Shown: one piece after another, positions 1-64,000 of the stretch
Layout: the number at the start of each line of letters is the position of its first letter
Numbering within the stretch: position 1 is the first letter of the stretch
Origin: Myxococcota bacterium
GTDB taxonomy: Bacteria; Myxococcota_A; UBA9160; JAFDDA01
Reading direction: 5' to 3'
NCBI GenBank assembly: GCA_965228475.1
Contig: OZ245817.1
Coordinates: 2,368,001-2,432,000 of the forward strand
DNA length: 64,000 nt
Notes under the pieces: model-generated
The model's database searches: none
Seen by the model: the letters and a program-made list of their open reading frames with translations, nothing else
Told to the model about the DNA's origin: nothing
Position numbers and translations under genes: made by a program

Positions 1-364
1 CTTCGAGCGCTTCACGCCGATGGCGCCCTCACAGCCCGCGCCCTACGCGGCGCGCCTCGGCGACCGGCTCGACCATCTGCGATCGATGAATGCCACGCCC
101 GACGAGAGCAGGTTGGCCTCGCAGGGAGGGCAGCCGAGCGTCACGATTCGCTCGAGTGGTCGTTCGAATGTGGTCGAGACCACGACGCCCCATGGCGCCG
201 ACGGTCCGACCGTCGTCGATACCGTTCGCGTACGACCCCGGGGCTCGAACATCACCGAGTCTTGGACCGTCGTTCGCCAGGGCGACAAGATCATCTCCGT
301 CGTCCAGCCGCGCAGCCGACAGCAGGACTCGCGCTGGATCAAGGAGAGCGATCTCCTCGAGTAG
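1..364 (+). CDS. hypothetical protein, 5'-truncated by window edge
   Basis: Frame open from base 2 to TAG at 362-364; GC3-rich codons; followed by a terminator-like hairpin. No family recognised. Confidence 0.65.
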   Translation, partial: FERFTPMAPSQPAPYAARLGDRLDHLRSMNATPDESRLASQGGQPSVTIRSSGRSNVVETTTPHGADGPTVVDTVRVRPRGSNITESWTVVRQGDKIISVVQPRSRQQDSRWIKESDLLE

Positions 365-389
365 CGTACCGTCCAAGCTGAACCTGCTG

Positions 390-427
390 ACCCCGCGGTC
401 TCTCCGAGTCCGCGGGGTTTCTTTTCG
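390..427 (+). terminator. Rho-independent terminator
   Basis: Stem ACCCCGCGG (390-398) / CCGCGGGGT (410-418) followed by TTCTTTT, between convergent genes. Confidence 0.75.
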
Positions 428-434
428 TTGAGAC

Positions 435-1205
435 TCAGGCGTCGATCAGGGACGGCGCCTCGGCCGTGTGCAGCGCGGGCGTCCGCTCGTAGACGAAGCT
501 CTCGAGCTTGCGGGCGTCGCGTCCGTCGAGTTCGACGAAGCGCATGCCGAGGCCCATGCCGAAGGGCGAGTTCTCGGTGCCGTGCCACACGACCATGGCG
601 GTCGGGCTGAGCGCCTCGCGCAGCTCCGGGAGCTGGAACTGGACGCGCCACTCGCTGTGGGTCGGCAGGCGGAGGTCGGTGCGCACGAAGACGCCGCCGC
701 GCGAGAGGTTCACGGTGCGCACGCGGGCGGTCTTCTCGGAGAGGTAGATCGTGAGCGGCGCGTTCACGTCGACGCGGGGCAGGCCGCGCACGGTGGGCGA
801 GGCGAGGAAGCGGGTCACCGTCGCGAGCAGCTCGACACGCTGGAGCGGCTTGATCAGGACGTCGTCGGCGCCCGCGCGCACGGCGCGCACGCGGTCCACG
901 GGCGCGTCGCTCGGAAGCAGCATCACGAAGTGGGTCCCGGCGATCTCCGGGTCGGCCCGGACGGCGCGGCAGAGATCCACGCCGTCGGTGCCGGGCATGT
1001 CGAGGTCCGAGAGCACGAGCTTCGGGCGCTCGCGGCGGATGGTCTCGAGCGCTTCCGCGCCGCTGGCCGCCTGGAGCACGCGCCCGGCGCGGGCGAGGAA
1101 GAGGCTCGTCAGGTCGCGCATCATCGGGATGTCGTCGACGACGAGAATGGAGCGGGAGTCCACGGCAGCGCTGTCTTGCGGGGGGCCGTCAGGCCTTTCG
1201 CTCAT
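435..1205 (-). CDS. response regulator receiver + PilZ domain protein
   Basis: REC motifs ILVVDD, LSDLDMPG, IKP; C-terminal PilZ motifs RGLPR (RxxxR) and NLSRGG. Confidence 0.88.
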   Translation of the reverse strand: MSERPDGPPQDSAAVDSRSILVVDDIPMMRDLTSLFLARAGRVLQAASGAEALETIRRERPKLVLSDLDMPGTDGVDLCRAVRADPEIAGTHFVMLLPSDAPVDRVRAVRAGADDVLIKPLQRVELLATVTRFLASPTVRGLPRVDVNAPLTIYLSEKTARVRTVNLSRGGVFVRTDLRLPTHSEWRVQFQLPELREALSPTAMVVWHGTENSPFGMGLGMRFVELDGRDARKLESFVYERTPALHTAEAPSLIDA

Positions 1206-1765
1206 TGCGTTCCGCGGGAGCCCCCCGGCGCGGCCTTGGCCGGCGCCTGGCTGCCGCTCGTCCCCGAAGGCTCGATGGCGATGCCGAGCACGCGCTGGAA
1301 GCTCGTGAGGTCCGGCGAGACGTTCCAGCCCGAGCGGCCGCCGCTCGTCCAGGACTGCTCCTCGACGATGCGCTGCTCCACGAGCGTGCGCACGTCGTAC
1401 ACGTGGTAGACGACCTTCACGGTGGCGGTGTCGCCGCCCTCGTCGAAGAAGACCGGGCCGACGTCGAAGTCGGTGAAGCGCAGGCGCTGGAGGTCCGGAG
1501 CCAGGGCCAGGAACTCGGCGCGCTCCTCATCGGCGACGAAGCGGCTCGCCACCCCGAGCTCGCCCCAGCGAACCAGGTTGGCGTAGGTGCGCAGGCTGTC
1601 GTGGAAGGTCCCGTCGGTGTCCGCGACACTCGGCTGGTGCGTGCAGCCGGCGGCCAGCAGCAGGGCGGGCAGGGCGAGCCAGCGGCTGCCGCGTGCGATG
1701 CGTCGCGCAAGGTTCGTCCGCCCTTGGCTCGTCGGCTCCTGGCTCGTACGGGTTCGGTTCGTCAT
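1202..1765 (-). CDS. putative lipoprotein
   Basis: Start chosen at MTNRTR with an upstream GAGGAAGGG RBS; lipobox LAAGC; stop overlaps next start. Confidence 0.7.
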   Translation of the reverse strand: MTNRTRTSQEPTSQGRTNLARRIARGSRWLALPALLLAAGCTHQPSVADTDGTFHDSLRTYANLVRWGELGVASRFVADEERAEFLALAPDLQRLRFTDFDVGPVFFDEGGDTATVKVVYHVYDVRTLVEQRIVEEQSWTSGGRSGWNVSPDLTSFQRVLGIAIEPSGTSGSQAPAKAAPGGSRGTQ

Positions 1766-1775
1766 GGTTCCCTTC

Positions 1776-1819
1776 CTCGTGCGGCCTCGTGGCCATGCTC
1801 GTGTGGCCTCGTGGCCATG
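1776..1819. repeat. 22-bp tandem duplication (2 copies, 1 mismatch)
   Basis: CTCGTGCGGCCTCGTGGCCATG followed by CTCGTGTGGCCTCGTGGCCATG in a divergent intergenic region. Confidence 0.8.
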
Positions 1820-2004
1820 CGGGCGACCGGCAGACCGCGCCGAAGGCGCGCGCGCGCCGATAGCTTTCACTGGGGTCCGTATCGGCCGAACCGGGCCCGG
1901 ACTCCAGAGGGAACCGGCCGGAGGCAGCCAGGTTTTCCAAGGGTGCGGCGCGCCAGGGGAATCCGGCCCAGAATGGGCCGTTCGAATGGGTCGGGGAGGC
2001 GTTC

Positions 2005-3024
2005 GTGACACGGAGCCGGCGGGGCGGGAAGAGCGGCGGAGAAGGCCCGAGCGGGGCGGGCCGGGCCGGGCTCCGGCTCGGCTTCGACATCGGGGGGACC
2101 AAGGTCGCCGTGGCCCTCGGCGAAGGCGATCGGCTGCTCGCGCACCGGCGGGTGCCCTTTCCGGCGACGGGCGACCCGCGCGAAGACCTCGAGCGCATCA
2201 CGGATGCGGCCCGCGGCCTCCTGGCCGGCGCCGGCCGATCGGCGCGGCAGATCGAGGCGCTGGGGATCTCGGCCCCGGGCCCGCTCGACCCGGAAGCCGG
2301 CGTCATCCACAACCCGCCGAACCTGCCGGGCTGGCGGGACGTGCCGCTGACCGAATGGCTCGGCCAGTCCTTCGACGTGCCCGTCGCCCTCGAGAACGAC
2401 GCCGACGCCGCCGCCCTCGCCGAGTGGCGCTTCGGTGCGGCGCGCGGCGCACGCCACGCGGTCTACCTCACCATGTCGACGGGGGTCGGCGGGGGGCTCG
2501 TGCTCGGCGGGCGGCTGCACCGCGGGCAGGGGAGCGCCGGCGAGATCGGCCACGCCCCGATCGAGTGGGAGGGCGAGCCCTGCGTCTGCGGTCTCCGCGG
2601 GTGCCTCGAGGCCTACATCGGCGGCGCGGCCTGGACGCGTCGACTCCGCAAGGTCGCGCCCGAAGACGGCGCCGTGGCCGAAATGGCGGGCGGCCGCGAG
2701 GCCGTCTCGCCTGCGCACGTCCTGGCCGCCGCGCGCGAGCGCGACGCCTTCGCCCTCGAGGAGCTCGCGCGCTGGAACGGCTACCTCGCCCGCGGGATCG
2801 TCTGGCTGACGATGGTGCTCCAGCCCGAGGTCGTGGTGCTCGGCACGATCGCGACGGCCGCCGGCGAGGAACTCTGCTTCGCCCCGGTCCGCGAGGCGGT
2901 CGCCGCCCACGTCTGGCAGCGGGAGGGGATCGTCCCTCGCATCGTGCCCTCGGAGCTCGGCGATCTGCTCGGCGAGTACGCCGCGCTCGCCGCCGCGCCC
3001 GAGCCGGCCGGGCCGCCCCGCTAG
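2005..3024 (+). CDS. ROK family sugar kinase (glucokinase-like)
   Basis: GFDIGGTK, LENDA, TGVGGG, GEIGH, CxCGxxGCLE motifs. Confidence 0.92.
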   Translation: MTRSRRGGKSGGEGPSGAGRAGLRLGFDIGGTKVAVALGEGDRLLAHRRVPFPATGDPREDLERITDAARGLLAGAGRSARQIEALGISAPGPLDPEAGVIHNPPNLPGWRDVPLTEWLGQSFDVPVALENDADAAALAEWRFGAARGARHAVYLTMSTGVGGGLVLGGRLHRGQGSAGEIGHAPIEWEGEPCVCGLRGCLEAYIGGAAWTRRLRKVAPEDGAVAEMAGGREAVSPAHVLAAARERDAFALEELARWNGYLARGIVWLTMVLQPEVVVLGTIATAAGEELCFAPVREAVAAHVWQREGIVPRIVPSELGDLLGEYAALAAAPEPAGPPR

Positions 3025-4091
3025 GCCTCGCCGCCCTCGAGCTTCGCCCGCACGTCCTCGAGCAGCCGCATGTAGAAGCGCAGGTTGTGGAGCGAAGCGA
3101 GGCTCGCGCCGAGGGCCTCGCCCGTGTGGATCAGGTGGCGCAGGTAGGCGCGCGAGTGGCGCGCGCACACGGGGCAGTCGCAGGCGGGGTCCGGCGGCCC
3201 CTCGTCGTCCTTGAAGCGCGCGTTCTTGATGTGGAGGAGGCCCTCGCTCGTGAAGAGCACGCCGTGGCGGCCGTGGCGCGTCGGCAGCACGCAGTCGAAG
3301 AGGTCGACGCCGCGTTCGATCGCCGCGACGAGATCCTCCGGGCGCCCGAGCCCCATCAGGTAGCGGGGCTGATCGACCGGGAGTTCGGCGGTCGCTTCCG
3401 CGACCAGGTCCGCGCGCCGTTCGGGCTCCTCGCCGAGACCGAGCCCGCCGTGGGCGTAGCCGTCGAAGCCGATGGCGACGGTCGAGCGCGCGCTCTCGCG
3501 CCGCAGGGCCGCGTCCGCGCCGCCCTGGACGATCCCGAACACGCACTGGTCTGGCCGCTTGCGCGCCGCGGCCGCGCGCTCGGCCCAGCGCAGCGTGCGC
3601 TCGGTGGCCGCGCGGACCTCGGCGGCCTCCGCATCGATCGGCGGGCACTGGTCGAGCACCATGGCGACGTCCGGCCCGAGCGCCTCCTGGATGCCGACGA
3701 CCGACTCCGGCGTGAGCAGGCGCCGCGCGCCGTCGAGGGGCGATTGGAAGGTCACGCCTTCTTCGCGGAGCTTCATGCGGTCGCCGAGGGAGAAGACCTG
3801 GTAGCCGCCGCTGTCCGTGAGCCAGGGGCCGCGCCAGCCCGTGAAGCCGTGCAGACCGCCGAGCCCGCGCACGCGCTCTTCGCCCGGGCGCTCGTGCAGG
3901 TGGTAGGTGTTCGCGAGCAGGATCTGGGCGCCGATCCCTTCGAGCGCTTCCGGGCCGAGCCCGCGCACCGCGCCGTAGGTGGCGACGGGCATGAAGGCCG
4001 GCGTCTCGACCGTGCCGTGGGGCGTCGTGAAGCGGCCGCGCCGGGCCGCGCCCTTCGTCGCGAGGACCTCGAAGGAGAAGCCCTCTCTCAT
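3021..4091 (-). CDS. tgt: queuine tRNA-ribosyltransferase
   Basis: TPAFMPV, ANTYHL, DSGGYQ, GIVQGG, YLMGLG, DCVLPTR, CDCPVC...H Zn site; real start at MREGFSF inside the long ORF. Confidence 0.97.
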   Translation of the reverse strand: MREGFSFEVLATKGAARRGRFTTPHGTVETPAFMPVATYGAVRGLGPEALEGIGAQILLANTYHLHERPGEERVRGLGGLHGFTGWRGPWLTDSGGYQVFSLGDRMKLREEGVTFQSPLDGARRLLTPESVVGIQEALGPDVAMVLDQCPPIDAEAAEVRAATERTLRWAERAAAARKRPDQCVFGIVQGGADAALRRESARSTVAIGFDGYAHGGLGLGEEPERRADLVAEATAELPVDQPRYLMGLGRPEDLVAAIERGVDLFDCVLPTRHGRHGVLFTSEGLLHIKNARFKDDEGPPDPACDCPVCARHSRAYLRHLIHTGEALGASLASLHNLRFYMRLLEDVRAKLEGGEA

Positions 4092-5173
4092 GCGGGCGCC
4101 TCGCCGCGGCACGGAAGGATGAACATGGCGTCGCCGTAGGAGAAGAAGCGGTAGCCGCCGGTCACCGCCTCGGCGTAGGCCGAGAGGATGCGCTTCCGCC
4201 CGCAGAAGGCCGCGACGAGCATGAGCAGGGACGAGCGCGGCAGGTGGAAGTTCGTGAGCAGGCCGTCGACGACGGAGAAGGCGTCGCCCGGGCGCAGGAA
4301 GAGGTCGGTCGTGCCGGAGCCGGCGCGGACGCCGCCCCGGCCATCGGCCTGGCTCTCGAGCACGCGCGTGACCGTCGTCCCCACGGCGATCACGCGGCCG
4401 CCGGCCGCGCGCGTGCGGGCGATGGCTTCGGCCGTGGTTTCGGGCAGGACGAAGCGCTCTTCGTGCAGCCGGCCCTCGCCGAGCTCGCGGGCGCCGATCG
4501 GGCGGAACGTCCCGGCGCCCACGTGGAGCGTCACGCTCGCGCGTTCGACGCCGCGCTGGGCGAGCTCGGCGAGCAGGGCCGGGGAGAGGTGCAGGCCGGC
4601 GGTCGGCGCGGCCACCGCGCCGGGCGCTTCGGCGAAGACGGTCTGGTACCGCTCCTCGTCGCGGGCGTCGGCCCGGGTTCGCTCGATGTAGGGCGGAAGC
4701 GGCATCTCGCCGAGAGCGTAGGGGTCGGCGCCGGCGGCGAAGACGAGCCGGACCTCGCCGTTCTCGTGGCGCGCCGTGATCTCTGCGTCCACGCGCTCGC
4801 TGCCGCGCTCGAAGGTGAACTTCTGGCCTTCGCGCAGGCGTCCGCGGCAGCGCACCAGGGCCCGGAACGCGCCGCCGCCTTCGGCGCCGAGCAGCAGCGC
4901 CTCGGCCGCGCCGCCGGATTCCTTCCGTCCGCGCAGGCGTGCCCGAAGCACCCGGGTCGTGTTCACGACGAGCAGGTCTCCCGCCCGCAGCCAGCGCGGC
5001 AGCTCGACCACCTTGGCGTGGGCTTCGACGCCGCCCTCCCGGGCGAGCACGAGCAGGCGCCCGCCGTCGCGCTCGCTCGGCGGCTCCTGGGCGATCTGTT
5101 CGGGCGGCAGCGTGAAGTCGAAGCGGTCGAGCTCGGCCTCGGCGGCCCGCTCCTCGGGGCTCGGCGCGTCCAT
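4088..5173 (-). CDS. queA: S-adenosylmethionine:tRNA ribosyltransferase-isomerase
   Basis: FDFTLP-IAQEP, PLPPYI, YQTVFA, AAPTAGLH, LHVGAGTF, TNFHLPRSSL, YRFFSYGDAM. Confidence 0.98.
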   Translation of the reverse strand: MDAPSPEERAAEAELDRFDFTLPPEQIAQEPPSERDGGRLLVLAREGGVEAHAKVVELPRWLRAGDLLVVNTTRVLRARLRGRKESGGAAEALLLGAEGGGAFRALVRCRGRLREGQKFTFERGSERVDAEITARHENGEVRLVFAAGADPYALGEMPLPPYIERTRADARDEERYQTVFAEAPGAVAAPTAGLHLSPALLAELAQRGVERASVTLHVGAGTFRPIGARELGEGRLHEERFVLPETTAEAIARTRAAGGRVIAVGTTVTRVLESQADGRGGVRAGSGTTDLFLRPGDAFSVVDGLLTNFHLPRSSLLMLVAAFCGRKRILSAYAEAVTGGYRFFSYGDAMFILPCRGEAPA

Positions 5174-6456
5174 CAGTGCGCGCCACCGGCGACGTCCGGG
5201 CGGGGCTCCACGCGAAACGCGTCGCGCAGCGCGGGCGAGGCCGCGAGGGCGTCCCAGGAAAAGAGCACCCGGCCCCGGGCGCCGAAGTCATCGACGGTGC
5301 GGAGCTGGGCTGCGGCCCCTTCGGGCGTGCGGCGGAAGAGCCAGGCGCCGAGCCCGATCCAGATGCGATCGCCGGCCACGCCGCCGACGAAGGCGCCGGC
5401 CTGGTAGCGCAGGAGCCGCTCGTCGCGCGTGTAGAGCATGGGGACCGCGAAGTGGAGGTGGCCCGCGTCGAGCCAGCCGAGCCAGTCCTGGTAGACGGAG
5501 AGGTAGGCCCGGTCCGTCCAGGCGAAGACGGCGGCCGAGAGCTTCGCGGCGGGAGCGTCCGCCTCGAGCTGCTCGCGGAGACCGCCGACCAGCCGCGCGA
5601 GCTCGGCGCGCCGCCAGTCGTCCCAGGCGTTCGCGTTCGTGAGCACGTCGCCGAAGGGCGCATCGAGGCCCGTCGCTTCCTTGAAGCGCGCCCGGGTCGC
5701 CTCGCCGTAGCCGAAGTCCATGCCGACGCCGAAGCGCGAGCCGGGCGCGAAGGGCAGGACGTCCGGGTAGCGGATGTAGTCGAGGTGGAGCCCATCGAGG
5801 CTCGGGTAACGCTTGAAGAGTTCGGCCACGAGCCCGCGGTACCACGAGGAAACCCCGGGCGCCGCCGGGTCGAGCCAGATCGCCGGCGTGCCCATGCGCA
5901 GGTGGGGCGCCTCGGGCTCGGGCATCTCCATCTCCGGGTAGGAGAGGATCGAGCGTCCGCGGCGGTCGACGTGGAGGACGCCCTCGCCGAGTGCGCGCAC
6001 GATCGCCGCCTCCGTGTTGTCCGAGAGCGAGAGCACGTTGATCCAGGCATGCACGCGGAGGCCCGCCGCGTGCGCCGCGGCGAGGAGCGCCGCGAGCGGG
6101 TCCGGCGATTCCGCACCGGCCGCCGCGCGCGCGGCCTGCCAGGCCTCGGCCGGCTCGGCGACGTCGCTCGGCCACCACGCGACCCCGCGCCGGTAGACCT
6201 GGACGAAGAGGTCCGTCGCCCCGACGGCGCGTGCATCCTCGATCAGGGAAGGGATGCGCTCCGGGCGTTCGAGCACGCGCTGGGAGCCTTCGGCGAGCAC
6301 CCAGAGGCCGAGGGGCGTCGGCGTCGCGGCTTCGGCCGCCGCGGGGCGGGGGAGGGGAGGTGCCGGCTTCGCCGCGTCGCCCGCAGCGGGGCCGGGCGCC
6401 GCGAACAGTGCGCAGGCCAGAACGGCTCGGATGCGAAGTCGGGCAAGGGCGCGCAA
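5173..6456 (-). CDS. exported GHL10/DUF187 (YddW/DigH-like) glycoside hydrolase
   Basis: Signal peptide; FVQV..RG, DPL..AHAAGLRVHAW, WLDP, YPSLDGLHLDYIRYP, QDW..W, PMLY. Start uncertain. Confidence 0.85.
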   Translation of the reverse strand: MRALARLRIRAVLACALFAAPGPAAGDAAKPAPPLPRPAAAEAATPTPLGLWVLAEGSQRVLERPERIPSLIEDARAVGATDLFVQVYRRGVAWWPSDVAEPAEAWQAARAAAGAESPDPLAALLAAAHAAGLRVHAWINVLSLSDNTEAAIVRALGEGVLHVDRRGRSILSYPEMEMPEPEAPHLRMGTPAIWLDPAAPGVSSWYRGLVAELFKRYPSLDGLHLDYIRYPDVLPFAPGSRFGVGMDFGYGEATRARFKEATGLDAPFGDVLTNANAWDDWRRAELARLVGGLREQLEADAPAAKLSAAVFAWTDRAYLSVYQDWLGWLDAGHLHFAVPMLYTRDERLLRYQAGAFVGGVAGDRIWIGLGAWLFRRTPEGAAAQLRTVDDFGARGRVLFSWDALAASPALRDAFRVEPRPDVAGGAH

Positions 6457-6625
6457 GGCGGTCGGAACCTACCCGAGGGGGAAGGCCGTCACAAACGCGC
6501 GAGACGGCGCCGCGCCCGCTGCCTCATGGCCGCGATGCGGCGCGATGTTTGCGGCTCGGGGAAAGCGATGGCCGGCCTGCGGTGGGTCGTTGACAGGGCC
6601 GGTGGGCCCCGCACACTCGGTGCCG

Positions 6626-8695
6626 ATGCGCCGCCGCCCGTCCCTGCTCGCTTCGTCGTCGACCGTGGGTTCGCTCCTCGCACTCGCCTGCATCGCGGCG
6701 GGTCTTCAGGGTTCGCCGCTCGCCGCCGCGTCGACCGAGCCCGCCACGCCGGATGCGCTGCTCTCGCGCCCGGGCTGGGCGCTGCGCGCGGGCGTCGCCG
6801 CGTACCGCGCGGAGGACGACGCGCGCGCCCTCGAGATCCTCGGACACGTCGCGAAGCGGCACGAGATCGTCGGCGACCACGCCGAGCTCCTCCGCCTGCG
6901 CATCCTGGCGCGCGGGGACGACCCGGCCGCCGCCGCCGAGGCCGCCCGCGCGGCCGTGGCGCGCTACGGCAAGGGCCCGCTCGGCTCCCGGCTCGAGGAG
7001 GCCGCCGGCAGCGCCCACCGCGCCGCCGGGGACGAAGAGGCCGCCCGCGCCGCGTGGCAGCGCGCCTACGACCTCACCGACCGCTCCGTCGACCGCGCGC
7101 GGCTCCTGCGCTCGCTCGCGGAATCCTACGACCGGAGCGGCATGCTCGAGGCCGCCGCCGAGCGCTGGCTCGAGATCTGGAAGCGCTACCCGCTCTCGCC
7201 GGGGGGCGACCCGGCGGAGGTCCGCCTGCGCGAGATCGAAGCGGCGCTCGGGAAGAGCGATCGCAAGGGTATGGACTATCGCAAGCGCGGCGACTCCTTC
7301 CGCTCGCTCGGCCACAACGCCCAGGCGATCGTCGCCTACGAGAAGGCGATCGCGAGCGGCGATCTGAAGCCCCGTGATCAACGACGTGCCCAGCGAAGCC
7401 GCGCCCAGTCGATGTTCGCCCTGCGCCGCTACGAAGAGGCAATCCCCGCCTTCGAGGCGCTCGCCCCGGATCCGAGCTCACGCGTCTGGCGTGCGCGCTC
7501 GGTGGCGCGCAACGGCGATGTGCTCGGTGCGGTCGAAGCGCTCGAGAAGATCGCCGGCGAAGGCTGGGGCAAGACCTCGGTGTATGCCCGCTACCTCGCC
7601 GCACTGCTGCTCGTGGACGAAGACGAATCCGAGCAGCCCCGGGCCCGGCGCCACTTCGAGAAGATCGCCGGCGAATCCGCCTACCCGCGCTACGCGAACC
7701 CCTCGGTCTGGTACCTCGGCTGGACGTCCTGGCGGGAGGGCCGCTACGAGGAGGCGCGCAAGCAGTTCGCCCTGCTCGCGGCGCGGCTCGAGAAGGACCC
7801 GATCGGCCGCCTGCGCGCGCGCTACTGGGAAGCCCGCGCCGCCGAGAAGCTCGCAGACCCGGCCGCCGAAGCGAGCTTCACCGCCATCGCTCGCGAGTTC
7901 CCGCTCACCTACTACGGCTGGCGCGCCCAGAAGCGCATCACGTCCTTCGAGCCCGTTCCGCCGAAGCCGCTCGAAGCCGGCCGCCGCGCGGTCACGACCG
8001 GCGACCTCGCCCGGGCGCGCATCCTGCTCGAGGCCGATCTCGAAGACGAGGCCGTCCGCGAGCTCCTGCGCCAGGCCGGCCGCGCGAAGGGGCTCGCCGA
8101 CCGCATCGAGATCGCCCGGCTCCTCGCCGACGCCGGCGCCTACAACCGGGCCCAGGGCATGATCCTGCGCCCCTACCGGACGGATCTCGCGCGCGGCGTC
8201 GTCCCCGGCCAGGAGGAGGCGTGGTGGCTCGCCTGGCCCGCGGCGTTCTCGCCGGAGATCGAGGAGCTCTCGCCCGCGGATTCGAGCGTGGATGCCGCGG
8301 TCGTCTCGGCCGTGATGCGCGAGGAGAGCGGCTACCGCCCGGGCGTGACGTCGCCGGCCGGAGCGCGCGGGCTGCTCCAGATCATGCCGAAGACCGGCGA
8401 GCGCCTCGCGCGTCAGGCCGGGCTCGGCGGCTTCCATCCGGACCAGCTCTACCGCCCGCGTGTGAACATCCAGCTCGGGAGCTTCTACCTCGATCAGCTC
8501 ACGCGCGAGTTCTCGGGCCGGCTCGAGGCGGCCATCGCGAGCTACAACGCCGGGCCGGCAGCCGCCGCGCGCTGGACGGCGGAGCAGCCGGGGCTCGAAG
8601 ACGACGAGTGGGTCGAGGCCGTTCCGTACTCCCAGACGCGGGCCTACGTGAAGCGCGTGCTGCGAAGCGTCCACGCCTACCGCGTGCTCTACTGA
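6626..8695 (+). CDS. soluble lytic murein transglycosylase with TPR-like repeats (Slt-like)
   Basis: C-terminal SLT motifs REESGY, GARGLLQIMP, ASYNAGP, EAVPYSQTRAYVKRV; N-terminal signal and helical repeats. Confidence 0.92.
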   Translation: MRRRPSLLASSSTVGSLLALACIAAGLQGSPLAAASTEPATPDALLSRPGWALRAGVAAYRAEDDARALEILGHVAKRHEIVGDHAELLRLRILARGDDPAAAAEAARAAVARYGKGPLGSRLEEAAGSAHRAAGDEEAARAAWQRAYDLTDRSVDRARLLRSLAESYDRSGMLEAAAERWLEIWKRYPLSPGGDPAEVRLREIEAALGKSDRKGMDYRKRGDSFRSLGHNAQAIVAYEKAIASGDLKPRDQRRAQRSRAQSMFALRRYEEAIPAFEALAPDPSSRVWRARSVARNGDVLGAVEALEKIAGEGWGKTSVYARYLAALLLVDEDESEQPRARRHFEKIAGESAYPRYANPSVWYLGWTSWREGRYEEARKQFALLAARLEKDPIGRLRARYWEARAAEKLADPAAEASFTAIAREFPLTYYGWRAQKRITSFEPVPPKPLEAGRRAVTTGDLARARILLEADLEDEAVRELLRQAGRAKGLADRIEIARLLADAGAYNRAQGMILRPYRTDLARGVVPGQEEAWWLAWPAAFSPEIEELSPADSSVDAAVVSAVMREESGYRPGVTSPAGARGLLQIMPKTGERLARQAGLGGFHPDQLYRPRVNIQLGSFYLDQLTREFSGRLEAAIASYNAGPAAAARWTAEQPGLEDDEWVEAVPYSQTRAYVKRVLRSVHAYRVLY

Positions 8696-8703
8696 GAGAC
8701 GCG

Positions 8704-9720
8704 ATGTCGCCCGAATCCGCAGCCGAGGACGAAGACGCGCCGCTCTGGCCTTCGCTGCGCAGCCGGGAGGATGCCGCCTGCGACGTCGTGGGCGTCGGCG
8801 AGTGCGCGATCGACCACGTCGGGACCCTCGAGGGGGGTCTCCCGGACTTCGCGGGCAAGCGCCCCCTCGCGGGCTATCAGCGCATGCCGGGCGGGCAGGT
8901 CGCGACGACCCTCGGCGGCGTCGCGCGGCTCGGCCTGCGGGCCCGCTTCATCGGCGCCGTGGGCGACGACGGCGCGGCGCGGGACGTGCAGCGGCCCCTC
9001 GCCGAGGCCGGCGTCGACCTCTCCTGCGTGAAGACCGTGCCGGGCGCGCCGACGCAGATGGCGATGATCCTCGTCGATTCGGCCTCGGGCGAGCGCACGC
9101 TCGTCTGGTACCGCGACCCGGCGCTGGCGCTCGGGCCGGGCGACCTGCCCGGCGGCTGCATCGAGGATGCGCGCGCCCTGCACGTCGACACCGGGCACCT
9201 GGACGCGGCCACCGCCGCGGCGGAGCGGGCGAGGGCGGCGGGCATCCCCGTCGTACTCGATGCCGACGCCCCGCTCCCGGGCCTCGAGCGGCTCCTGCGC
9301 TCGGTGGATTTCCCGATAGTTTCCGAGTCGTTCGCCGATGCTTCCTCAGGAAGTGCCTCCATTTCCGCGGCGCTCGATGCGCTGGTCGGGAACGGGGCGC
9401 GGATGGCGGTGATGACGCTCGGCGAGCGCGGTGCCGTCGCGAAGATCGGCGGGCGCCTGCTGCGCTCCCCGGGTTTCGTGGTGGAGCCCCGCGATACGAC
9501 CGGCGCCGGAGACGCCTTCCGCGCGGGCTTCTTGATGGGCTTGCTCGAGGGCGCGAACGCCGAGCGGACCCTCGAGTGGGCCCACGCCGTGGCCGCGTGC
9601 AACTGCATGGGCTTCGGCGCCCAGGGAGGGTTGCCCGACCGGGCCGCCCTCGAAACGTTCCTCGCCGCGCATCCGCGTCAGCCCTGGCGGGAGCCGCCGG
9701 GCCTGGAAGCGGGGGCCTAG
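8704..9720 (+). CDS. PfkB family carbohydrate kinase
   Basis: PGGQVAT, GAVGDD, TLGERG, DTTGAGDAF. Confidence 0.92.
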   Translation: MSPESAAEDEDAPLWPSLRSREDAACDVVGVGECAIDHVGTLEGGLPDFAGKRPLAGYQRMPGGQVATTLGGVARLGLRARFIGAVGDDGAARDVQRPLAEAGVDLSCVKTVPGAPTQMAMILVDSASGERTLVWYRDPALALGPGDLPGGCIEDARALHVDTGHLDAATAAAERARAAGIPVVLDADAPLPGLERLLRSVDFPIVSESFADASSGSASISAALDALVGNGARMAVMTLGERGAVAKIGGRLLRSPGFVVEPRDTTGAGDAFRAGFLMGLLEGANAERTLEWAHAVAACNCMGFGAQGGLPDRAALETFLAAHPRQPWREPPGLEAGA

Positions 9721-9766
9721 AGCGGACGCACGCGCAGGCGCTGCGGCGGCCGCGGAGGCGAACGCC

Positions 9767-10189
9767 ATGGCGAAGGGCGAAGGGAACTCGCGGCTCCTGC
9801 TGCTCGTCTTGATCGGGCTGCTCGGGGCCGGGGGCTACAACTACCACCGGAACTATCAGGTCGAGGCGGCCGTCCCGCGCCCGTACAAAGCGTACTCGGA
9901 GGCGGACCTCCAGGCGCTGCTCGCCGCGTACCAGGGCGAGAACTCGGCCCTCGAAGCGCGCTACGAGAGTGCCCAATCCGCACGCGGCGCGCGTTCGGGC
10001 CCGGGCCTGCTCGACGAGAACGTGAAGGCCTTCGAGGCGGCCCAGCGCCGCTCGCAGTCGAGCCGGGAGATCGGGCAGAAGCTCTCGATGCAGCAGGCCG
10101 CCGCGCGCGAGATCGAAAGCGAGCTCGACCTGCGCCGCGATCAGGCCGACGTGATGAAGCTCCACCTGAAGCGCCTGCTGACGATCTAG
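9767..10189 (+). CDS. hypothetical membrane-anchored coiled-coil protein
   Basis: GGAGG RBS; N-terminal hydrophobic helix; helical remainder; good codon bias. Confidence 0.75.
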   Translation: MAKGEGNSRLLLLVLIGLLGAGGYNYHRNYQVEAAVPRPYKAYSEADLQALLAAYQGENSALEARYESAQSARGARSGPGLLDENVKAFEAAQRRSQSSREIGQKLSMQQAAAREIESELDLRRDQADVMKLHLKRLLTI

Positions 10190-10290
10190 CGACGCGGGGC
10201 GACGATGAACGACGCCCGGCGCAGCCTTTTCGCTGCCCCCCCCGGCGCCGACGTGGCCGCGCGCCGCCCGAAACCGCTATGGGTCGGGTC

Positions 10291-12243
10291 ATGCGCACGG
10301 CACCGAGCTTCTCGAGACTCGTCGCGGTCCTGCTCTGCGGGATGCTCGGCGGCGCGTCCGTCGCGGAGCCCCCCGGCCAGTCCTGGGGCCACTACGGCGG
10401 CGACCCGGGCGGGCACCGCTACCTCGCCGCAGACCAGATCACGCCCCAGAACGTCGAGGATCTGGAAGTCGCCTGGCACTGGCGGAGCGGCGAGCTCGAC
10501 GGCGAGCCGCCCCACGCCGAGACGGCCTTCGAAGCGACCCCGATCCTCTTCGAGGACACGCTCTACCTCTGCACCGCGCTGAACCAGGTGGCGGCCCTCG
10601 ACCCGGACACCGGCGCGGAGCGCTGGCGGCACGACCCGCAGGTCTCGCGGAAGGGGCGCTGGTCGAACCAGCACACGTGCCGCGGCGTGGCGAGCTGGCA
10701 GGGGGAGGGCCGGGAAGGCCTCTGCCGCGCCCGCATCTTCACCAACACCGTCGACGCCCGGCTGATCGCCCTCGATGCCCCCACCGGCCGGCCGTGCCCG
10801 GGCTTCGGCGAGGACGGCACCGTCGACCTGCGCGAGGGCGTCGGCAAGATCGCCTGGCAAGGCGAGTACGGCATGACCTCGGCGCCGCTCGTCCTCGGCG
10901 ACGTCGTGGTGGTCGGCTCCGCCATCGGCGACAACCAGCGGACGGACGCTCCGAGCGGCGTCGTGCGCGGCTTCGACGCGCGCACCGGGGCGCTTCGCTG
11001 GGGCTTCGATCTCGCGCCCCCGGGCTTCGTGCGGACGCCCGAGAACACGAGCGAGGCGGGCTGGGCGCTCGGCACGCCGAACGTCTGGGCGCCCATGTCC
11101 GCGGACGTCGAGCGCGGTCTCGTCTTCCTGCCGACCGGCAACCCGGCACCCGACTACTACCACGGCGGGAAGCGCCCCGATCACTACGGGAGCTCGGTGG
11201 TGGCCGTGCGCGCCGAGACCGGCGAGGTGGTGTGGCGCTTCCAGACGGTCCACAACGACGTCTGGGACTTCGACGTCCCGGCGCAGCCGACGCTCACCGA
11301 GATCGAGCGCGACGGCGAGCGGATCCCCGTCGTCGTCCAGGCGACGAAGATGGGCCACTTCTTCATCCTCCACCGCGAGACCGGCGAGCCCGTCTTTCCC
11401 GTGGAGGAGCGGCCGGTGCCCGCGAGCGACGTGCTCGGCGAGAAGCTCTCGCCGACCCAGCCGTTCCCGCTGCTTCCGCCGCCGCTCATCCGCCACGAGC
11501 CGCTGCGCGAGAGCGACGCCTGGGGCATGGCCGTGCTCGACCGCATGGCCTGCCAGCGCAAGATCCGCGGCATGCGTTCCGACGGGATCTTCACGCCGCC
11601 GAGCCTCGAGGGCTCGATCATGCTCCCCGGCAACGGCGGGGGCTCGAACTGGGGCGGCGTCGCCGTCGATCCGGTTCGCCAGCGGCTCATCGCGAACACG
11701 ATGGATCTCGCCTGGACGATCCACCTGATCCCCCGGGATGCGTTCCCGGCGCGGCGCGAGGCCGAGAAGGGGAGGGGCATCGAGTTCGCCCCGCAGACGG
11801 GGATGCCCTTCGGGCTGCGGCGTGACACGCTGCTCTCCCCGCTCGGCATCCCGTGCAATCCGCCGCCCTTCGGCACCCTGGCCGCGATCGACCTGACCAC
11901 CGGCGCCATCGAGTGGCAGGTGCCCCTCGGCACGACGCGCGATCTCTCGCCGGTTCCGATCCATTGGCGGATCGGCGTCCCGAACATCGGCGGCCCGATG
12001 GTGACTTCGACGGGACTCGTCTTCATCGGCGCCGCGCTCGACGACTATCTGCGCGCCTTCGATCTCGCGAGTGGAGAGGAGCTCTCCCGCTGGCGGCTCC
12101 CGGCGGGCGGGCAGGCGACGCCCATGAGCTACGTCGGGCCGAGCGGGCGCCAGTACGTGGTGATCGCGGCGGGAGGTCACGGCCGGGCGGGGTCGAAGAT
12201 CGGCGATTCGGTGGTCGCCTTCGCCTTGCCGAAGGCCGACTAG
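10291..12243 (+). CDS. PQQ-dependent dehydrogenase (glucose/quinate family)
   Basis: Signal peptide; WGHYGG, FEATP, CRGV, FQTVHNDVWDFD, GGSNWGG, GQATPMSY..GRQYVVIAAGGH. Confidence 0.93.
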   Translation: MRTAPSFSRLVAVLLCGMLGGASVAEPPGQSWGHYGGDPGGHRYLAADQITPQNVEDLEVAWHWRSGELDGEPPHAETAFEATPILFEDTLYLCTALNQVAALDPDTGAERWRHDPQVSRKGRWSNQHTCRGVASWQGEGREGLCRARIFTNTVDARLIALDAPTGRPCPGFGEDGTVDLREGVGKIAWQGEYGMTSAPLVLGDVVVVGSAIGDNQRTDAPSGVVRGFDARTGALRWGFDLAPPGFVRTPENTSEAGWALGTPNVWAPMSADVERGLVFLPTGNPAPDYYHGGKRPDHYGSSVVAVRAETGEVVWRFQTVHNDVWDFDVPAQPTLTEIERDGERIPVVVQATKMGHFFILHRETGEPVFPVEERPVPASDVLGEKLSPTQPFPLLPPPLIRHEPLRESDAWGMAVLDRMACQRKIRGMRSDGIFTPPSLEGSIMLPGNGGGSNWGGVAVDPVRQRLIANTMDLAWTIHLIPRDAFPARREAEKGRGIEFAPQTGMPFGLRRDTLLSPLGIPCNPPPFGTLAAIDLTTGAIEWQVPLGTTRDLSPVPIHWRIGVPNIGGPMVTSTGLVFIGAALDDYLRAFDLASGEELSRWRLPAGGQATPMSYVGPSGRQYVVIAAGGHGRAGSKIGDSVVAFALPKAD

Positions 12244-12264
12244 CGCCGAGAGCGCAAGGCCGGC

Positions 12265-12909
12265 TCAGTCTTCGTCGGAGTCGCCGGAGTCGGCCTTCTC
12301 GAGCAGCTTCTCGTTCGTGCCGAGCTCGAGGTCGAGCTCCATGCTCTCGCTGTCGTTCGAGGAGACCTCGCGCGTCGCGTCGTCGTCGTCGAGCACGCGC
12401 AGGGCCCGCAGGCTGTCGCGCTTCGGTGCCGGCTTGTCGTCGCTCTTCGATTCCTTCGGTGCGGCGGTCTGGTCCGTGTCGCACTTCGGGCAGATCGGGT
12501 CGGGCTTGTTCAGGTCGTAGAAGACCGCGTTGCAGGACCAGCAGGTCCAGCGGATCCCGAGCTTGTTGAGGCGCTTCCCGCCGGCCACGACCAGCTTGCC
12601 CGGCTTGACGGGCTTCGCGGCAGCGCGGGCGGCCTCGCGCTCGGCCTTGGCCAGGGCCTCGGCCTGCTTCTTCGTGAGGCGCTTCTTCTTGGTCGCCTTC
12701 TTCTTCGCTGCGGCCTTCTTCGCCGGCGCCTTCTTGGCGGTCGCCTTCTTCGCAGCGGCCTTCTTGGTCGCCTTCTTGGCGGCGGGCTTCTTCGCCGCCT
12801 TCTTGGTGACCTTCTTCTTGGCCGTCTTCTTCTTGGCGGCGGTCTTCTTGCGCGCAGCGGACTTCTTGGTCGTCTTCTTCTTGGCGGCAGTCTTCTTGGC
12901 CGGACTCAT
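12265..12909 (-). CDS. histone H1-like Lys/Ala-rich domain fused to FYDLN-acid Zn-ribbon domain
   Basis: Start MSPAKK; about 80 aa of AKK/TKK repeats; then CWSC..FYDLNK...CPKC; acidic tail. Confidence 0.88.
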   Translation of the reverse strand: MSPAKKTAAKKKTTKKSAARKKTAAKKKTAKKKVTKKAAKKPAAKKATKKAAAKKATAKKAPAKKAAAKKKATKKKRLTKKQAEALAKAEREAARAAAKPVKPGKLVVAGGKRLNKLGIRWTCWSCNAVFYDLNKPDPICPKCDTDQTAAPKESKSDDKPAPKRDSLRALRVLDDDDATREVSSNDSESMELDLELGTNEKLLEKADSGDSDED

Positions 12910-14291
12910 TCGTGAGCTCCCTCGCCGAGGCGGATGCCGGGCGCTGCATCCGCGAGGTCGCGGATTCCACTCCGCTCGAGATCTGTGGGACCGTCGAACC
13001 GTGCGTGGTCCATTTCGATCCGGACTCCCTCCCTGGGGGCGCGAAGCCCCGCCTGTTCGATCCAGGCGCGGTAGCACCCCTCGAGCGCCTTCCGCGCCGC
13101 CGCCGGCGAGGCGTCCCCCTGGGCGCTCTTCACCGGCGAGTATTCGGCGCTGCGGCGCGTTTCCATTACCGCAACCCGGGTGGTTCGTGCCAGTGCATCG
13201 AAGACGAAACGCTCGGCCTTGTAGGCATTCGGGCCCGTCGGGTCCGGGTCGTCGACGTGAGGCACGCGCTTGTGCGCCAGGTGGAGGGGGAGGGGCGGGC
13301 CCTCGGCCACGCGCCGCACGAACGCCGTTTCGAAGACGTGGATCCCGATGCTCCCGGCCCAGTGCACCAGGCGCCCCGAGGCGTCGCGGGCCGCCGCCAG
13401 GGTCTCCGGCAGCTCGCTGTACTCGACGATCTCCGTGCGGCCCCGGTGCCGGCACAGGAAGCCGACGTTCTCGAGCGGGTCGCGCTTCTCGACGGCCTTG
13501 CAGGACATCTCGGCGCCGCGCTCGAGGTGGAAGCCCAGGTACTCCGGATCCGCGAGCCGGGCCAGCGGGTTGTCGACGTGGTGGTAGAAGAGGGCGCGCA
13601 GGCCCCGGGCGTCCATGGCGTCGAGGGCGCCGGAGCCGAGCAGGGCGGCGAACAGTCCGCCGTGGCCGTCCGGGGCCATGGCCAGCCGGTCGGGGGCCGC
13701 GAGCAGGATCCGGCCCTCGGCGTCGAGCGCGGGCAGCGAGCCCTGGACGACGAAGTGGACGTCCTCCCGGGCGAGCCCGAGGAAGTGCTCGGCCTCGAAG
13801 TAGGCCCGGGTCGCCGCGTCCGTTGCGGGGCTCGTCATGATCCACCACGGGATCGAGCGGCCGGTGCGCCGGGCCTGGCCGCGCAGGCGCTGGGCAAAGA
13901 TGCCGAAGAGCGTCCGGCCGCTGACCGGGCCGATCGGGTAGCGGCCCTTCGGGCCGTCGAAGCCGAGCCGCGTGCCCTGGCCGCCGGCCACGGTGACGAC
14001 GCCGACGCCGCCCTCGGCGAGGAGATCCAGGCCCAGGGCCCGGTGGCGCGGGGCCTGGCTCGGCGCCTCGTCCAGCCCCAGGACTTCGACCGGCTCGATC
14101 GAGGCCGGGCTCGGCGGCTCGGCCGAACGGGCCGCCACGAAGCCGTCCCAGAGCGAAGCCAGGTCCAGCGCCGAGAGCTCGGCCTGCAGGCGCCGTCGGC
14201 CCTCCGGATCCAGCTCGGACCAGAACCGCAGGGCGTGTGCCTGGCCGGCCGCTGCGATCGGCTCGACCCAGTCCTCGTCCGGAAGCGCCAT
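12906..14291 (-). CDS. UDPGP type-1 family nucleotidyltransferase (eukaryote-like UDP-GlcNAc pyrophosphorylase)
   Basis: AGGQGTRLGFDGPKG, IMTS, APDGHGG, VDNPL, VEYSE, KAERFVFD, EYSPVK. Confidence 0.9.
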   Translation of the reverse strand: MALPDEDWVEPIAAAGQAHALRFWSELDPEGRRRLQAELSALDLASLWDGFVAARSAEPPSPASIEPVEVLGLDEAPSQAPRHRALGLDLLAEGGVGVVTVAGGQGTRLGFDGPKGRYPIGPVSGRTLFGIFAQRLRGQARRTGRSIPWWIMTSPATDAATRAYFEAEHFLGLAREDVHFVVQGSLPALDAEGRILLAAPDRLAMAPDGHGGLFAALLGSGALDAMDARGLRALFYHHVDNPLARLADPEYLGFHLERGAEMSCKAVEKRDPLENVGFLCRHRGRTEIVEYSELPETLAAARDASGRLVHWAGSIGIHVFETAFVRRVAEGPPLPLHLAHKRVPHVDDPDPTGPNAYKAERFVFDALARTTRVAVMETRRSAEYSPVKSAQGDASPAAARKALEGCYRAWIEQAGLRAPREGVRIEMDHARFDGPTDLERSGIRDLADAAPGIRLGEGAHE

Positions 14292-14368
14292 GGGCGGGGC
14301 GGTAGCACACGTCCGTGGGGGAGCGGGGAGGCGAAGGAGTCGCGGCCCGGCGAATCGACGGATTCACT

Positions 14369-14396
14369 ACTTTACATAATCTATCTTATCGGACGT
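14369..14396 (-). other. dif site (XerC/XerD chromosome dimer resolution site)
   Basis: Reverse complement ACGTCCGATAA-GATAGA-TTATGTAAAGT has the 11-6-11 architecture of E. coli dif (GGTGCGCATAA-TGTATA-TTATGTTAAAT); an isolated AT-rich intergenic patch. Confidence 0.9.
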
Positions 14397-14489
14397 TAGC
14401 GAGAAGAGGGCGAGGGAGCGAAAGCGGGCCAGGGCCCAAGGGTCGCGGGCCGGACGGCCTGCTGGGGGCTTCGGAGCGGCCGAGGCCGC

Positions 14490-15254
14490 CTAGCTGGCGG
14501 AGGCGCTGCGGAGCGACTGAGCCGCGCGGAGCTCGCGCAGCCGCGCCACCGTGTGGGCCGGGACTTCGTCGAGCACGGCGGCTTCTTCGAGCTCGGCGAA
14601 CAGTGCGAGCGCGGCCTCCGGCTCGCCGGCTTCGATGCGCGAGCGCGCGGCCGCGGCCAGCGATTCCCAGCGGCCCGGGAAGTCCGCGATCCGGCCCGCG
14701 CGTTCGTGGGCTTCGGCGGCAGCGGTCCATTCGCCGGCGTCCTCGTGGGCCCGGGCCGTTCGCCCGAGCAGCAAGGCCGCCAAGGCGGAATCCGGATCGA
14801 CGGAGTCGAGGCCGGCCTGCCAGGCGTCCTGGGCCAGATGCGGTGCTCCGAGGGCTTCGTGGAGGTTCCCGGCCTCGAGCATGGCGAGCGCTCCGGCGGC
14901 GGTTCCGGCGTGCTCGGCGCCCACGGCTTCGAACCGGCCGACGTAGGTCTCGCGGGTGGTCCGCGCGACCTCCGGGTTGGCGGGCTCGAGGATCTCGATG
15001 TCGTCGGGCTGCGCGCCCATCGCCGTCAGGTACTCGGTCCGGACGTCGGCCAGCGCGGAGGCGCCCTCCTGCTCGCTGCGGTCCGCGTAGCCCGAATACA
15101 GGTCCGTCCCCAGCGCGATCGCGAGGATCGCCACCGCCGCCACGCCGAGCAGAATGCGGTTCTCGGAGACCCAGCCGGCCATGCGATCGAAGCTCTCCTC
15201 GATCTCGTGCAGGGTCTCTTCGGCCTGATTCGGTTCGTCTCGACGGCGCGCCAC
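14490..15254 (-). CDS. membrane-anchored TPR protein (YfgM-like)
   Basis: GTG start; W..EN followed by a single TM helix, then TPR-like helices; adjacent to der. Confidence 0.8.
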   Translation of the reverse strand: MARRRDEPNQAEETLHEIEESFDRMAGWVSENRILLGVAAVAILAIALGTDLYSGYADRSEQEGASALADVRTEYLTAMGAQPDDIEILEPANPEVARTTRETYVGRFEAVGAEHAGTAAGALAMLEAGNLHEALGAPHLAQDAWQAGLDSVDPDSALAALLLGRTARAHEDAGEWTAAAEAHERAGRIADFPGRWESLAAAARSRIEAGEPEAALALFAELEEAAVLDEVPAHTVARLRELRAAQSLRSASAS

Positions 15255-15335
15255 GGCAGGTTCTCCCGGAGTCTCGGTTCGGCCAGGCTCGCCTGGCGGG
15301 GTCTCGGTCTCGGTTCGATCTCGAAGCGGCGGAGT

Positions 15336-16688
15336 CTAGCGCCGTCCCTCTCCGCGGCGATGGCGAAGCAGCAGCCGCACCGGGGTCCCCTGGAGCCCGA
15401 AACGCTCCCGGAGCTGGTTCTCGAGGAAGCGCACGTAGCTCTTCTGGATCGACTCCGGCGCGCTGCAGAACAGGACGAAGGTCGGCGGCGCCTCGGCGGT
15501 CTGGGTGGCGTAGAGGAACTTCACGGGCCGCCGGCGCGAGCCACGCTGGGCCATGGCCGGTTCATGCTTGTTCGTTGCGTCCTTCAGCCACTCGTTGAGC
15601 GCCGAGGTCTCGATCCGCGTGTGCGCCGCCGCGGCGAGCTGGCGCACGAGCGGCAGGATCTTCCCGCAGCGCGCCCCGGTCTTGGCGGAGACCTGGAGGA
15701 CCGGCGTATCGGACATGAAGCGCAGGCGGCGCTGGATCTCCTCGACCGTCCGGCGGCGCTGGGGCGCGTCCTCCTTGGCGGCGAGGTCCCACTTGTTCGC
15801 GAGCAGCGCCGCGGCCCGGCCGCGCTCCCGGGCCATGCCGGCCACGCGGACGTCCTGGTCCGTGACGCCCTCGTTCGCGTCGATCACGACCAGCGCCACG
15901 TCCGCACGCTCGAGGGCGCGCAGCGCCATGTAGGCCGAAGCGCGCTCGGTGCCCTTCTCCCGGCGCCCGGGCCGCCGGAGGCCCGCCGTGTCGATCAGCA
16001 CGAAGTCGCCGTCCTCGGTCCGCAGCAGGCTGTCGACGGCGTCGCGCGTGGTTCCCGGCACGTCCGAGACCACGACGCGCTCGTCCCCGAGCAGCCGGTT
16101 CGTGAGCGAGCTCTTGCCGACGTTCGGGCGCCCGACCAGGGCGATGCGAATCACCCCTTCGAGTGTTTCCTCAGGGGCTCCGGACTCCGGCACCTCGGCG
16201 ACGAGCGCCTCGAGGGCGTCGAAGGCGCCCGTGCCGTGCTCGGCCGAGACCGTGCGCAGGGGCAGCCCGAGGCGGTGGAACTCGGCGGCGCGCGCTTCGT
16301 GCTTCGGCTGGTCGATCTTGTTCACGACGAGCAGCAGCGGCCGCGAGCCCTTGCGCAGGGTCCGCGCGATCTCCTCGTCCTCAGGCAGGAGCCCGCCCTT
16401 CCCGTCCACGACGAACATCACCGCGTCGGCCCCCTCGACGGCCTCGCGGGCCTGGGCCTGCACCGCCGCCTCGAGCCCGGCTTCGGCCTCCGGGTCGAGC
16501 CCCGCGGTATCGACGAGCAGGATCTTCCGGTGGCCGAGATCGACGGTCTCGGTGATGCGGTCGCGCGTGACGCCCGGCGTGTTCTCCACGAGCGCCCGCC
16601 GCGATCCGGCGAAGCGGTTGAACAGCGTGCTCTTCCCGACGTTCGGGCGGCCCACGATGGCGATGATGGGGAGAGAGCGGTCGGCCAT
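15336..16688 (-). CDS. der: ribosome biogenesis GTPase Der (EngA)
   Basis: Two GRPNVGKS G-domains, DTAG, NKID/NKWD, C-terminal KH-like PPTFVLF...FGLQGTP. Confidence 0.97.
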   Translation of the reverse strand: MADRSLPIIAIVGRPNVGKSTLFNRFAGSRRALVENTPGVTRDRITETVDLGHRKILLVDTAGLDPEAEAGLEAAVQAQAREAVEGADAVMFVVDGKGGLLPEDEEIARTLRKGSRPLLLVVNKIDQPKHEARAAEFHRLGLPLRTVSAEHGTGAFDALEALVAEVPESGAPEETLEGVIRIALVGRPNVGKSSLTNRLLGDERVVVSDVPGTTRDAVDSLLRTEDGDFVLIDTAGLRRPGRREKGTERASAYMALRALERADVALVVIDANEGVTDQDVRVAGMARERGRAAALLANKWDLAAKEDAPQRRRTVEEIQRRLRFMSDTPVLQVSAKTGARCGKILPLVRQLAAAAHTRIETSALNEWLKDATNKHEPAMAQRGSRRRPVKFLYATQTAEAPPTFVLFCSAPESIQKSYVRFLENQLRERFGLQGTPVRLLLRHRRGEGRR

Positions 16689-16815
16689 GGCGGCGCAACC
16701 ATAGCCTCGTCCGGCGCCCTGCCCTGCCCGGACCGGCCTTCCCCGATGGACCCGGCTCCCGGGCCGCAGCGCCCGCAGCCTTCGTGGCCAAATCCGCGTC
16801 ACGGCACGCGTTTGC

Positions 16816-16845
16816 TTGACATTTCTTCTCGGCGGCCCGTAGAGT
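16816..16845 (+). promoter_or_regulatory. putative sigma70 promoter
   Basis: TTGACA-N18-TAGAGT about 60 bp upstream of the GGAGG RBS/GTG at 16903. Confidence 0.55.
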
Positions 16846-16902
16846 CGGCGACTGAAACGACCCTCGTGGCGACCTCGGTCGGCCCGAAAGGGAGGAACGC
16901 AA

Positions 16903-17376
16903 GTGAGAAGCCACGAAACTCGGAACAAGGCTCGGATCATGGCTCGGACCCTCGGGCTGGCCCTGGCGCTGGCCGTCGTCGCGGGCTCGCCGGGCACGGC
17001 CCAGGCGACCGGGGAGACCCTGAAGCGCGCCACGAGCAACATCCTCATGGCCCCCTTCGACATGGTGATGTCGCCGATCGTCGCGGGAAAGACGATCGTG
17101 ACCAACATGCAGGAGATCGACGATTCGACGGGCGTGCGTGTCGCCTACGCGGTCCCCGGCTACATCTTCCTGACCGGGATGCAGCTCGGCGCCTCCACGA
17201 TCCGCGCGATCAGCGGCGTCCTCGAGTTCCTGCCCGGCCTCGGCCTGCTCTTCTTCGACACCGACCTCGACCCGCTCTACGACCCCGTCGAGAACGGCGA
17301 CGCCATGGTCGACTACGACACCCGATTCCTGAACATGAAGTTCGGGATCGACTACACGGGCGCTTCGGCCTACTAG
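16903..17376 (+). CDS. exported hypothetical protein (possible resemblance to exosortase-associated TIGR04073-type proteins)
   Basis: GGAGG RBS; signal peptide ending AQA; KRATSNILMAPFD...RAISGVLE pattern. Confidence 0.7.
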   Translation: MRSHETRNKARIMARTLGLALALAVVAGSPGTAQATGETLKRATSNILMAPFDMVMSPIVAGKTIVTNMQEIDDSTGVRVAYAVPGYIFLTGMQLGASTIRAISGVLEFLPGLGLLFFDTDLDPLYDPVENGDAMVDYDTRFLNMKFGIDYTGASAY

Positions 17377-17425
17377 GCTCGGCGCCCGTGCCAGCGCCCG
17401 GCGGGTCCCCCCGCCGCGGCGCGGC

Positions 17426-18373
17426 TCATTCCGAGAGGAACCGCTCCACCGCGCCGGCGACGGCCTTCTCGTCGTCCGGGTGGAACCACTGCACGTCCGG
17501 GACCCCGCGCAGCCAGGTCCGCTGGCGCCGCGCGAAGCGGCGCGTGTCGGCCTTCATGGCGGCGAGCGCGTTGACGACGGTGTCGACGCCGTCGACCACC
17601 GGCTGCATGTGGCGGTAGCCGATGCCGCCCATGGGCTTGAGCTCGGGCCCGTAGCCGCGCTCGCGGAGTCCGCGCACCTCGCGCAGCAGGCCCGCCTCGA
17701 TCATCTGCTCGCAGCGCAGCTCGATGCGCCGGTCGAGTTCGTCGGTTCCCGGGTCGACGGCCAGGTGCAGCACGCGGAACGGGACGGCGCCCGGCGCCCG
17801 GTTCTCGGCCCGCTGGGCGGCGGTCTCCCCGGTGCGGTGCGCGAGCTCGAGGGCCCGCACGAGGCGCACCGTATCGTTCGGGTGGAGCTCCCGCGCGCGG
17901 TCCGGATCGAAGCGCTCGAGCTCGCGGTGGAGCCAGCCCGGGTCGCCCTGCTCCCGGGCCTCGCGGGCCTGGTCTTCCAGGCGCTGGCGGAGCTCCGGGT
18001 CCGCGCCGCCCCCGTCGACGAGGCCCTCGAGGAAGGCGCGCACGTAGAGCCCCGTCCCGCCGACCACGAGCACCGGCTGGCCCTTGGCATGGAGGTCCGC
18101 GGCGACGGCGCGCGCGTCCTCGGCGAAACGCGCCGCGTTGTAGGGCACGTCGGGAGCGACGACGTCGATCAGGTGATGCGGGACGCGGGCCCGTTCGGCG
18201 AGGCTCGGCTTGGCCGTCCCGATGTCGAGGTAGCGGTAGACCTGCATCGAGTCCGCGCTCAGGATCTCGGCGCCGATCGCCTCGGCGAGGCCGAGCGAGA
18301 GCCCCGTCTTGCCGGCGGCGGTCGGGCCGGCCAGGACGACGACGGGCGGTTTCTCTGCGGGGCTCTCGGACAT
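17426..18373 (-). CDS. miaA: tRNA dimethylallyltransferase
   Basis: GPTAAGKT, DSMQVY..LDIGTAKP, VGGTGLY, IGY, ARRQRTW. Confidence 0.98.
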   Translation of the reverse strand: MSESPAEKPPVVVLAGPTAAGKTGLSLGLAEAIGAEILSADSMQVYRYLDIGTAKPSLAERARVPHHLIDVVAPDVPYNAARFAEDARAVAADLHAKGQPVLVVGGTGLYVRAFLEGLVDGGGADPELRQRLEDQAREAREQGDPGWLHRELERFDPDRARELHPNDTVRLVRALELAHRTGETAAQRAENRAPGAVPFRVLHLAVDPGTDELDRRIELRCEQMIEAGLLREVRGLRERGYGPELKPMGGIGYRHMQPVVDGVDTVVNALAAMKADTRRFARRQRTWLRGVPDVQWFHPDDEKAVAGAVERFLSE

Positions 18374-18424
18374 GGCGGCGGAGCCTAGCAGCGCCGGTCG
18401 CCGGGGCTCGCGCGGGCCTCGGCG

Positions 18425-20362
18425 CTAGCGGCGCGAGAAGAGCCGCTCGATCGCGTCCCGGGCCAGGGGGACGGCGACCGGCCGTCCGTGGGGGCAGGTC
18501 GGCGCCCAGGGGATCGTGTCGAGCTCGGCGAGCAGGGCGCGCTGCTCTTCCGGGGCGAGCTGGTCTCCGGCCCGCCGGGCCGAGTGACAGGCCATGGTCG
18601 CCAGGCGCAGGTCCGCCTGGGAGAGCGTGCGGCTGCCGGGCTGGAAGCTCGCGCCGGCGTCGCGCGCGCCCGAGACCTCGTCGGCGAGATCGCGCACGAG
18701 GCGTTCGGGGGATCGGCCCGAGAGCAGCGCCGGGATCGCCCGCACCACGACCGACGCCTCGCCGAAGGGTTCGACCTCGAAGCCCATGCGGCCGATCGCT
18801 TCCGCCGCCCCCTCGATGGCGGCCACGGCTTCGGGCGCGAGCTCCACCGTCTCGGGCATCAGCAGGGTCTGGCGCGCGACCTTCCCTTCGAGCCACTCGG
18901 CCCGCAGCCGTTCGTAGAGCACGCGCTCGTGGGCCGCGTGCACGTCGACGAGCAGGACCCCGTTCGGGCCTTCGCAGACGAGGTAGGTCGAGAGGACCTG
19001 ACCGAGGCAGCGGAGTTCGCCGAAGCGCAGCGGCGCCTCGGGGTTCGCGGACGGGAACGCGCCCTGCCCTTCGGGCGGCGCTTCGCCCGCGGCGGCGCTC
19101 GCCTCGGGAGTCCGGTTCCCGGCGAACACCCAGTCCGTCGTGCCGGAGCCCGCGGCCGGGCTCGGCGGGGCCGAAGGCGAGAACGCGCGCTCGAAGGCGC
19201 GGTCGGCGACGGCCTGGGCCGGCGTCGCTTCCGGGACGCTCCCGGGTTCGGTGCCGCTGCCCGTTTCGGCGGCGAACCAGCGCCGGGCGGCCACGGCCGC
19301 CGTGAGTCCGTCGCGCAGGAGCTTGTGGATCGCGCGCGGGTCGTCGAAGCGCACCTCCCACTTCGCCGGGTGCACGTTCACGTCGACGGCCTCGGGCGGG
19401 AGCTCGAGAAACAGCACGTGGGCCGGGAAGCGTCCGCGCGGTAGGACGTCGCGGTAGACGTTCATCACCGCGTGTCGGAGCAGGCGGTCGCGCACCGGGC
19501 GGCCGTTCACGTAGAGGTGCAGGCCGGCGGCCGTGCCGCGGTGGTATTCGGGCCGGGAGGCGAAGCCGTGCAGGCGCGCCCTTCCCTCGCCGAGCGCCGT
19601 TTCGTGTTCGACGGCCACCATCGCCCCGGCGTCGTCGTCCGAGAGCACGGCGGCGATCCGGTCGAGGGGTTCGGCGACGCTCGGCCAGACCAGGGGTGGC
19701 CGTTCGTCGCGCCGGATCTCGAAGTGGACCTCGGGCCGGGCCAGGGCCGCGCGGCCGAGCCAATCCGCGGCGTGCCCCCACTCGGTGGTCGCGGTCTTCA
19801 GGAACTTCCGCCGCGCGGGCACGTTCGCGAAGAGGTCGGCGACCTCGATGCGCGTGCCCTCCGGGCCGGCCGCGGTGCGCGCGTCGACGAGCTCGCCGCC
19901 GTCGATGCGCAGCTCGAAGCCCTCGGGCGCGCCGCGCCGCCGCGTCCGCAGCCGGAAGCGCGAGACCGAGGCGATCGCCGGCAGCGCCTCGCCGCGGAAG
20001 CCGAAGGTGGCGATCCGGCGGAGGTCGTCCGCGCTGCGGACCTTGCTCGTCGCATGGCGCTCGACCGCCAGGCGGGCCTCCTCGGGCGACATCCCCGAGC
20101 CGTCGTCGGAGACCGCCACCAGGGCCCGGCCGCCGTCGCGCAGATCGACCCGCAGGCGCTTCGAGCCGGCGTCCAGGGCGTTTTCGACGAGCTCCTTGAC
20201 CACGGAGGCCGGCCGCTCGACGACCTCGCCTGCGGCGATCTGGTCGACGAGGGCGCTCGGGAGGCGTTGAATGCGCGGGCTTTCCCCCGTGGGGCGTTGC
20301 CCGTCTTCGCGCGCATCGGCGCCTGCTGCGTCGCGCGCTTCGTCCGAGTCGGCTCGCGCCAC
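18425..20362 (-). CDS. mutL: DNA mismatch repair protein MutL
   Basis: IAAGEVVERPASVVKELVEN, HATSK, GFRGEAL, DVNVHPAK, DVHAAHER endonuclease motif, ACH, CPHGRP. GTG start with RBS. Confidence 0.98.
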   Translation of the reverse strand: MARADSDEARDAAGADAREDGQRPTGESPRIQRLPSALVDQIAAGEVVERPASVVKELVENALDAGSKRLRVDLRDGGRALVAVSDDGSGMSPEEARLAVERHATSKVRSADDLRRIATFGFRGEALPAIASVSRFRLRTRRRGAPEGFELRIDGGELVDARTAAGPEGTRIEVADLFANVPARRKFLKTATTEWGHAADWLGRAALARPEVHFEIRRDERPPLVWPSVAEPLDRIAAVLSDDDAGAMVAVEHETALGEGRARLHGFASRPEYHRGTAAGLHLYVNGRPVRDRLLRHAVMNVYRDVLPRGRFPAHVLFLELPPEAVDVNVHPAKWEVRFDDPRAIHKLLRDGLTAAVAARRWFAAETGSGTEPGSVPEATPAQAVADRAFERAFSPSAPPSPAAGSGTTDWVFAGNRTPEASAAAGEAPPEGQGAFPSANPEAPLRFGELRCLGQVLSTYLVCEGPNGVLLVDVHAAHERVLYERLRAEWLEGKVARQTLLMPETVELAPEAVAAIEGAAEAIGRMGFEVEPFGEASVVVRAIPALLSGRSPERLVRDLADEVSGARDAGASFQPGSRTLSQADLRLATMACHSARRAGDQLAPEEQRALLAELDTIPWAPTCPHGRPVAVPLARDAIERLFSRR

Positions 20363-20450
20363 GATTCTCCTTTTCCCTTGAGGACTTGGACGTATCATGT
20401 GCCGGTAGGCGTCGTCAAGGCGCCTCAGGGTGAATTTCCCCCGCAAACGC

Positions 20451-20481
20451 ATTGACAAGATCGCGGACCGGTCAATAGATT
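20451..20481. promoter_or_regulatory. promoter/operator: TTGACA-N18-TAGATT overlapping inverted repeat ATTGAC-N14-GTCAAT
   Basis: Seen directly in the divergent mutL / regulator intergenic region. Confidence 0.55.
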
Positions 20482-20522
20482 CCAGCCCAAGGCCTCGGAT
20501 CGGGGATGGGGGGGATTTCGAC

Positions 20523-21491
20523 ATGGATGCCGGCCAAGACAACCGTGCCATGAAGCCGAGTGGCGAAGCCACGGAGGGGCCCGAAGCCCTCGGTCGCCCG
20601 CTCGGGCGAAGGCGCAGCGACCGCATCGTCGGCGCGAGCCGCGCGACCCAGCAGGTCGTCGAGCGCGCCACCGCCGCCGCCCGCTCGGACCTGCCCGTGG
20701 TGGTCCACGGGCCCTCGGGTTCCGGCAAGACCTTCATCGCCCGGGCCGTCCATGCCTGGAGCGATCGCGCTTCGGGCCCGTACCGTGCGCTGAACTGCGG
20801 GAGTCTCACGCCCTCGGCCCAGGCACGGGAGCTCTTCGGCGCCGCCGGGGAAGCGGGTGTGCTCGGCGAGCTCGCCGGCGGCACGCTCGTGCTGGCCGAC
20901 CCCGACGAACTGCCCTCGGCCGTTCGCAAGGACCTCATCGAAGCCATCCGCGCGCGCAGCTTCCGGCCCACCGGTGCGGACGCGCCCGTCGCCCTCGAAG
21001 CCCGGGTGATCCTCGTGACACGAAACGGGGAAGATCGTCTCCTCGGCGACCTCCCCCATCACGAGATCGAGCTCGTCGGCCTCGACGGACGGCGCGAGGA
21101 CATCCTGCCGCTCGCGGCGCAGTTCCTCGCCGTGCACGCCGAAGAAGCCGGCCATCGCCCCGTCGGGTTCACCTCGGACGCGCGCGAGTACCTGCTGACC
21201 GAGACCTGGCCCGAGAACGTGCGGGAGCTCGAGGAGCGCGTGCGCCAGGCCGTGCGCATCGCCGGCAACGGAGCGATCTCCGCCGAGGCGCTGATGCTCG
21301 CGGCGGAGTCGGCCGAGGTGCCCTCGTTCAAGGAAGCCAAGCGCGCCTTCGAGACGCGCTACGTCGAGGGGCTCCTGCGGCGCTGCGGCGGCAACATCAG
21401 CCGCGCCGCGCGTCTGGCGAAGAAGGACCGCAAGGACTTCTACGACGTGATCCGCCGCACGGGCGTCGACCCGCAGGAGTTCCGCGGCTAG
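20523..21491 (+). CDS. sigma54-activator-like AAA+/Fis-HTH regulator, degenerate
   Basis: Walker A GPSGSGKT, LNCG, ELFG, WPENVRELE, C-terminal GNISRAAR HTH; lacks GAFTGA and has no sensor domain. Confidence 0.85.
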   Translation: MDAGQDNRAMKPSGEATEGPEALGRPLGRRRSDRIVGASRATQQVVERATAAARSDLPVVVHGPSGSGKTFIARAVHAWSDRASGPYRALNCGSLTPSAQARELFGAAGEAGVLGELAGGTLVLADPDELPSAVRKDLIEAIRARSFRPTGADAPVALEARVILVTRNGEDRLLGDLPHHEIELVGLDGRREDILPLAAQFLAVHAEEAGHRPVGFTSDAREYLLTETWPENVRELEERVRQAVRIAGNGAISAEALMLAAESAEVPSFKEAKRAFETRYVEGLLRRCGGNISRAARLAKKDRKDFYDVIRRTGVDPQEFRG

Positions 21492-21539
21492 CCGGATCGG
21501 CAGCCTCGCCCGGACCCCGGCTCGGCTACGATCGCCCGC

Positions 21540-22343
21540 ATGCGTGTTGCCGTAGTCCAGATGTGCTCGACGGATGACCTGGCCGCGAACCTGAAGGCGG
21601 CCGAGGGCTTCGTGCGCGAGGCGGCCGAGGCCGGCGCGAAGCTCGTGGCCCTGCCCGAGAACTTCCCGTTCCTCCGGCGCGAGGGGCAACCGGTCCCCTG
21701 TCGCCAGCCGATCGACGGCCCGATCGTCTCCGCCGTCCGCGCCTGGGCCGAGGAGCTGGGCATCTGGATCCTCGCCGGAACCTTCCCCGAGACCCGCGCC
21801 GAAGACGAGCGCTTCCACAACACGAGCGTGCTGATCGATGCGCAAGGCCAGCTCGCCGCGGCCTACCGCAAGATCCACCTCTTCGACGTGGACCTCTCGG
21901 CGAGCGGCGGCGAGGCGTACCGGGAATCGACGAACGTAGCGCCGGGCGAAGACGTCGTGGTCGCGGAGACGCCCTTCGGAGGCCTCGGCCTCTCCGTCTG
22001 CTACGACCTGCGCTTCCCGGAGCTCTACCGGCAGATGGCGGACGCGGGCGCCCGCTTCCTGGCCGTGCCGAGCGCCTTCACGCCCCACACGGGGAAGGAC
22101 CACTGGGAAGTCCTGCTGCGGGCCCGCGCCATCGAGAACCAGGCCTTCGTGCTCGCTCCGGCCCAATGCGGGCGTCACAGCGCCGAACGGGCGAGCTACG
22201 GGCGCTCGCTGATCATCGACCCCTGGGGCCTCGTCCTGGCCCAGGCCGGGGATCGCCCGGGCGTGATCTTCGCCGATTGCCGGGCCGAGGATCTCGAGCG
22301 CGTCCGGGCCGGGCTGCCCGCCCTCGAGCACCGCCGCCTCTAG
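21540..22343 (+). CDS. carbon-nitrogen hydrolase (Nit1/deaminated glutathione amidase-like)
   Basis: LPE, YRKIHLFDV, CYDLRFPE, HWEVLLRARAIENQ, DPWG. Confidence 0.93.
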   Translation: MRVAVVQMCSTDDLAANLKAAEGFVREAAEAGAKLVALPENFPFLRREGQPVPCRQPIDGPIVSAVRAWAEELGIWILAGTFPETRAEDERFHNTSVLIDAQGQLAAAYRKIHLFDVDLSASGGEAYRESTNVAPGEDVVVAETPFGGLGLSVCYDLRFPELYRQMADAGARFLAVPSAFTPHTGKDHWEVLLRARAIENQAFVLAPAQCGRHSAERASYGRSLIIDPWGLVLAQAGDRPGVIFADCRAEDLERVRAGLPALEHRRL

Positions 22344-22447
22344 CCGCCCCGCTTCGGCCCCGGAGCCGTCTCAAGGCCCGCCCGGGCCCTTCCGATGCAG
22401 CGAGAGAGCCCCGGTACCGCCGGGGGTCGAGCCCCTGCGGAGGTGCC

Positions 22448-22855
22448 ATGGCGAACGATCCGTCCGAAACGAGCGACGTCCCCTGCCTGATCGTCGAGAC
22501 CGGCCAGTTCACCGGGACCCGCTTCGACATCGACGCCGAGGAGATGGTGATCGGGCGGAACCCGGCCAACGACATCGCCCTGCTCGATGACGGACTCTCG
22601 CGGGAGCACGCCGTGATCTCGTGCGATCCGGCGAGCGGGATCGCCACGATTGAAGACCTCCAGTCGAGCAACGGGACCAAGGTGAACGGCAAGCGCGTCC
22701 GCTCGGCCGAGCTCTGCCACGGCGACGAGGTCCAGCTCGGCCGCACGATCTTCCGCTTCTTCGAGCCCGGCCTGCCCCTGCACGCGCCGCGCACGGCCGG
22801 CGACGAGGACGAGACCCAGGCCCTCTCGGGCCCGAGCGTGCCGCCCCGGAAGTAG
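22448..22855 (+). CDS. FHA domain protein
   Basis: IGR, SREHA, DLQSSNGTKVNG, GDEVQLG; GGAGG RBS. Confidence 0.92.
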   Translation: MANDPSETSDVPCLIVETGQFTGTRFDIDAEEMVIGRNPANDIALLDDGLSREHAVISCDPASGIATIEDLQSSNGTKVNGKRVRSAELCHGDEVQLGRTIFRFFEPGLPLHAPRTAGDEDETQALSGPSVPPRK

Positions 22856-22862
22856 CCGCGCC

Positions 22863-23525
22863 CTAGGGCGTGGCGTAGGCGCCTTCGCGCCGGCGCTGCT
22901 CGTAGTGGCGCTTGATGTGGTCGACGACTTCGTCGATGTCGTCGGTCACGTGGAAGAGTTCGAAGTCGGCCTCGCTGACGGTGCCGCGCGAGAGCATCTG
23001 CTCGCGCATCCACTCGAACAGCCCGCCCCAGAAGTCCGAACCGAAGAAGATCACCGGCACGTCGGACATCTTCCCCGTCTGCTTCAGGGTCAGGGCCTCG
23101 AAGATCTCGTCGAAGGTGCCGAAGCCGCCGGGCAGGCCGACGAAGGCCGCCGCGTACTTCACGAACATCACCTTGCGCACGAAGAAGTACTTGTGGTTCA
23201 GCTGGATGTCGGCGTAGGCGTTGCCGAGCTGCTCCTGGGGGAGCCGGATGTTCAATCCGATCGACTGGCTCTTGCCCTCGGAAGCGCCGCGATTGGCCGC
23301 CTCCATGAGGCCCGGGCCGCCGCCGGTGATGACGTTGAAGCCGGCGTCGGAGACGCGGCGGCCGAGCGTCACGGCGTCGCGGTAGGTCTGGGTGTCCGGC
23401 CGGAGGCGCGCACTGCCGAAGATGGAGACGGCGGGCCAGAGCGGCTGGAGGGTTTCGAAGCCTTCGACGAATTCCGCCATGATGCGGAAGACGCTCCAGG
23501 TGTCCTTGATTCGGGAATCGGTCAC
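22863..23525 (-). CDS. LOG family (TIGR00730) nucleotide phosphoribohydrolase
   Basis: IFGSAR, TGGGPGLMEAANRG, FFVRKVMF, PGGFGTFDE. Confidence 0.93.
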   Translation of the reverse strand: MTDSRIKDTWSVFRIMAEFVEGFETLQPLWPAVSIFGSARLRPDTQTYRDAVTLGRRVSDAGFNVITGGGPGLMEAANRGASEGKSQSIGLNIRLPQEQLGNAYADIQLNHKYFFVRKVMFVKYAAAFVGLPGGFGTFDEIFEALTLKQTGKMSDVPVIFFGSDFWGGLFEWMREQMLSRGTVSEADFELFHVTDDIDEVVDHIKRHYEQRRREGAYATP

Positions 23526-23656
23526 GGTTCTCCTCGGCTCCCCGCTGCGGGGGCCTCGATGGTTCATCGGACGCGCAAGTCCTCGACTTGAAGCGCCCCG
23601 CCCCTCGGGAAACGCGCCCGTCCGCCCCTTCGGAACCCGCCCTTGGGCCAGGCGGT

Positions 23657-23947
23657 TCAGGGTTTCTTGAACAGGGCGTCGAGCTGCGCCTTGGCGTCGC
23701 TCGCGGCGGGCGCCGCGGCGGCGCCCCCTTCGACCCGGGGCGAGAAGTAGTCGCAGCGGTTGCCGCGATCGCGGTCGGCCACGCGCTCGGCGTTGGTCTC
23801 GCGACACTCGTTGTAGGCCGAAGGGTCGTGGTGCCGGCAGTTCAGGCAGACGTGGAGGTCGCTCGCACAGCGCTCGCACGCTTCGCGGAACCCGAGCCGC
23901 TCCGAGGGCGCAAGCGGCCGCTCCGTCTGGCAGGAATGACACCGCAT
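23657..23947 (-). CDS. small Cys-rich (8 Cys) putative metal-binding protein
   Basis: CxxC three times plus two single Cys (NEC, NRCDYF); ends LDALFKK. Confidence 0.8.
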   Translation of the reverse strand: MRCHSCQTERPLAPSERLGFREACERCASDLHVCLNCRHHDPSAYNECRETNAERVADRDRGNRCDYFSPRVEGGAAAAPAASDAKAQLDALFKKP

Positions 23948-24044
23948 GCGAAAAGGCTGCGCCGCGGGCGTGGCGCTGTCAATCCCACCGGCCCTGCGGC
24001 CGCTCCCCGCTTGGGAGGAAGGCGCTGTGGTAGCTTCGCGCGCG

Positions 24045-24662
24045 ATGGCACCTCTCCGGTCGGCGTGTTGGGGATTCCTCGCGCTCGCCCTCGCCTTTCC
24101 GGCGACGGCGCAGGGGCCGGACCTCAACTACCTGGCCCTCGACTGGGTGCGCGGCCGCTTCGCCTCCCCGGTCGTCTGCGAAGGCGGCGGCGAGGCCGCT
24201 CGGGTCCAGCGGCGTCTGACGGTGGCGCCCGGCCCGAAGCGCGCCCGGCCCATCACGAACCGGATCACCTTCCACGGCATCGACGTCAAGAAGGCCGAGC
24301 GCTGCATGGACGTTCTCGGCAAGGACCAGCCGGAGGTACGCGGGGGGATCCAGATCACCCTCCCCGGCCACTCGCGCCCGGACCTCGCCCCCTCCGAGTT
24401 CCGCCGGGTCCTGCGCAACGAGGGAGGCTTCGACTTCGACATCACCGAGGGCCGCCTCCAGCTCACGGACTGGAGCGTGCCTCGCGAGCGTCGGGTCATC
24501 GACCTCCGGGGCGGGAAGGCGCGGTTCCGGGCCGTGCGCCGCGGGAGCGACGCCGCGCGGATCCTCTCGGGCTACGAGAGCCCACAGAAGCTGACGCTGG
24601 AGCTCGAGGCGCCCGAGGGTGAGACGCTGCAGTTCCAGCTCGCGCTCTACGACTTCCGGTGA
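24045..24662 (+). CDS. exported hypothetical protein
   Basis: Signal peptide (AFPATA); good codon bias; stop overlaps the next start. Confidence 0.75.
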   Translation: MAPLRSACWGFLALALAFPATAQGPDLNYLALDWVRGRFASPVVCEGGGEAARVQRRLTVAPGPKRARPITNRITFHGIDVKKAERCMDVLGKDQPEVRGGIQITLPGHSRPDLAPSEFRRVLRNEGGFDFDITEGRLQLTDWSVPRERRVIDLRGGKARFRAVRRGSDAARILSGYESPQKLTLELEAPEGETLQFQLALYDFR

Positions 24663-25906
24663 ACGGCCCCTTCGAACGGGACGGGCTCCGCTGGTGGCTG
24701 GCCGACGGTGTCGAGCCCGAAGGCTTCTTCGCGCTCGCCGCCTCCGCCGCGAAGGCCCTCGAAGCCGGTGCCGAGCCGTTCAAGGCCGGGCGGCGCAAGC
24801 ACGCCTGGCGCCTGGCGCTGCGTGGGCCGGCCGAGGACCACCTCTGGAAGGTGAATCACTACCCCGCCGGGAAGCGCGCGCCCCGGGTCTCGAAGGCGCG
24901 GCGAGAGCTCGCCCGCGCCGAGGCCGTGGCGGCCCGCGGCGTCGCCACGCCGGTCCCGCTCGCGGCCGGCGAGGAGATCCGCGACGGGAAGCTCGTCTCC
25001 TGCCGCCTGGCCGTCGCGCTGCTGCCGGGCGTGCAAGACCTGCGCGCCCGTCTCGATGCGGCACCCGAAGCGCCCGCAACGCGGCGGGAGATGGCGACCG
25101 CCTTCGGCGCTTTCGCTTGCGCACTCCACGAGGCGGGCATCCACCAGGACGACTTCCAGCCGAACAACTTCCTGGTGCGGCACGGAGCGGGTGGGACGCC
25201 CGAGTTCCTCGCCATCGACTTCGAGCGAACGCGCATCGTCCGGTTCCGGCGAAGCGTTCCGAGGCGGCTGCGGCTGCGCGCCCTCGCGAAGCTCGACCGC
25301 GAGACCCACGCGCTGCCGGCCTCCCTGCGTCACCGCTTTCTCCTCGGCTACGCGGGGGGCGATGTCGGCGAAGCCCGCCAGCTCGCAAGCGAGATCGCCG
25401 AGGCTGCGGCCGTCCTCGCCCGGCGCGACCGGGCCCGTCTCGAGCGCATCGCCGTCCCGGGCCGCCGCTACATCGCCTGGGGCAAGGGGCTGGCGCGGAA
25501 AGGCCAGGAGACCGCGCTCGAGCCCGGTGGCGCCGCGGAAGAGGTGTTCCTCGCGGGTACCGAAGAGGCTTCCGCCCTCGCGACCTTTGCTTCCGCCCTC
25601 ACCCTCGCCGCGCGCGGCCTGGCCCCGCGGCCCGTCGGCGTCTCGTGGGAAGGGCCCCGCGCGCGCCTCTACTTCGCGCCCGCTCCGGGGGGCGCCGCGC
25701 CCCCGGACGATGCCGCGCTCCGCGTCCTCGAGCACAAGCTCGCGCGCTACGGGCGTCTCGCGCACCCGCCTTCGGCGGACGACGTTTCCTTCGAGCAGAG
25801 TTCGGGCCGGACCGTCGCGCGGCTGCGCAACGTCGAACGCTGGGAGGTCAGGCCGCGCTTCGGTGGCCGAGGCGGATCCGCTGGACGACCTCGATCAGGT
25901 CGCTGA
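24659..25906 (+). CDS. lipopolysaccharide kinase (Kdo/WaaP/InaA family)
   Basis: ARRE, TPVPLA, LHEAGIHQDDFQPNNFL catalytic loop, IDFE. Confidence 0.8.
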   Translation: MNGPFERDGLRWWLADGVEPEGFFALAASAAKALEAGAEPFKAGRRKHAWRLALRGPAEDHLWKVNHYPAGKRAPRVSKARRELARAEAVAARGVATPVPLAAGEEIRDGKLVSCRLAVALLPGVQDLRARLDAAPEAPATRREMATAFGAFACALHEAGIHQDDFQPNNFLVRHGAGGTPEFLAIDFERTRIVRFRRSVPRRLRLRALAKLDRETHALPASLRHRFLLGYAGGDVGEARQLASEIAEAAAVLARRDRARLERIAVPGRRYIAWGKGLARKGQETALEPGGAAEEVFLAGTEEASALATFASALTLAARGLAPRPVGVSWEGPRARLYFAPAPGGAAPPDDAALRVLEHKLARYGRLAHPPSADDVSFEQSSGRTVARLRNVERWEVRPRFGGRGGSAGRPRSGR

Positions 25907-26177
25907 TCGCCTTGCGCGAGGCCTCGGCCTCGCCCTCTTTCGCGGCGGATGCGACCTCGCCCGCGCCTTCGGCCAGCACGGGATAACCGAGCTGGGCGGC
26001 CTCCTCGGCGTGGGCGTCGGCGAGGCTTCGTACGCCCGCCAGATTTCCCGCGGCATGGGCGTCCTGGAGATCGTCGATCCATTCGCCGAGGCCGACGACG
26101 AAGCGATCGATCGCCGGGGCCACCTCCGCGTCGTCTTCGCGGGTGGATCGGATCGGGGACAGCCGGTCGTTCGACAT
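25848..26177 (-). CDS. Hpt-like four-helix protein lacking the canonical His
   Basis: PIRS...FV..L, AGNL..VRSLA-D-AHAEEAAQLGY pattern aligns with Hpt LAHxLKGxAxxLG. Confidence 0.65.
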   Translation of the reverse strand: MSNDRLSPIRSTREDDAEVAPAIDRFVVGLGEWIDDLQDAHAAGNLAGVRSLADAHAEEAAQLGYPVLAEGAGEVASAAKEGEAEASRKAISDLIEVVQRIRLGHRSAA

Positions 26178-26212
26178 GTCCGGCGTATCGGCCGGAGCCG
26201 CCCGGGAGCTGA

Positions 26213-30423
<4,211 letters not shown>

Positions 30424-30502
30424 GGGCCGCGCAGCGTACCCCAAGTTCGCAGCGCTGGGTCGCCTCCCGCCGCCTCCCGAGCCGTCCGTGTACACTGCCG
30501 TG

Positions 30503-31510
30503 ATGCCGAAGAACACCCAGATCGTTCTCGTCGAACGCCCGAGCGGCGCTCTCGAAGAGTCCCACTTCTCCGTCCGCGAGGCGGAGGTGCCCCAGGCGGC
30601 CGATGGGCAGGTCGTCGTCCGCAACGTCCTGCTCTCCCAGGACGCGGCCAACCGCGCCTGGATGCAGGGCGCGACCTACCGCGAGGCCGTGAACGAGGGC
30701 GACGTCATGCACGGCTATGCCATCGGCCAGGTCGTCGAGTCGAAGGCCGCCGGCTGGGCCGAAGGCGACCTCGTCATGGGCGAGATCGGCTGGCAGGAGT
30801 ACGCCGCCCTCGACGGCCGCGCCGTCACCGCGTGTACGGACCACCGGCCGCTCTCCCAACAGATCTCCGTGCTCGGCATCGCCGGGCTCACCGCCTACCA
30901 CGGGCTCCTCAACGTCCCGGGCATCGCCGAAGGCGAGACCCTGCTCGTGTCCGCCGCAGCGGGGTCGGTCGGCTCGCTCGTCGGGCAGATCGGACGTTTG
31001 AAGGGCGCCCGGGTGGTCGGTATCGCCGGCGGCCCGGAGAAGTGCGGCTGGGTCGTCGACGAGCTCGGCTTCGACGCCTGCATCGACTACAAGGGCGAGG
31101 ACGTCTCCGCGGGCATCGCGAAGCACGCCCCGGACGGCATCGACGTCTACTTCGACAACGTGGGCGGGCCGATTCTCCAGGCGGCGCTGTTCGCCATGAA
31201 GGATCACGGCCGCATCTCCTGCTGCGGCGCCGTCTCGATGTACGACGGCGGTCCGCTCACCGGCCCCGTCGGCGTCCCGGGCCTGCTGGTGGTGAAGCGC
31301 ATCCGGATGGAGGGCTTCATCGTGATGGACTTCATGGACCGGAACGCCGAGGCGCTCCACGCGCTCTCGGGCTGGGCCGCGAGCGGGGATCTCGTGGTCG
31401 CCGAGGACATCATCGAAGGCCTCGAGAATGCGCCGCGCGGGCTGATCGGGCTCCTGGCGGGGGAGAACCGCGGGAAGCGCATGATCCGGGTCTCGCCGGA
31501 CCCGAGCTGA
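30503..31510 (+). CDS. NADP-dependent oxidoreductase (prostaglandin reductase/CurA-like)
   Basis: GLTAYHGL, VSAAAGSVG, GIAGGPEK, YFDNVGG, GENRGK. Confidence 0.92.
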   Translation: MPKNTQIVLVERPSGALEESHFSVREAEVPQAADGQVVVRNVLLSQDAANRAWMQGATYREAVNEGDVMHGYAIGQVVESKAAGWAEGDLVMGEIGWQEYAALDGRAVTACTDHRPLSQQISVLGIAGLTAYHGLLNVPGIAEGETLLVSAAAGSVGSLVGQIGRLKGARVVGIAGGPEKCGWVVDELGFDACIDYKGEDVSAGIAKHAPDGIDVYFDNVGGPILQAALFAMKDHGRISCCGAVSMYDGGPLTGPVGVPGLLVVKRIRMEGFIVMDFMDRNAEALHALSGWAASGDLVVAEDIIEGLENAPRGLIGLLAGENRGKRMIRVSPDPS

Positions 31511-31521
31511 GCCGCCCCGAG

Positions 31522-32199
31522 CTAGAACCCGAAGCTCTCGAGCCCCCGGCAGTACTTCGAGATCTTGTTCACGAAGAACGGGAAGACGCCCGTGATGCGG
31601 TCGGCTTTGTCGTCCGCGTCGGGGTCGTACTTCAGCTCGACGACGACGCTCTCGCGGTCGATCGCGCGGGCCAGCAGCCGGTTGCGGAAGCGGCGCAGGC
31701 GATGGAACTCGAGGTCGCGGTCGAGGGTCAGGCGGAAGCGCCCGCAGCGGGAGGCCCAGTACTCGCGGCGGTAGCGGTTGAGCAGGGTCGGCTGGAGGCT
31801 CGTGAGCTCCGCCCGGCGCGCGGGCGGGAGATCGCAGGCGAGCAGCACGTCGGTCAGGCGCTCGGCGTCGAAGGGGCGATCGAGCCGGAACGCGGGCGCG
31901 CCGAAAGCCTCCTTGCGACCAAGCAGGTTGCGCTTGATCTTGAACTCGAGCCGCCCGCCCTCGATCTCGCCCTCCGGCTCGCCGTACCAGCGCAGCCGGA
32001 CCTTCTCGCGGTCCTCGAGGCCTTCGACGTTGGCGTGGTAGTGCGAGAGCAGCGGTGTGTCGAAGTAGACGTTGTTCACGAAGCGCGGCGGGTGGAGCGT
32101 CCGGAAGCCCGCGGGATGCTGGGCCACCATGCGCCGGACCTGACCGAAGGAGAGATCCTGGACGTGGGCCTTGCGCTCGAAGCGCAGGTCGTCGCTCAC
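31522..32199 (-). CDS. VTC-domain (polyphosphate polymerase, TTM fold) protein
   Basis: RFERK, VYFDT, REKVRLRWY, EFKIK, YRREY, RLTLD, ELKY, ISKY; GTG start overlaps the upstream stop. Confidence 0.88.
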   Translation of the reverse strand: MSDDLRFERKAHVQDLSFGQVRRMVAQHPAGFRTLHPPRFVNNVYFDTPLLSHYHANVEGLEDREKVRLRWYGEPEGEIEGGRLEFKIKRNLLGRKEAFGAPAFRLDRPFDAERLTDVLLACDLPPARRAELTSLQPTLLNRYRREYWASRCGRFRLTLDRDLEFHRLRRFRNRLLARAIDRESVVVELKYDPDADDKADRITGVFPFFVNKISKYCRGLESFGF

Positions 32200-34808
32200 G
32201 GCGCGGCCGCCGCGGGGGGCGCCGGGTCGGCGTAGATCTCGTCGGCGACGTCCCGGGCCTTGCCGTCCAGCACGCGGCCATCGAGCTCGACGCGTGAGCC
32301 GGTCTCGATGCGATGGGCCTCGGCCACGTTCACGCTGCGCAGCCCCGCGATCCGCAGCAGCGCCGGTCCGAACTCGGGTTTCTTCTGGAAGACGGCGAGG
32401 CCGACCCGGCTCTCTTCGATCGCGAGGCGTTCGAGCGCGGCGAAGGAGTTGTCCTTCACGGCCACGCCGAACGCCGCGCCCCGCACCGAGAGCTCCCGGC
32501 CCCGGACCTGGCTCGCCTCGCCGAAGGAGAAGGCCTTGTCGCCGGCGCCGTCGACGCGGACGTTGCGCAACTCGACGTGGCTCCCGGAGAGGTCGACGCC
32601 ATCGTTCCCCGCGGCGACGAAGAGCGTGTCCACGAGGGAGCCCTCGGCGAAGTCGGCATCGAGGGCGTCGAAGAGGCTGCCCTGGAGGCGGGACCGCTCG
32701 AGGGAGAACTTCGAACGCACGACGTTCAGCAGGTCGTCGCCGCTGTGGTTCGCGGCGAAGAGGCAATCGCTGAAGGCCACGTCGGACTCGTAGAAGGTGA
32801 CGGCGCCCGTGAGCGACCAGCCCCGCTGGTCCGGGGCCCCGAGCCCGCGAAAGACGACGAAGGCGAGCCGGGACGCTTCCCCTGCCTCGAGCACGGCGAC
32901 GCCCTGCCCCGTCCCGTCGCTCGAGGTGATGACGATTGGCTCCGCCTCGGTCCCGACCCAGTCGAGGGGCGAGCGTGAGAGCAGCATCGCCCCCTGCTGC
33001 AGATCGAGCGTGAAGCCCGGCGGCGCGTGGACGCGGTAGCCCGCGGGCAGGATCACGTTGCGCTCCGCGACCCACCGGCCGGGGAGCAGGTCGATCTCGC
33101 GGGCCTTCTCGCGCACCCGGACGAAGGGGATCGAAGCGAGATCGGCGCGGGCCCGCGGCGGGTCGCGCTGAAGGATCTCCGCCTGGAGATGGTTCCAGGG
33201 CGACACCGCGGCGGTCTCGATCTCGGGGAGCCCGGCGATCCGGTAGCGGATGCGCCAGCCCGGCGCCGCGGCGGAGGCATCGTCTGCGTTCTCGGAGTCG
33301 TCCGGGACCAGGACGACGCGGCCGTAGCGGGCGGGTGCCTCGGCGCGCTTGCCCGGGACGAAACCGCCTTCGGTCACGCGCCAGACCGTTCCGTCCGGCC
33401 CGCGCGCCCCGAGCAGCCGAAGCGGCCAGTGCTGGAGGCTCGCGACCTCGAGCACGGCACGGTCGCCCCCAGCCTCGGCCACGTAGGCCCGGACGGGGTG
33501 CAGCGGATCGAGCACCGTCCGGATCTGTTTCTGGAGCCCGACCAGCGCCCCCGGCCCGAAGCCGTAGTCCGGGAACTCGCGCCGGAGCGTCGCGAGCGCG
33601 CTCGCGAGATCCTCCTCGTGGCGTTCGAAGAAATCCGCGAGCCAGTCCGGGTCCGAGAGCCGCGCGAGCTCGGCCACGTAGTGCTCCATGAAGGCCGGAT
33701 CCGCGAAGAAGCGACGGGTGAAGGCTTCCATGTACGGACGCGGGCCGTCCCCCATCCACCAGCCCGGAACGGTGAGGGTCGGGCGGTGATGGATCTCGGC
33801 GACGATCGGCTGGAGCCGCCCGGCCACCGGGTCGTAGTAGAACTTGGTGTCCTTCCAGTCGAACTCGTAGGCCCCGAACACGGCCTTCAGCGCCATGGCG
33901 CGGGCCATCTTCTCGAGGTCGAACGCGTCGGCCGGCGCGGCGTCGCCGTTGCGAAAGGCCTCGAGCAGGCCCGCGGCCTTGCGATAGCGCTCCGCCTCGG
34001 GCGTGCCCGGGGTGAGTGCGCTCGCCTGGATGCCGTCCACCGGCGCCGCGTGGAAGGCGCCGTCGACGTTGTAGGGCACGACCTGCTCGCGGTTGCGCCG
34101 CCGGTACTCCGCCAGGAGGAGGTCCTTGTCGAAGCCGACGATCGGGCCTTCGCGGAAGCGGTTCGATTCGATCAAGCGCTTGCCGAAGTGTTCGGCCAGC
34201 GCGTAGATCCCGAGCTCTTCGCCGTTCACCACGACCTCGACGAAGCGGAAGCGCAGCGCCACGAGGCCCTCGTCGGCGACGGCGCGCAGGAAGAGCCACT
34301 CGTAGATGAAGTCGCGATTCATCGGGTGCTGGATCGAGAAGCGCTTCATCCCGAGCAGCGCGTGGTCGCCCTTCAGCTTCACCTGGAAGGACCACTTGCG
34401 GTCGTCGCGCCAGTGGCCCGAGTAGACGCCCTTCAAGCGCATGCGCACGGGGACGTTCTCTCCCCGCCAGCGGATGCTCGCCGGGACGTAGCTCTCGCCA
34501 TCGGGCAGGTGGATCCCGTCTCGGAGGGCCGTCTCGCGCTGATAGCGGATGCGCTGCCAGTCCATGTGGGCGACGTCGAAGACGAGCCGCTCGGGCGCCG
34601 TGGTCGCGCGCGCCCGCTGCTGCTCGACGAAGTTCGCCACCCGCGCCGGCGCTTCCTTCGCGGCGACCATCACGCGGTTCGCGCCGAGGAGCATCAGCAC
34701 CGCCAGGGCGAACCCCGCGGCCAGGAGCGCCAGCGCGCTCCCCAGGGTCAGCTCGAGCTGGCGGCCGCCCCGCGCGAGGCTGCGCCGTGACGGGCCCTTG
34801 ATCTGCAT
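32196..34808 (-). CDS. membrane-anchored CotH-family kinase with C-terminal parallel beta-helix
   Basis: N-terminal TM; RLKG..HW..KWSFQVK, GMKRFS, VNGEELGIY..EH, FYYDP..LQPI; C-terminal DALDADF/GNDGVDLSGS/GDKAFSFGE repeats. Confidence 0.85.
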   Translation of the reverse strand: MQIKGPSRRSLARGGRQLELTLGSALALLAAGFALAVLMLLGANRVMVAAKEAPARVANFVEQQRARATTAPERLVFDVAHMDWQRIRYQRETALRDGIHLPDGESYVPASIRWRGENVPVRMRLKGVYSGHWRDDRKWSFQVKLKGDHALLGMKRFSIQHPMNRDFIYEWLFLRAVADEGLVALRFRFVEVVVNGEELGIYALAEHFGKRLIESNRFREGPIVGFDKDLLLAEYRRRNREQVVPYNVDGAFHAAPVDGIQASALTPGTPEAERYRKAAGLLEAFRNGDAAPADAFDLEKMARAMALKAVFGAYEFDWKDTKFYYDPVAGRLQPIVAEIHHRPTLTVPGWWMGDGPRPYMEAFTRRFFADPAFMEHYVAELARLSDPDWLADFFERHEEDLASALATLRREFPDYGFGPGALVGLQKQIRTVLDPLHPVRAYVAEAGGDRAVLEVASLQHWPLRLLGARGPDGTVWRVTEGGFVPGKRAEAPARYGRVVLVPDDSENADDASAAAPGWRIRYRIAGLPEIETAAVSPWNHLQAEILQRDPPRARADLASIPFVRVREKAREIDLLPGRWVAERNVILPAGYRVHAPPGFTLDLQQGAMLLSRSPLDWVGTEAEPIVITSSDGTGQGVAVLEAGEASRLAFVVFRGLGAPDQRGWSLTGAVTFYESDVAFSDCLFAANHSGDDLLNVVRSKFSLERSRLQGSLFDALDADFAEGSLVDTLFVAAGNDGVDLSGSHVELRNVRVDGAGDKAFSFGEASQVRGRELSVRGAAFGVAVKDNSFAALERLAIEESRVGLAVFQKKPEFGPALLRIAGLRSVNVAEAHRIETGSRVELDGRVLDGKARDVADEIYADPAPPAAAAP

Positions 34809-34837
34809 CGGCTAGCGGATCCCCGGGAGCGGCACGG

Positions 34838-35518
34838 TCAGACGATCGCGCCGTCGAGGAGGCTCAGGCGGAGCGATCCGTGGCTCTCGGCCAGGCTTCG
34901 CCGCGCGGCTTCGAGGGCCTCGAAGTTCGAGAACTCGACCTGGAAGGTCGCCTCGAGGGCGCCGTCCCCTTCGTCGAGCCGCTTCAGGTCGAGCGTCTGG
35001 CAGTGGCGCCCGAGGATCTCCGAGAGTTCCGAGAGCGAGATCCCGGCGTCGCGGTCTCCCGAGACCGTGAGCAGCGTGCAGGCCTGCCCTTCGCGCGCGC
35101 GGGTCATGCCGCGGAAGACGACCGCCGCCGAGAGGATGGTGAAACCGACGAGGGTCACCTCGCGCTGCCCCGCGCCGAAGCCGAGGCCGACGGCGATGCA
35201 GATGAAGAGGAAGGCGAGCTCTTCGGGATCCTTGATCGCCGTGCGGAAGCGCACGATCGAGAGCGCGCCGACGAGCCCGAGCGAGAGCGCGAGCGAAGAC
35301 TTCACGACCGTGATGATCACCATGGTCGTGAGCGCCAGGAGCGGGAAGTTCCCCGCGAAGCGCTGGCGGTTCGAGTGAGCCTGGGCGAAGCGGCAGTAGA
35401 GCTGCTTCAGGATGAGGGCGAGCACGAACGTCAGGCCCAGGTTGACGACGAAGTCCACGAGCGGCACGCGGGCGGCCTCCGTGGCCAGGAATTCTTCGAA
35501 GCTCGGTTGCGAGTCCAT
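34838..35518 (-). CDS. DUF4956 family membrane protein
   Basis: VKSSLALSLGLVGALSIVRFRTAIKDPEE signature; about 4 TM helices plus an ACT-like tail. Confidence 0.9.
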   Translation of the reverse strand: MDSQPSFEEFLATEAARVPLVDFVVNLGLTFVLALILKQLYCRFAQAHSNRQRFAGNFPLLALTTMVIITVVKSSLALSLGLVGALSIVRFRTAIKDPEELAFLFICIAVGLGFGAGQREVTLVGFTILSAAVVFRGMTRAREGQACTLLTVSGDRDAGISLSELSEILGRHCQTLDLKRLDEGDGALEATFQVEFSNFEALEAARRSLAESHGSLRLSLLDGAIV

Positions 35519-35637
35519 CGCCGAAGGCGTCCTTTCGGCCGGGCGCAGCGGGGGCCCGACTGGGGGAATTCCCCTGGAGAATCGGCCGGGAAGCGCGCGC
35601 GCTTGAGCGATCGGCACCTTCGTCCGACACACCGGTC

Positions 35638-36570
35638 ATGGACCGCGTCCGAATCCGATCGCGAACCAGAGCCACCGTGCGAGCGCTCCTCCTCCTCGCC
35701 TCGCTGCAGCTCACCGGGGGCTGTGGGGGAGAAGACCCTCTCCCGCCGGTCGTTCGCGAGACCGTCTTCGTCGGCGAGGCCGGCTCGGCGCGGGGCACGC
35801 GCTTCGCGCTGATGGGCCACCTCTACCCGATCGCGAAGGATCCCGGCCGCCTGCGCGAGTTCCTCGGCGCCGTGAACGCGACGCGCCCGGACCTGATCTT
35901 CGTGCTCGGCGATTCGCTGCTGCACGATCCGGCCATCGTGGCGGTGTTCGAGGAGGTCCTCGAGGCGCCCTGGCACGTCACGCCGGGGAACCACGAACTC
36001 AAGCCCGAGCGGCGCGAGGCCTACCTCGCGCGCTTCCCGGATCTCGCCACGCGCGTCTTGGCGCCCGACTGCAACTTCCTGCTCGTGGCCTCGTCGATGT
36101 CCCTCGACCAGTTCCGCGGGAGCCTCGCAGGCGTGCTCGAAGGCCTCGAGACCGACCGCCCGACCGTGCTCCTGACCCACCACCGGATCTGGGACGACAC
36201 GCTGCTCAGCGCCGGCCCCTACCAGCACGACAAGTCCTACTGGTTCGACGAGATCCATCCGGTGCTCGCGGGACGGGTCCAGGCGATCTTCGCGGGGAAC
36301 TCGAAGCGCCAGTACTTCCGCGACCTCTCGACCAGCCCGAACTACGGGCCCCAGAACGTGAACAACGTCTTCTGGGCCGACCGGGTCGGCGGGCTCGACG
36401 CCTACAGCATCGGCATGGGCGACGGAGTGCCGAAGGCGACCTTCGCCGTGGCCGAGGTGGTCGGCGGCCGGCTCCTCGTCGAGCCCCACGCCCACGTCTG
36501 GGGCGGCCGGGACCCCGTCGACCGCAAGCTCCTGCAGCCCATCCGCCGCAGCCGGGCACCGCGGCGCTAG
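35638..36570 (+). CDS. calcineurin-like metallophosphoesterase, putative lipoprotein
   Basis: LTGGC lipobox; GHLY, LGD, PGNHE, LTHH, FAG motifs. Confidence 0.8.
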   Translation: MDRVRIRSRTRATVRALLLLASLQLTGGCGGEDPLPPVVRETVFVGEAGSARGTRFALMGHLYPIAKDPGRLREFLGAVNATRPDLIFVLGDSLLHDPAIVAVFEEVLEAPWHVTPGNHELKPERREAYLARFPDLATRVLAPDCNFLLVASSMSLDQFRGSLAGVLEGLETDRPTVLLTHHRIWDDTLLSAGPYQHDKSYWFDEIHPVLAGRVQAIFAGNSKRQYFRDLSTSPNYGPQNVNNVFWADRVGGLDAYSIGMGDGVPKATFAVAEVVGGRLLVEPHAHVWGGRDPVDRKLLQPIRRSRAPRR

Positions 36571-36616
36571 CGCGGACGCAGCGCATCCCGCGGGCGCCTT
36601 GGCGTAGAATGGCGCC

Positions 36617-37855
36617 ATGCCGAGCCCCGAGCCCGACACCCGCCCCGAGCCCTACGTCGTCATCACCGCCGACACCCACGCCGGCGCGGCCATCGATACC
36701 TACCGCGAGTACCTCGAGCCCGGTGAGCGCGCCGACTTCGATGCCTGGCGCGGCCAGTACAAGAACCCGGCCAAGAAGCACGTCGGCGGGAAGAAGACCA
36801 AGAACTGGGACTCCGCCGAGCGCCTTGCGGACCTCGAGGGCGACGGGGTCGTGGGTGAGGTGATCTTCCCGAACACCGTGCCGCCCTTCTACGACCGCGC
36901 CTTCCACATCGCCCCGCCGCCGACGCCGGAGCAGTACCCGCGCTACCTCGCCGGCACCCGCGCCCACAACCGTTGGCTGGCCGAGTTCTGCGCCGAAGCC
37001 CCGGAGCGGCGCGCTGGGATCGGGCTGATCCACCCGAACGACGTCGACGATGCCGTCGCGGACGTCGAGTGGATCGCGCGCAACGGCCTGCGCGGCGGCG
37101 TGCTGCTGCCCCTGCCCTCCCCGAGCGACGTCCACCTCGCACCGCTGAACGATCCGAAGTACGACCGCCTCTGGGCCGCCATCCAGGACCACGAGCTCGT
37201 GATGAACCAGCACTCGGGCCAGGGGACGCCCGAATACGGCGCAGGCCAGGGTGCCAAGGCGCTCTGGGCGAGCGAGATGTCCTTCTTCGTGCAGCGCGGC
37301 TACACGCACCTCATCATGGGCGGCGTCTTCGAACGCTTTCCGAAGCTCCGCTTCATCCTGACCGAGAGCGGCTGCGCCTGGGCGCCGAAGCTCATGGCCC
37401 AGCTCGACGGCATGTGGATGGCCTGGAAGGCCGGCGCCATCGGCGAGATCGACACCAGCAAGGACCCGGCGCTGCCGAACCCGCCGAGCTTCTACGCCAG
37501 GCGCAACTGCTGGTACGGGGCGAGCTTCCCGAGCCCGCGCGACGTCGCCGGCCGCGAGACCGTCGGCATCGACAAGATCCTCTGGGGCAACGACTACCCC
37601 CACTACGAGGGCTGCTTCCCGTACTCGCGCGAGAACATGCGCTTCGCCTTCGCGGACCTCGAGGAGGCGGACGTGCGCAAACTCCTCGGCGAGAACGCGG
37701 CGGCGCTCTACGGCTTCGACCTCCAAGCGCTCCGCCCCCTGGCCGCCAAGGCCGACATCACCCCGGCGCTCGTCGCGGAGCCCCTCGAGGAGATCCCCGC
37801 CGACTCGACCTGCATCACCTTCCAGCGGGCGCGATTCGAGCGGGCCCGGGCTTGA
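36617..37855 (+). CDS. amidohydrolase family 2 protein
   Basis: ADTHAG, EVIFPN, HNRWLAEFC, GVFERFP, WGNDYPHYEG. Confidence 0.92.
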   Translation: MPSPEPDTRPEPYVVITADTHAGAAIDTYREYLEPGERADFDAWRGQYKNPAKKHVGGKKTKNWDSAERLADLEGDGVVGEVIFPNTVPPFYDRAFHIAPPPTPEQYPRYLAGTRAHNRWLAEFCAEAPERRAGIGLIHPNDVDDAVADVEWIARNGLRGGVLLPLPSPSDVHLAPLNDPKYDRLWAAIQDHELVMNQHSGQGTPEYGAGQGAKALWASEMSFFVQRGYTHLIMGGVFERFPKLRFILTESGCAWAPKLMAQLDGMWMAWKAGAIGEIDTSKDPALPNPPSFYARRNCWYGASFPSPRDVAGRETVGIDKILWGNDYPHYEGCFPYSRENMRFAFADLEEADVRKLLGENAAALYGFDLQALRPLAAKADITPALVAEPLEEIPADSTCITFQRARFERARA

Positions 37856-38652
37856 TCCAGCGGCTTCGAGCGATCGCCGTGCTGGGCACCCTGGTCCTGC
37901 TCTCGGCCTGCAGCCGGGCGCCGTACTACGAGCCCGTCTTCGACGAGCATCGCCTGGTGCGCGGCGAAGACCCGATCGACCTCGTGTTCGTGCTCGACAC
38001 TTCCCAATCGACGAATCTGGCGAGCGGCGCCGACATCGACCGCGACGGCCGGTTGGGCGTGAACCCCAAGCAGGGCGGGACGGCCAAGCGTCAGCCCGAG
38101 TACGTCTTCTCGACGGACATCGGCGACACCCTGCTCGACCTCGCCGCCGACTTCGTCCGCCATCTGCTCGAGGACGTCGACTGGACGCGGGACCGCGTGG
38201 GGATTGTCACCTTCGCGGGCGAGGTCGACCCCGCGACGGGCTACGCGAAGCCGGGGCGAAGCCACGCGCGGCTCGAGCTCACGCTGTCCGGGGACCCGAT
38301 CCAGGTCGAGGGAACGCTCCGCAAGATCGCGAAGCACGGCGGGGACGGAGCAACCGACTTCCAGGCCGGCCTCGAGCTCGCGCGGGCCGAACTCGAACGG
38401 GACCCGCGGCCGGCGACCCGCCGCATGGTGCTCCTCTCCGATGGCCTGCCGACCCTGCCCTTCGGCAAGGGCCTCGTCATGGACGAAGACGACCAGCGCG
38501 CGGCCATCTTCGCCGCACGCGACGTGGTGGCGGCCGGGATCGATCTCGAGGTCTACTGGCTGGCCCCCGCCGGCCGCCCGGCGCCGTCGCTCGCGGGCTT
38601 CCCGGCCTTCGAGGAGGCAAAGACGATCGGCTTCCGCCGGCTCGTCCCCTAG
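37852..38652 (+). CDS. vWA-domain lipoprotein
   Basis: LSAC lipobox; MIDAS DTSQS, GATDF, LSDG; EF-hand-like DIDRDG. Confidence 0.8.
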   Translation: MIQRLRAIAVLGTLVLLSACSRAPYYEPVFDEHRLVRGEDPIDLVFVLDTSQSTNLASGADIDRDGRLGVNPKQGGTAKRQPEYVFSTDIGDTLLDLAADFVRHLLEDVDWTRDRVGIVTFAGEVDPATGYAKPGRSHARLELTLSGDPIQVEGTLRKIAKHGGDGATDFQAGLELARAELERDPRPATRRMVLLSDGLPTLPFGKGLVMDEDDQRAAIFAARDVVAAGIDLEVYWLAPAGRPAPSLAGFPAFEEAKTIGFRRLVP

Positions 38653-38944
38653 TCCGCGTCCGGCTCGGCCGGGTCGTCGGTCTCCGGGCCGTCCTCGGGC
38701 TTCGCGCGCCCCTCGAACGCCTCGATCGAGATGTAGTAGACGCCGGCGCTGTCGACGGCGACGTCCGCTGGCCGCTCCCCGTTGCCCGCGCTCAGGGAAG
38801 CTCCACCACGTCGGCGTTGCAGCCGGGCCGGCTCGGGTCCTCGGCCGTGAGAATCGACGTCCGGTCGGTGCAAGGCCGGTCCGGACAGCCGAGCAGGCCG
38901 AGGGCGACGGAGGCGCATGCGAGAAGCATCAAGAAGCGGTCCAT
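38649..38944 (-). pseudogene. frameshifted or fragmented small lipoprotein
   Basis: RBS + MDRFLMLL..LLGC (stop 38792); a GC3-rich continuation (AGVYYISIEAFEG) lies in the -1 frame up to 38649. Confidence 0.45.
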
Positions 38945-39018
38945 GGACTCCCTCTCTCGAGCCCCATGGTGCGATCCGGCGGCGTGAAGATCAACGCCCG
39001 AGCCCCTACCCTCGCCCC

Positions 39019-39159
39019 ATGCGCAAGCAGCAGAAGAACAAGCGGCGCTCCTGCAAGCTCTGCAAGCCCCACAAGCGGGGCTGGGCGAACCGCTGGAAGC
39101 CGAAGGAGCGACAGGCCCGCCGTCTGGCGATCGCCGAGATCCGCCGACTCGGCGGCTGA
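39019..39159 (+). CDS. 46-aa basic protein with CxxCxxH motif
   Basis: MRKQQKNKRRSCKLCKPHKRGWANRWK...; strongly C/G-ending codons. Confidence 0.7.
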   Translation: MRKQQKNKRRSCKLCKPHKRGWANRWKPKERQARRLAIAEIRRLGG

Positions 39160-39317
39160 GCGCCTGCCCGATGCTCGCCCTGCGGCGCGAAACAGGCGCT
39201 TCGGTACACTTCGTCGCGACGGCCCGGTCTCCTTTCGCTCCGACATCGCGAACGGTCGTCCCGGACGCCCGACTCGGCGAGTGACCGCGTGGGCGAGCAA
39301 CCCGATAGGAGACCGAC

Positions 39318-39914
39318 ATGAAGCACTACTTCAATCCCATGAGCCGAGCTGCGTCCACGGCTTGGATGTTCGAGGAGCTCGACGTCGAGCGTGAGGACAT
39401 CCTCGTCGATCTGCAGGGCGATGAGCGCGAACGGCTCGCTTACCGTGCCATCAATCCGATGGGGAAGGTCCCGGCGCTGGTCGACGGCGACGTCCTCGTC
39501 ACCGAGACCGCGGCGATCTGCGCCTACCTGGCCGATCGCTTTCCCGAACGCGGGCTGGCGCCGGAGCCGGGCTCGCGAGAGCGCGGGCCGTACTACCGCT
39601 ATCTCTTCGTTCCAGGGACGACGCTCGAACCGGTGTTCACGTTGGCCGCCAGCGGCTTCGAGCATCCGGCGCCAACGAGCGCGGGCTGGGGTGACGTGCC
39701 CCGAGCGCTCGCCACCATCGAGGCCATGACGCCGGATACAGGGTGGGCTCTCGCCGAGCGCTTCACCGCCGCCGACATCGTTTTTGGCGGAACCCTCGAC
39801 GCTCTCGCCATGCTCGCTGGGCTCCAGCCGTCGCCGCGGGTCGCCGCGTACCTGGAGCGCCTCAGGCGCCGCCCGGCCTACCAAAGGTCGCACGCTGGGT
39901 TCAGTGCCACCTGA
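39318..39914 (+). CDS. glutathione S-transferase family protein
   Basis: NPMGKVPAL, ETAAICAYLAD, FTAAD, RPAY; AGGAG RBS. Confidence 0.92.
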   Translation: MKHYFNPMSRAASTAWMFEELDVEREDILVDLQGDERERLAYRAINPMGKVPALVDGDVLVTETAAICAYLADRFPERGLAPEPGSRERGPYYRYLFVPGTTLEPVFTLAASGFEHPAPTSAGWGDVPRALATIEAMTPDTGWALAERFTAADIVFGGTLDALAMLAGLQPSPRVAAYLERLRRRPAYQRSHAGFSAT

Positions 39915-39921
39915 CTGAGTC

Positions 39922-39998
<77 letters not shown>

Positions 39999-40048
39999 AG
40001 CGGCGGAACGTTAGCGGCCTCGCCGCGCCGGGGCCCGGACGGGCCCGA

Positions 40049-40570
40049 CTAGTAGTGGAGCAGCGAGTGGATGCGGTCCGCTTCCAGTCGTTTGCGGCCT
40101 TCCAGGAAATCGAGCTCGACCAGGAAGGTGCAGGCGACGACCTCGCCGCCGGCCGAGCGCACCAGCTCGACGGTGGCGCCGGCCGTACCGCCCGTCGCGA
40201 TCAGGTCGTCGACGATGAGCACGCGCTCGCCCTCCGCGACGGCGTCCGTGTGCATCTCGACGGTGTCGCGTCCGTACTCGAGCTCGTAGCTGACCGAGCG
40301 GGTCTTCCAGGGGAGCTTCCCGGGCTTGCGCACGATCACGAGCCCGGCTCCCAGCGCCAGGGCCAACGGGCCGCCGAGGAAGAAGCCGCGGGATTCGATG
40401 CCGACGACCTTGTCGATCTTCTCGCCGGCGAAGGGCTCGGCCAGGCCGTCGATGGCGGTGCGGAAGGCGGCCGGGTCGGCGAGGAGCGGCGTGATGTCCT
40501 TGAAGAGGATCCCTTCCTTCGGGAAGTCCGGGACGTCACGGATGTAGTCGCGCAGATCGAGGTCGGGCAC
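40049..40570 (-). CDS. apt: adenine phosphoribosyltransferase
   Basis: [45 protein letters not shown]. Confidence 0.98.
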
Positions 40571-40603
40571 GGAAGCTCCAGCGGTGTGGCGGGTCGGGTC
40601 GGA

Positions 40604-41323
40604 TCAGGGCAGGAAGAGCAGCGGGTCCTGGGGCGTCCGGCCGCGTCGGACTTCGAAGTGTAGGTGCGGCCCCGTGGATCGGCCCGTCGAGCCGACCTCG
40701 GCGATCTTGTCCCCGCGCCGCACCCAATCGTTGCGCTTCACGTGGAGCTTGCGGGCGTGGGCATACACCGTGGTGTACTGCTTCGAGTGCCGGATCACGA
40801 CGACCTTGCCGTAGGCCCCGAGCGGCCCGCTGTGGATCACCCGGCCGGATTCGGCGGCTCGGATGGGGGTGCCGGGCCGGGCGGCGAGGTCGATGCCCTG
40901 GTGCTTCCGCCCCCAGCGCCGCCCGAACTTCGAGGTGAGGCGCCCTTCGCTCGGCCAGCGGAAGGAGAGATCCTCGCGGCGTGCATCGCGGCGGGCGGCT
41001 TCGCGCGAGGGCGCTTCCTTCCGTTCGATGCCGCGGATCACGCCGGGCGTCCCGGAACCGGTGCCCTCGGGCGGCTTCCCGCCCGGAACCCAGATGCGCC
41101 GCCCGGCGGCGACCTCGCGCACGTCGCGGATGCGGTTCGCGCGCACGATGCGCTTCACGCTCGTCCCGTAGTTCTGGGCGACGCTCCAGACGGTCTCGCC
41201 GGGCCGCAGGACGTGCCAGGCGCCCACGGGCTTCGGGTTGCTGAAGCAACCGCCGAGCAGCGGCAGCACGAAGCACCCGGACAGTGCGGCGAGACGAAGC
41301 TCGCGCCGGGCTAGGCGGCCCAC
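40604..41323 (-). CDS. LysM + M23 peptidase lipoprotein (NlpD-like)
   Basis: LGGC lipobox; LysM (HVLRPGET); HQGID, YAH, TGPHLHFE. Confidence 0.9.
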   Translation of the reverse strand: MGRLARRELRLAALSGCFVLPLLGGCFSNPKPVGAWHVLRPGETVWSVAQNYGTSVKRIVRANRIRDVREVAAGRRIWVPGGKPPEGTGSGTPGVIRGIERKEAPSREAARRDARREDLSFRWPSEGRLTSKFGRRWGRKHQGIDLAARPGTPIRAAESGRVIHSGPLGAYGKVVVIRHSKQYTTVYAHARKLHVKRNDWVRRGDKIAEVGSTGRSTGPHLHFEVRRGRTPQDPLLFLP

Positions 41324-42015
41324 CCGTCGGCCCCGACGAGATCCACGAACCGCGCGGGCCCGAGGATCTCGCGTTCGAAGAGTCCCTCGGCGGTGCGCCG
41401 GATGCGCACCAGACGCTGCTCGCCGCGCTCGCCGAAGGGGCCGACGAGCCGACCTCCCGGTGCGAGCTGTTCGAGCAGTGCCACGGGGACGCGCGGGCCC
41501 CCGGCCGTGACGACGATGGCGTCGAAGGGGGCATCGGCCGGGCGTCCGTGGGTGCCGTCGCCTTCGTGGACGACGACGTTCTCGATGGCGAGGGTCTCGA
41601 GCGCCGCTCGGGCTCGCTCGGCCAGCGCCGCGAAGCGTTCGATGGAGATGACCCGGCCGCACAGGTTCGCGAGCACCGCGGCCTGGTAGGCCGAGCCCGT
41701 TCCGACCTCGAGCACGGTCTCGCCGCCGCGCAGGCGCAGGGCCGCGGTCATGGCCGCCACGGTCCGGGGTGCCGAGATGGTCTGGCCTTCGCCGATCGGG
41801 AGCGCCTCGTCCTCGCGGTAGGCGCGGCCGCGCAGGGCCTCGGGGATGAGCAGATCGCGCGGGACGCGGGCCAGGGCGCGCAGGACCCGCCGGTCGCGCA
41901 GCCCATCGCTCGCCAGGCGCGCGACCATGCGGCGCCGCGCCAGGGCATAGCGCGCAAAACGCCGTTCGCGCCGCGCAGCGCCCTCGTTCCTCTCCACTTC
42001 CCAGTCCATGGACAT
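41311..42015 (-). CDS. pcm: protein-L-isoaspartate O-methyltransferase
   Basis: PIGEGQTISAP, VLEVGTGSAYQAA, APFDAIVVTAG, QLAPGGRLV. Confidence 0.94.
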   Translation of the reverse strand: MSMDWEVERNEGAARRERRFARYALARRRMVARLASDGLRDRRVLRALARVPRDLLIPEALRGRAYREDEALPIGEGQTISAPRTVAAMTAALRLRGGETVLEVGTGSAYQAAVLANLCGRVISIERFAALAERARAALETLAIENVVVHEGDGTHGRPADAPFDAIVVTAGGPRVPVALLEQLAPGGRLVGPFGERGEQRLVRIRRTAEGLFEREILGPARFVDLVGADGWAA

Positions 42016-42134
42016 GGGACGTCGTTCCCCCCGCGAGATTCGCAGCTTAGAGGGGAAGTCCGCGAAACGCCACGGGTTTTCGGCGTGAATCCGGGGCTCT
42101 TCGGCCCCAACCCGCGTTTTCCTGCAGCCGGGGT

Positions 42135-43325
42135 CTAGGCGGCGCGGGAGGCGGCGTCCGCGCGGGCGACGGCGTCGCGGACCTCCGCGCTGCGGAAGAG
42201 CTCGTGGACCGTCAGGGCCAGGGCCCGGGCCGCTTCGAGCAGGCCTGCCTCGCCGGCCGGCTTCGTCGTCGCCTCGGCCAGCGGCCGCGTGTGGAGCTGG
42301 AGCCGTTTGCCCGGAGCGGCGATCGAGAAGTTCGGGTGGATCGTCGGCACCACGCGCGAGACGTGGGTGATGTCGCTCGAGCCGATGTTCTGGTCGGGCG
42401 CGTGGCCGCTCTCCTCGAGGCCGAGCGCGTCGAGCTGCCGCCTGTAGGTGTCGGCCAGCGGCAGGTTCGGGCGCATCGCCGGGGACGAAGAGGCCAGCGT
42501 CTTGACCTCGAGGCGGGCGCCGGTGGCTTCGGCGGCGCCGCGCGCACAGGCGAGGACGCGCGCCGCGGCCTGGTCGAGCTCCGTCTCGTCGAGCGCGCGG
42601 ATCCAGATCTCGGCGGCCGCGTACTCGGGGATCACGTTCGCGGCGCGGCCGCCGTCGGTGATGATGCCGTGGACGCGGACGCCGCGCGGCAGCTGCTGGC
42701 GGAGCAGGCCGACGCCGCTCATCAGCTGGACGACGGCATCGAGCGCGTTGATGCCGCGCTCCGGGTACGCGGCCGCGTGCGAGGCGCGCCCATGGAAACC
42801 GAGCGCGAACTTCTTGTTGCCGAGGAACAGGCGGTGCGCGCGCCGCATGTCCGAAGCGTGGGCCATCATCGCGGCGCCGACGCCCTCGAAGACGCCCCCC
42901 TCGACGAGCCGCCGCTTGCCCACCCCCGTCTCCTCCGCCGGGCATCCGACCACGAGCAGCCGCCCGGCGCTCTCCGGGAGGACGCGCGCGAGTGCCGCGG
43001 CCGCCAGCAGGCTCGCCGGCCCCGAGACGTTGTGACCGCACGCGTGGCCGATCTCGGGGAGTGCATCCATCTCGGCCAGCAGCGCGGCGGTGAACCCGCC
43101 GTTGCCGCGGGAAGCCACGAAGGCCGTCGGCATGCCGGCCACGCCCGCCTCGACGGCGAACCCGCGCTGCCCGAGGCACCGGCGATAGCGCTTCGAGGTC
43201 TCGTGTTCTTCGAGGGAGAGTTCGGGATGCCGCGCCATCCAGCGCGAGAGCTCGAGGGCTTCGCCGGCTTCGTCGTCGATGGCGGAAAGGAGAGCTTCGC
43301 GGGAGGGGTCGCCAGTGGCCGTCAT
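42135..43325 (-). CDS. M20 family amidohydrolase (AbgB-like)
   Basis: HPELSLEE, EMDAL..GHACGHN, PAEE, GSSD, LHT. Confidence 0.9.
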   Translation of the reverse strand: MTATGDPSREALLSAIDDEAGEALELSRWMARHPELSLEEHETSKRYRRCLGQRGFAVEAGVAGMPTAFVASRGNGGFTAALLAEMDALPEIGHACGHNVSGPASLLAAAALARVLPESAGRLLVVGCPAEETGVGKRRLVEGGVFEGVGAAMMAHASDMRRAHRLFLGNKKFALGFHGRASHAAAYPERGINALDAVVQLMSGVGLLRQQLPRGVRVHGIITDGGRAANVIPEYAAAEIWIRALDETELDQAAARVLACARGAAEATGARLEVKTLASSSPAMRPNLPLADTYRRQLDALGLEESGHAPDQNIGSSDITHVSRVVPTIHPNFSIAAPGKRLQLHTRPLAEATTKPAGEAGLLEAARALALTVHELFRSAEVRDAVARADAASRAA

Positions 43326-43503
43326 GCCCCCCGCATCGGCCGGCGCGAGGCGGTCCTTGACGCAGCCCGCCCCGGCCCGCCCGGCGCCGTTGATTCGCGA
43401 GTCGACTTCGCCCGGGGCCCCACGTATACTCGCCGCCCGCCTTCAGGAGCACGAGCTCCTGCGGTTCAACCCCACGGGTTCCAACGCTTTTCAGGAGATT
43501 TCG

Positions 43504-44340
43504 ATGCCGATCGATCCGAGTGCCGTCGGTCAGACGGGTGGCCCCCAGACGCGCAAATGGGATTCCAAGGATGCCCTGCTCTACGCCCTCGGCGTGGGCG
43601 CCGGCACCGACGAGCTCGCCTTCACCACCGAGAACACGAAGGACACGCCGCAGCAGGTGCTGCCGACCTTCGCCGTGATCGTCGGCTCGGGCGGGATCCC
43701 CTTCGACAAGATCGGCAGCTTCAACCCGGCCATGCTCGTCCACGGCGAACAGCGCATCGAGCTCCTGGGCGCGCTCCCCGCCGACGGCGAGGTCGAGGTC
43801 ACGGGCCGCGTCGCGAACATCTGGGACAAGGGCAAGGGCGCCGTCATCGAGATGGAGTGCGAGGCGGTCGACAAGAGCGGCAACACCGTGATGAAGACCA
43901 TGATGAGCGTCTTCATCCGCGGCGAAGGCGGCTTCGACGGAGAGCGTGGCCCCTCGCCGACGTTCGCCGTGCCGGACCGCGCCCCGGACCACGAGGTCAC
44001 CTACCAGACCCGCGAGGACCAGGCGCTGATCTACCGCCTCTCGGGCGACCGCAACCCGCTCCACAGCGACCCGTCCTTCGCGGCCCTCGGCGGCTTCGAC
44101 CGGCCGATCCTGCACGGGCTCTGCACCTACGGCTTCACCGGCCGCGCCCTGCTCCACACGCTCTGCGGCGGCGATCCGGCGAAGTTCAAGTCCATGTACG
44201 GTCGCTTCTCGAAGCCCGTGCTGCCCGGCGAGGCGCTCACCGTCTCGATGTGGGTCGACGGGAACGAGGCGCTCTTCCAGACGAAGAACCCCGCCGGCGA
44301 CGTCGTCCTCGACCAGGGACGCTTCACCTTCGAGAGCTAG
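43504..44340 (+). CDS. double hot-dog (MaoC) R-specific enoyl-CoA hydratase
   Basis: LYALGVG, VHGEQ, YRLSGDRNPLHSDP, PILHGLCT. Confidence 0.92.
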   Translation: MPIDPSAVGQTGGPQTRKWDSKDALLYALGVGAGTDELAFTTENTKDTPQQVLPTFAVIVGSGGIPFDKIGSFNPAMLVHGEQRIELLGALPADGEVEVTGRVANIWDKGKGAVIEMECEAVDKSGNTVMKTMMSVFIRGEGGFDGERGPSPTFAVPDRAPDHEVTYQTREDQALIYRLSGDRNPLHSDPSFAALGGFDRPILHGLCTYGFTGRALLHTLCGGDPAKFKSMYGRFSKPVLPGEALTVSMWVDGNEALFQTKNPAGDVVLDQGRFTFES

Positions 44341-44358
44341 CCCGGCCGGCGCACCGTC

Positions 44359-44775
44359 ATGGCTCGCCCGCCGCGCCCGACCTGGGATCGCGACTCGGCC
44401 TTCTTCTGGGAGGGGCTCGCGGCGGCCGAGCTGCGCATCCAGCGCTGTACCGCCTGCTCGGCGCTCCGGCACCCGCCGATCCCCATGTGCCCGGGCTGTC
44501 ACTCGCTCGATTGGGATTGGCTCGTGGCGAGCGGGCGCGGCGAGATCTTCAGCTTCGTCGTCCACCACCACCCGCCGATCCCCGGGCTCGACCCGCCGTG
44601 CGTGATCGCGCTGGTGGAGCTCGAGGAAGGCACGCGGCTCGTGGCGAACGTCGGCGGCGTCGCCCCCGAGGACGTCCACGTCGGTATGCCGGTCGAGATC
44701 GAGTTCCGGCGCATCGAGGGCGAAGACGGCTGGACCGTGCCGCACTGGCGCCCGCGCGGCGGAGGCGCCTCGTGA
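44359..44775 (+). CDS. DUF35 Zn-ribbon/OB-fold protein
   Basis: FFWEG, IQRCTAC..PP.PMCPGC, ALVELEEG.R, GMPV. Confidence 0.92.
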   Translation: MARPPRPTWDRDSAFFWEGLAAAELRIQRCTACSALRHPPIPMCPGCHSLDWDWLVASGRGEIFSFVVHHHPPIPGLDPPCVIALVELEEGTRLVANVGGVAPEDVHVGMPVEIEFRRIEGEDGWTVPHWRPRGGGAS

Positions 44776-45932
44776 GCGTCTCCTTCGCGGGGGCCACGGC
44801 CATCGCCGGCATCGGCGCCACCGAGTTCTCGAAGGACTCCGGGCGCACGCCGCTGAAGCTCGCCCTCGAGTGCGTGAAGGATGCCCTCGACGACGCGGGC
44901 ATCGCCCCGGAGGAGGTCGACGGCCTCGCGACCTTCACCATGGAGGAGAACGAGGAGATCGCCGTCGCGCGCGGCCTCGGGATCCCGGAGCTCAAGTTCT
45001 TCGGCCGCGTGCACTACGGCGGCGGGGCCGCCTGCGGGACGGTGCAGCAGGCCGCGCTCGCGGTCTCCGCGGGGATCGCCGAGGTCGTGGTCTGCTACCG
45101 CGCCTTCAACGAGCGCTCCGGGAAGCGCTTCGGCAGCGCCATGCCCTCCATGGGCAACGTCGAGGCTCCGACGAACTGGAACGTTCCCTTCGGCCTCGCC
45201 ACGCCGGCGGCCTGGGTCGCCATGCTCGCGCGGCGCTACATGCACGAGTTCGGCGCCACGAGCGAGGACTTCGGGCGGGTCGCCGTCGCGGACCGCAAGC
45301 ATGCGGCAACGAACCCCAAGGCGTGGTTCCACGGCCGGCCGATCACGCTCGAAGAGCACCAGGCCTCGCGCTGGATCTGCGAACCCCTCCACCTGCTCGA
45401 CTGCTGCCAGGAGAGCGACGGCGGCGTCGCGCTGGTGGTGACGAGCCTCGAACGCGCGCGCAAGCTCGGAAAGCCGGCGGCGGTCATCCGCGGCGCGGCG
45501 CAGGGCTCCTTCCGCGAGCAGGAGATGATGACGAGCTACTACCGGGAAGAGCTCGGCCTCCCGGAGATGGGGCTCGTCGGCCGGCAGCTCTGGGAACAGT
45601 CCGGACTGCGCCCCGAGGACTGCCAGACGGCGGTCATCTACGACCACTTCACGCCCTTCGTGCTGCTCCAGCTCGAAGAGCTCGGATTCTGCGGGCGCGG
45701 CGAGGCGCGCGAGTTCATCGCCGACGGCCGGATCGAGCTCGGGGGCGCCCTGCCCTTGAATACCCACGGCGGCCAGCTCGGCGAGGCCTACATCCATGGC
45801 ATGAACGGCATCGCCGAAGCCGTGCGTCAGATTCGCGGAACGGCGGCGAACCCGGTGCCCGACGTCGAGAACGTCCTGGTCACGGCCGGGACCGGCGTCC
45901 CGACGAGCGGGCTCGTCCTCTCGCGCGACTGA
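44772..45932 (+). CDS. lipid-transfer protein / thiolase-like aldolase (Ltp2-like)
   Basis: IAGIGATEFSKDSGR, CYRAFNERSG, DCCQESDG, YDHFTP, NTHGGQLGEAYIHG. Confidence 0.92.
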   Translation: MSVSFAGATAIAGIGATEFSKDSGRTPLKLALECVKDALDDAGIAPEEVDGLATFTMEENEEIAVARGLGIPELKFFGRVHYGGGAACGTVQQAALAVSAGIAEVVVCYRAFNERSGKRFGSAMPSMGNVEAPTNWNVPFGLATPAAWVAMLARRYMHEFGATSEDFGRVAVADRKHAATNPKAWFHGRPITLEEHQASRWICEPLHLLDCCQESDGGVALVVTSLERARKLGKPAAVIRGAAQGSFREQEMMTSYYREELGLPEMGLVGRQLWEQSGLRPEDCQTAVIYDHFTPFVLLQLEELGFCGRGEAREFIADGRIELGGALPLNTHGGQLGEAYIHGMNGIAEAVRQIRGTAANPVPDVENVLVTAGTGVPTSGLVLSRD

Positions 45933-45946
45933 GCCGCTCCCGGCGC

Positions 45947-46570
45947 CTAGCGTCCGTACTGCTTGCGCAGCGCGTCGAGGTCCATCTGCGCGGGGCCCGG
46001 GATCTGGAAGCGGGAGTAGCCCGAGGGGATCTCGAAGTGGCCCGGATCGACCGCGCCCACCTTCAGGTTCGAGAGCTCCATGTGGACCTTCTCGGCCCCC
46101 TTCCCGGTGCGGATCCGGACTGGGATCTCCTGCTTCGTCATCCACATCGTGCCCTCGAAGGCCTGGCCATCGGGCGTCTCGCCGTGCACCCGGTACTTCG
46201 TGGCATCGACGCCGTTCACGGACTCCGTGCCGAGCTTCTCGCGCTCGAGCTTGCCGCCCGCGAACTCGTCCTGGGGCATGCCGTCCTTCCCGAGCGGGTT
46301 CTCGAGGTACATCTTCTGCTCGGGCATCAGTACCCAGGAGACGTTCTTGTCGCGGCGGACGATCATGATGTGCTGACGGCCGCCCATGTTGAATTCGCGC
46401 CGCTCCTTCATGCCGCTGGCGAAGACCTTGCCCCGCATCTGGCCCTGGCTGGCCTCCATCAGCGTGTCGGCCGTGTAGTCGGCCTGCGGCTTCAGCCAGT
46501 CGGCCGGCCCCGCCGCGGCGGACCCCGCCAGGAAGATCACGGACGCACCCACGAGAAACGATCGCAGCAT
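45947..46570 (-). CDS. exported DUF4412-like protein
   Basis: Signal peptide; IVRRDK..W.LMPEQKMY, LGTESVNG..ATKY, FEIPSGY. Confidence 0.8.
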   Translation of the reverse strand: MLRSFLVGASVIFLAGSAAAGPADWLKPQADYTADTLMEASQGQMRGKVFASGMKERREFNMGGRQHIMIVRRDKNVSWVLMPEQKMYLENPLGKDGMPQDEFAGGKLEREKLGTESVNGVDATKYRVHGETPDGQAFEGTMWMTKQEIPVRIRTGKGAEKVHMELSNLKVGAVDPGHFEIPSGYSRFQIPGPAQMDLDALRKQYGR

Positions 46571-46650
46571 CGACACCCCCCGTTCGCGGCGAAGCGCCGC
46601 GTCTCCTCTCGGACGAGGCGGGAGCCTACCGAATTCGACCGGGGCCGATC

Positions 46651-48036
46651 CTAGGGAAGCCGAAAGTGGAAGGATTTCGGCCGCGTGAGGTTCTCGAACC
46701 CGACGCGGGAGAGCGTCGCGCCGCGGCCCGAGTCCTTGACGCCGGTCCAGGCGAGGGCCGGGTCGAGGTAGTCGCAGCGGTTCAGGAAGAACGTGCCGGT
46801 CTCGACGCGCGTCCCGATCGCCCGCGCGGCGTCGACGTCCTGGGTCCAGACGGAGGCGGTGAGCCCGAACTCGCTGTCGTTCATGAGGGCGATCGCCTCC
46901 TCGTCGCCGGCGACCGGCATGATGCCGAGCACCGGGCCGAAGCTCTCCTCGTTCATGACCCGCATGCCGTGGTCCACCCCGACCCAGATCTGGGGCGCGA
47001 GGTACGGGCTCCCGGGCTCGTCCGCCGGGAAGTCGCCCGGGTCGACGAGCGGCCGGGCCCCGCGCGAGGCGGCCTCGGCGTTCTGGGCGCGGACCCAATC
47101 GGCGGCCTCGGCGCGGACGAGCGGGCCGAGGGTGGTCGCCGGATCGAGCGGGTCGCCCAGCCGGTAGCCGCGGACGATCGCCACGGCCGCCTCGACGAAC
47201 TCGTCGAAGCGCTCCCGGGCGACGTAGACCCGCTCGATGCCACAGCAGGACTGTCCGGCGTTGAAGAAGGCGCCGTCGATCACGTTCTCGGCGGCGAAGG
47301 CCACGTCGGCGTCGGCCCGGACGTAGGCCGGATCCTTCCCGCCGAGCTCGAGCCCGATTCCGATGAAGCGTTCCCGGGCCGCCTGCTGCACCCGTCGGCC
47401 GGCCCCCACGGAGCCCGTGAAGGCGATGTAGTCGATGCCCGGGCTCGCCACGAGCTTCTCCGTCACCGCGTGCCCCGCGTGGAGGACCTGGAAGACGCCG
47501 TCCGAGAGCCCCGCGGCAAGGAACGCCGCCGCGAACCGTTCGGCGCAGAGCGGGGTCTGGGCCGAGTGGCGGAGGATCACTGCGTTCCCGGCGAGGATCG
47601 CCGGAACGACCGAGTTCACGGCGGTGAGGAGCGGGTAGTTCCAGGGCGCGATCGTCAGCACCACGCCGAGCGGCTCTCGGCGGATGAACCGTTCGAAACC
47701 CGCGCGCGGTTCCGGAACGACGTCGGCGAGCGCCTCGCCGGCCTGGGCGATCATGGCGCGGGCGCGTTCCTCGAGCCCGCCGATCTCCCCCGGGCTGTGC
47801 GCGATCGGGCGGCCCATCTGCAGCGTGATCTCCTCGGCCGCTTCCGTCCGTCCGGCGACGAAGGCATCGACGAAGCGCGAACAGGCCTCGGCCCGATCCG
47901 CCAGCGGCACGCGCGCCCAGTCCGCCTGGGCCGCGCGGGCCCGCGCGACGGTCGCGGCCGCCTCGGCATCCTCGACGAGCGGCCGCTCACACACCACGCG
48001 GCCGTCGATGGGTGAGATGCAGCGCAGGCTCTCCAT
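46651..48036 (-). CDS. aldehyde dehydrogenase
   Basis: PWNYP, FTGS, LELGGKDP, FNAGQSCC, EESFGP. Confidence 0.95.
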   Translation of the reverse strand: MESLRCISPIDGRVVCERPLVEDAEAAATVARARAAQADWARVPLADRAEACSRFVDAFVAGRTEAAEEITLQMGRPIAHSPGEIGGLEERARAMIAQAGEALADVVPEPRAGFERFIRREPLGVVLTIAPWNYPLLTAVNSVVPAILAGNAVILRHSAQTPLCAERFAAAFLAAGLSDGVFQVLHAGHAVTEKLVASPGIDYIAFTGSVGAGRRVQQAARERFIGIGLELGGKDPAYVRADADVAFAAENVIDGAFFNAGQSCCGIERVYVARERFDEFVEAAVAIVRGYRLGDPLDPATTLGPLVRAEAADWVRAQNAEAASRGARPLVDPGDFPADEPGSPYLAPQIWVGVDHGMRVMNEESFGPVLGIMPVAGDEEAIALMNDSEFGLTASVWTQDVDAARAIGTRVETGTFFLNRCDYLDPALAWTGVKDSGRGATLSRVGFENLTRPKSFHFRLP

Positions 48037-49646
48037 CAGCGGTGGCCCTCGGCCGCGAGGGCCCACACGACGCCCTCGCACGGCTCGAGCTCGATCGAGC
48101 CCGATGCGCTCGGCGCCGCCGCACCCGGCTTCGTATGCACGCCCGCGGCGATGGCGCCTTCGGGAAGCTCGACCCGCGCCGGGGCATCGCCGAGGTTCAG
48201 CGCGACGACGGCACGCGACGAACCCTCGACCCGCTCGTAGGCGAGCACGTCTTCGGGCGCTTCGAGCCAGCCGAGGCTCCCGCGCTCGAGGGCCGGTGTC
48301 GCGCGGCGGAGCGCGAGCAGGTCGCGATAGAGACAGAGAAGCGAACTCGGGTCGTCCCGCTGGCGCTCGACGTTGCGTTCGGCCGCATCCTCGGCGAGCG
48401 GCAGCCAGGGTTCCCCGTCACTGAAGCCGGCGTTCTTTCCGGCGTCCCACTGCATGGGCGTGCGCTCCGGGTCTCGGGAGATCTTCGGGTGGATCGTCCA
48501 GGCCAGCGGGTCCTGGAGGCGGTCCTCCGGGACGGGCACGTTGCGCATGCCGAGCTCCTCGCCGTAGTAGAGGAACGGCGTGCCCCGGAGCGTCAGCAGG
48601 AGCGCGGCCGCGAGCCGCGCCCGGGCGTCCCCGAGCTCGGGGTGGTCGAAGCGCGTCGCGTGGCGTGCGATGTCGTGGTTCGAGAACACCCAGACGGGCC
48701 AGCCCTCTTCGGGCACGAGGGCGCTGAACTCTTCGACCTCCCGGCGAAGGGCCGCGGCCGACCACTCCTGCCGCAGGAAGGCGAAGTTGAAGGCGAGGTC
48801 GAGCTCGTCGCCCTGGCCGTAGTACGCGGCGGTCCGGGCCGAGGACGGCGCGGCCAGCGCGACCTCCCCCACCGTCATGCGCTCCGGGTACTCGTCCATC
48901 ACCTTCCGGATGCGCTTCAGGAAGCCGTGGACGTCCGGGTGGTCTTCGTCGTGCTCGTGGACCTGGCCGAGGAAGCCCGACCAGCCGTTCTCGTGGGCCG
49001 GGTTGTCGCGCAGCGCCGGATCCTTGGCGATGCGGTGGATCACGTCGATGCGGAACCCGTCGATGCCGCGGTCGAGCCAGAAGCGCAGCACGTCGTGCAT
49101 GGCGGCCTCGAGCTCCGGGTTGCGCCAGTTGACGTCGGGCTGCTCCTTCAGGAACGAGCGCAGGTAGTACTGCCCGGTCGCCTCGTCGAGCTCCCAGGCG
49201 GGGCCGCCGAAGACGGCCTGCCAGTTGTTCGGCGGCCCGCCGTCCGGCGCTGGATCGCGCCAGACGTACCAGTCGCGCTTCGCGGAATCCCGGCTCACGC
49301 GCGACTCCTTGAACCAGGCGTGCTGGTCCGAGGTGTGGTTCGGGACCCAATCGAGGATCACGCGGATCTCCCGGGCATGCGCCTCGGCGACGAGCCGGTC
49401 GAGGTCCGCGAGGCTCCCGAACATCGGGTCGACGTCGCAGTAGTCCGAGACGTCGTAGCCGAAGTCCTTCATGGGCGAGGGAAAGCACGGCGAGAGCCAG
49501 AACGCGTCCACCCCGAGCCAGGCCAGGTGGTCGAGCCGCTGGCGGATGCCCTCGAGATCCCCGATGCCGTCCCCGTTCGCGTCCATGAACGAGCGCGGAT
49601 AGATCTGGTAGACGACGCCGTGCTTCCACCAGAGGCGATCGGCCAT
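48036..49646 (-). CDS. alpha-glucosidase (GH13)
   Basis: YQIYPRSF.D.NGDGIGDL, VPNHTS, DGFRIDV, GEV, NHD, RTPMQW. Confidence 0.94.
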   Translation of the reverse strand: MADRLWWKHGVVYQIYPRSFMDANGDGIGDLEGIRQRLDHLAWLGVDAFWLSPCFPSPMKDFGYDVSDYCDVDPMFGSLADLDRLVAEAHAREIRVILDWVPNHTSDQHAWFKESRVSRDSAKRDWYVWRDPAPDGGPPNNWQAVFGGPAWELDEATGQYYLRSFLKEQPDVNWRNPELEAAMHDVLRFWLDRGIDGFRIDVIHRIAKDPALRDNPAHENGWSGFLGQVHEHDEDHPDVHGFLKRIRKVMDEYPERMTVGEVALAAPSSARTAAYYGQGDELDLAFNFAFLRQEWSAAALRREVEEFSALVPEEGWPVWVFSNHDIARHATRFDHPELGDARARLAAALLLTLRGTPFLYYGEELGMRNVPVPEDRLQDPLAWTIHPKISRDPERTPMQWDAGKNAGFSDGEPWLPLAEDAAERNVERQRDDPSSLLCLYRDLLALRRATPALERGSLGWLEAPEDVLAYERVEGSSRAVVALNLGDAPARVELPEGAIAAGVHTKPGAAAPSASGSIELEPCEGVVWALAAEGHR

Positions 49647-50722
49647 CACGGGCGCGCCTCGTAGTAGGCATTCATCGGATGCTCGATCTCGCAGCGCCGG
49701 AAGCGGGTGAAGCCCGCGGTCTCCGCCATCTCCCGGCACAGGCCCTCGTGGAGACCGAGCGTGCCGAGCCCGGCGCCGCCCGGCTCCGAGAGCGCGCTCG
49801 ACATGCACGAGACCACCGAGAAGCCGTACATCATGGCGGCCATCGGGTTCTTCTCGACGTTCTCCTCAAAGCTCGGCAGCGCCTTGATGTCGGCGATGAA
49901 CCAGGTGCCGTCGGGCTTCACCGCCGCCCGGATGGCCTTCATCACCTCCTGCGGGTGGGTCATGTCGTGGAGGCAATCGAAGGTGGTGACGAGATCGAAG
50001 CGCGGCTCGGGCGGGAGCGGGTCGCTTCGCACGTCGTGGAAGGTGAGATTCGCGAGGCCCGCCTCGCGCTGGTTCTCGGCGGCGAGCGCCAGGGCGTGCT
50101 CGGAGACCTCGTAGCCGTGGAACTCGGACTTCGGGAAGGCCTTCGCCATCTCGATCAGCGCGACGCCGCTCCCGCAGCCGACGTCGGCCACCGCCGCTCC
50201 CGCTTCGAGCTTCGGCACCACGCCCTCGAGCTGCGGCAAGGCGAAGGGAACGAGCAGCGTGCGGAACCACGGCGCAAAGCCGCGCTCGACGCCGCGGTTG
50301 CCCTCGGGGCCGAAGGCGTCGTACGGCAATCCGCGGCCGGTCCGGAAGGCCTCCGGGAGCCGCTCGAGCACCTTGATCTGATCGGGCAGTCCACAGAACG
50401 TGCCCGCGGCGAAGGCCGGGTGGTTCTCCTCGGCCAGCGCGATGGCGGCCTCCGGGTAGAGCTCGAAGCGTCCCTCGCCGTGCGCATCGAGGAGTCCCGC
50501 AGCCGCCTGGCCATAGAGCCACTCGCGGACCCAGCGCTCGTCGAGCTCGGTCTTCTCGGCGAGCTCGTGGGAGGTCATCGGCCCGGCGCCGTTCATCGCG
50601 CGATAGAGCCCGAGCCGATCGCCCAGGTAGATCATCCCCGAAACCATCGCCCCCTGGAGCTGGCCGTAGATCCCGCGGACGGTCGCTTGCAGCTTCTCGA
50701 GATCGATCGGAGCGTCGGACAT
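49646..50722 (-). CDS. class I SAM methyltransferase with N-terminal winged helix (Rv2258c-like)
   Basis: GDRLGLY, ERWVREWL, DVGCGSG, FDCLHD. Confidence 0.9.
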   Translation of the reverse strand: MSDAPIDLEKLQATVRGIYGQLQGAMVSGMIYLGDRLGLYRAMNGAGPMTSHELAEKTELDERWVREWLYGQAAAGLLDAHGEGRFELYPEAAIALAEENHPAFAAGTFCGLPDQIKVLERLPEAFRTGRGLPYDAFGPEGNRGVERGFAPWFRTLLVPFALPQLEGVVPKLEAGAAVADVGCGSGVALIEMAKAFPKSEFHGYEVSEHALALAAENQREAGLANLTFHDVRSDPLPPEPRFDLVTTFDCLHDMTHPQEVMKAIRAAVKPDGTWFIADIKALPSFEENVEKNPMAAMMYGFSVVSCMSSALSEPGGAGLGTLGLHEGLCREMAETAGFTRFRRCEIEHPMNAYYEARP

Positions 50723-50748
50723 GGGCCCTCCCGTTGGGGAGGGCGAGT

Positions 50749-51891
50749 CTATCGCGTCCGGCGAAGCGCGGCGGCGACGATGGCCGCGAGCAGCAGCAGC
50801 GACGGCTCGGGAACCGTCCGCGCGAGGCGCTCGAGCAGGGCCCGCCGCGCGCCTTCGTAGGCGGGCTTGCGGGCATAGTCCTCGTCGAACGGGAGCGGGA
50901 CGAGGCCCGGGCCGAGCGTCCCGTCGATCCAGGTGTGCGCATCGGTGAAGCCCCAGAAGGTGATGCCTTCACAGGCCGTCACCGAGAGGCACGCACTCAT
51001 GATCTCGTAGACGGTCTCGCCCTGGAGGTCGACGTCGCCGGTCGGCATGGCGACGTCGAGCTCGGTGATCTCGACGACGAGGCCGAGGTCCGCAAAGGCC
51101 TGCACGGCGGCGCGGAAGGCCTCGGGGTCCGGGTCGACGATGTTCTGGATCAGGTGGCCCTGGAAGCCGACGCCGTGGATCGGGACCCCGTCCGCCAGGA
51201 GATCCACGACGAGGTCGTAGAAGTTCTGGAAGCGCGGCGTGTTCGGATTCTCGAGCAGGACCTCGTTCAGGAAGAGCGTCGCCTCGGGGTCGACTTCGTG
51301 GGCGATGCGGAAGGCCTCGGCGATGTAGTCGCGGCCGAGCAGGTCCGAGAAGACGTTGTCGAAGAAGTCGCTCGAGAAGTTCTCGAGGGGCTCGTTCACG
51401 ACGTCCCAGGCGTCGACGTCGTCCTTGTAGCGGCCCACCACGGTGCGGATGTGGGTGTCGAGCCAGCCGCGGAGGGTCTCGGCGTCGGGCGCCGTCTCGA
51501 CCCAGTCCGGGATGCGGATCGGGTTCGCCCAGAGGAGCGTGTGGCCCCGCATACGCTGGTCGTTCGCCCGGGCAAACGCGACGAGTTCATCGGCCGGGCC
51601 GAACTGGAAGTTCCCCTGGGTGGGCTGGAGCGCGTCCCACTTCATCTGATTCTCGGCGGTGATGGAGTCGAACTCGCTGGCGAGCGTGGGGGCGTAGCGC
51701 GGGTCGCCCGCGATCAAGCCCGGCTGGGTGGCGGCGCCGATCCGCACGCCGGCCGCCCGGGCGATCTCCCGCAGGCTGCAATCCGCGTCCTCGGCGAGGC
51801 AGGGATGCAGGGGCATGCCGAGCGCAGGGCTCGCGAAAGCCAGCACGGCCGCGGTGACAGCTTGCTTGAGAATCGATCGCCAAAGGCCCAA
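50749..51891 (-). CDS. endo-1,4-beta-xylanase (GH10) with PEP-CTERM sorting signal
   Basis: ENQMKW, RGHTLLW, WDVVNEP, GFQGH, ITELDV; C-terminus VPEP + hydrophobic + RRTR; TTG start with GGAGG chosen. Confidence 0.92.
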   Translation of the reverse strand: MGLWRSILKQAVTAAVLAFASPALGMPLHPCLAEDADCSLREIARAAGVRIGAATQPGLIAGDPRYAPTLASEFDSITAENQMKWDALQPTQGNFQFGPADELVAFARANDQRMRGHTLLWANPIRIPDWVETAPDAETLRGWLDTHIRTVVGRYKDDVDAWDVVNEPLENFSSDFFDNVFSDLLGRDYIAEAFRIAHEVDPEATLFLNEVLLENPNTPRFQNFYDLVVDLLADGVPIHGVGFQGHLIQNIVDPDPEAFRAAVQAFADLGLVVEITELDVAMPTGDVDLQGETVYEIMSACLSVTACEGITFWGFTDAHTWIDGTLGPGLVPLPFDEDYARKPAYEGARRALLERLARTVPEPSLLLLAAIVAAALRRTR

Positions 51892-51954
51892 GAAACCCTC
51901 CGTCCTGCTCGAAGGGTGGGATCGCAAGCCCTTGGGGTGTCAGGATTTTCCGAG

Positions 51955-52806
51955 CTAGGGCCGCCCTGCCCGGCCGGCGCCCACCGCGAGAGCCTCGATC
52001 CGGCCGGTCGGCTCGGCGCGGCAGACCGCGGGGTCGCTCGTCGCGGCGGTGCAGACGTAGAGGGTCTTGCCGTCGCTCCCGCCGAGCATGCAGGCGAAGG
52101 CCTCGGTCTCGAGCTCGATCCGGTCGAGGACCTCGCCGCCCTCGGCCACGCGCAGGATGTGGTGCCCGATCGGCGAGGCGACCCAGATGGCGCCCTCTTC
52201 GTCGAGGCAGATCCCGTCGGGCACGGCGCCCGAGAGCGGCGCCCAGACGCGGCGGTTCGAAAGCTCCCCGGTGGCCGGGTCGCGGTCGAAGGCGGTCAGG
52301 CAGGCCGAGAACGTCTCGCCGAGGATCAACGTACGCCCGTCGGGCGTGAGCACGGTGCCGTTCGGGAAGCGCAGATCGCGCGCGGCGACGTGGACGCTGC
52401 CGTCCGGATCCACCCGGCAAAGGACGGCCGGCACGAGTTCCCCATGCTCGCCGTGGATCTCCGAGCCGAAGTTCCCGACGTAGGCCCGCCCCTGCTCGTC
52501 GACCAGCATGTCGTTGCAATGCCAGGTGGCGTGGGCCGAGAGGTCCGCGACGAGGGCGAGCCCCTCCGGATCGAGGCGCAGGAGCCGGCGATCCTTCATG
52601 GAGACGACGAGCATCCGCCCGTCCGGCAGCCAGCCGAGGCCCGAGGGCTGGTTCGGCACCTCGACGATGCGCTCGGTCTTGCCGCCCTCGTCCATGGCCA
52701 GGACGACGTCGGCGTGCATGTCCGAGAACCAGAGCCGGCCCTCCCGCCAGCGCGGGCCCTCGGGAAAGGCCAGCCCCTCGAGGACGACGTCGGTCTTCCT
52801 TGCCAT
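51955..52806 (-). CDS. SMP-30/gluconolactonase family protein
   Basis: FPEGPRW, PSGLGW, NDM, FPNG, PDGICLD. Confidence 0.92.
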   Translation of the reverse strand: MARKTDVVLEGLAFPEGPRWREGRLWFSDMHADVVLAMDEGGKTERIVEVPNQPSGLGWLPDGRMLVVSMKDRRLLRLDPEGLALVADLSAHATWHCNDMLVDEQGRAYVGNFGSEIHGEHGELVPAVLCRVDPDGSVHVAARDLRFPNGTVLTPDGRTLILGETFSACLTAFDRDPATGELSNRRVWAPLSGAVPDGICLDEEGAIWVASPIGHHILRVAEGGEVLDRIELETEAFACMLGGSDGKTLYVCTAATSDPAVCRAEPTGRIEALAVGAGRAGRP

Positions 52807-52810
52807 GCGG

Positions 52811-54808
52811 CTAGGCCTCCGCGGCGGGCGGCGCCGCCCCCGCGCGCTCTTCTTCGATCGAGCCGAGGAAGTCCTCGAGCTTGCTCTCGCCGAGCTCGCC
52901 GCGGTCGCGCGAGCGCACGTTCACCGTGGCGGCCTCGGCCTCCTTGGCCCCGACGACGATCACGTAGGGGATCTTCTGGAGGCTGGCCTCCCGGATCTTG
53001 TAGCCGACCCGGTCGTCCTTGAGATTCACCTCGGCGCGAACGCCCGCATCGAGCAGCGCCTCGTAGACACCCCGCGCGTAGTCGTTCGTCTTCTCGCTCA
53101 CCGGGATGACGACCGCCTGCACCGGCGCGAGCCAGAGCGGGAAGCGCCCCGCGAAGTGCTCGATCAGGATGCCGAGGAAGCGCTCGACGCTGCCGTAGCA
53201 CGCGCGGTGGATCATCACCGGCACGTGCTTCTGGCCGTCGGCGCCGACGTAGGTGCAGCCGAAGCGTTCGGGCATCGAGAAGTCGAGCTGGATCGTCCCG
53301 CACTGCCAGGACCGCTTCAGGCTATCGCGGATGTGGAAGTCGATCTTCGGGCCGTAGAAGGCGCCGTCGCCCTCGTTCAGCTCGTACTCGATCCCCGCCC
53401 CCTCGAGCGCGCCGCGCAGGGCCTCTTCGGCCTGGCTCCAGATCTCGTCGCTGCCGATGCTCTTCTCCGGCCGCGTCGAGAGCTCGATGCGGACGTCGTC
53501 GAGCTCGAACCGCCCGTAGACCTCGTGGAAGAAGCCGATCAGCATCTCGATCTCGTCGCCGATCTGCTCCGGGGTGCAGAAGTGGTGCGCGTCGTCCTGG
53601 GTGAAGGACTGCACCCGGAAGAGGCCATGTCGCACGCCCGAGAGCTCGCGGCGATGCACGAGCCCCATCTCCGAGTAGCGCAGCGGGAACTCGTTGTGGC
53701 TGTGGTTGCGGTCCCGATAGACGAGCACGTGCCCCGGGCAGTTCATGGGCTTCACGGCCATCGGCCGCTGCTCCTCGACGTTGTCGTGGATGGCTTCGGC
53801 ATCCGCCTCGTCGCGCAGCTTCAGCTTCGTGAAGAACATGTTCTCGAGGTAGTTGTCGTAGTGCCCCGAGACGTGCCAGAGCTTCTCCGAGAGCACGAGC
53901 GGCGTCTTGAGCTCGTGGTATCCCCGGCGTCGCAGCAGGTCCCGCATGAAGTCCGTCAGCGTGTTGAAGAGCACCGCCCCCTTGGCGTGAAAGAACGGGA
54001 AGCCCGGGGCCTCGTCCTCGAAGTGGAAGAGATCGAGCTGCTCGCCGAGCACGCGGTGGTCGCGCTTGCGGGCCTCCTCGAGCATCCGGAGATGCTCCTT
54101 CAGGTCTTCCTTCGTGAAGAACGCCGTGCCGTAGACGCGCACGAGCTGCTCGCGCTCGGCATCGGCTCGCCAGTAGGAGCCCGAGACCGACGTCAACCGG
54201 ACGTTCTTCAGGAACCCCGTGTCGGGGACGTGCGGGCCGCGGCAGAGATCGACGAAGTCGCCGTGGCGGTAGAGCGTGATCTCGTCCCCCCGGGCCTCGA
54301 TGTCGCCCACGATCTCCTGCTTGAAAGGGTTGCTCCCGCCGTCGATGGCCCGGTAGCGGGCGAAGGCCTCGTCGGCCTCCTTGTCCGCCACGGCACAGCG
54401 CTCGAAGGCGTGGGCCTCCTTGGCGATGGCCTTCATCTCCTTCTCGATGCGCGGGAAGTCCTCGGGCGTGATCGAGCCCTCGGGCAGGTAGATGTCGTAG
54501 TAGAAGCCGTCCTCCACGACCGGGCCGATCGTGAGCTGCGCGGCCGGGAAGAGCCGGAGGATCGCGTCGGCCATGAGGTGCGCGGCCGAGTGGCGCAGGA
54601 CGTCGAGGGCCTCCGGGTCCTTCTTCGTGAGGATCGCGACCTCGGCGCCATCGGGCAGCGGGCGGGCGAGATCGCGGACGTCGCCGTTCACGCGTGCGGC
54701 CACGGCGGCGCGAGCGAGTCCGGGTCCGATCTGTTGGGCGAGGTCGAGTGCGCTCTGCCCGGGTTCGAGCGAGCGCGCACTGCCGTCGGGCAGGTGCACC
54801 TGGATCAC
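52811..54808 (-). CDS. thrS: threonine--tRNA ligase
   Basis: TGS domain, HSAAH, DLCRGPH, RDHR, KPMNCPGH, FTQDDAH, FYGPKID, QCGTIQLDF. Confidence 0.98.
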   Translation of the reverse strand: MIQVHLPDGSARSLEPGQSALDLAQQIGPGLARAAVAARVNGDVRDLARPLPDGAEVAILTKKDPEALDVLRHSAAHLMADAILRLFPAAQLTIGPVVEDGFYYDIYLPEGSITPEDFPRIEKEMKAIAKEAHAFERCAVADKEADEAFARYRAIDGGSNPFKQEIVGDIEARGDEITLYRHGDFVDLCRGPHVPDTGFLKNVRLTSVSGSYWRADAEREQLVRVYGTAFFTKEDLKEHLRMLEEARKRDHRVLGEQLDLFHFEDEAPGFPFFHAKGAVLFNTLTDFMRDLLRRRGYHELKTPLVLSEKLWHVSGHYDNYLENMFFTKLKLRDEADAEAIHDNVEEQRPMAVKPMNCPGHVLVYRDRNHSHNEFPLRYSEMGLVHRRELSGVRHGLFRVQSFTQDDAHHFCTPEQIGDEIEMLIGFFHEVYGRFELDDVRIELSTRPEKSIGSDEIWSQAEEALRGALEGAGIEYELNEGDGAFYGPKIDFHIRDSLKRSWQCGTIQLDFSMPERFGCTYVGADGQKHVPVMIHRACYGSVERFLGILIEHFAGRFPLWLAPVQAVVIPVSEKTNDYARGVYEALLDAGVRAEVNLKDDRVGYKIREASLQKIPYVIVVGAKEAEAATVNVRSRDRGELGESKLEDFLGSIEEERAGAAPPAAEA

Positions 54809-54910
54809 GTCGTTCTCCTTCGCGAGACGGCTACGGTCCGCCTTGCATCACGACCGACGGATACGGCCCGCCGGCGAGACCGGGAGTATCGCGAAGCTTC
54901 GCGCCCGCGG

Positions 54911-55930
54911 CTAGCGCAGCGCCGCCAGGACCTCGGCGACGAGGGGCTCGTCCGCGGGGTCGTCGGGCAGCGGGAAGGTCAGGCGGTCGCACAGGCCGCC
55001 GAAACCCGTGCGCAGGAGATCGGGCATCTCCGCGTAGGTCCCGGCGGGAACGAAGGCCTCGAGCATGGCGTCGTCGACGAGGGCCGTCATCTCCTTCCAG
55101 CGCCCCGCACGGGAGTGCTCGCGCAGCTCCTCGCCGAGGCCCTCGAAGCCGTGGAGCGCGAGGCTCGGCCAGTAGGCCGGCGTCGAGTAGAGGAAGCCGA
55201 GCAGGCCGCGCGCCCATTCCCGCTGGGCGGCGACGGCCTCTTCGTCCCGGCCCGTTGCGATGAGCGGGCTCGCGAGCAGCGACACCGCCCCGGGTCCGCG
55301 GCCGGTGCGCGCCCCGCCCTTCTCGAGACGCGGCACGACGACCTCGCGCAGGTACCGGGGCGAGGTGTTCGTCGGGTGGGTGAAGAGGCCGTCGGCCGCT
55401 TCGCCGGCGAGCGCGGTCATCGCCGGGCCGATGCCCCCGAGCCAGATCGGCGGCGGGCCGGACTCGAGCCGGCCGGGATCGAAGAAGGGTTGCATGCGCG
55501 TGAAGCGGTAGTGCTCGCCCTCGAAGGCGAGCCGCTCGCCGTCCTGCCAGCAGGCGAAGATCGCGCGCAGCGAGCCCACGTACTCACGCATGCGCGGGAC
55601 GGGCGCCGTCCACGGCGTCGAGTAGCGGCCCTCGACGTTGCCGCGCACCTGGGAGCCGAGCCCGAGCGCAAAGCGGCCGCCGGAGAGCTCCTGGAGATCC
55701 CACGCAGCCTGGGCGACGGCCATGGGGCTACGCGGGAAGGCCACGAGCACCGCGGTCGTCACCGCGATGCGCTCGGTCGCGGCAACCGCCTGCCCCGCCG
55801 CGAGAAGCCCGTCGTGGGTCGCTTCGGGGACGCAGAGCCCGTCGTAGCCGAGCCCCTCGACGCGCCGGGCGTGGGCGGCCACTTCGGAGAGCGGCAGTCG
55901 TTGATCCGTCGTGGCGTAGACCTGGAACAT
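54911..55930 (-). CDS. LLM-class F420-dependent oxidoreductase (TIGR03617-like)
   Basis: EATHD, VAFPRSPM, AWDLQ..SGGRF.LGLGSQV, YSTPAY. Confidence 0.88.
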   Translation of the reverse strand: MFQVYATTDQRLPLSEVAAHARRVEGLGYDGLCVPEATHDGLLAAGQAVAATERIAVTTAVLVAFPRSPMAVAQAAWDLQELSGGRFALGLGSQVRGNVEGRYSTPWTAPVPRMREYVGSLRAIFACWQDGERLAFEGEHYRFTRMQPFFDPGRLESGPPPIWLGGIGPAMTALAGEAADGLFTHPTNTSPRYLREVVVPRLEKGGARTGRGPGAVSLLASPLIATGRDEEAVAAQREWARGLLGFLYSTPAYWPSLALHGFEGLGEELREHSRAGRWKEMTALVDDAMLEAFVPAGTYAEMPDLLRTGFGGLCDRLTFPLPDDPADEPLVAEVLAALR

Positions 55931-56023
55931 GCCGCGAGGGTAACGCGGCCCGCCCGGTTCCGAGTGCGAGGAGACAGGCCAGATCCCGCGCCGGCCCCCG
56001 CCCCTGTCCGGTAAGCTCGGGCG

Positions 56024-56857
56024 ATGGTTTCCGCTGCGCCCCGGACCCTGCCCCTCCACCCGCGCAACCGCGCGTTTTCCTGGCGTGCACCGGCGCCGCC
56101 CTTCCGCCGCATCACCGCAGAGCAGGCGCAGGCCTGGGAGCGCGATGGCGGCTTCCTGCTTCGCGATGCCTTCGACGCCGGGGAGATCCGCACCGTCGTC
56201 GAGGCCCTCGACCCGCTCGAGGCCGAGGCGAGCGCCTTCCTGCGGACCCGCCCCGACGGCAAGCTCTTCATCGCCGAGGAAGGCAACCTCACCTTCGCCG
56301 TCCACGCGTGCCTGCGCGACGAACGGCTGCGCGCGTTCTGCGCGCATCCGGTCTTCGCGGACCTCGCCCACGACCTCGTCGGCCCGGACGTCCGCCTCTA
56401 CTGGGACCAGGCGGTCTACAAGAAGCCCGAGCGCCCGCGGACGTTCCCGTGGCATCAGGACAACGGCTACACCTACGTCGAGCCCCAGCAGTACCTGACG
56501 TGCTGGGTGGCGCTGACGGATGCGACCGTCGAGAACGGCTGCCCCTGGCTCGCGCCGGGCCTCCACCGGCGCGGCACCCTCGACCACGCGGGCACCGAGG
56601 CCGGCTGGCAGTGTCTCGCCGAGGACCCGCCCGACGCCTACCCCCTCGAGGTGCCCGCCGGAAGCATCGCAGTCTTCTCCTCCCTCACGCCCCACAAGAC
56701 CGGTCCGAACCGCAGCGGTTCCGTGCGCAAGGCCTACATCGTCCAGTTCGCGCCGGACGGCGCGGTGGCGATGCTGCCCGGGTCGGACGACCCGCATTCG
56801 CAGGACGACCCGGGCCGCCAGTTCCCGATCCTCGTCGGCGGAAGGGCGGTGGCGTGA
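56024..56857 (+). CDS. phytanoyl-CoA dioxygenase family protein
   Basis: WHQDNGY, WVALTDAT.ENGC, H.TGPN.S...R. Confidence 0.9.
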   Translation: MVSAAPRTLPLHPRNRAFSWRAPAPPFRRITAEQAQAWERDGGFLLRDAFDAGEIRTVVEALDPLEAEASAFLRTRPDGKLFIAEEGNLTFAVHACLRDERLRAFCAHPVFADLAHDLVGPDVRLYWDQAVYKKPERPRTFPWHQDNGYTYVEPQQYLTCWVALTDATVENGCPWLAPGLHRRGTLDHAGTEAGWQCLAEDPPDAYPLEVPAGSIAVFSSLTPHKTGPNRSGSVRKAYIVQFAPDGAVAMLPGSDDPHSQDDPGRQFPILVGGRAVA

Positions 56858-57825
56858 CGATGCTGCGCGGCACCGTCGGCCTGGCGCTCGGCAGCGGGGG
56901 CGCGCGCGGCTTCGCGCACATCGGCGTCCTGCGCGGGTTGCTCGCGGCGGGGATCGAACCCGACGTCATCTCGGGCGCATCCGCCGGCGCTGCGGTCGGC
57001 GCGGTCTATGCCGCGGGGGCCCTCGACGACTTCGAGAAGTGGTCGCGCGAACTCGACCGCCGCGGCGTCATGAGCCTCCTCGACGTGTCGCTCCGCGGCG
57101 GCGCTCTCCGGGGCCGGCGCTGGATGGAGGAGATCGGCCGTTTCCTCCCCGAAGGCCCGATGGAGGAGTCGCTCGGAAAGCGCTTCGGCGTCGTCGCGAC
57201 GGACCTCGAGACCGGGCGCGAGGTCTGGCTGCGCGAGGGGCCCCTGCTCCCGGCGCTGCACGCCTCGGCGGCCGTGCCCGGCGTGGTGAGCCCGGTCCGC
57301 ATCGGCGAACGCTGGCTGATCGACGGCGGGGTCGTGGACCCGGTCCCGGTGGCGCTCTGCCGGGCGCTCGGTGCGGACACGGTGATCGCCGTCGATCTGA
57401 ACGCGGCGCTGCTCGCCCGGCGCTTTCGGGGCGAAGCCGCCCGGCCCGCGCCTCCCGAAGTGCCGGCCGAGACGACGCCGGGTTCCGACGCCTCTGCGGA
57501 GACGACCGAGGCCAGCGAGGCCTCGCGCACCCTGCAGAACGCCTGGGCGGAGCTCCGGCTCCGCCTCGTCGGGCCGAGCGAGCCCCGGCCCGCCCCCGGG
57601 CCGCCCGCCCCGGGGCTCTACGACGTCCTGAACAACACGCTCGAGATCATGCAGGTCCGCATCACGCGCAGCCGCATGGCCGGCGACCCGCCCGAGCTGC
57701 TGATCACCCCGCGGCTGCCCGACTTCACCTTTCTCGATTTCGACCGCGCGGCCGAAGCCATCGAGGAGGGGCGGCTCGCGACCCAGCGGACCCTGGCCGC
57801 CCTGGCCCGAGGAGAAGAGGCATGA
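56854..57825 (+). CDS. patatin-like phospholipase (RssA-like)
   Basis: GSGGARG, GASAG, DGG motifs; RSRMAGDPP. Confidence 0.92.
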   Translation: MTMLRGTVGLALGSGGARGFAHIGVLRGLLAAGIEPDVISGASAGAAVGAVYAAGALDDFEKWSRELDRRGVMSLLDVSLRGGALRGRRWMEEIGRFLPEGPMEESLGKRFGVVATDLETGREVWLREGPLLPALHASAAVPGVVSPVRIGERWLIDGGVVDPVPVALCRALGADTVIAVDLNAALLARRFRGEAARPAPPEVPAETTPGSDASAETTEASEASRTLQNAWAELRLRLVGPSEPRPAPGPPAPGLYDVLNNTLEIMQVRITRSRMAGDPPELLITPRLPDFTFLDFDRAAEAIEEGRLATQRTLAALARGEEA

Positions 57826-58640
57826 ATGCCCTGGCCGATTTCGTCGACACCGAACGCTATCCGGTGGCGGACCTCGGCGCGCCGGCCCTGCGCCGCGTGG
57901 TCGACGAAGCCCGGAAGAGCCTCGCCGGCCGAGGCGTCGCCATCCTGCCGGGCTTCGTGCGGGCTGCGGCCCTGCCAGACGCCGTCGCGCAGACCGAGGC
58001 TCTTCGCCCGAAGGCATTCCACGAGGACATCGAGGTCGGGACGCCGTACCTGGAGCTCCCCGACGAGTCCTTCCCCGAGGGCCATCCGCGCCGGACGTCG
58101 GTCCGCAGCGCCACCTGGGTTCTCGCCTACGACCTGGTTCCGGAGACGCACCCGGTGCGCCGGCTCTACGAATGGGACGCCTTCCCCTCGTTCCTCGCCG
58201 AGATCCTCGAGCTGCCCGAGGTGCACCGCATGGACGATCCGCTCGGCGCCCTGAACCTGGCGGTCATGACCGAAGGCCACGTCCAGGGCTGGCACTACGA
58301 CTCGACGGACTTCGTCGTGTCCCTGGCGCTCCAGAGCAGCGAGCGCGGCGGGCTCTTCGAGTGCGTCCCCTTCCTGCGCAGCGATACCGAAGAGCACTAC
58401 GACCGCGTGGCCCGCGTCCTGGCCCTCGAAGAGCGCGAGAGCGTCGAGGTGCTGCCGATGGTCCCCGGCACGCTCATGATCTTCGCCGGACGCCACTCGC
58501 TCCACCGCGTGACGCCCGTCGAAGGGCCGACGCCGCGCTTCGTCGCGCTGTTCGGCTTCGACCGCAAGCCCGGAACGAACAGCTCGGACCTGCTGAAGAT
58601 GGTGCGCTACGGGCGCACGGAACCGGTCGGCACCGCGTGA
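57822..58640 (+). CDS. 2OG-Fe(II) oxygenase (HalD/BesD-related fold, HxD type)
   Basis: GWHYD, GGLFE, PGTLMIF.GR.SLHRVT, R. Confidence 0.82.
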   Translation: MNALADFVDTERYPVADLGAPALRRVVDEARKSLAGRGVAILPGFVRAAALPDAVAQTEALRPKAFHEDIEVGTPYLELPDESFPEGHPRRTSVRSATWVLAYDLVPETHPVRRLYEWDAFPSFLAEILELPEVHRMDDPLGALNLAVMTEGHVQGWHYDSTDFVVSLALQSSERGGLFECVPFLRSDTEEHYDRVARVLALEERESVEVLPMVPGTLMIFAGRHSLHRVTPVEGPTPRFVALFGFDRKPGTNSSDLLKMVRYGRTEPVGTA

Positions 58641-59959
58641 AACACCTGCTCCTCGCCCTCGCCACCGGATTCCTCCTGAACGCCTGCGCCGCCGAGCCGC
58701 CCGAGGCGCCGCGGGCGCGCGGCGTGGTCTGGCTCGTGATCGATGCGACCGCCGCGGACCACACGAGCCTCTACGGGAACCCCCGCGCGACGACCCCGCG
58801 CATCGCCGCCTTCGCCGAGGACGCGACGGTCTTCGAGCGCGCGTACTGCCAGATCCCCTGGACGCTCGGCTCGGCGGCCTCCTACATGACGGGGCGGTAT
58901 CCGGAGAAGCGCGAGGCGAGCGTCGCGCCGGGACAGCTCCTCGCGGGGTTCCTGAAGCAAGCGGGCGTCCGCACGGCCGCCTTCTCGGAGAACCCCTACG
59001 TCACCGCCGAGTTCGGGTTCGACGAGGGCTTCGACCACTTCGCCGCCTATTTCCCCTACGACGAGATCGCGCGCTCGCCGCGCGACTACGGCCGCGTCGA
59101 CAGCGCGCGGACCGTCGACGAAGCCATCGCCTGGATCACCGAGGCCGCGAGCGACCCCTTCTTCGCCTACGTGCACCTGCTCCCGCCCCATGCGCCCTAC
59201 GACGCGCCGGCCCCCTTCGGCGGGACGTTCGCGGCGCCCGAGGGCATCGACGGGTCCGTCCCGACGCTGATGGAGATCCGGCACGGCAAGCGGAAGGCCT
59301 CCGCGGAGGACGTCGAGCGGCTGCGCGACCTCTACCACGAGAACCTGGCCTTCGCCGACCACCAGGCCGGCCGCCTCTTCGATGCGATCGAGGCGCTCGG
59401 GCTCGGCGAAGACACCCTCGTCATCGTGGCGTCGGACCACGGCGAAGCGTTCCTCGAGCACGGCTGGCTGATGCACGGCGAGACGATCTACGAGGAGGTC
59501 CTGCGCGTGCCTCTCGTCGTCCGCTTCCCGAAGGCCCACCGCGGCGAGCGCTGGCGCGGCGTCGTCGAACTCCGGCAGCTCTTCCCGACCGTGTGCGAGG
59601 CCATGGGTGCCGACTGTCCCGGCGGGCCCGAGAGCCTCGCCACGACCCTCGCGCGCCGCAGCGCGGACGAAGGCGTGGCCTATGCCGTGAGCGCCCAGGG
59701 CGGGAAGCTCGTGCGGACGGCCATCGGCCCGCGCTGGAAGCTCGCCCTCGAGGAGCGCTCCGGACGCCCCGTGGCGCTCTACCAGCTCGACGTCGACCCC
59801 GAAGAGAAACGGAACCTCGCGGCGCTCGACCCGGGCAGCCCCGTGCGCGAGCTCCGAGCGGGCCTCACCCGGCATCCCCTCGAACGCGTCCGCCTGCGCG
59901 AGCGCGGCATCTCCGCCGAGCGTCGGCGCCAGCTCGAGCAGCTCGGCTACATCGAGTGA
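58637..59959 (+). CDS. sulfatase-like (alkaline phosphatase superfamily) lipoprotein, Thr at nucleophile position
   Basis: LNAC lipobox; VIDA, PWTLGS.AS.MTG, PHAPY, SDHGE..HG; ends LEQLGYIE. Confidence 0.85.
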   Translation: MKHLLLALATGFLLNACAAEPPEAPRARGVVWLVIDATAADHTSLYGNPRATTPRIAAFAEDATVFERAYCQIPWTLGSAASYMTGRYPEKREASVAPGQLLAGFLKQAGVRTAAFSENPYVTAEFGFDEGFDHFAAYFPYDEIARSPRDYGRVDSARTVDEAIAWITEAASDPFFAYVHLLPPHAPYDAPAPFGGTFAAPEGIDGSVPTLMEIRHGKRKASAEDVERLRDLYHENLAFADHQAGRLFDAIEALGLGEDTLVIVASDHGEAFLEHGWLMHGETIYEEVLRVPLVVRFPKAHRGERWRGVVELRQLFPTVCEAMGADCPGGPESLATTLARRSADEGVAYAVSAQGGKLVRTAIGPRWKLALEERSGRPVALYQLDVDPEEKRNLAALDPGSPVRELRAGLTRHPLERVRLRERGISAERRRQLEQLGYIE

Positions 59960-61548
59960 ACCCGCCCGCCACGCGCGCGCCCGTGCGCTGGCCCGAGGGA
60001 GCGGGCCTGGCGCTCCTTCTCGTCGGTACCTTCGCGGCGCGCTGGCCCTTCCGGAACGCGCCCCTGATTCGGGACGAAGGTGAGCTCGCCCACCTCGCCC
60101 AGGCGATCCTCGGCGGCGCCACGCCCTACCTCGACGTCTACAACCAGAAGACCCCGCTCGTCTTCTACGCCCTGGCCGGCGTGCAACAGGCGGCCGGCGA
60201 AGGGCTCGCAGCCCTGCGCACCGCGACCACGCTCCACGCGCTCGCGACGACCCTCGTCCTTTGGTGGCTCGCCCGGCGCCTGTTCGGCCCGCGCGCGGCG
60301 GGGATCACCGCGGGCGCCTTCGCGCTGATGAGCTTCGAGCACGTCGGGGTCGTGCACAGCGCGAGCCTCGAGTTCTTCGCCCTGATCTTCGGCGCGGCGA
60401 CGCTCCTCGCCTGGACCCACGGTGGCGCACGCGCCGCCTTCCTCGCCGGCGTGGCGGCCGCCCTCGCCTACCAGACGAAGCAGAACGCGCTCGTGCTCCC
60501 GATCTTCCTCGCAGCGGACTTCCTCTGGCATCGCGCGCTCGCGCTGCGGCCGGGCGGCAACGCGGGACGCGGCGGCCTTCGCCCCGCCCGGGAGCTGGCC
60601 GCCGCCACCGCCGGCTTCGCCCTCGTGACGGCGGCGACGCTCGCCTTCTTCGCGAGTCAGGGAGCGCTCGCGGCCTATCTCGAGTGCACCTGGTCGAACA
60701 ACTTCGCCTACGTCGGCGTCCGGCAGACAGGCATCGAGGACGTACTTCCGCGGCTCGTCGCGGAGACCCGCTACGCGGATCTGGGGCTCTGGGCCTTCGG
60801 CGCCGTCGGCCTCCTGGCCCTCGGCGGCCGGGCCCTGCGAGGCGCGGACGGCGAGAGCCGGGGCTCGCGGGCGAGCGGCCTCTGGATCCTGCTGGCCGGA
60901 ACCGCCGGCCTGGCGGTGCTCGGCGGGAACGTCGTCGGGCACTACTACGTGCCGCTCCTGCTCCCGCTCTCGCTCGGGGTGGGCTTCGCGGGAGACGCCC
61001 TCCTGCGCGCGGCGGCCGCAGCGCCCGCGCGGCGTCTGGCGGTCGTCGCGCTCCTGGCGCTGCTCACCCTGCCCGTCCTCGTCTCCTCCGCCCGCCGCCT
61101 CGCCGACCCCGAGGCCACGCTCGAGCGCATCTACGCGACGCTCGTCCCCGCCGGCATCGCCGAGGAGGTCGCCCACGCGCTCGCCGAGCGCACCGAACCC
61201 GGTGAGCCCGTTCTCGTCGTCGGGTCCGAGCCGCAGATCTACTACCATGCACGGCGCCCCGCCGCCTCGCGCATGGTGTTCAGCTATCCGATGACCGGCC
61301 CGTATCGTTTCGCGGCCGATCTCCGGAGGGAGTTCCTCGCGCAGATCGGCCCGGGCGGAGTGCGCTGGGTGGCCTACGTGAACAACCTGCAATCGCTCGC
61401 GAGCTCGCCCGCCGACGGCCGGCGCTTCGCCGCCGAGGTCGACCCGCTCCTCGAAGCCCACTACCGCGAGGGGCCGCGCTTCCGCGCGAAGAACCCGGCG
61501 ATCCGTGCGGACATGGTGATCCTCTACGAGCTGCGGGAGGCGCCGTGA
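59956..61548 (+). CDS. GT-C fold glycosyltransferase (ArnT/PMT, GT39-like)
   Basis: RDEG in first loop, PY.D...K.P, many TM helices, KQ, HYY. Confidence 0.85.
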   Translation: MNPPATRAPVRWPEGAGLALLLVGTFAARWPFRNAPLIRDEGELAHLAQAILGGATPYLDVYNQKTPLVFYALAGVQQAAGEGLAALRTATTLHALATTLVLWWLARRLFGPRAAGITAGAFALMSFEHVGVVHSASLEFFALIFGAATLLAWTHGGARAAFLAGVAAALAYQTKQNALVLPIFLAADFLWHRALALRPGGNAGRGGLRPARELAAATAGFALVTAATLAFFASQGALAAYLECTWSNNFAYVGVRQTGIEDVLPRLVAETRYADLGLWAFGAVGLLALGGRALRGADGESRGSRASGLWILLAGTAGLAVLGGNVVGHYYVPLLLPLSLGVGFAGDALLRAAAAAPARRLAVVALLALLTLPVLVSSARRLADPEATLERIYATLVPAGIAEEVAHALAERTEPGEPVLVVGSEPQIYYHARRPAASRMVFSYPMTGPYRFAADLRREFLAQIGPGGVRWVAYVNNLQSLASSPADGRRFAAEVDPLLEAHYREGPRFRAKNPAIRADMVILYELREAP

Positions 61549-62867
61549 ATCCGCTGCGCGTGCTCGCGATCGTGCTGGGCTTCGCTGCCGGAGGTTGCGG
61601 CGAAGCACCTGCGCCGCCCGAGCCGCTGGCCCGGAACGTCCTGCTGCTCACCGTCGACACGCTGCGCGCCGATGCCCTCGAGTGCTACGGCGGACCCGCC
61701 GGCTCCGGGCGCGCTCTGTGTTCGCTCGCCGAGGAAGGCCTGCGCTTCCACTGGGCGTTCTCCGCGGCCCCCTACACCGCGCCTTCCGTGGCCTCGATCC
61801 TGACCTCGCAGTACCCCTTCGAGCACGGGGTCCGCCAGAGCGCAGGCACGCTCCTGCGCGCGGAGGCCGACACCCTGGCCGAGGCCTTCCGCAGCGCGGG
61901 CTACGCGACGGCCGCCTTCGTCTCGAACCCCGTCCTCTCGCTCCCGAACATGGATCAGGGCTTCGACACCTACGACCTCGAGATGAGCCGCCGCGAGCGC
62001 AACCGCGACCTCGGCGAACGGGAAGCCGAAGCGACCACCGATGCCGCCCTGGCCTGGCTCGCCCAGGCGGGGGAGCGCCCGTGGTTCCTCTGGGTGCACT
62101 ACCAGGATCCCCATGGGCCCTACGAGACGCCCCATCCCTCCGCGGTTGCGGACGCGCCGGGCGAGCTCGAACTGAACGTGCTCGACAACGAGTCCGGCTA
62201 CGGCGGCATTCCGGCCTACCAGGCGCTCCCCGGCCTCTTCACGCGCCGCGCCTACCGGGAACGCTACGACGAAGAGGTCCGGTATCTCGACGAACACGTC
62301 GCGCGCCTGCTCGAAGCGCTCCCGGCGGACACGGGCATCGTCCTGACCGCCGACCACGGCGAGGCCTTCGGAGAGGACGGCTACTTCTTCGCCCACGGCC
62401 ACGGAATCGGCCTCGACCAGGTGCGGGTGCCCATGATCGTGCGCGCGCCCGGCGCCACGGCGGCGGTCCGCCAGACCCCGGTGAGCGGGATCGACGTCGC
62501 GCCGACCGCCCTCGCCCTCGCCGGGATCGAAGCGCCCGAGGGCTTCCGCGGCCGCTCGCTGCTCGCCGAGGATCTCGCGGGGCCCGTCTTCGCCGAGAGC
62601 CGGCACCAGCTCGCGACGATCGAGGCCGAGCGCTACGTCGCCGCGCCGCGGGGCGGCCGCGGGCAGGCGCGCCTACCGCGCTCGGCCGACCTCACGCCAG
62701 GCGCCGACCCCCCGCGCTACCGGCCCCTGCGCGAGCCGCCGGCCGGACACGCCAAGCTCTACGAAGACTTCGAGGCCCGGGCCGCCGAAGCTCCGCCTCC
62801 GCCCCAGCGCGACAACGTCTCGGAGGAGACCCGCGAGCGGCTGCGGGCCCTCGGCTACGTCGAATAG
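61545..62867 (+). CDS. sulfatase-like lipoprotein, Thr at nucleophile position
   Basis: AGGC lipobox; VDTLRAD, PYTAPS.AS.LT, DPHGPY, TADHGE..HG; ends LRALGYVE. Confidence 0.88.
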
Positions 62868-62902
62868 TTCCCGTCAACGGCGCGCCGCGCCCCGGAGACG
62901 CC

Positions 62903-64000
62903 ATGCTCCACTACGAATCGGTCCGCGAACTCACGAAACGCCTGCGCGAGCGCTCGCTCGGCTCCCTCGAACTCCTCGACCATCTGATCAAGCGGGTCAG
63001 CGCCCGCGATGGAGAGCTGAACGCCGTCGTCGCACGCGACTTCGACCGCGCGCGGGAGCGGGCCCGCGCCGCCGATGCGGCCCTCGACCGCGGCGAATCC
63101 GGCCAGCCCCTGCTCGGACTCCCCGTCCTGATCAAGGACGCCCTCGAAACGGAGGGGCTCACGACGGCGTGCGGCGCCCCGGAGCTCGCCTCCCACGTGC
63201 CCGGCACGAACGCCGATGCCGTCCAGCGCTACGTCGATGCGGGCGCCATCGTCTTCGGGAAGACCAACGTTCCGCTCTACGCGGGCGACAGCCAGTCCTT
63301 CAACGAGGTCTATGGCACGACGAACAACCCCTGGGATCCGACGCGCACGCCCGGCGGATCCTCGGGCGGCGCCGCGGCGGCCCTCGCGGCCGGCTTCACG
63401 CCCCTCGATATCGGAAGCGACATCGGCGGCTCGATCCGCGTGCCGGCCCACTTCTGCGGCGTCTACGGGCACAAGCCGACCTGGGGAATCGTCTCCGACC
63501 TCGGGCACATCCCCGGCCCGCCGGGGCAGCTCGCCACCACGGACCTCGGCGTGCTCGGCCCGATGGCGCGCAGCGCAGAGGACCTCGCCCTCGGACTCTC
63601 GCTCCTCGCCGGCCCGCGGCCGACGAACGAACGCGGCGGCTGGCGCCTCGACCTGCCCGCGCCGCGAGCGACCCGGCCCGGCGGGCTCCGCGTCGCCGCC
63701 TGGTTCGACGACCCCTTCTGCCCGGTCGACGCCGCCTCGCTCGCGTGCCTCGAGGACTTCGCCGCGCGGCTCGAGAAGGAAGGCGCCAAGGTCGACCGCC
63801 GCGCGCGGCCGGAGATCGACTTCGCGAGCGCCCACGAGACCTACCTGAACCTGCTGCTCCCGATCATCGGCGCGGGCTTCCCCGCGGAGGTCATCGAGGG
63901 CCTGCGCGCGGTGGCCGCCGGCGCGGCGGACGACGACGAGAGCCCGCTCGTCCGGCAGGCCCGGGCGACGCTCCTCCCCCACCGGGAGTGGATCGTCCAG
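62903..64000 (+). CDS. amidase signature family protein, 3'-truncated by window edge
   Basis: Own translation: IKD, GKTNVP, TPGGSSGGAAAA, GSDIGGSIRVPAHFCG. Absent from the ORF track because there is no stop within the window. Confidence 0.92.
   Translation, partial: MLHYESVRELTKRLRERSLGSLELLDHLIKRVSARDGELNAVVARDFDRARERARAADAALDRGESGQPLLGLPVLIKDALETEGLTTACGAPELASHVPGTNADAVQRYVDAGAIVFGKTNVPLYAGDSQSFNEVYGTTNNPWDPTRTPGGSSGGAAAALAAGFTPLDIGSDIGGSIRVPAHFCGVYGHKPTWGIVSDLGHIPGPPGQLATTDLGVLGPMARSAEDLALGLSLLAGPRPTNERGGWRLDLPAPRATRPGGLRVAAWFDDPFCPVDAASLACLEDFAARLEKEGAKVDRRARPEIDFASAHETYLNLLLPIIGAGFPAEVIEGLRAVAAGAADDDESPLVRQARATLLPHREWIVQ

Follow-up and report, generated by a model that had tools for sequence, protein, structure and literature searches.

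A candidate envelope module for polyphosphate handling, built on VTC, DUF4956 and CotH/beta-helix proteins, in a Myxococcota bacterium

Four neighbouring genes of a Myxococcota bacterium encode a VTC-domain protein, a DUF4956 membrane protein, a CotH/beta-helix protein and a lipoprotein metallophosphoesterase. We hypothesize, with a probability of roughly 0.45, that they form one envelope module that handles internally made polyphosphate in the periplasm. The topology, the synthesis and translocation of polyphosphate and all of the periplasmic steps are what we infer from the evidence below.

Locus organization

The window analysed is a 64,000-nt stretch of contig OZ245817.1 (assembly GCA_965228475.1, Myxococcota bacterium; positions 2,368,001 to 2,432,000, forward strand). 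A first-pass annotation of this DNA had described three packed co-directional genes and a head-to-head phosphoesterase, and all four were confirmed between window positions 31522 and 36570 (Table 1). The overlap it had proposed between the VTC start and the CotH stop was also found: the GTG start (32199–32197) and the TGA stop (32198–32196) share the 4 nt GTGA, and no ATG, GTG or TTG occurs in the 13 in-frame codons upstream of this GTG, as read by hand. A gap of 29 nt lies between the DUF4956 stop and the CotH ATG. The DUF4956 start is likely the ATG at 35518, which has an AAGGA-like site upstream, rather than the GTG at 35632. The chosen start leaves a divergent spacer up to the phosphoesterase ATG at 35638, presumed to be a shared regulatory region, in which a simple scan detected no sigma-70-like site. 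The flanks of the module in the window are ordinary metabolic genes.

Table 1. Features of the module, in window coordinates
Feature	Position	Strand	Description
VTC-domain (triphosphate-tunnel) protein	31522..32199	-	225 aa; PF09359
CotH-like protein	32196..34808	-	870 aa; anchor, kinase fold, beta-sandwich, beta-helix; PF08757
Right-handed parallel beta-helix, aa 546-853	32250..33173	-	match to AlgG 4nk8; almost invariant charged groove
Beta-sandwich linker domain, aa 463-545	33174..33422	-	AlphaFold model
CotH kinase-fold domain, aa 71-462	33423..34598	-	match to 5jd9
Hydrophobic anchor, aa 18-51	34656..34757	-	after N-terminus with 5 K/R; hydropathy, charge count
DUF4956 membrane protein	34838..35518	-	226 aa; PF16316
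Divergent spacer between DUF4956 and phosphoesterase starts	35519..35637	.	119 nt
Lipoprotein metallophosphoesterase	35638..36570	+	310 aa; PF00149
Phosphoesterase signal/lipobox, aa 1-29	35638..35724	+	lipobox Cys29

The HMM searches suggested in the first-pass annotation returned Pfam matches for VTC (PF09359, E = 2.7e-22), CotH (PF08757, E = 2.5e-6, N-lobe only) and DUF4956 (PF16316, E = 2.3e-16), and the phosphoesterase matched PF00149 (E = 9.5e-6). The arrangement of inside, membrane and outside components that it had envisaged is supported by hydropathy, charge count and the lipobox, all of them sequence rules. The VTC protein has no hydrophobic segment, DUF4956 has five, two of which overlap, and the CotH-like protein has only one, with its N-terminus predicted by the positive-inside rule to lie inside and the remainder outside. 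The phosphoesterase begins with a basic stretch, a hydrophobic run and the lipobox LTGGC, and its 18 aligned relatives start with hydrophobic leaders.

The VTC protein and DUF4956

A profile built from 44 VTC homologues matches the Vtc2 and Vtc4 structures (E = 2e-8 and 1.5e-7). Residues K10, R68, R70, K87, Y143, R145, S214 and K215 are invariant in 44/44 homologues and align with the Vtc4 catalytic residues K200, R264, R266, K281, Y359, R361, S457 and K458, numbered via 8i6v_E and the relevant part of preprint 10.1101/2023.01.27.525886. The inactive Vtc2 and Vtc3 have Ile or Leu in place of K458, according to the same part of that preprint (10.1101/2023.01.27.525886). By alignment, the window protein retains the residues of the Vtc4 polyphosphate polymerase, among them the Lys missing from the inactive paralogues. 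Two points count against the polyphosphate reading: polymerase activity cannot be proved by sequence alone, and among the tunnel-fold (CYTH) enzymes of bacteria many are triphosphatases or cyclases. The genome holds a single VTC gene and encodes a separate PPK1; VTC is therefore an extra, dedicated enzyme.

The DUF4956 model (pLDDT 85) comprises five helices and a C-terminal beta-alpha-beta-beta-alpha-beta domain resembling PII-like/ACT domains (TMt 0.5–0.7, with weak E of about 1e-2). Across 39 sequences, 20 of the 29 positions in the block K73–L101 are invariant and 7 more are nearly so. The best 150 DUF4956 matches include 13 proteins of 444–502 aa with an N-terminal extension, which in 9 cases matches the ConA-like family PF06439; such extensions are consistent with an N-out DUF4956. 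No VTC-DUF4956 fusion was found among these 150 matches or in one VTC search for longer proteins. Nor does DUF4956 detectably resemble the channel subunits of the Vtc1 type, which have three helices. Both results count against our reading.

The CotH/beta-helix protein and the phosphoesterase

An 870-aa membrane-anchored CotH protein fused to a parallel beta-helix had been claimed from the sequence, and the anchor and both folds were recovered in the AlphaFold model (pLDDT 86.6), with fold matches obtained from Foldseek and VIA. A long helix (22–69) precedes the kinase fold, which matches CotH in full (5jd9, Z = 27.0, 323/358 residues aligned, rmsd 3.4), and the right-handed beta-helix follows (AlgG 4nk8, Z = 27.5, 276 residues aligned). 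The beta-sandwich between them, unmentioned in the first-pass annotation, has seven strands in the model (residues 439 to 537).

With a canonical CotH (L079) as the bridge between profiles, the acidic residues D317, D320 and E338 fall at the three canonical positions of the catalytic loop. The canonical catalytic Asp position is non-Asp in 62/72 long-form homologues, so this family may not act as ordinary kinases, a point against our reading; most members have H315 and lack D317. Position 322, which is never basic in ordinary CotH, is Lys or Arg in 69/72 homologues and could bind a polyanion. The beta-helix residues D692, D714, D717, D719, D736, D739 and D757 are kept in at least 71/72 homologues, as are K758, E764, K785, D786, K809, K810 and E812.

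The nearest solved relatives of the phosphoesterase by profile are Rv0805, GpdQ and purple acid phosphatases. Of the subfamily phosphoesterases, 19/19 lack the Asp of motif I and the His-x-His of motif V, which counts against our reading. The gene belongs to a cassette-linked subfamily, and its inclusion in the module by the first-pass annotation is supported, although it is an optional component: it is present in 19/76 loci, is joined to CotH in a single open frame in the natural fusion L067, and in a 201-genome sample of the phylum all 3 full-length strong matches lie within 6 kb of the VTC gene of the same genome.

Conservation of the arrangement

The first-pass annotation held that the trio recurs in other bacteria and proposed a check of neighbourhood co-occurrence that included the phosphoesterase. 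The trio is indeed linked: among 52 CotH-centred loci having at least 1.5 kb on each side, 42 contain both DUF4956 and VTC, 3 DUF4956 only, 2 VTC only and 5 neither. The arrangement is beyond chance, because genes in the order DUF4956-CotH-VTC are found again in many phyla of bacteria and also in some archaea. In 40 VTC-centred loci from 40 genomes of the host phylum, DUF4956 is found in 36 and a CotH-like gene in 12. The VTC-DUF4956 pair adjoins genes for HlyD-type adaptors and/or TolC-like outer-membrane efflux proteins (OEP) at 20 of the 26 loci tested in this phylum (adaptors at 15, TolC-like OEP at 11). Phosphate porin O/P was seen at one of the 26 loci.

The VTC search for longer proteins returned one metagenomic protein (P0015, 1110 aa) in which CotH/beta-helix and VTC are fused and the stretch between them contains no hydrophobic segment. 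If real, this protein would place the two parts on the same side of the membrane. Given the overlapping genes and a single 3.9-kb contig, however, it more likely stems from a frameshift.

Proposed mechanism and alternatives

In the module we propose, VTC would act in the cytoplasm as a Vtc4-type triphosphate-tunnel enzyme that polymerises phosphate from ATP. DUF4956, probably oligomeric, has a conserved basic patch facing the cytoplasm that would receive the chain as it grows, and the protein would then move it across the inner membrane. Polymerisation would be the driving force, as it is for yeast VTC, which couples synthesis to translocation. A synthase/translocase pair is indirectly supported by the Vtc4 residues kept, the pairing in 36/40 loci and the HlyD/TolC neighbours in 20/26. 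In the periplasm, which has no ATP, the chain would encounter two enzymes that may use or trim it: the lipoprotein phosphoesterase and the anchored phosphotransferase of CotH fold, which carries the polysaccharide-type beta-helix. The likeliest use would be transfer of phosphate onto a polymer of the envelope that the beta-helix holds.

The first-pass annotation went further, with exported polyphosphate as the donor for CotH, a glycan or protein that the beta-helix binds as the target and the phosphoesterase as the eraser, which we consider unlikely. The complete CotH fold, the acidic residues at canonical positions, the basic residue 322 as a possible polyanion ligand, the likeness of the beta-helix to polysaccharide-active enzymes and the phosphodiesterases and acid phosphatases nearest to the phosphoesterase all fit this version. 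However, most family members carry H315 without D317, no glycan genes lie within about 10 kb of the module in the window (a point against our own reading as well), and we know of no CotH-fold kinase that uses polyphosphate. Both the donor and the eraser roles are conjecture; on present data an eraser is indistinguishable from polyphosphate trimming, and a polyphosphatase role like that of yeast Ppn2 would fit the phosphoesterase equally well. Polyphosphate might instead be the product itself, serving cation, phosphate or matrix roles in the periplasm or at the surface, with a Ppn2-like phosphoesterase for sizing or recycling and a CotH/beta-helix protein that binds, anchors or ligates it. This is doubtful too, since the CotH fold and conserved active-site region argue for catalysis and the phosphoesterase is missing from 57/76 loci, but the host-phylum pair mostly lacks a nearby CotH gene and has HlyD/TolC parts instead, and seven near-invariant Asp together with Lys pairs in the beta-helix groove would suit metal-bridged binding of a polyanion. 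A parallel exists in yeast, where VTC feeds a lumen containing the metallophosphatase-type endopolyphosphatase Ppn2, according to the part of PMC7381174 that concerns it.

It is quite improbable that VTC is only a triphosphatase or small-molecule tunnel enzyme, possibly signalling via the PII/ACT-like domain of DUF4956 in a regulatory or transport module that moves no polyphosphate. The tunnel fold does host triphosphatases and cyclases, PII-like/ACT domains bind nucleotides, and there are weak leads from DUF4956 to MgtC-type membrane proteins (Atlas 0.78; a sub-threshold Pfam MgtC match, E = 6.5e-6, in the DUF4956 gene of G086). Against this, hhalign gives DUF4956 and MgtC a probability of 1%, the Vtc4-specific Lys that separates the polymerase from inactive paralogues is invariant (K215), and the recurrent HlyD/TolC partners point to an exported substrate. 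It is very improbable that only chance or shared regulation brought these four genes together and that their functions are unrelated: the metabolic flanks and the divergent phosphoesterase would allow it, but it is contradicted by the synteny counts, the gene order shared across phyla, the 4-nt overlap of VTC and CotH and the CotH-phosphoesterase fusion.

Comparison with known systems

The eukaryotic VTC complex (yeast Vtc4/Vtc3 or Vtc2/Vtc1; 3g3q, 8i6v) shares three things with the window module: the triphosphate-binding residues of the tunnel fold, including the K458 equivalent, a membrane protein as genetic partner, and a metallophosphatase across the membrane (Ppn2 in yeast). The window module differs in having neither SPX nor fused or separate Vtc1-type three-helix subunits; its catalytic domain stands alone as a 225-aa protein, its partner is DUF4956, with five helices and a PII/ACT-like domain, and a kinase-fold enzyme is also present on the far side.

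The kinase fold matches that of the Bacillus CotH spore-coat kinase (5jd9/5jda) over the whole domain, and the positions that correspond to D228 and D251 of B. subtilis are acidic in the window protein, whereas sequence likeness is limited to the N-lobe. The window protein has Asp for the canonical Asn and Glu for the Mg-binding Asp, and in most of its relatives the Asp position is not Asp, with a His two residues ahead of it. It is also membrane-anchored and predicted to be extracytoplasmic, unlike the spore-coat protein. The periplasmic enzymes of this fold that act on polysaccharides (AlgG, AlgE4, tailspike depolymerases, NosD) share the right-handed parallel beta-helix (Z = 23–27.5) at only 8–15% identity, and the conserved charged residues are the window family's own.

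The trio is widespread and already in print as unexplained Pel-accessory genes. Literature searches found no characterised function for it, in line with the first-pass annotation. Gram-positive pel loci carry accessory cotH, 'polyphosphate polymerase' and DUF4956 genes (with DUF4832), with function unassigned in the part of Whitfield et al. (10.1101/768473) that lists them, and Clostridium perfringens NELoc-2 has a VTC-'tubulin'-CotH run, likewise unassigned in the corresponding part of PMC2879425. The same three families are adjacent in the portions of these sources that describe the loci. In contrast, the window host is diderm (its genome encodes LpxC), neither pel nor other glycan genes lie next to the module, the CotH protein carries a fused beta-helix, and the fourth gene is a phosphoesterase instead of DUF4832. 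For the diderm VTC-DUF4956-HlyD-TolC cassettes, literature searches found no publication. They share the VTC-DUF4956 core with the window module. In the window, however, genes for an adaptor or an outer-membrane duct are absent next to the module, which carries the CotH/beta-helix protein and the phosphoesterase in their place.

Gene content of the module

The window has a G+C content of 70%, so long spurious frames are abundant, and the real genes were distinguished by their third-position G+C. Four of them fill positions 31522-36570 (see the table below). The first-pass annotation had proposed this arrangement of a DUF4956, CotH-like and VTC trio with a divergent lipoprotein metallophosphoesterase, and it is borne out by Pfam, with all four proteins exceeding the curated cut-offs: PF16316 for DUF4956 (60.4 bits, cut-off 30.6), PF08757 for the CotH-like protein (27.7 bits, cut-off 23.8, N-lobe only), PF09359 for VTC (79.9 bits, cut-off 23, E 2.7e-22) and PF00149 for the phosphoesterase (26.6 bits, cut-off 21.5). 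Its description of an 870-aa anchored CotH-type protein fused to a beta-helix likewise agrees with the predicted structure discussed below. No NCBIfam family matched any of the four module proteins. An alternative, longer DUF4956 frame with a GTG start extends to 35632 and nearly reaches the divergent gene. A promoter scan found no promoter-like sites, and the two terminator-like sites found by a terminator scan both lie within genes, a number at chance level.

The genome is a single contig of 5.0 Mb. It has one VTC gene, one CotH match and a separate gene for PPK1, and the presence of LpxC identifies the host as diderm. Between 21.5 and 44.8 kb, 19 flanking frames were scanned, and none belongs to a glycan-synthesis family.

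Features of the module and its surroundings in the window
Feature	Positions	Strand	Remarks
VTC gene	31522-32199	-	225 aa; GTG start overlaps the CotH TGA stop as GTGA
CotH-like gene	32196-34808	-	870 aa; 29-nt gap after DUF4956
DUF4956 gene	34838-35518	-	ATG at 35518 after an AAGGA-like site
Metallophosphoesterase gene	35638-36570	+	310 aa; 119 nt from the DUF4956 start
Kdo/WaaP-family lipopolysaccharide-kinase-like gene	24623-25903	+	Envelope phosphotransferase, 6 kb from the module
LysM-M23 peptidase gene	40607-42046	-	Clear in Pfam; third-position G+C bias low (0.72), so missed by the G+C filter
Rejected frame	27920-32281	-	1453 aa; crosses several real genes; artefact of 70% G+C
Rejected frame	31522-34395	-	957 aa; crosses several real genes; artefact of 70% G+C

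Recurrence across genomes

A CotH-centred sample was collected by a pattern scan with one genome per species, which gave 422 stretches encoding relatives of the window's long CotH/beta-helix protein; the best 80 of these yielded 76 loci, spanning many bacterial phyla and archaea such as Methanosarcina and Methanogenium. Six-frame ORFs of these loci were searched with profiles grown from the window proteins. DUF4956 and VTC were both found within 3 kb at 42 of the 52 loci having at least 1.5 kb either side of CotH, the remainder containing DUF4956 only (3/52), VTC only (2/52) or neither (5/52), and the order DUF4956-CotH-VTC, shared by the window, is near-universal. The phosphoesterase subfamily (E <=1e-30) occurs within 6 kb at 19/76 of the CotH-centred loci, in 17 of the 19 on the CotH strand and often between cassette genes. 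One frame of a Planctomycetota MAG (locus L067, 2923-5262, plus strand) encodes both CotH (Pfam 130-338) and Metallophos (551-667) domains, with the beta-helix in the next frame; here two parts of the cassette are naturally fused.

Co-occurrence of the phosphoesterase was also checked from its own side in 201 genomes of the phylum to which the window belongs. Full-length strong matches were found in only three of these (G000, G086 and G131), in each case at most 6 kb from the VTC gene of the same genome, and in G086 and G131 the genes are co-directional in the order VTC-DUF4956-CotH-phosphoesterase. The first-pass annotation had described the trio as recurring in other bacteria, with no characterised function known, and had suggested a check of neighbourhood co-occurrence including the phosphoesterase; the two samples support the recurrence and the co-occurrence, and our literature search found no functional study of the trio or of prokaryotic VTC/DUF4956. 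The window module is a real, conserved and compact example of an uncharacterised module.

The module is widespread, VTC alone being present in 98 of the 201 genomes. A VTC-centred sample with 9-kb flanks covered 40 of these 98, with one hit each, taken by score where the contig allowed and with the neighbours unseen at the time of choice. DUF4956 was found at 36/40 of these loci and a CotH-like gene at 12/40, while the phosphoesterase subfamily was absent from all 40 within the 9-kb flanks. VTC and DUF4956 thus make up the invariant core. Pfam analysis of 34 adjacent frames from 26 of the 40 loci revealed HlyD-type adaptors at 15/26 and TolC-like OEP at 11/26, with a combined coverage of 20/26 and neither at 6/26. 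In one of the 26 (L111, 5941-7329, minus strand), a phosphate-selective porin O/P (E 4.9e-50) lies two genes from the VTC-DUF4956 pair. The diderm VTC-DUF4956 core is usually wired to export parts, and we regard the window as an alternative wiring of this core, to periplasmic enzymes. At three loci (L103, L109 and L116), the HlyD-type adaptor next to the VTC-DUF4956 pair has a phytase-like beta-propeller (PF13449, E 8e-6 to 2e-9) at its C-terminus; it is unusual for an export adaptor to bear a domain related to phosphate esters.

The VTC protein

Single-sequence searches of the PDB returned nothing useful, and family profiles were required. A profile built from 44 VTC proteins of such cassettes matched the catalytic-domain structures of Vtc2 (E 2.3e-8) and Vtc4 (E 1.5e-7). 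In the tool alignment, numbered via the yeast enzyme (8i6v_E), Vtc4 residues K200, R264, R266, K281, Y359, R361, S457 and K458 correspond to window residues K10, R68, R70, K87, Y143, R145, S214 and K215, all eight of which are invariant across the 44 sequences. The metal ligand E426 of Vtc4 would correspond to E188, as inferred from the ELK strand rather than from the tool alignment. These eight yeast residues and E426 are reported to be essential in Vtc4, and the inactive Vtc2 and Vtc3 to differ at one residue, K458 (10.1101/2023.01.27.525886). Because the Vtc4 triphosphate-binding set is invariant, including the K458 equivalent, the window VTC looks like a competent Vtc4-type enzyme, as judged from its sequence.

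The DUF4956 membrane protein

The predicted model of DUF4956 (pLDDT 85) contains five helices followed by a C-terminal beta-alpha-beta-beta-alpha-beta domain, which is similar to PII-like SbtB and to ACT domains (TMt 0.5-0.7, with weak E values); a Foldseek search with the model gave no convincing match to the membrane part. Among 39 sequences, the block K73-L101 (KSSLALSLGLVGALSIVRFRxAIKxPEEL) is invariant at 20 of its 29 positions and nearly so at 7 more. By charge counts, an N-out, C-in orientation is favoured, in which R90, R92 and K96 would face the cytoplasm. The DUF4956 profile matched 4227 cluster representatives at E <=1e-10, and the best 150 hits include 13 proteins of 444-502 aa (P0041-P0137) with an N-terminal extension, which 9 of them share with the ConA-like family PF06439 (3-keto-disaccharide-hydrolase-type). 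This domain is usually exported, so the extensions give independent support for the N-out orientation. In the PF06439-DUF4956 proteins, the presumed outer face would bear a lectin-like domain.

Fusions of VTC to DUF4956 were found neither among the best 150 DUF4956 hits nor in a search for longer VTC proteins. The only longer VTC match, P0015 (1110 aa, on one 3.9-kb metagenome contig), joins CotH/beta-helix to VTC through a linker of 45 residues without a hydrophobic segment. If real, this protein contradicts a two-sided topology; it is probably a frameshift across overlapping genes.

Pfam MgtC/SapB (PF02308) gave no hit to the window DUF4956 even at E 10, and an Atlas lead (0.78) between MgtC and this protein was not supported by hhalign (probability 1%). 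The DUF4956 gene of locus L094 (G086:C25:59475-59810) scored 28.6 bits against Pfam MgtC (cut-off 31.4), covering 2-118 of 121. A distant relationship between MgtC and DUF4956 is hinted at and is only a lead.

The CotH-like/beta-helix protein

In the predicted model of the CotH-like protein (pLDDT 86.6), the sole hydrophobic segment (residues 18-51) lies in a long N-terminal helix after five K/R. It is followed by a complete CotH kinase fold at 71-462 (Bacillus CotH structure 5jd9, Z 27.0, 323 aligned, rmsd 3.4), a beta-sandwich and a right-handed beta-helix at 546-853 (AlgG, Z 27.5, 276 aligned). Sequence likeness to CotH does not extend beyond the N-lobe, and a first CotH profile (A1) aligned the N-lobe only, both against the PDB and against L079, a canonical CotH of another genome. 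The catalytic loop was reached with a 72-sequence profile, bridging through L079, which aligns to 5jd9 over the NFD...N...PWDYD region. Mutation of D228 or D251 is reported to inactivate B. subtilis CotH (PMC7821199), and these residues were assigned to two Asp in the L079 region on the basis of their spacing of 23 residues. Via L079, HMMER and hhalign agree in pairing D317 of the window protein with the catalytic Asp and D320 (Asp for Asn) with the loop Asn, while E338 (Glu for Asp) is aligned to an Asp of the PWDxD motif, the aligners being two residues apart on which.

Across the 72 full-length homologues, Asp is present at position 317 in only 10, and position 315 is His in 61 and Glu in 8. 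Position 320 is Asn in 59 and Asp in 9, position 322 Arg in 58 and Lys in 11, and position 338 Asp in 47 and Glu in 22. A near-canonical acidic triad thus appears to be kept in the clade of the window, most relatives having seemingly moved His into the site. Conservation is stricter in the beta-helix than in the kinase loop: D692, D714, D717, D719, D736, D739, D757, K758, E764, K785, D786, K809, K810 and E812 are each conserved in at least 71 of the 72, which suggests that the beta-helix is probably a working site rather than a passive stalk. In a Saprospiraceae chromosome (locus L073, 6258-16533), the cassette is followed by three tandem CotH-like genes (10414-12999, 13075-14730 and 14914-16533), so that the outward-facing component is locally expanded.

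The phosphoesterase

Calcineurin-like phosphoesterases have five canonical motifs, DxH, GD, GNH[DE], H and GHxH. The closest solved relatives of the window protein by profile are Rv0805 (E 6e-12), GpdQ and purple acid phosphatases. All 19 aligned sequences lack the Asp of motif I, which reads GH, and have AG[DN] in place of GHxH at motif V, while motifs II-IV (GD, GN and His) are kept and D92, N118 and H181 are invariant. The protein is best described as a divergent family member that may be active. Hydrophobic leaders are present in all the aligned relatives, and 13 of the 19 sequences have a hydrophobic C-terminal tail (by eye); in the window protein there is a lipobox (LTGGC, Cys29) instead.

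Proposed function and comparison with known systems

The module would comprise a cytoplasmic polymerase-like enzyme and a constant membrane partner, beyond which lies an export duct or else a set of enzymes facing outwards, a layout most simply explained by passage of the VTC product across the membrane via DUF4956. In yeast, polyphosphate synthesis is described as coupled to translocation (10.1101/2023.01.27.525886), and the polymer, once across the membrane, as a substrate of the metallophosphatase Ppn2 (PMC7381174). We hypothesize that polyphosphate is made inside the cell, moved via DUF4956 and used or processed by periplasmic enzymes, and give this model a probability of roughly 0.45. Against it stand the lack of VTC-DUF4956 fusions in our searches, the joined protein P0015 (though probably a frameshift), the non-canonical sites of both the kinase and the phosphoesterase, and the lack of glycan genes near the window copy.

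Within this model, the role of the CotH/beta-helix protein could take several forms. The first-pass annotation had polyphosphate serving as its phosphoryl donor, which we consider unlikely; ligation or anchoring of the polyphosphate chain, or binding of it, are further options. We are similarly doubtful of a further formulation, that bacteria and archaea export energy as polyphosphate, with a Vtc4-like polymerase on an unrelated DUF4956-type channel, an outside CotH enzyme phosphorylating envelope polymers with polyphosphate in place of ATP, and a dedicated, divergent metallophosphoesterase reversing or metering the reaction. If true, this kinase system would be the first to work outside the cytoplasm independently of ATP, and polyphosphate synthase-translocases would have evolved twice independently; to our knowledge, no polyphosphate export machinery is known in prokaryotes. 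The question bears on how enzymes beyond the cytoplasmic membrane obtain phosphoryl donors. Should the polyphosphate model hold, polyphosphate biology, envelope modification and atypical kinases would be linked, and should VTC be a mere triphosphatase, the module remains a conserved envelope system. With four genes here and no further system genes nearby, the module is compact enough to make a clean target for reconstitution.

Accessory genes noted without explanation in Gram-positive pel loci include the trio of cotH, PPP and DUF4956 (Whitfield et al., bioRxiv 10.1101/768473), and a gene table for NELoc-2 of C. perfringens lists it adjoining a chitin-synthase-like gene (PMC2879425). Whereas in the Gram-positive pel loci the trio adjoins the pel operon, in the window it stands without glycan-synthesis genes among the flanking frames scanned. 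The eukaryotic VTC complex has an SPX domain and Vtc1-type three-helix channel subunits, both of which the window module lacks: its VTC protein is the VTC domain alone, without a hydrophobic segment, and, unlike in yeast, the linked membrane protein is DUF4956. We class the window module as a new variation on VTC-type systems.
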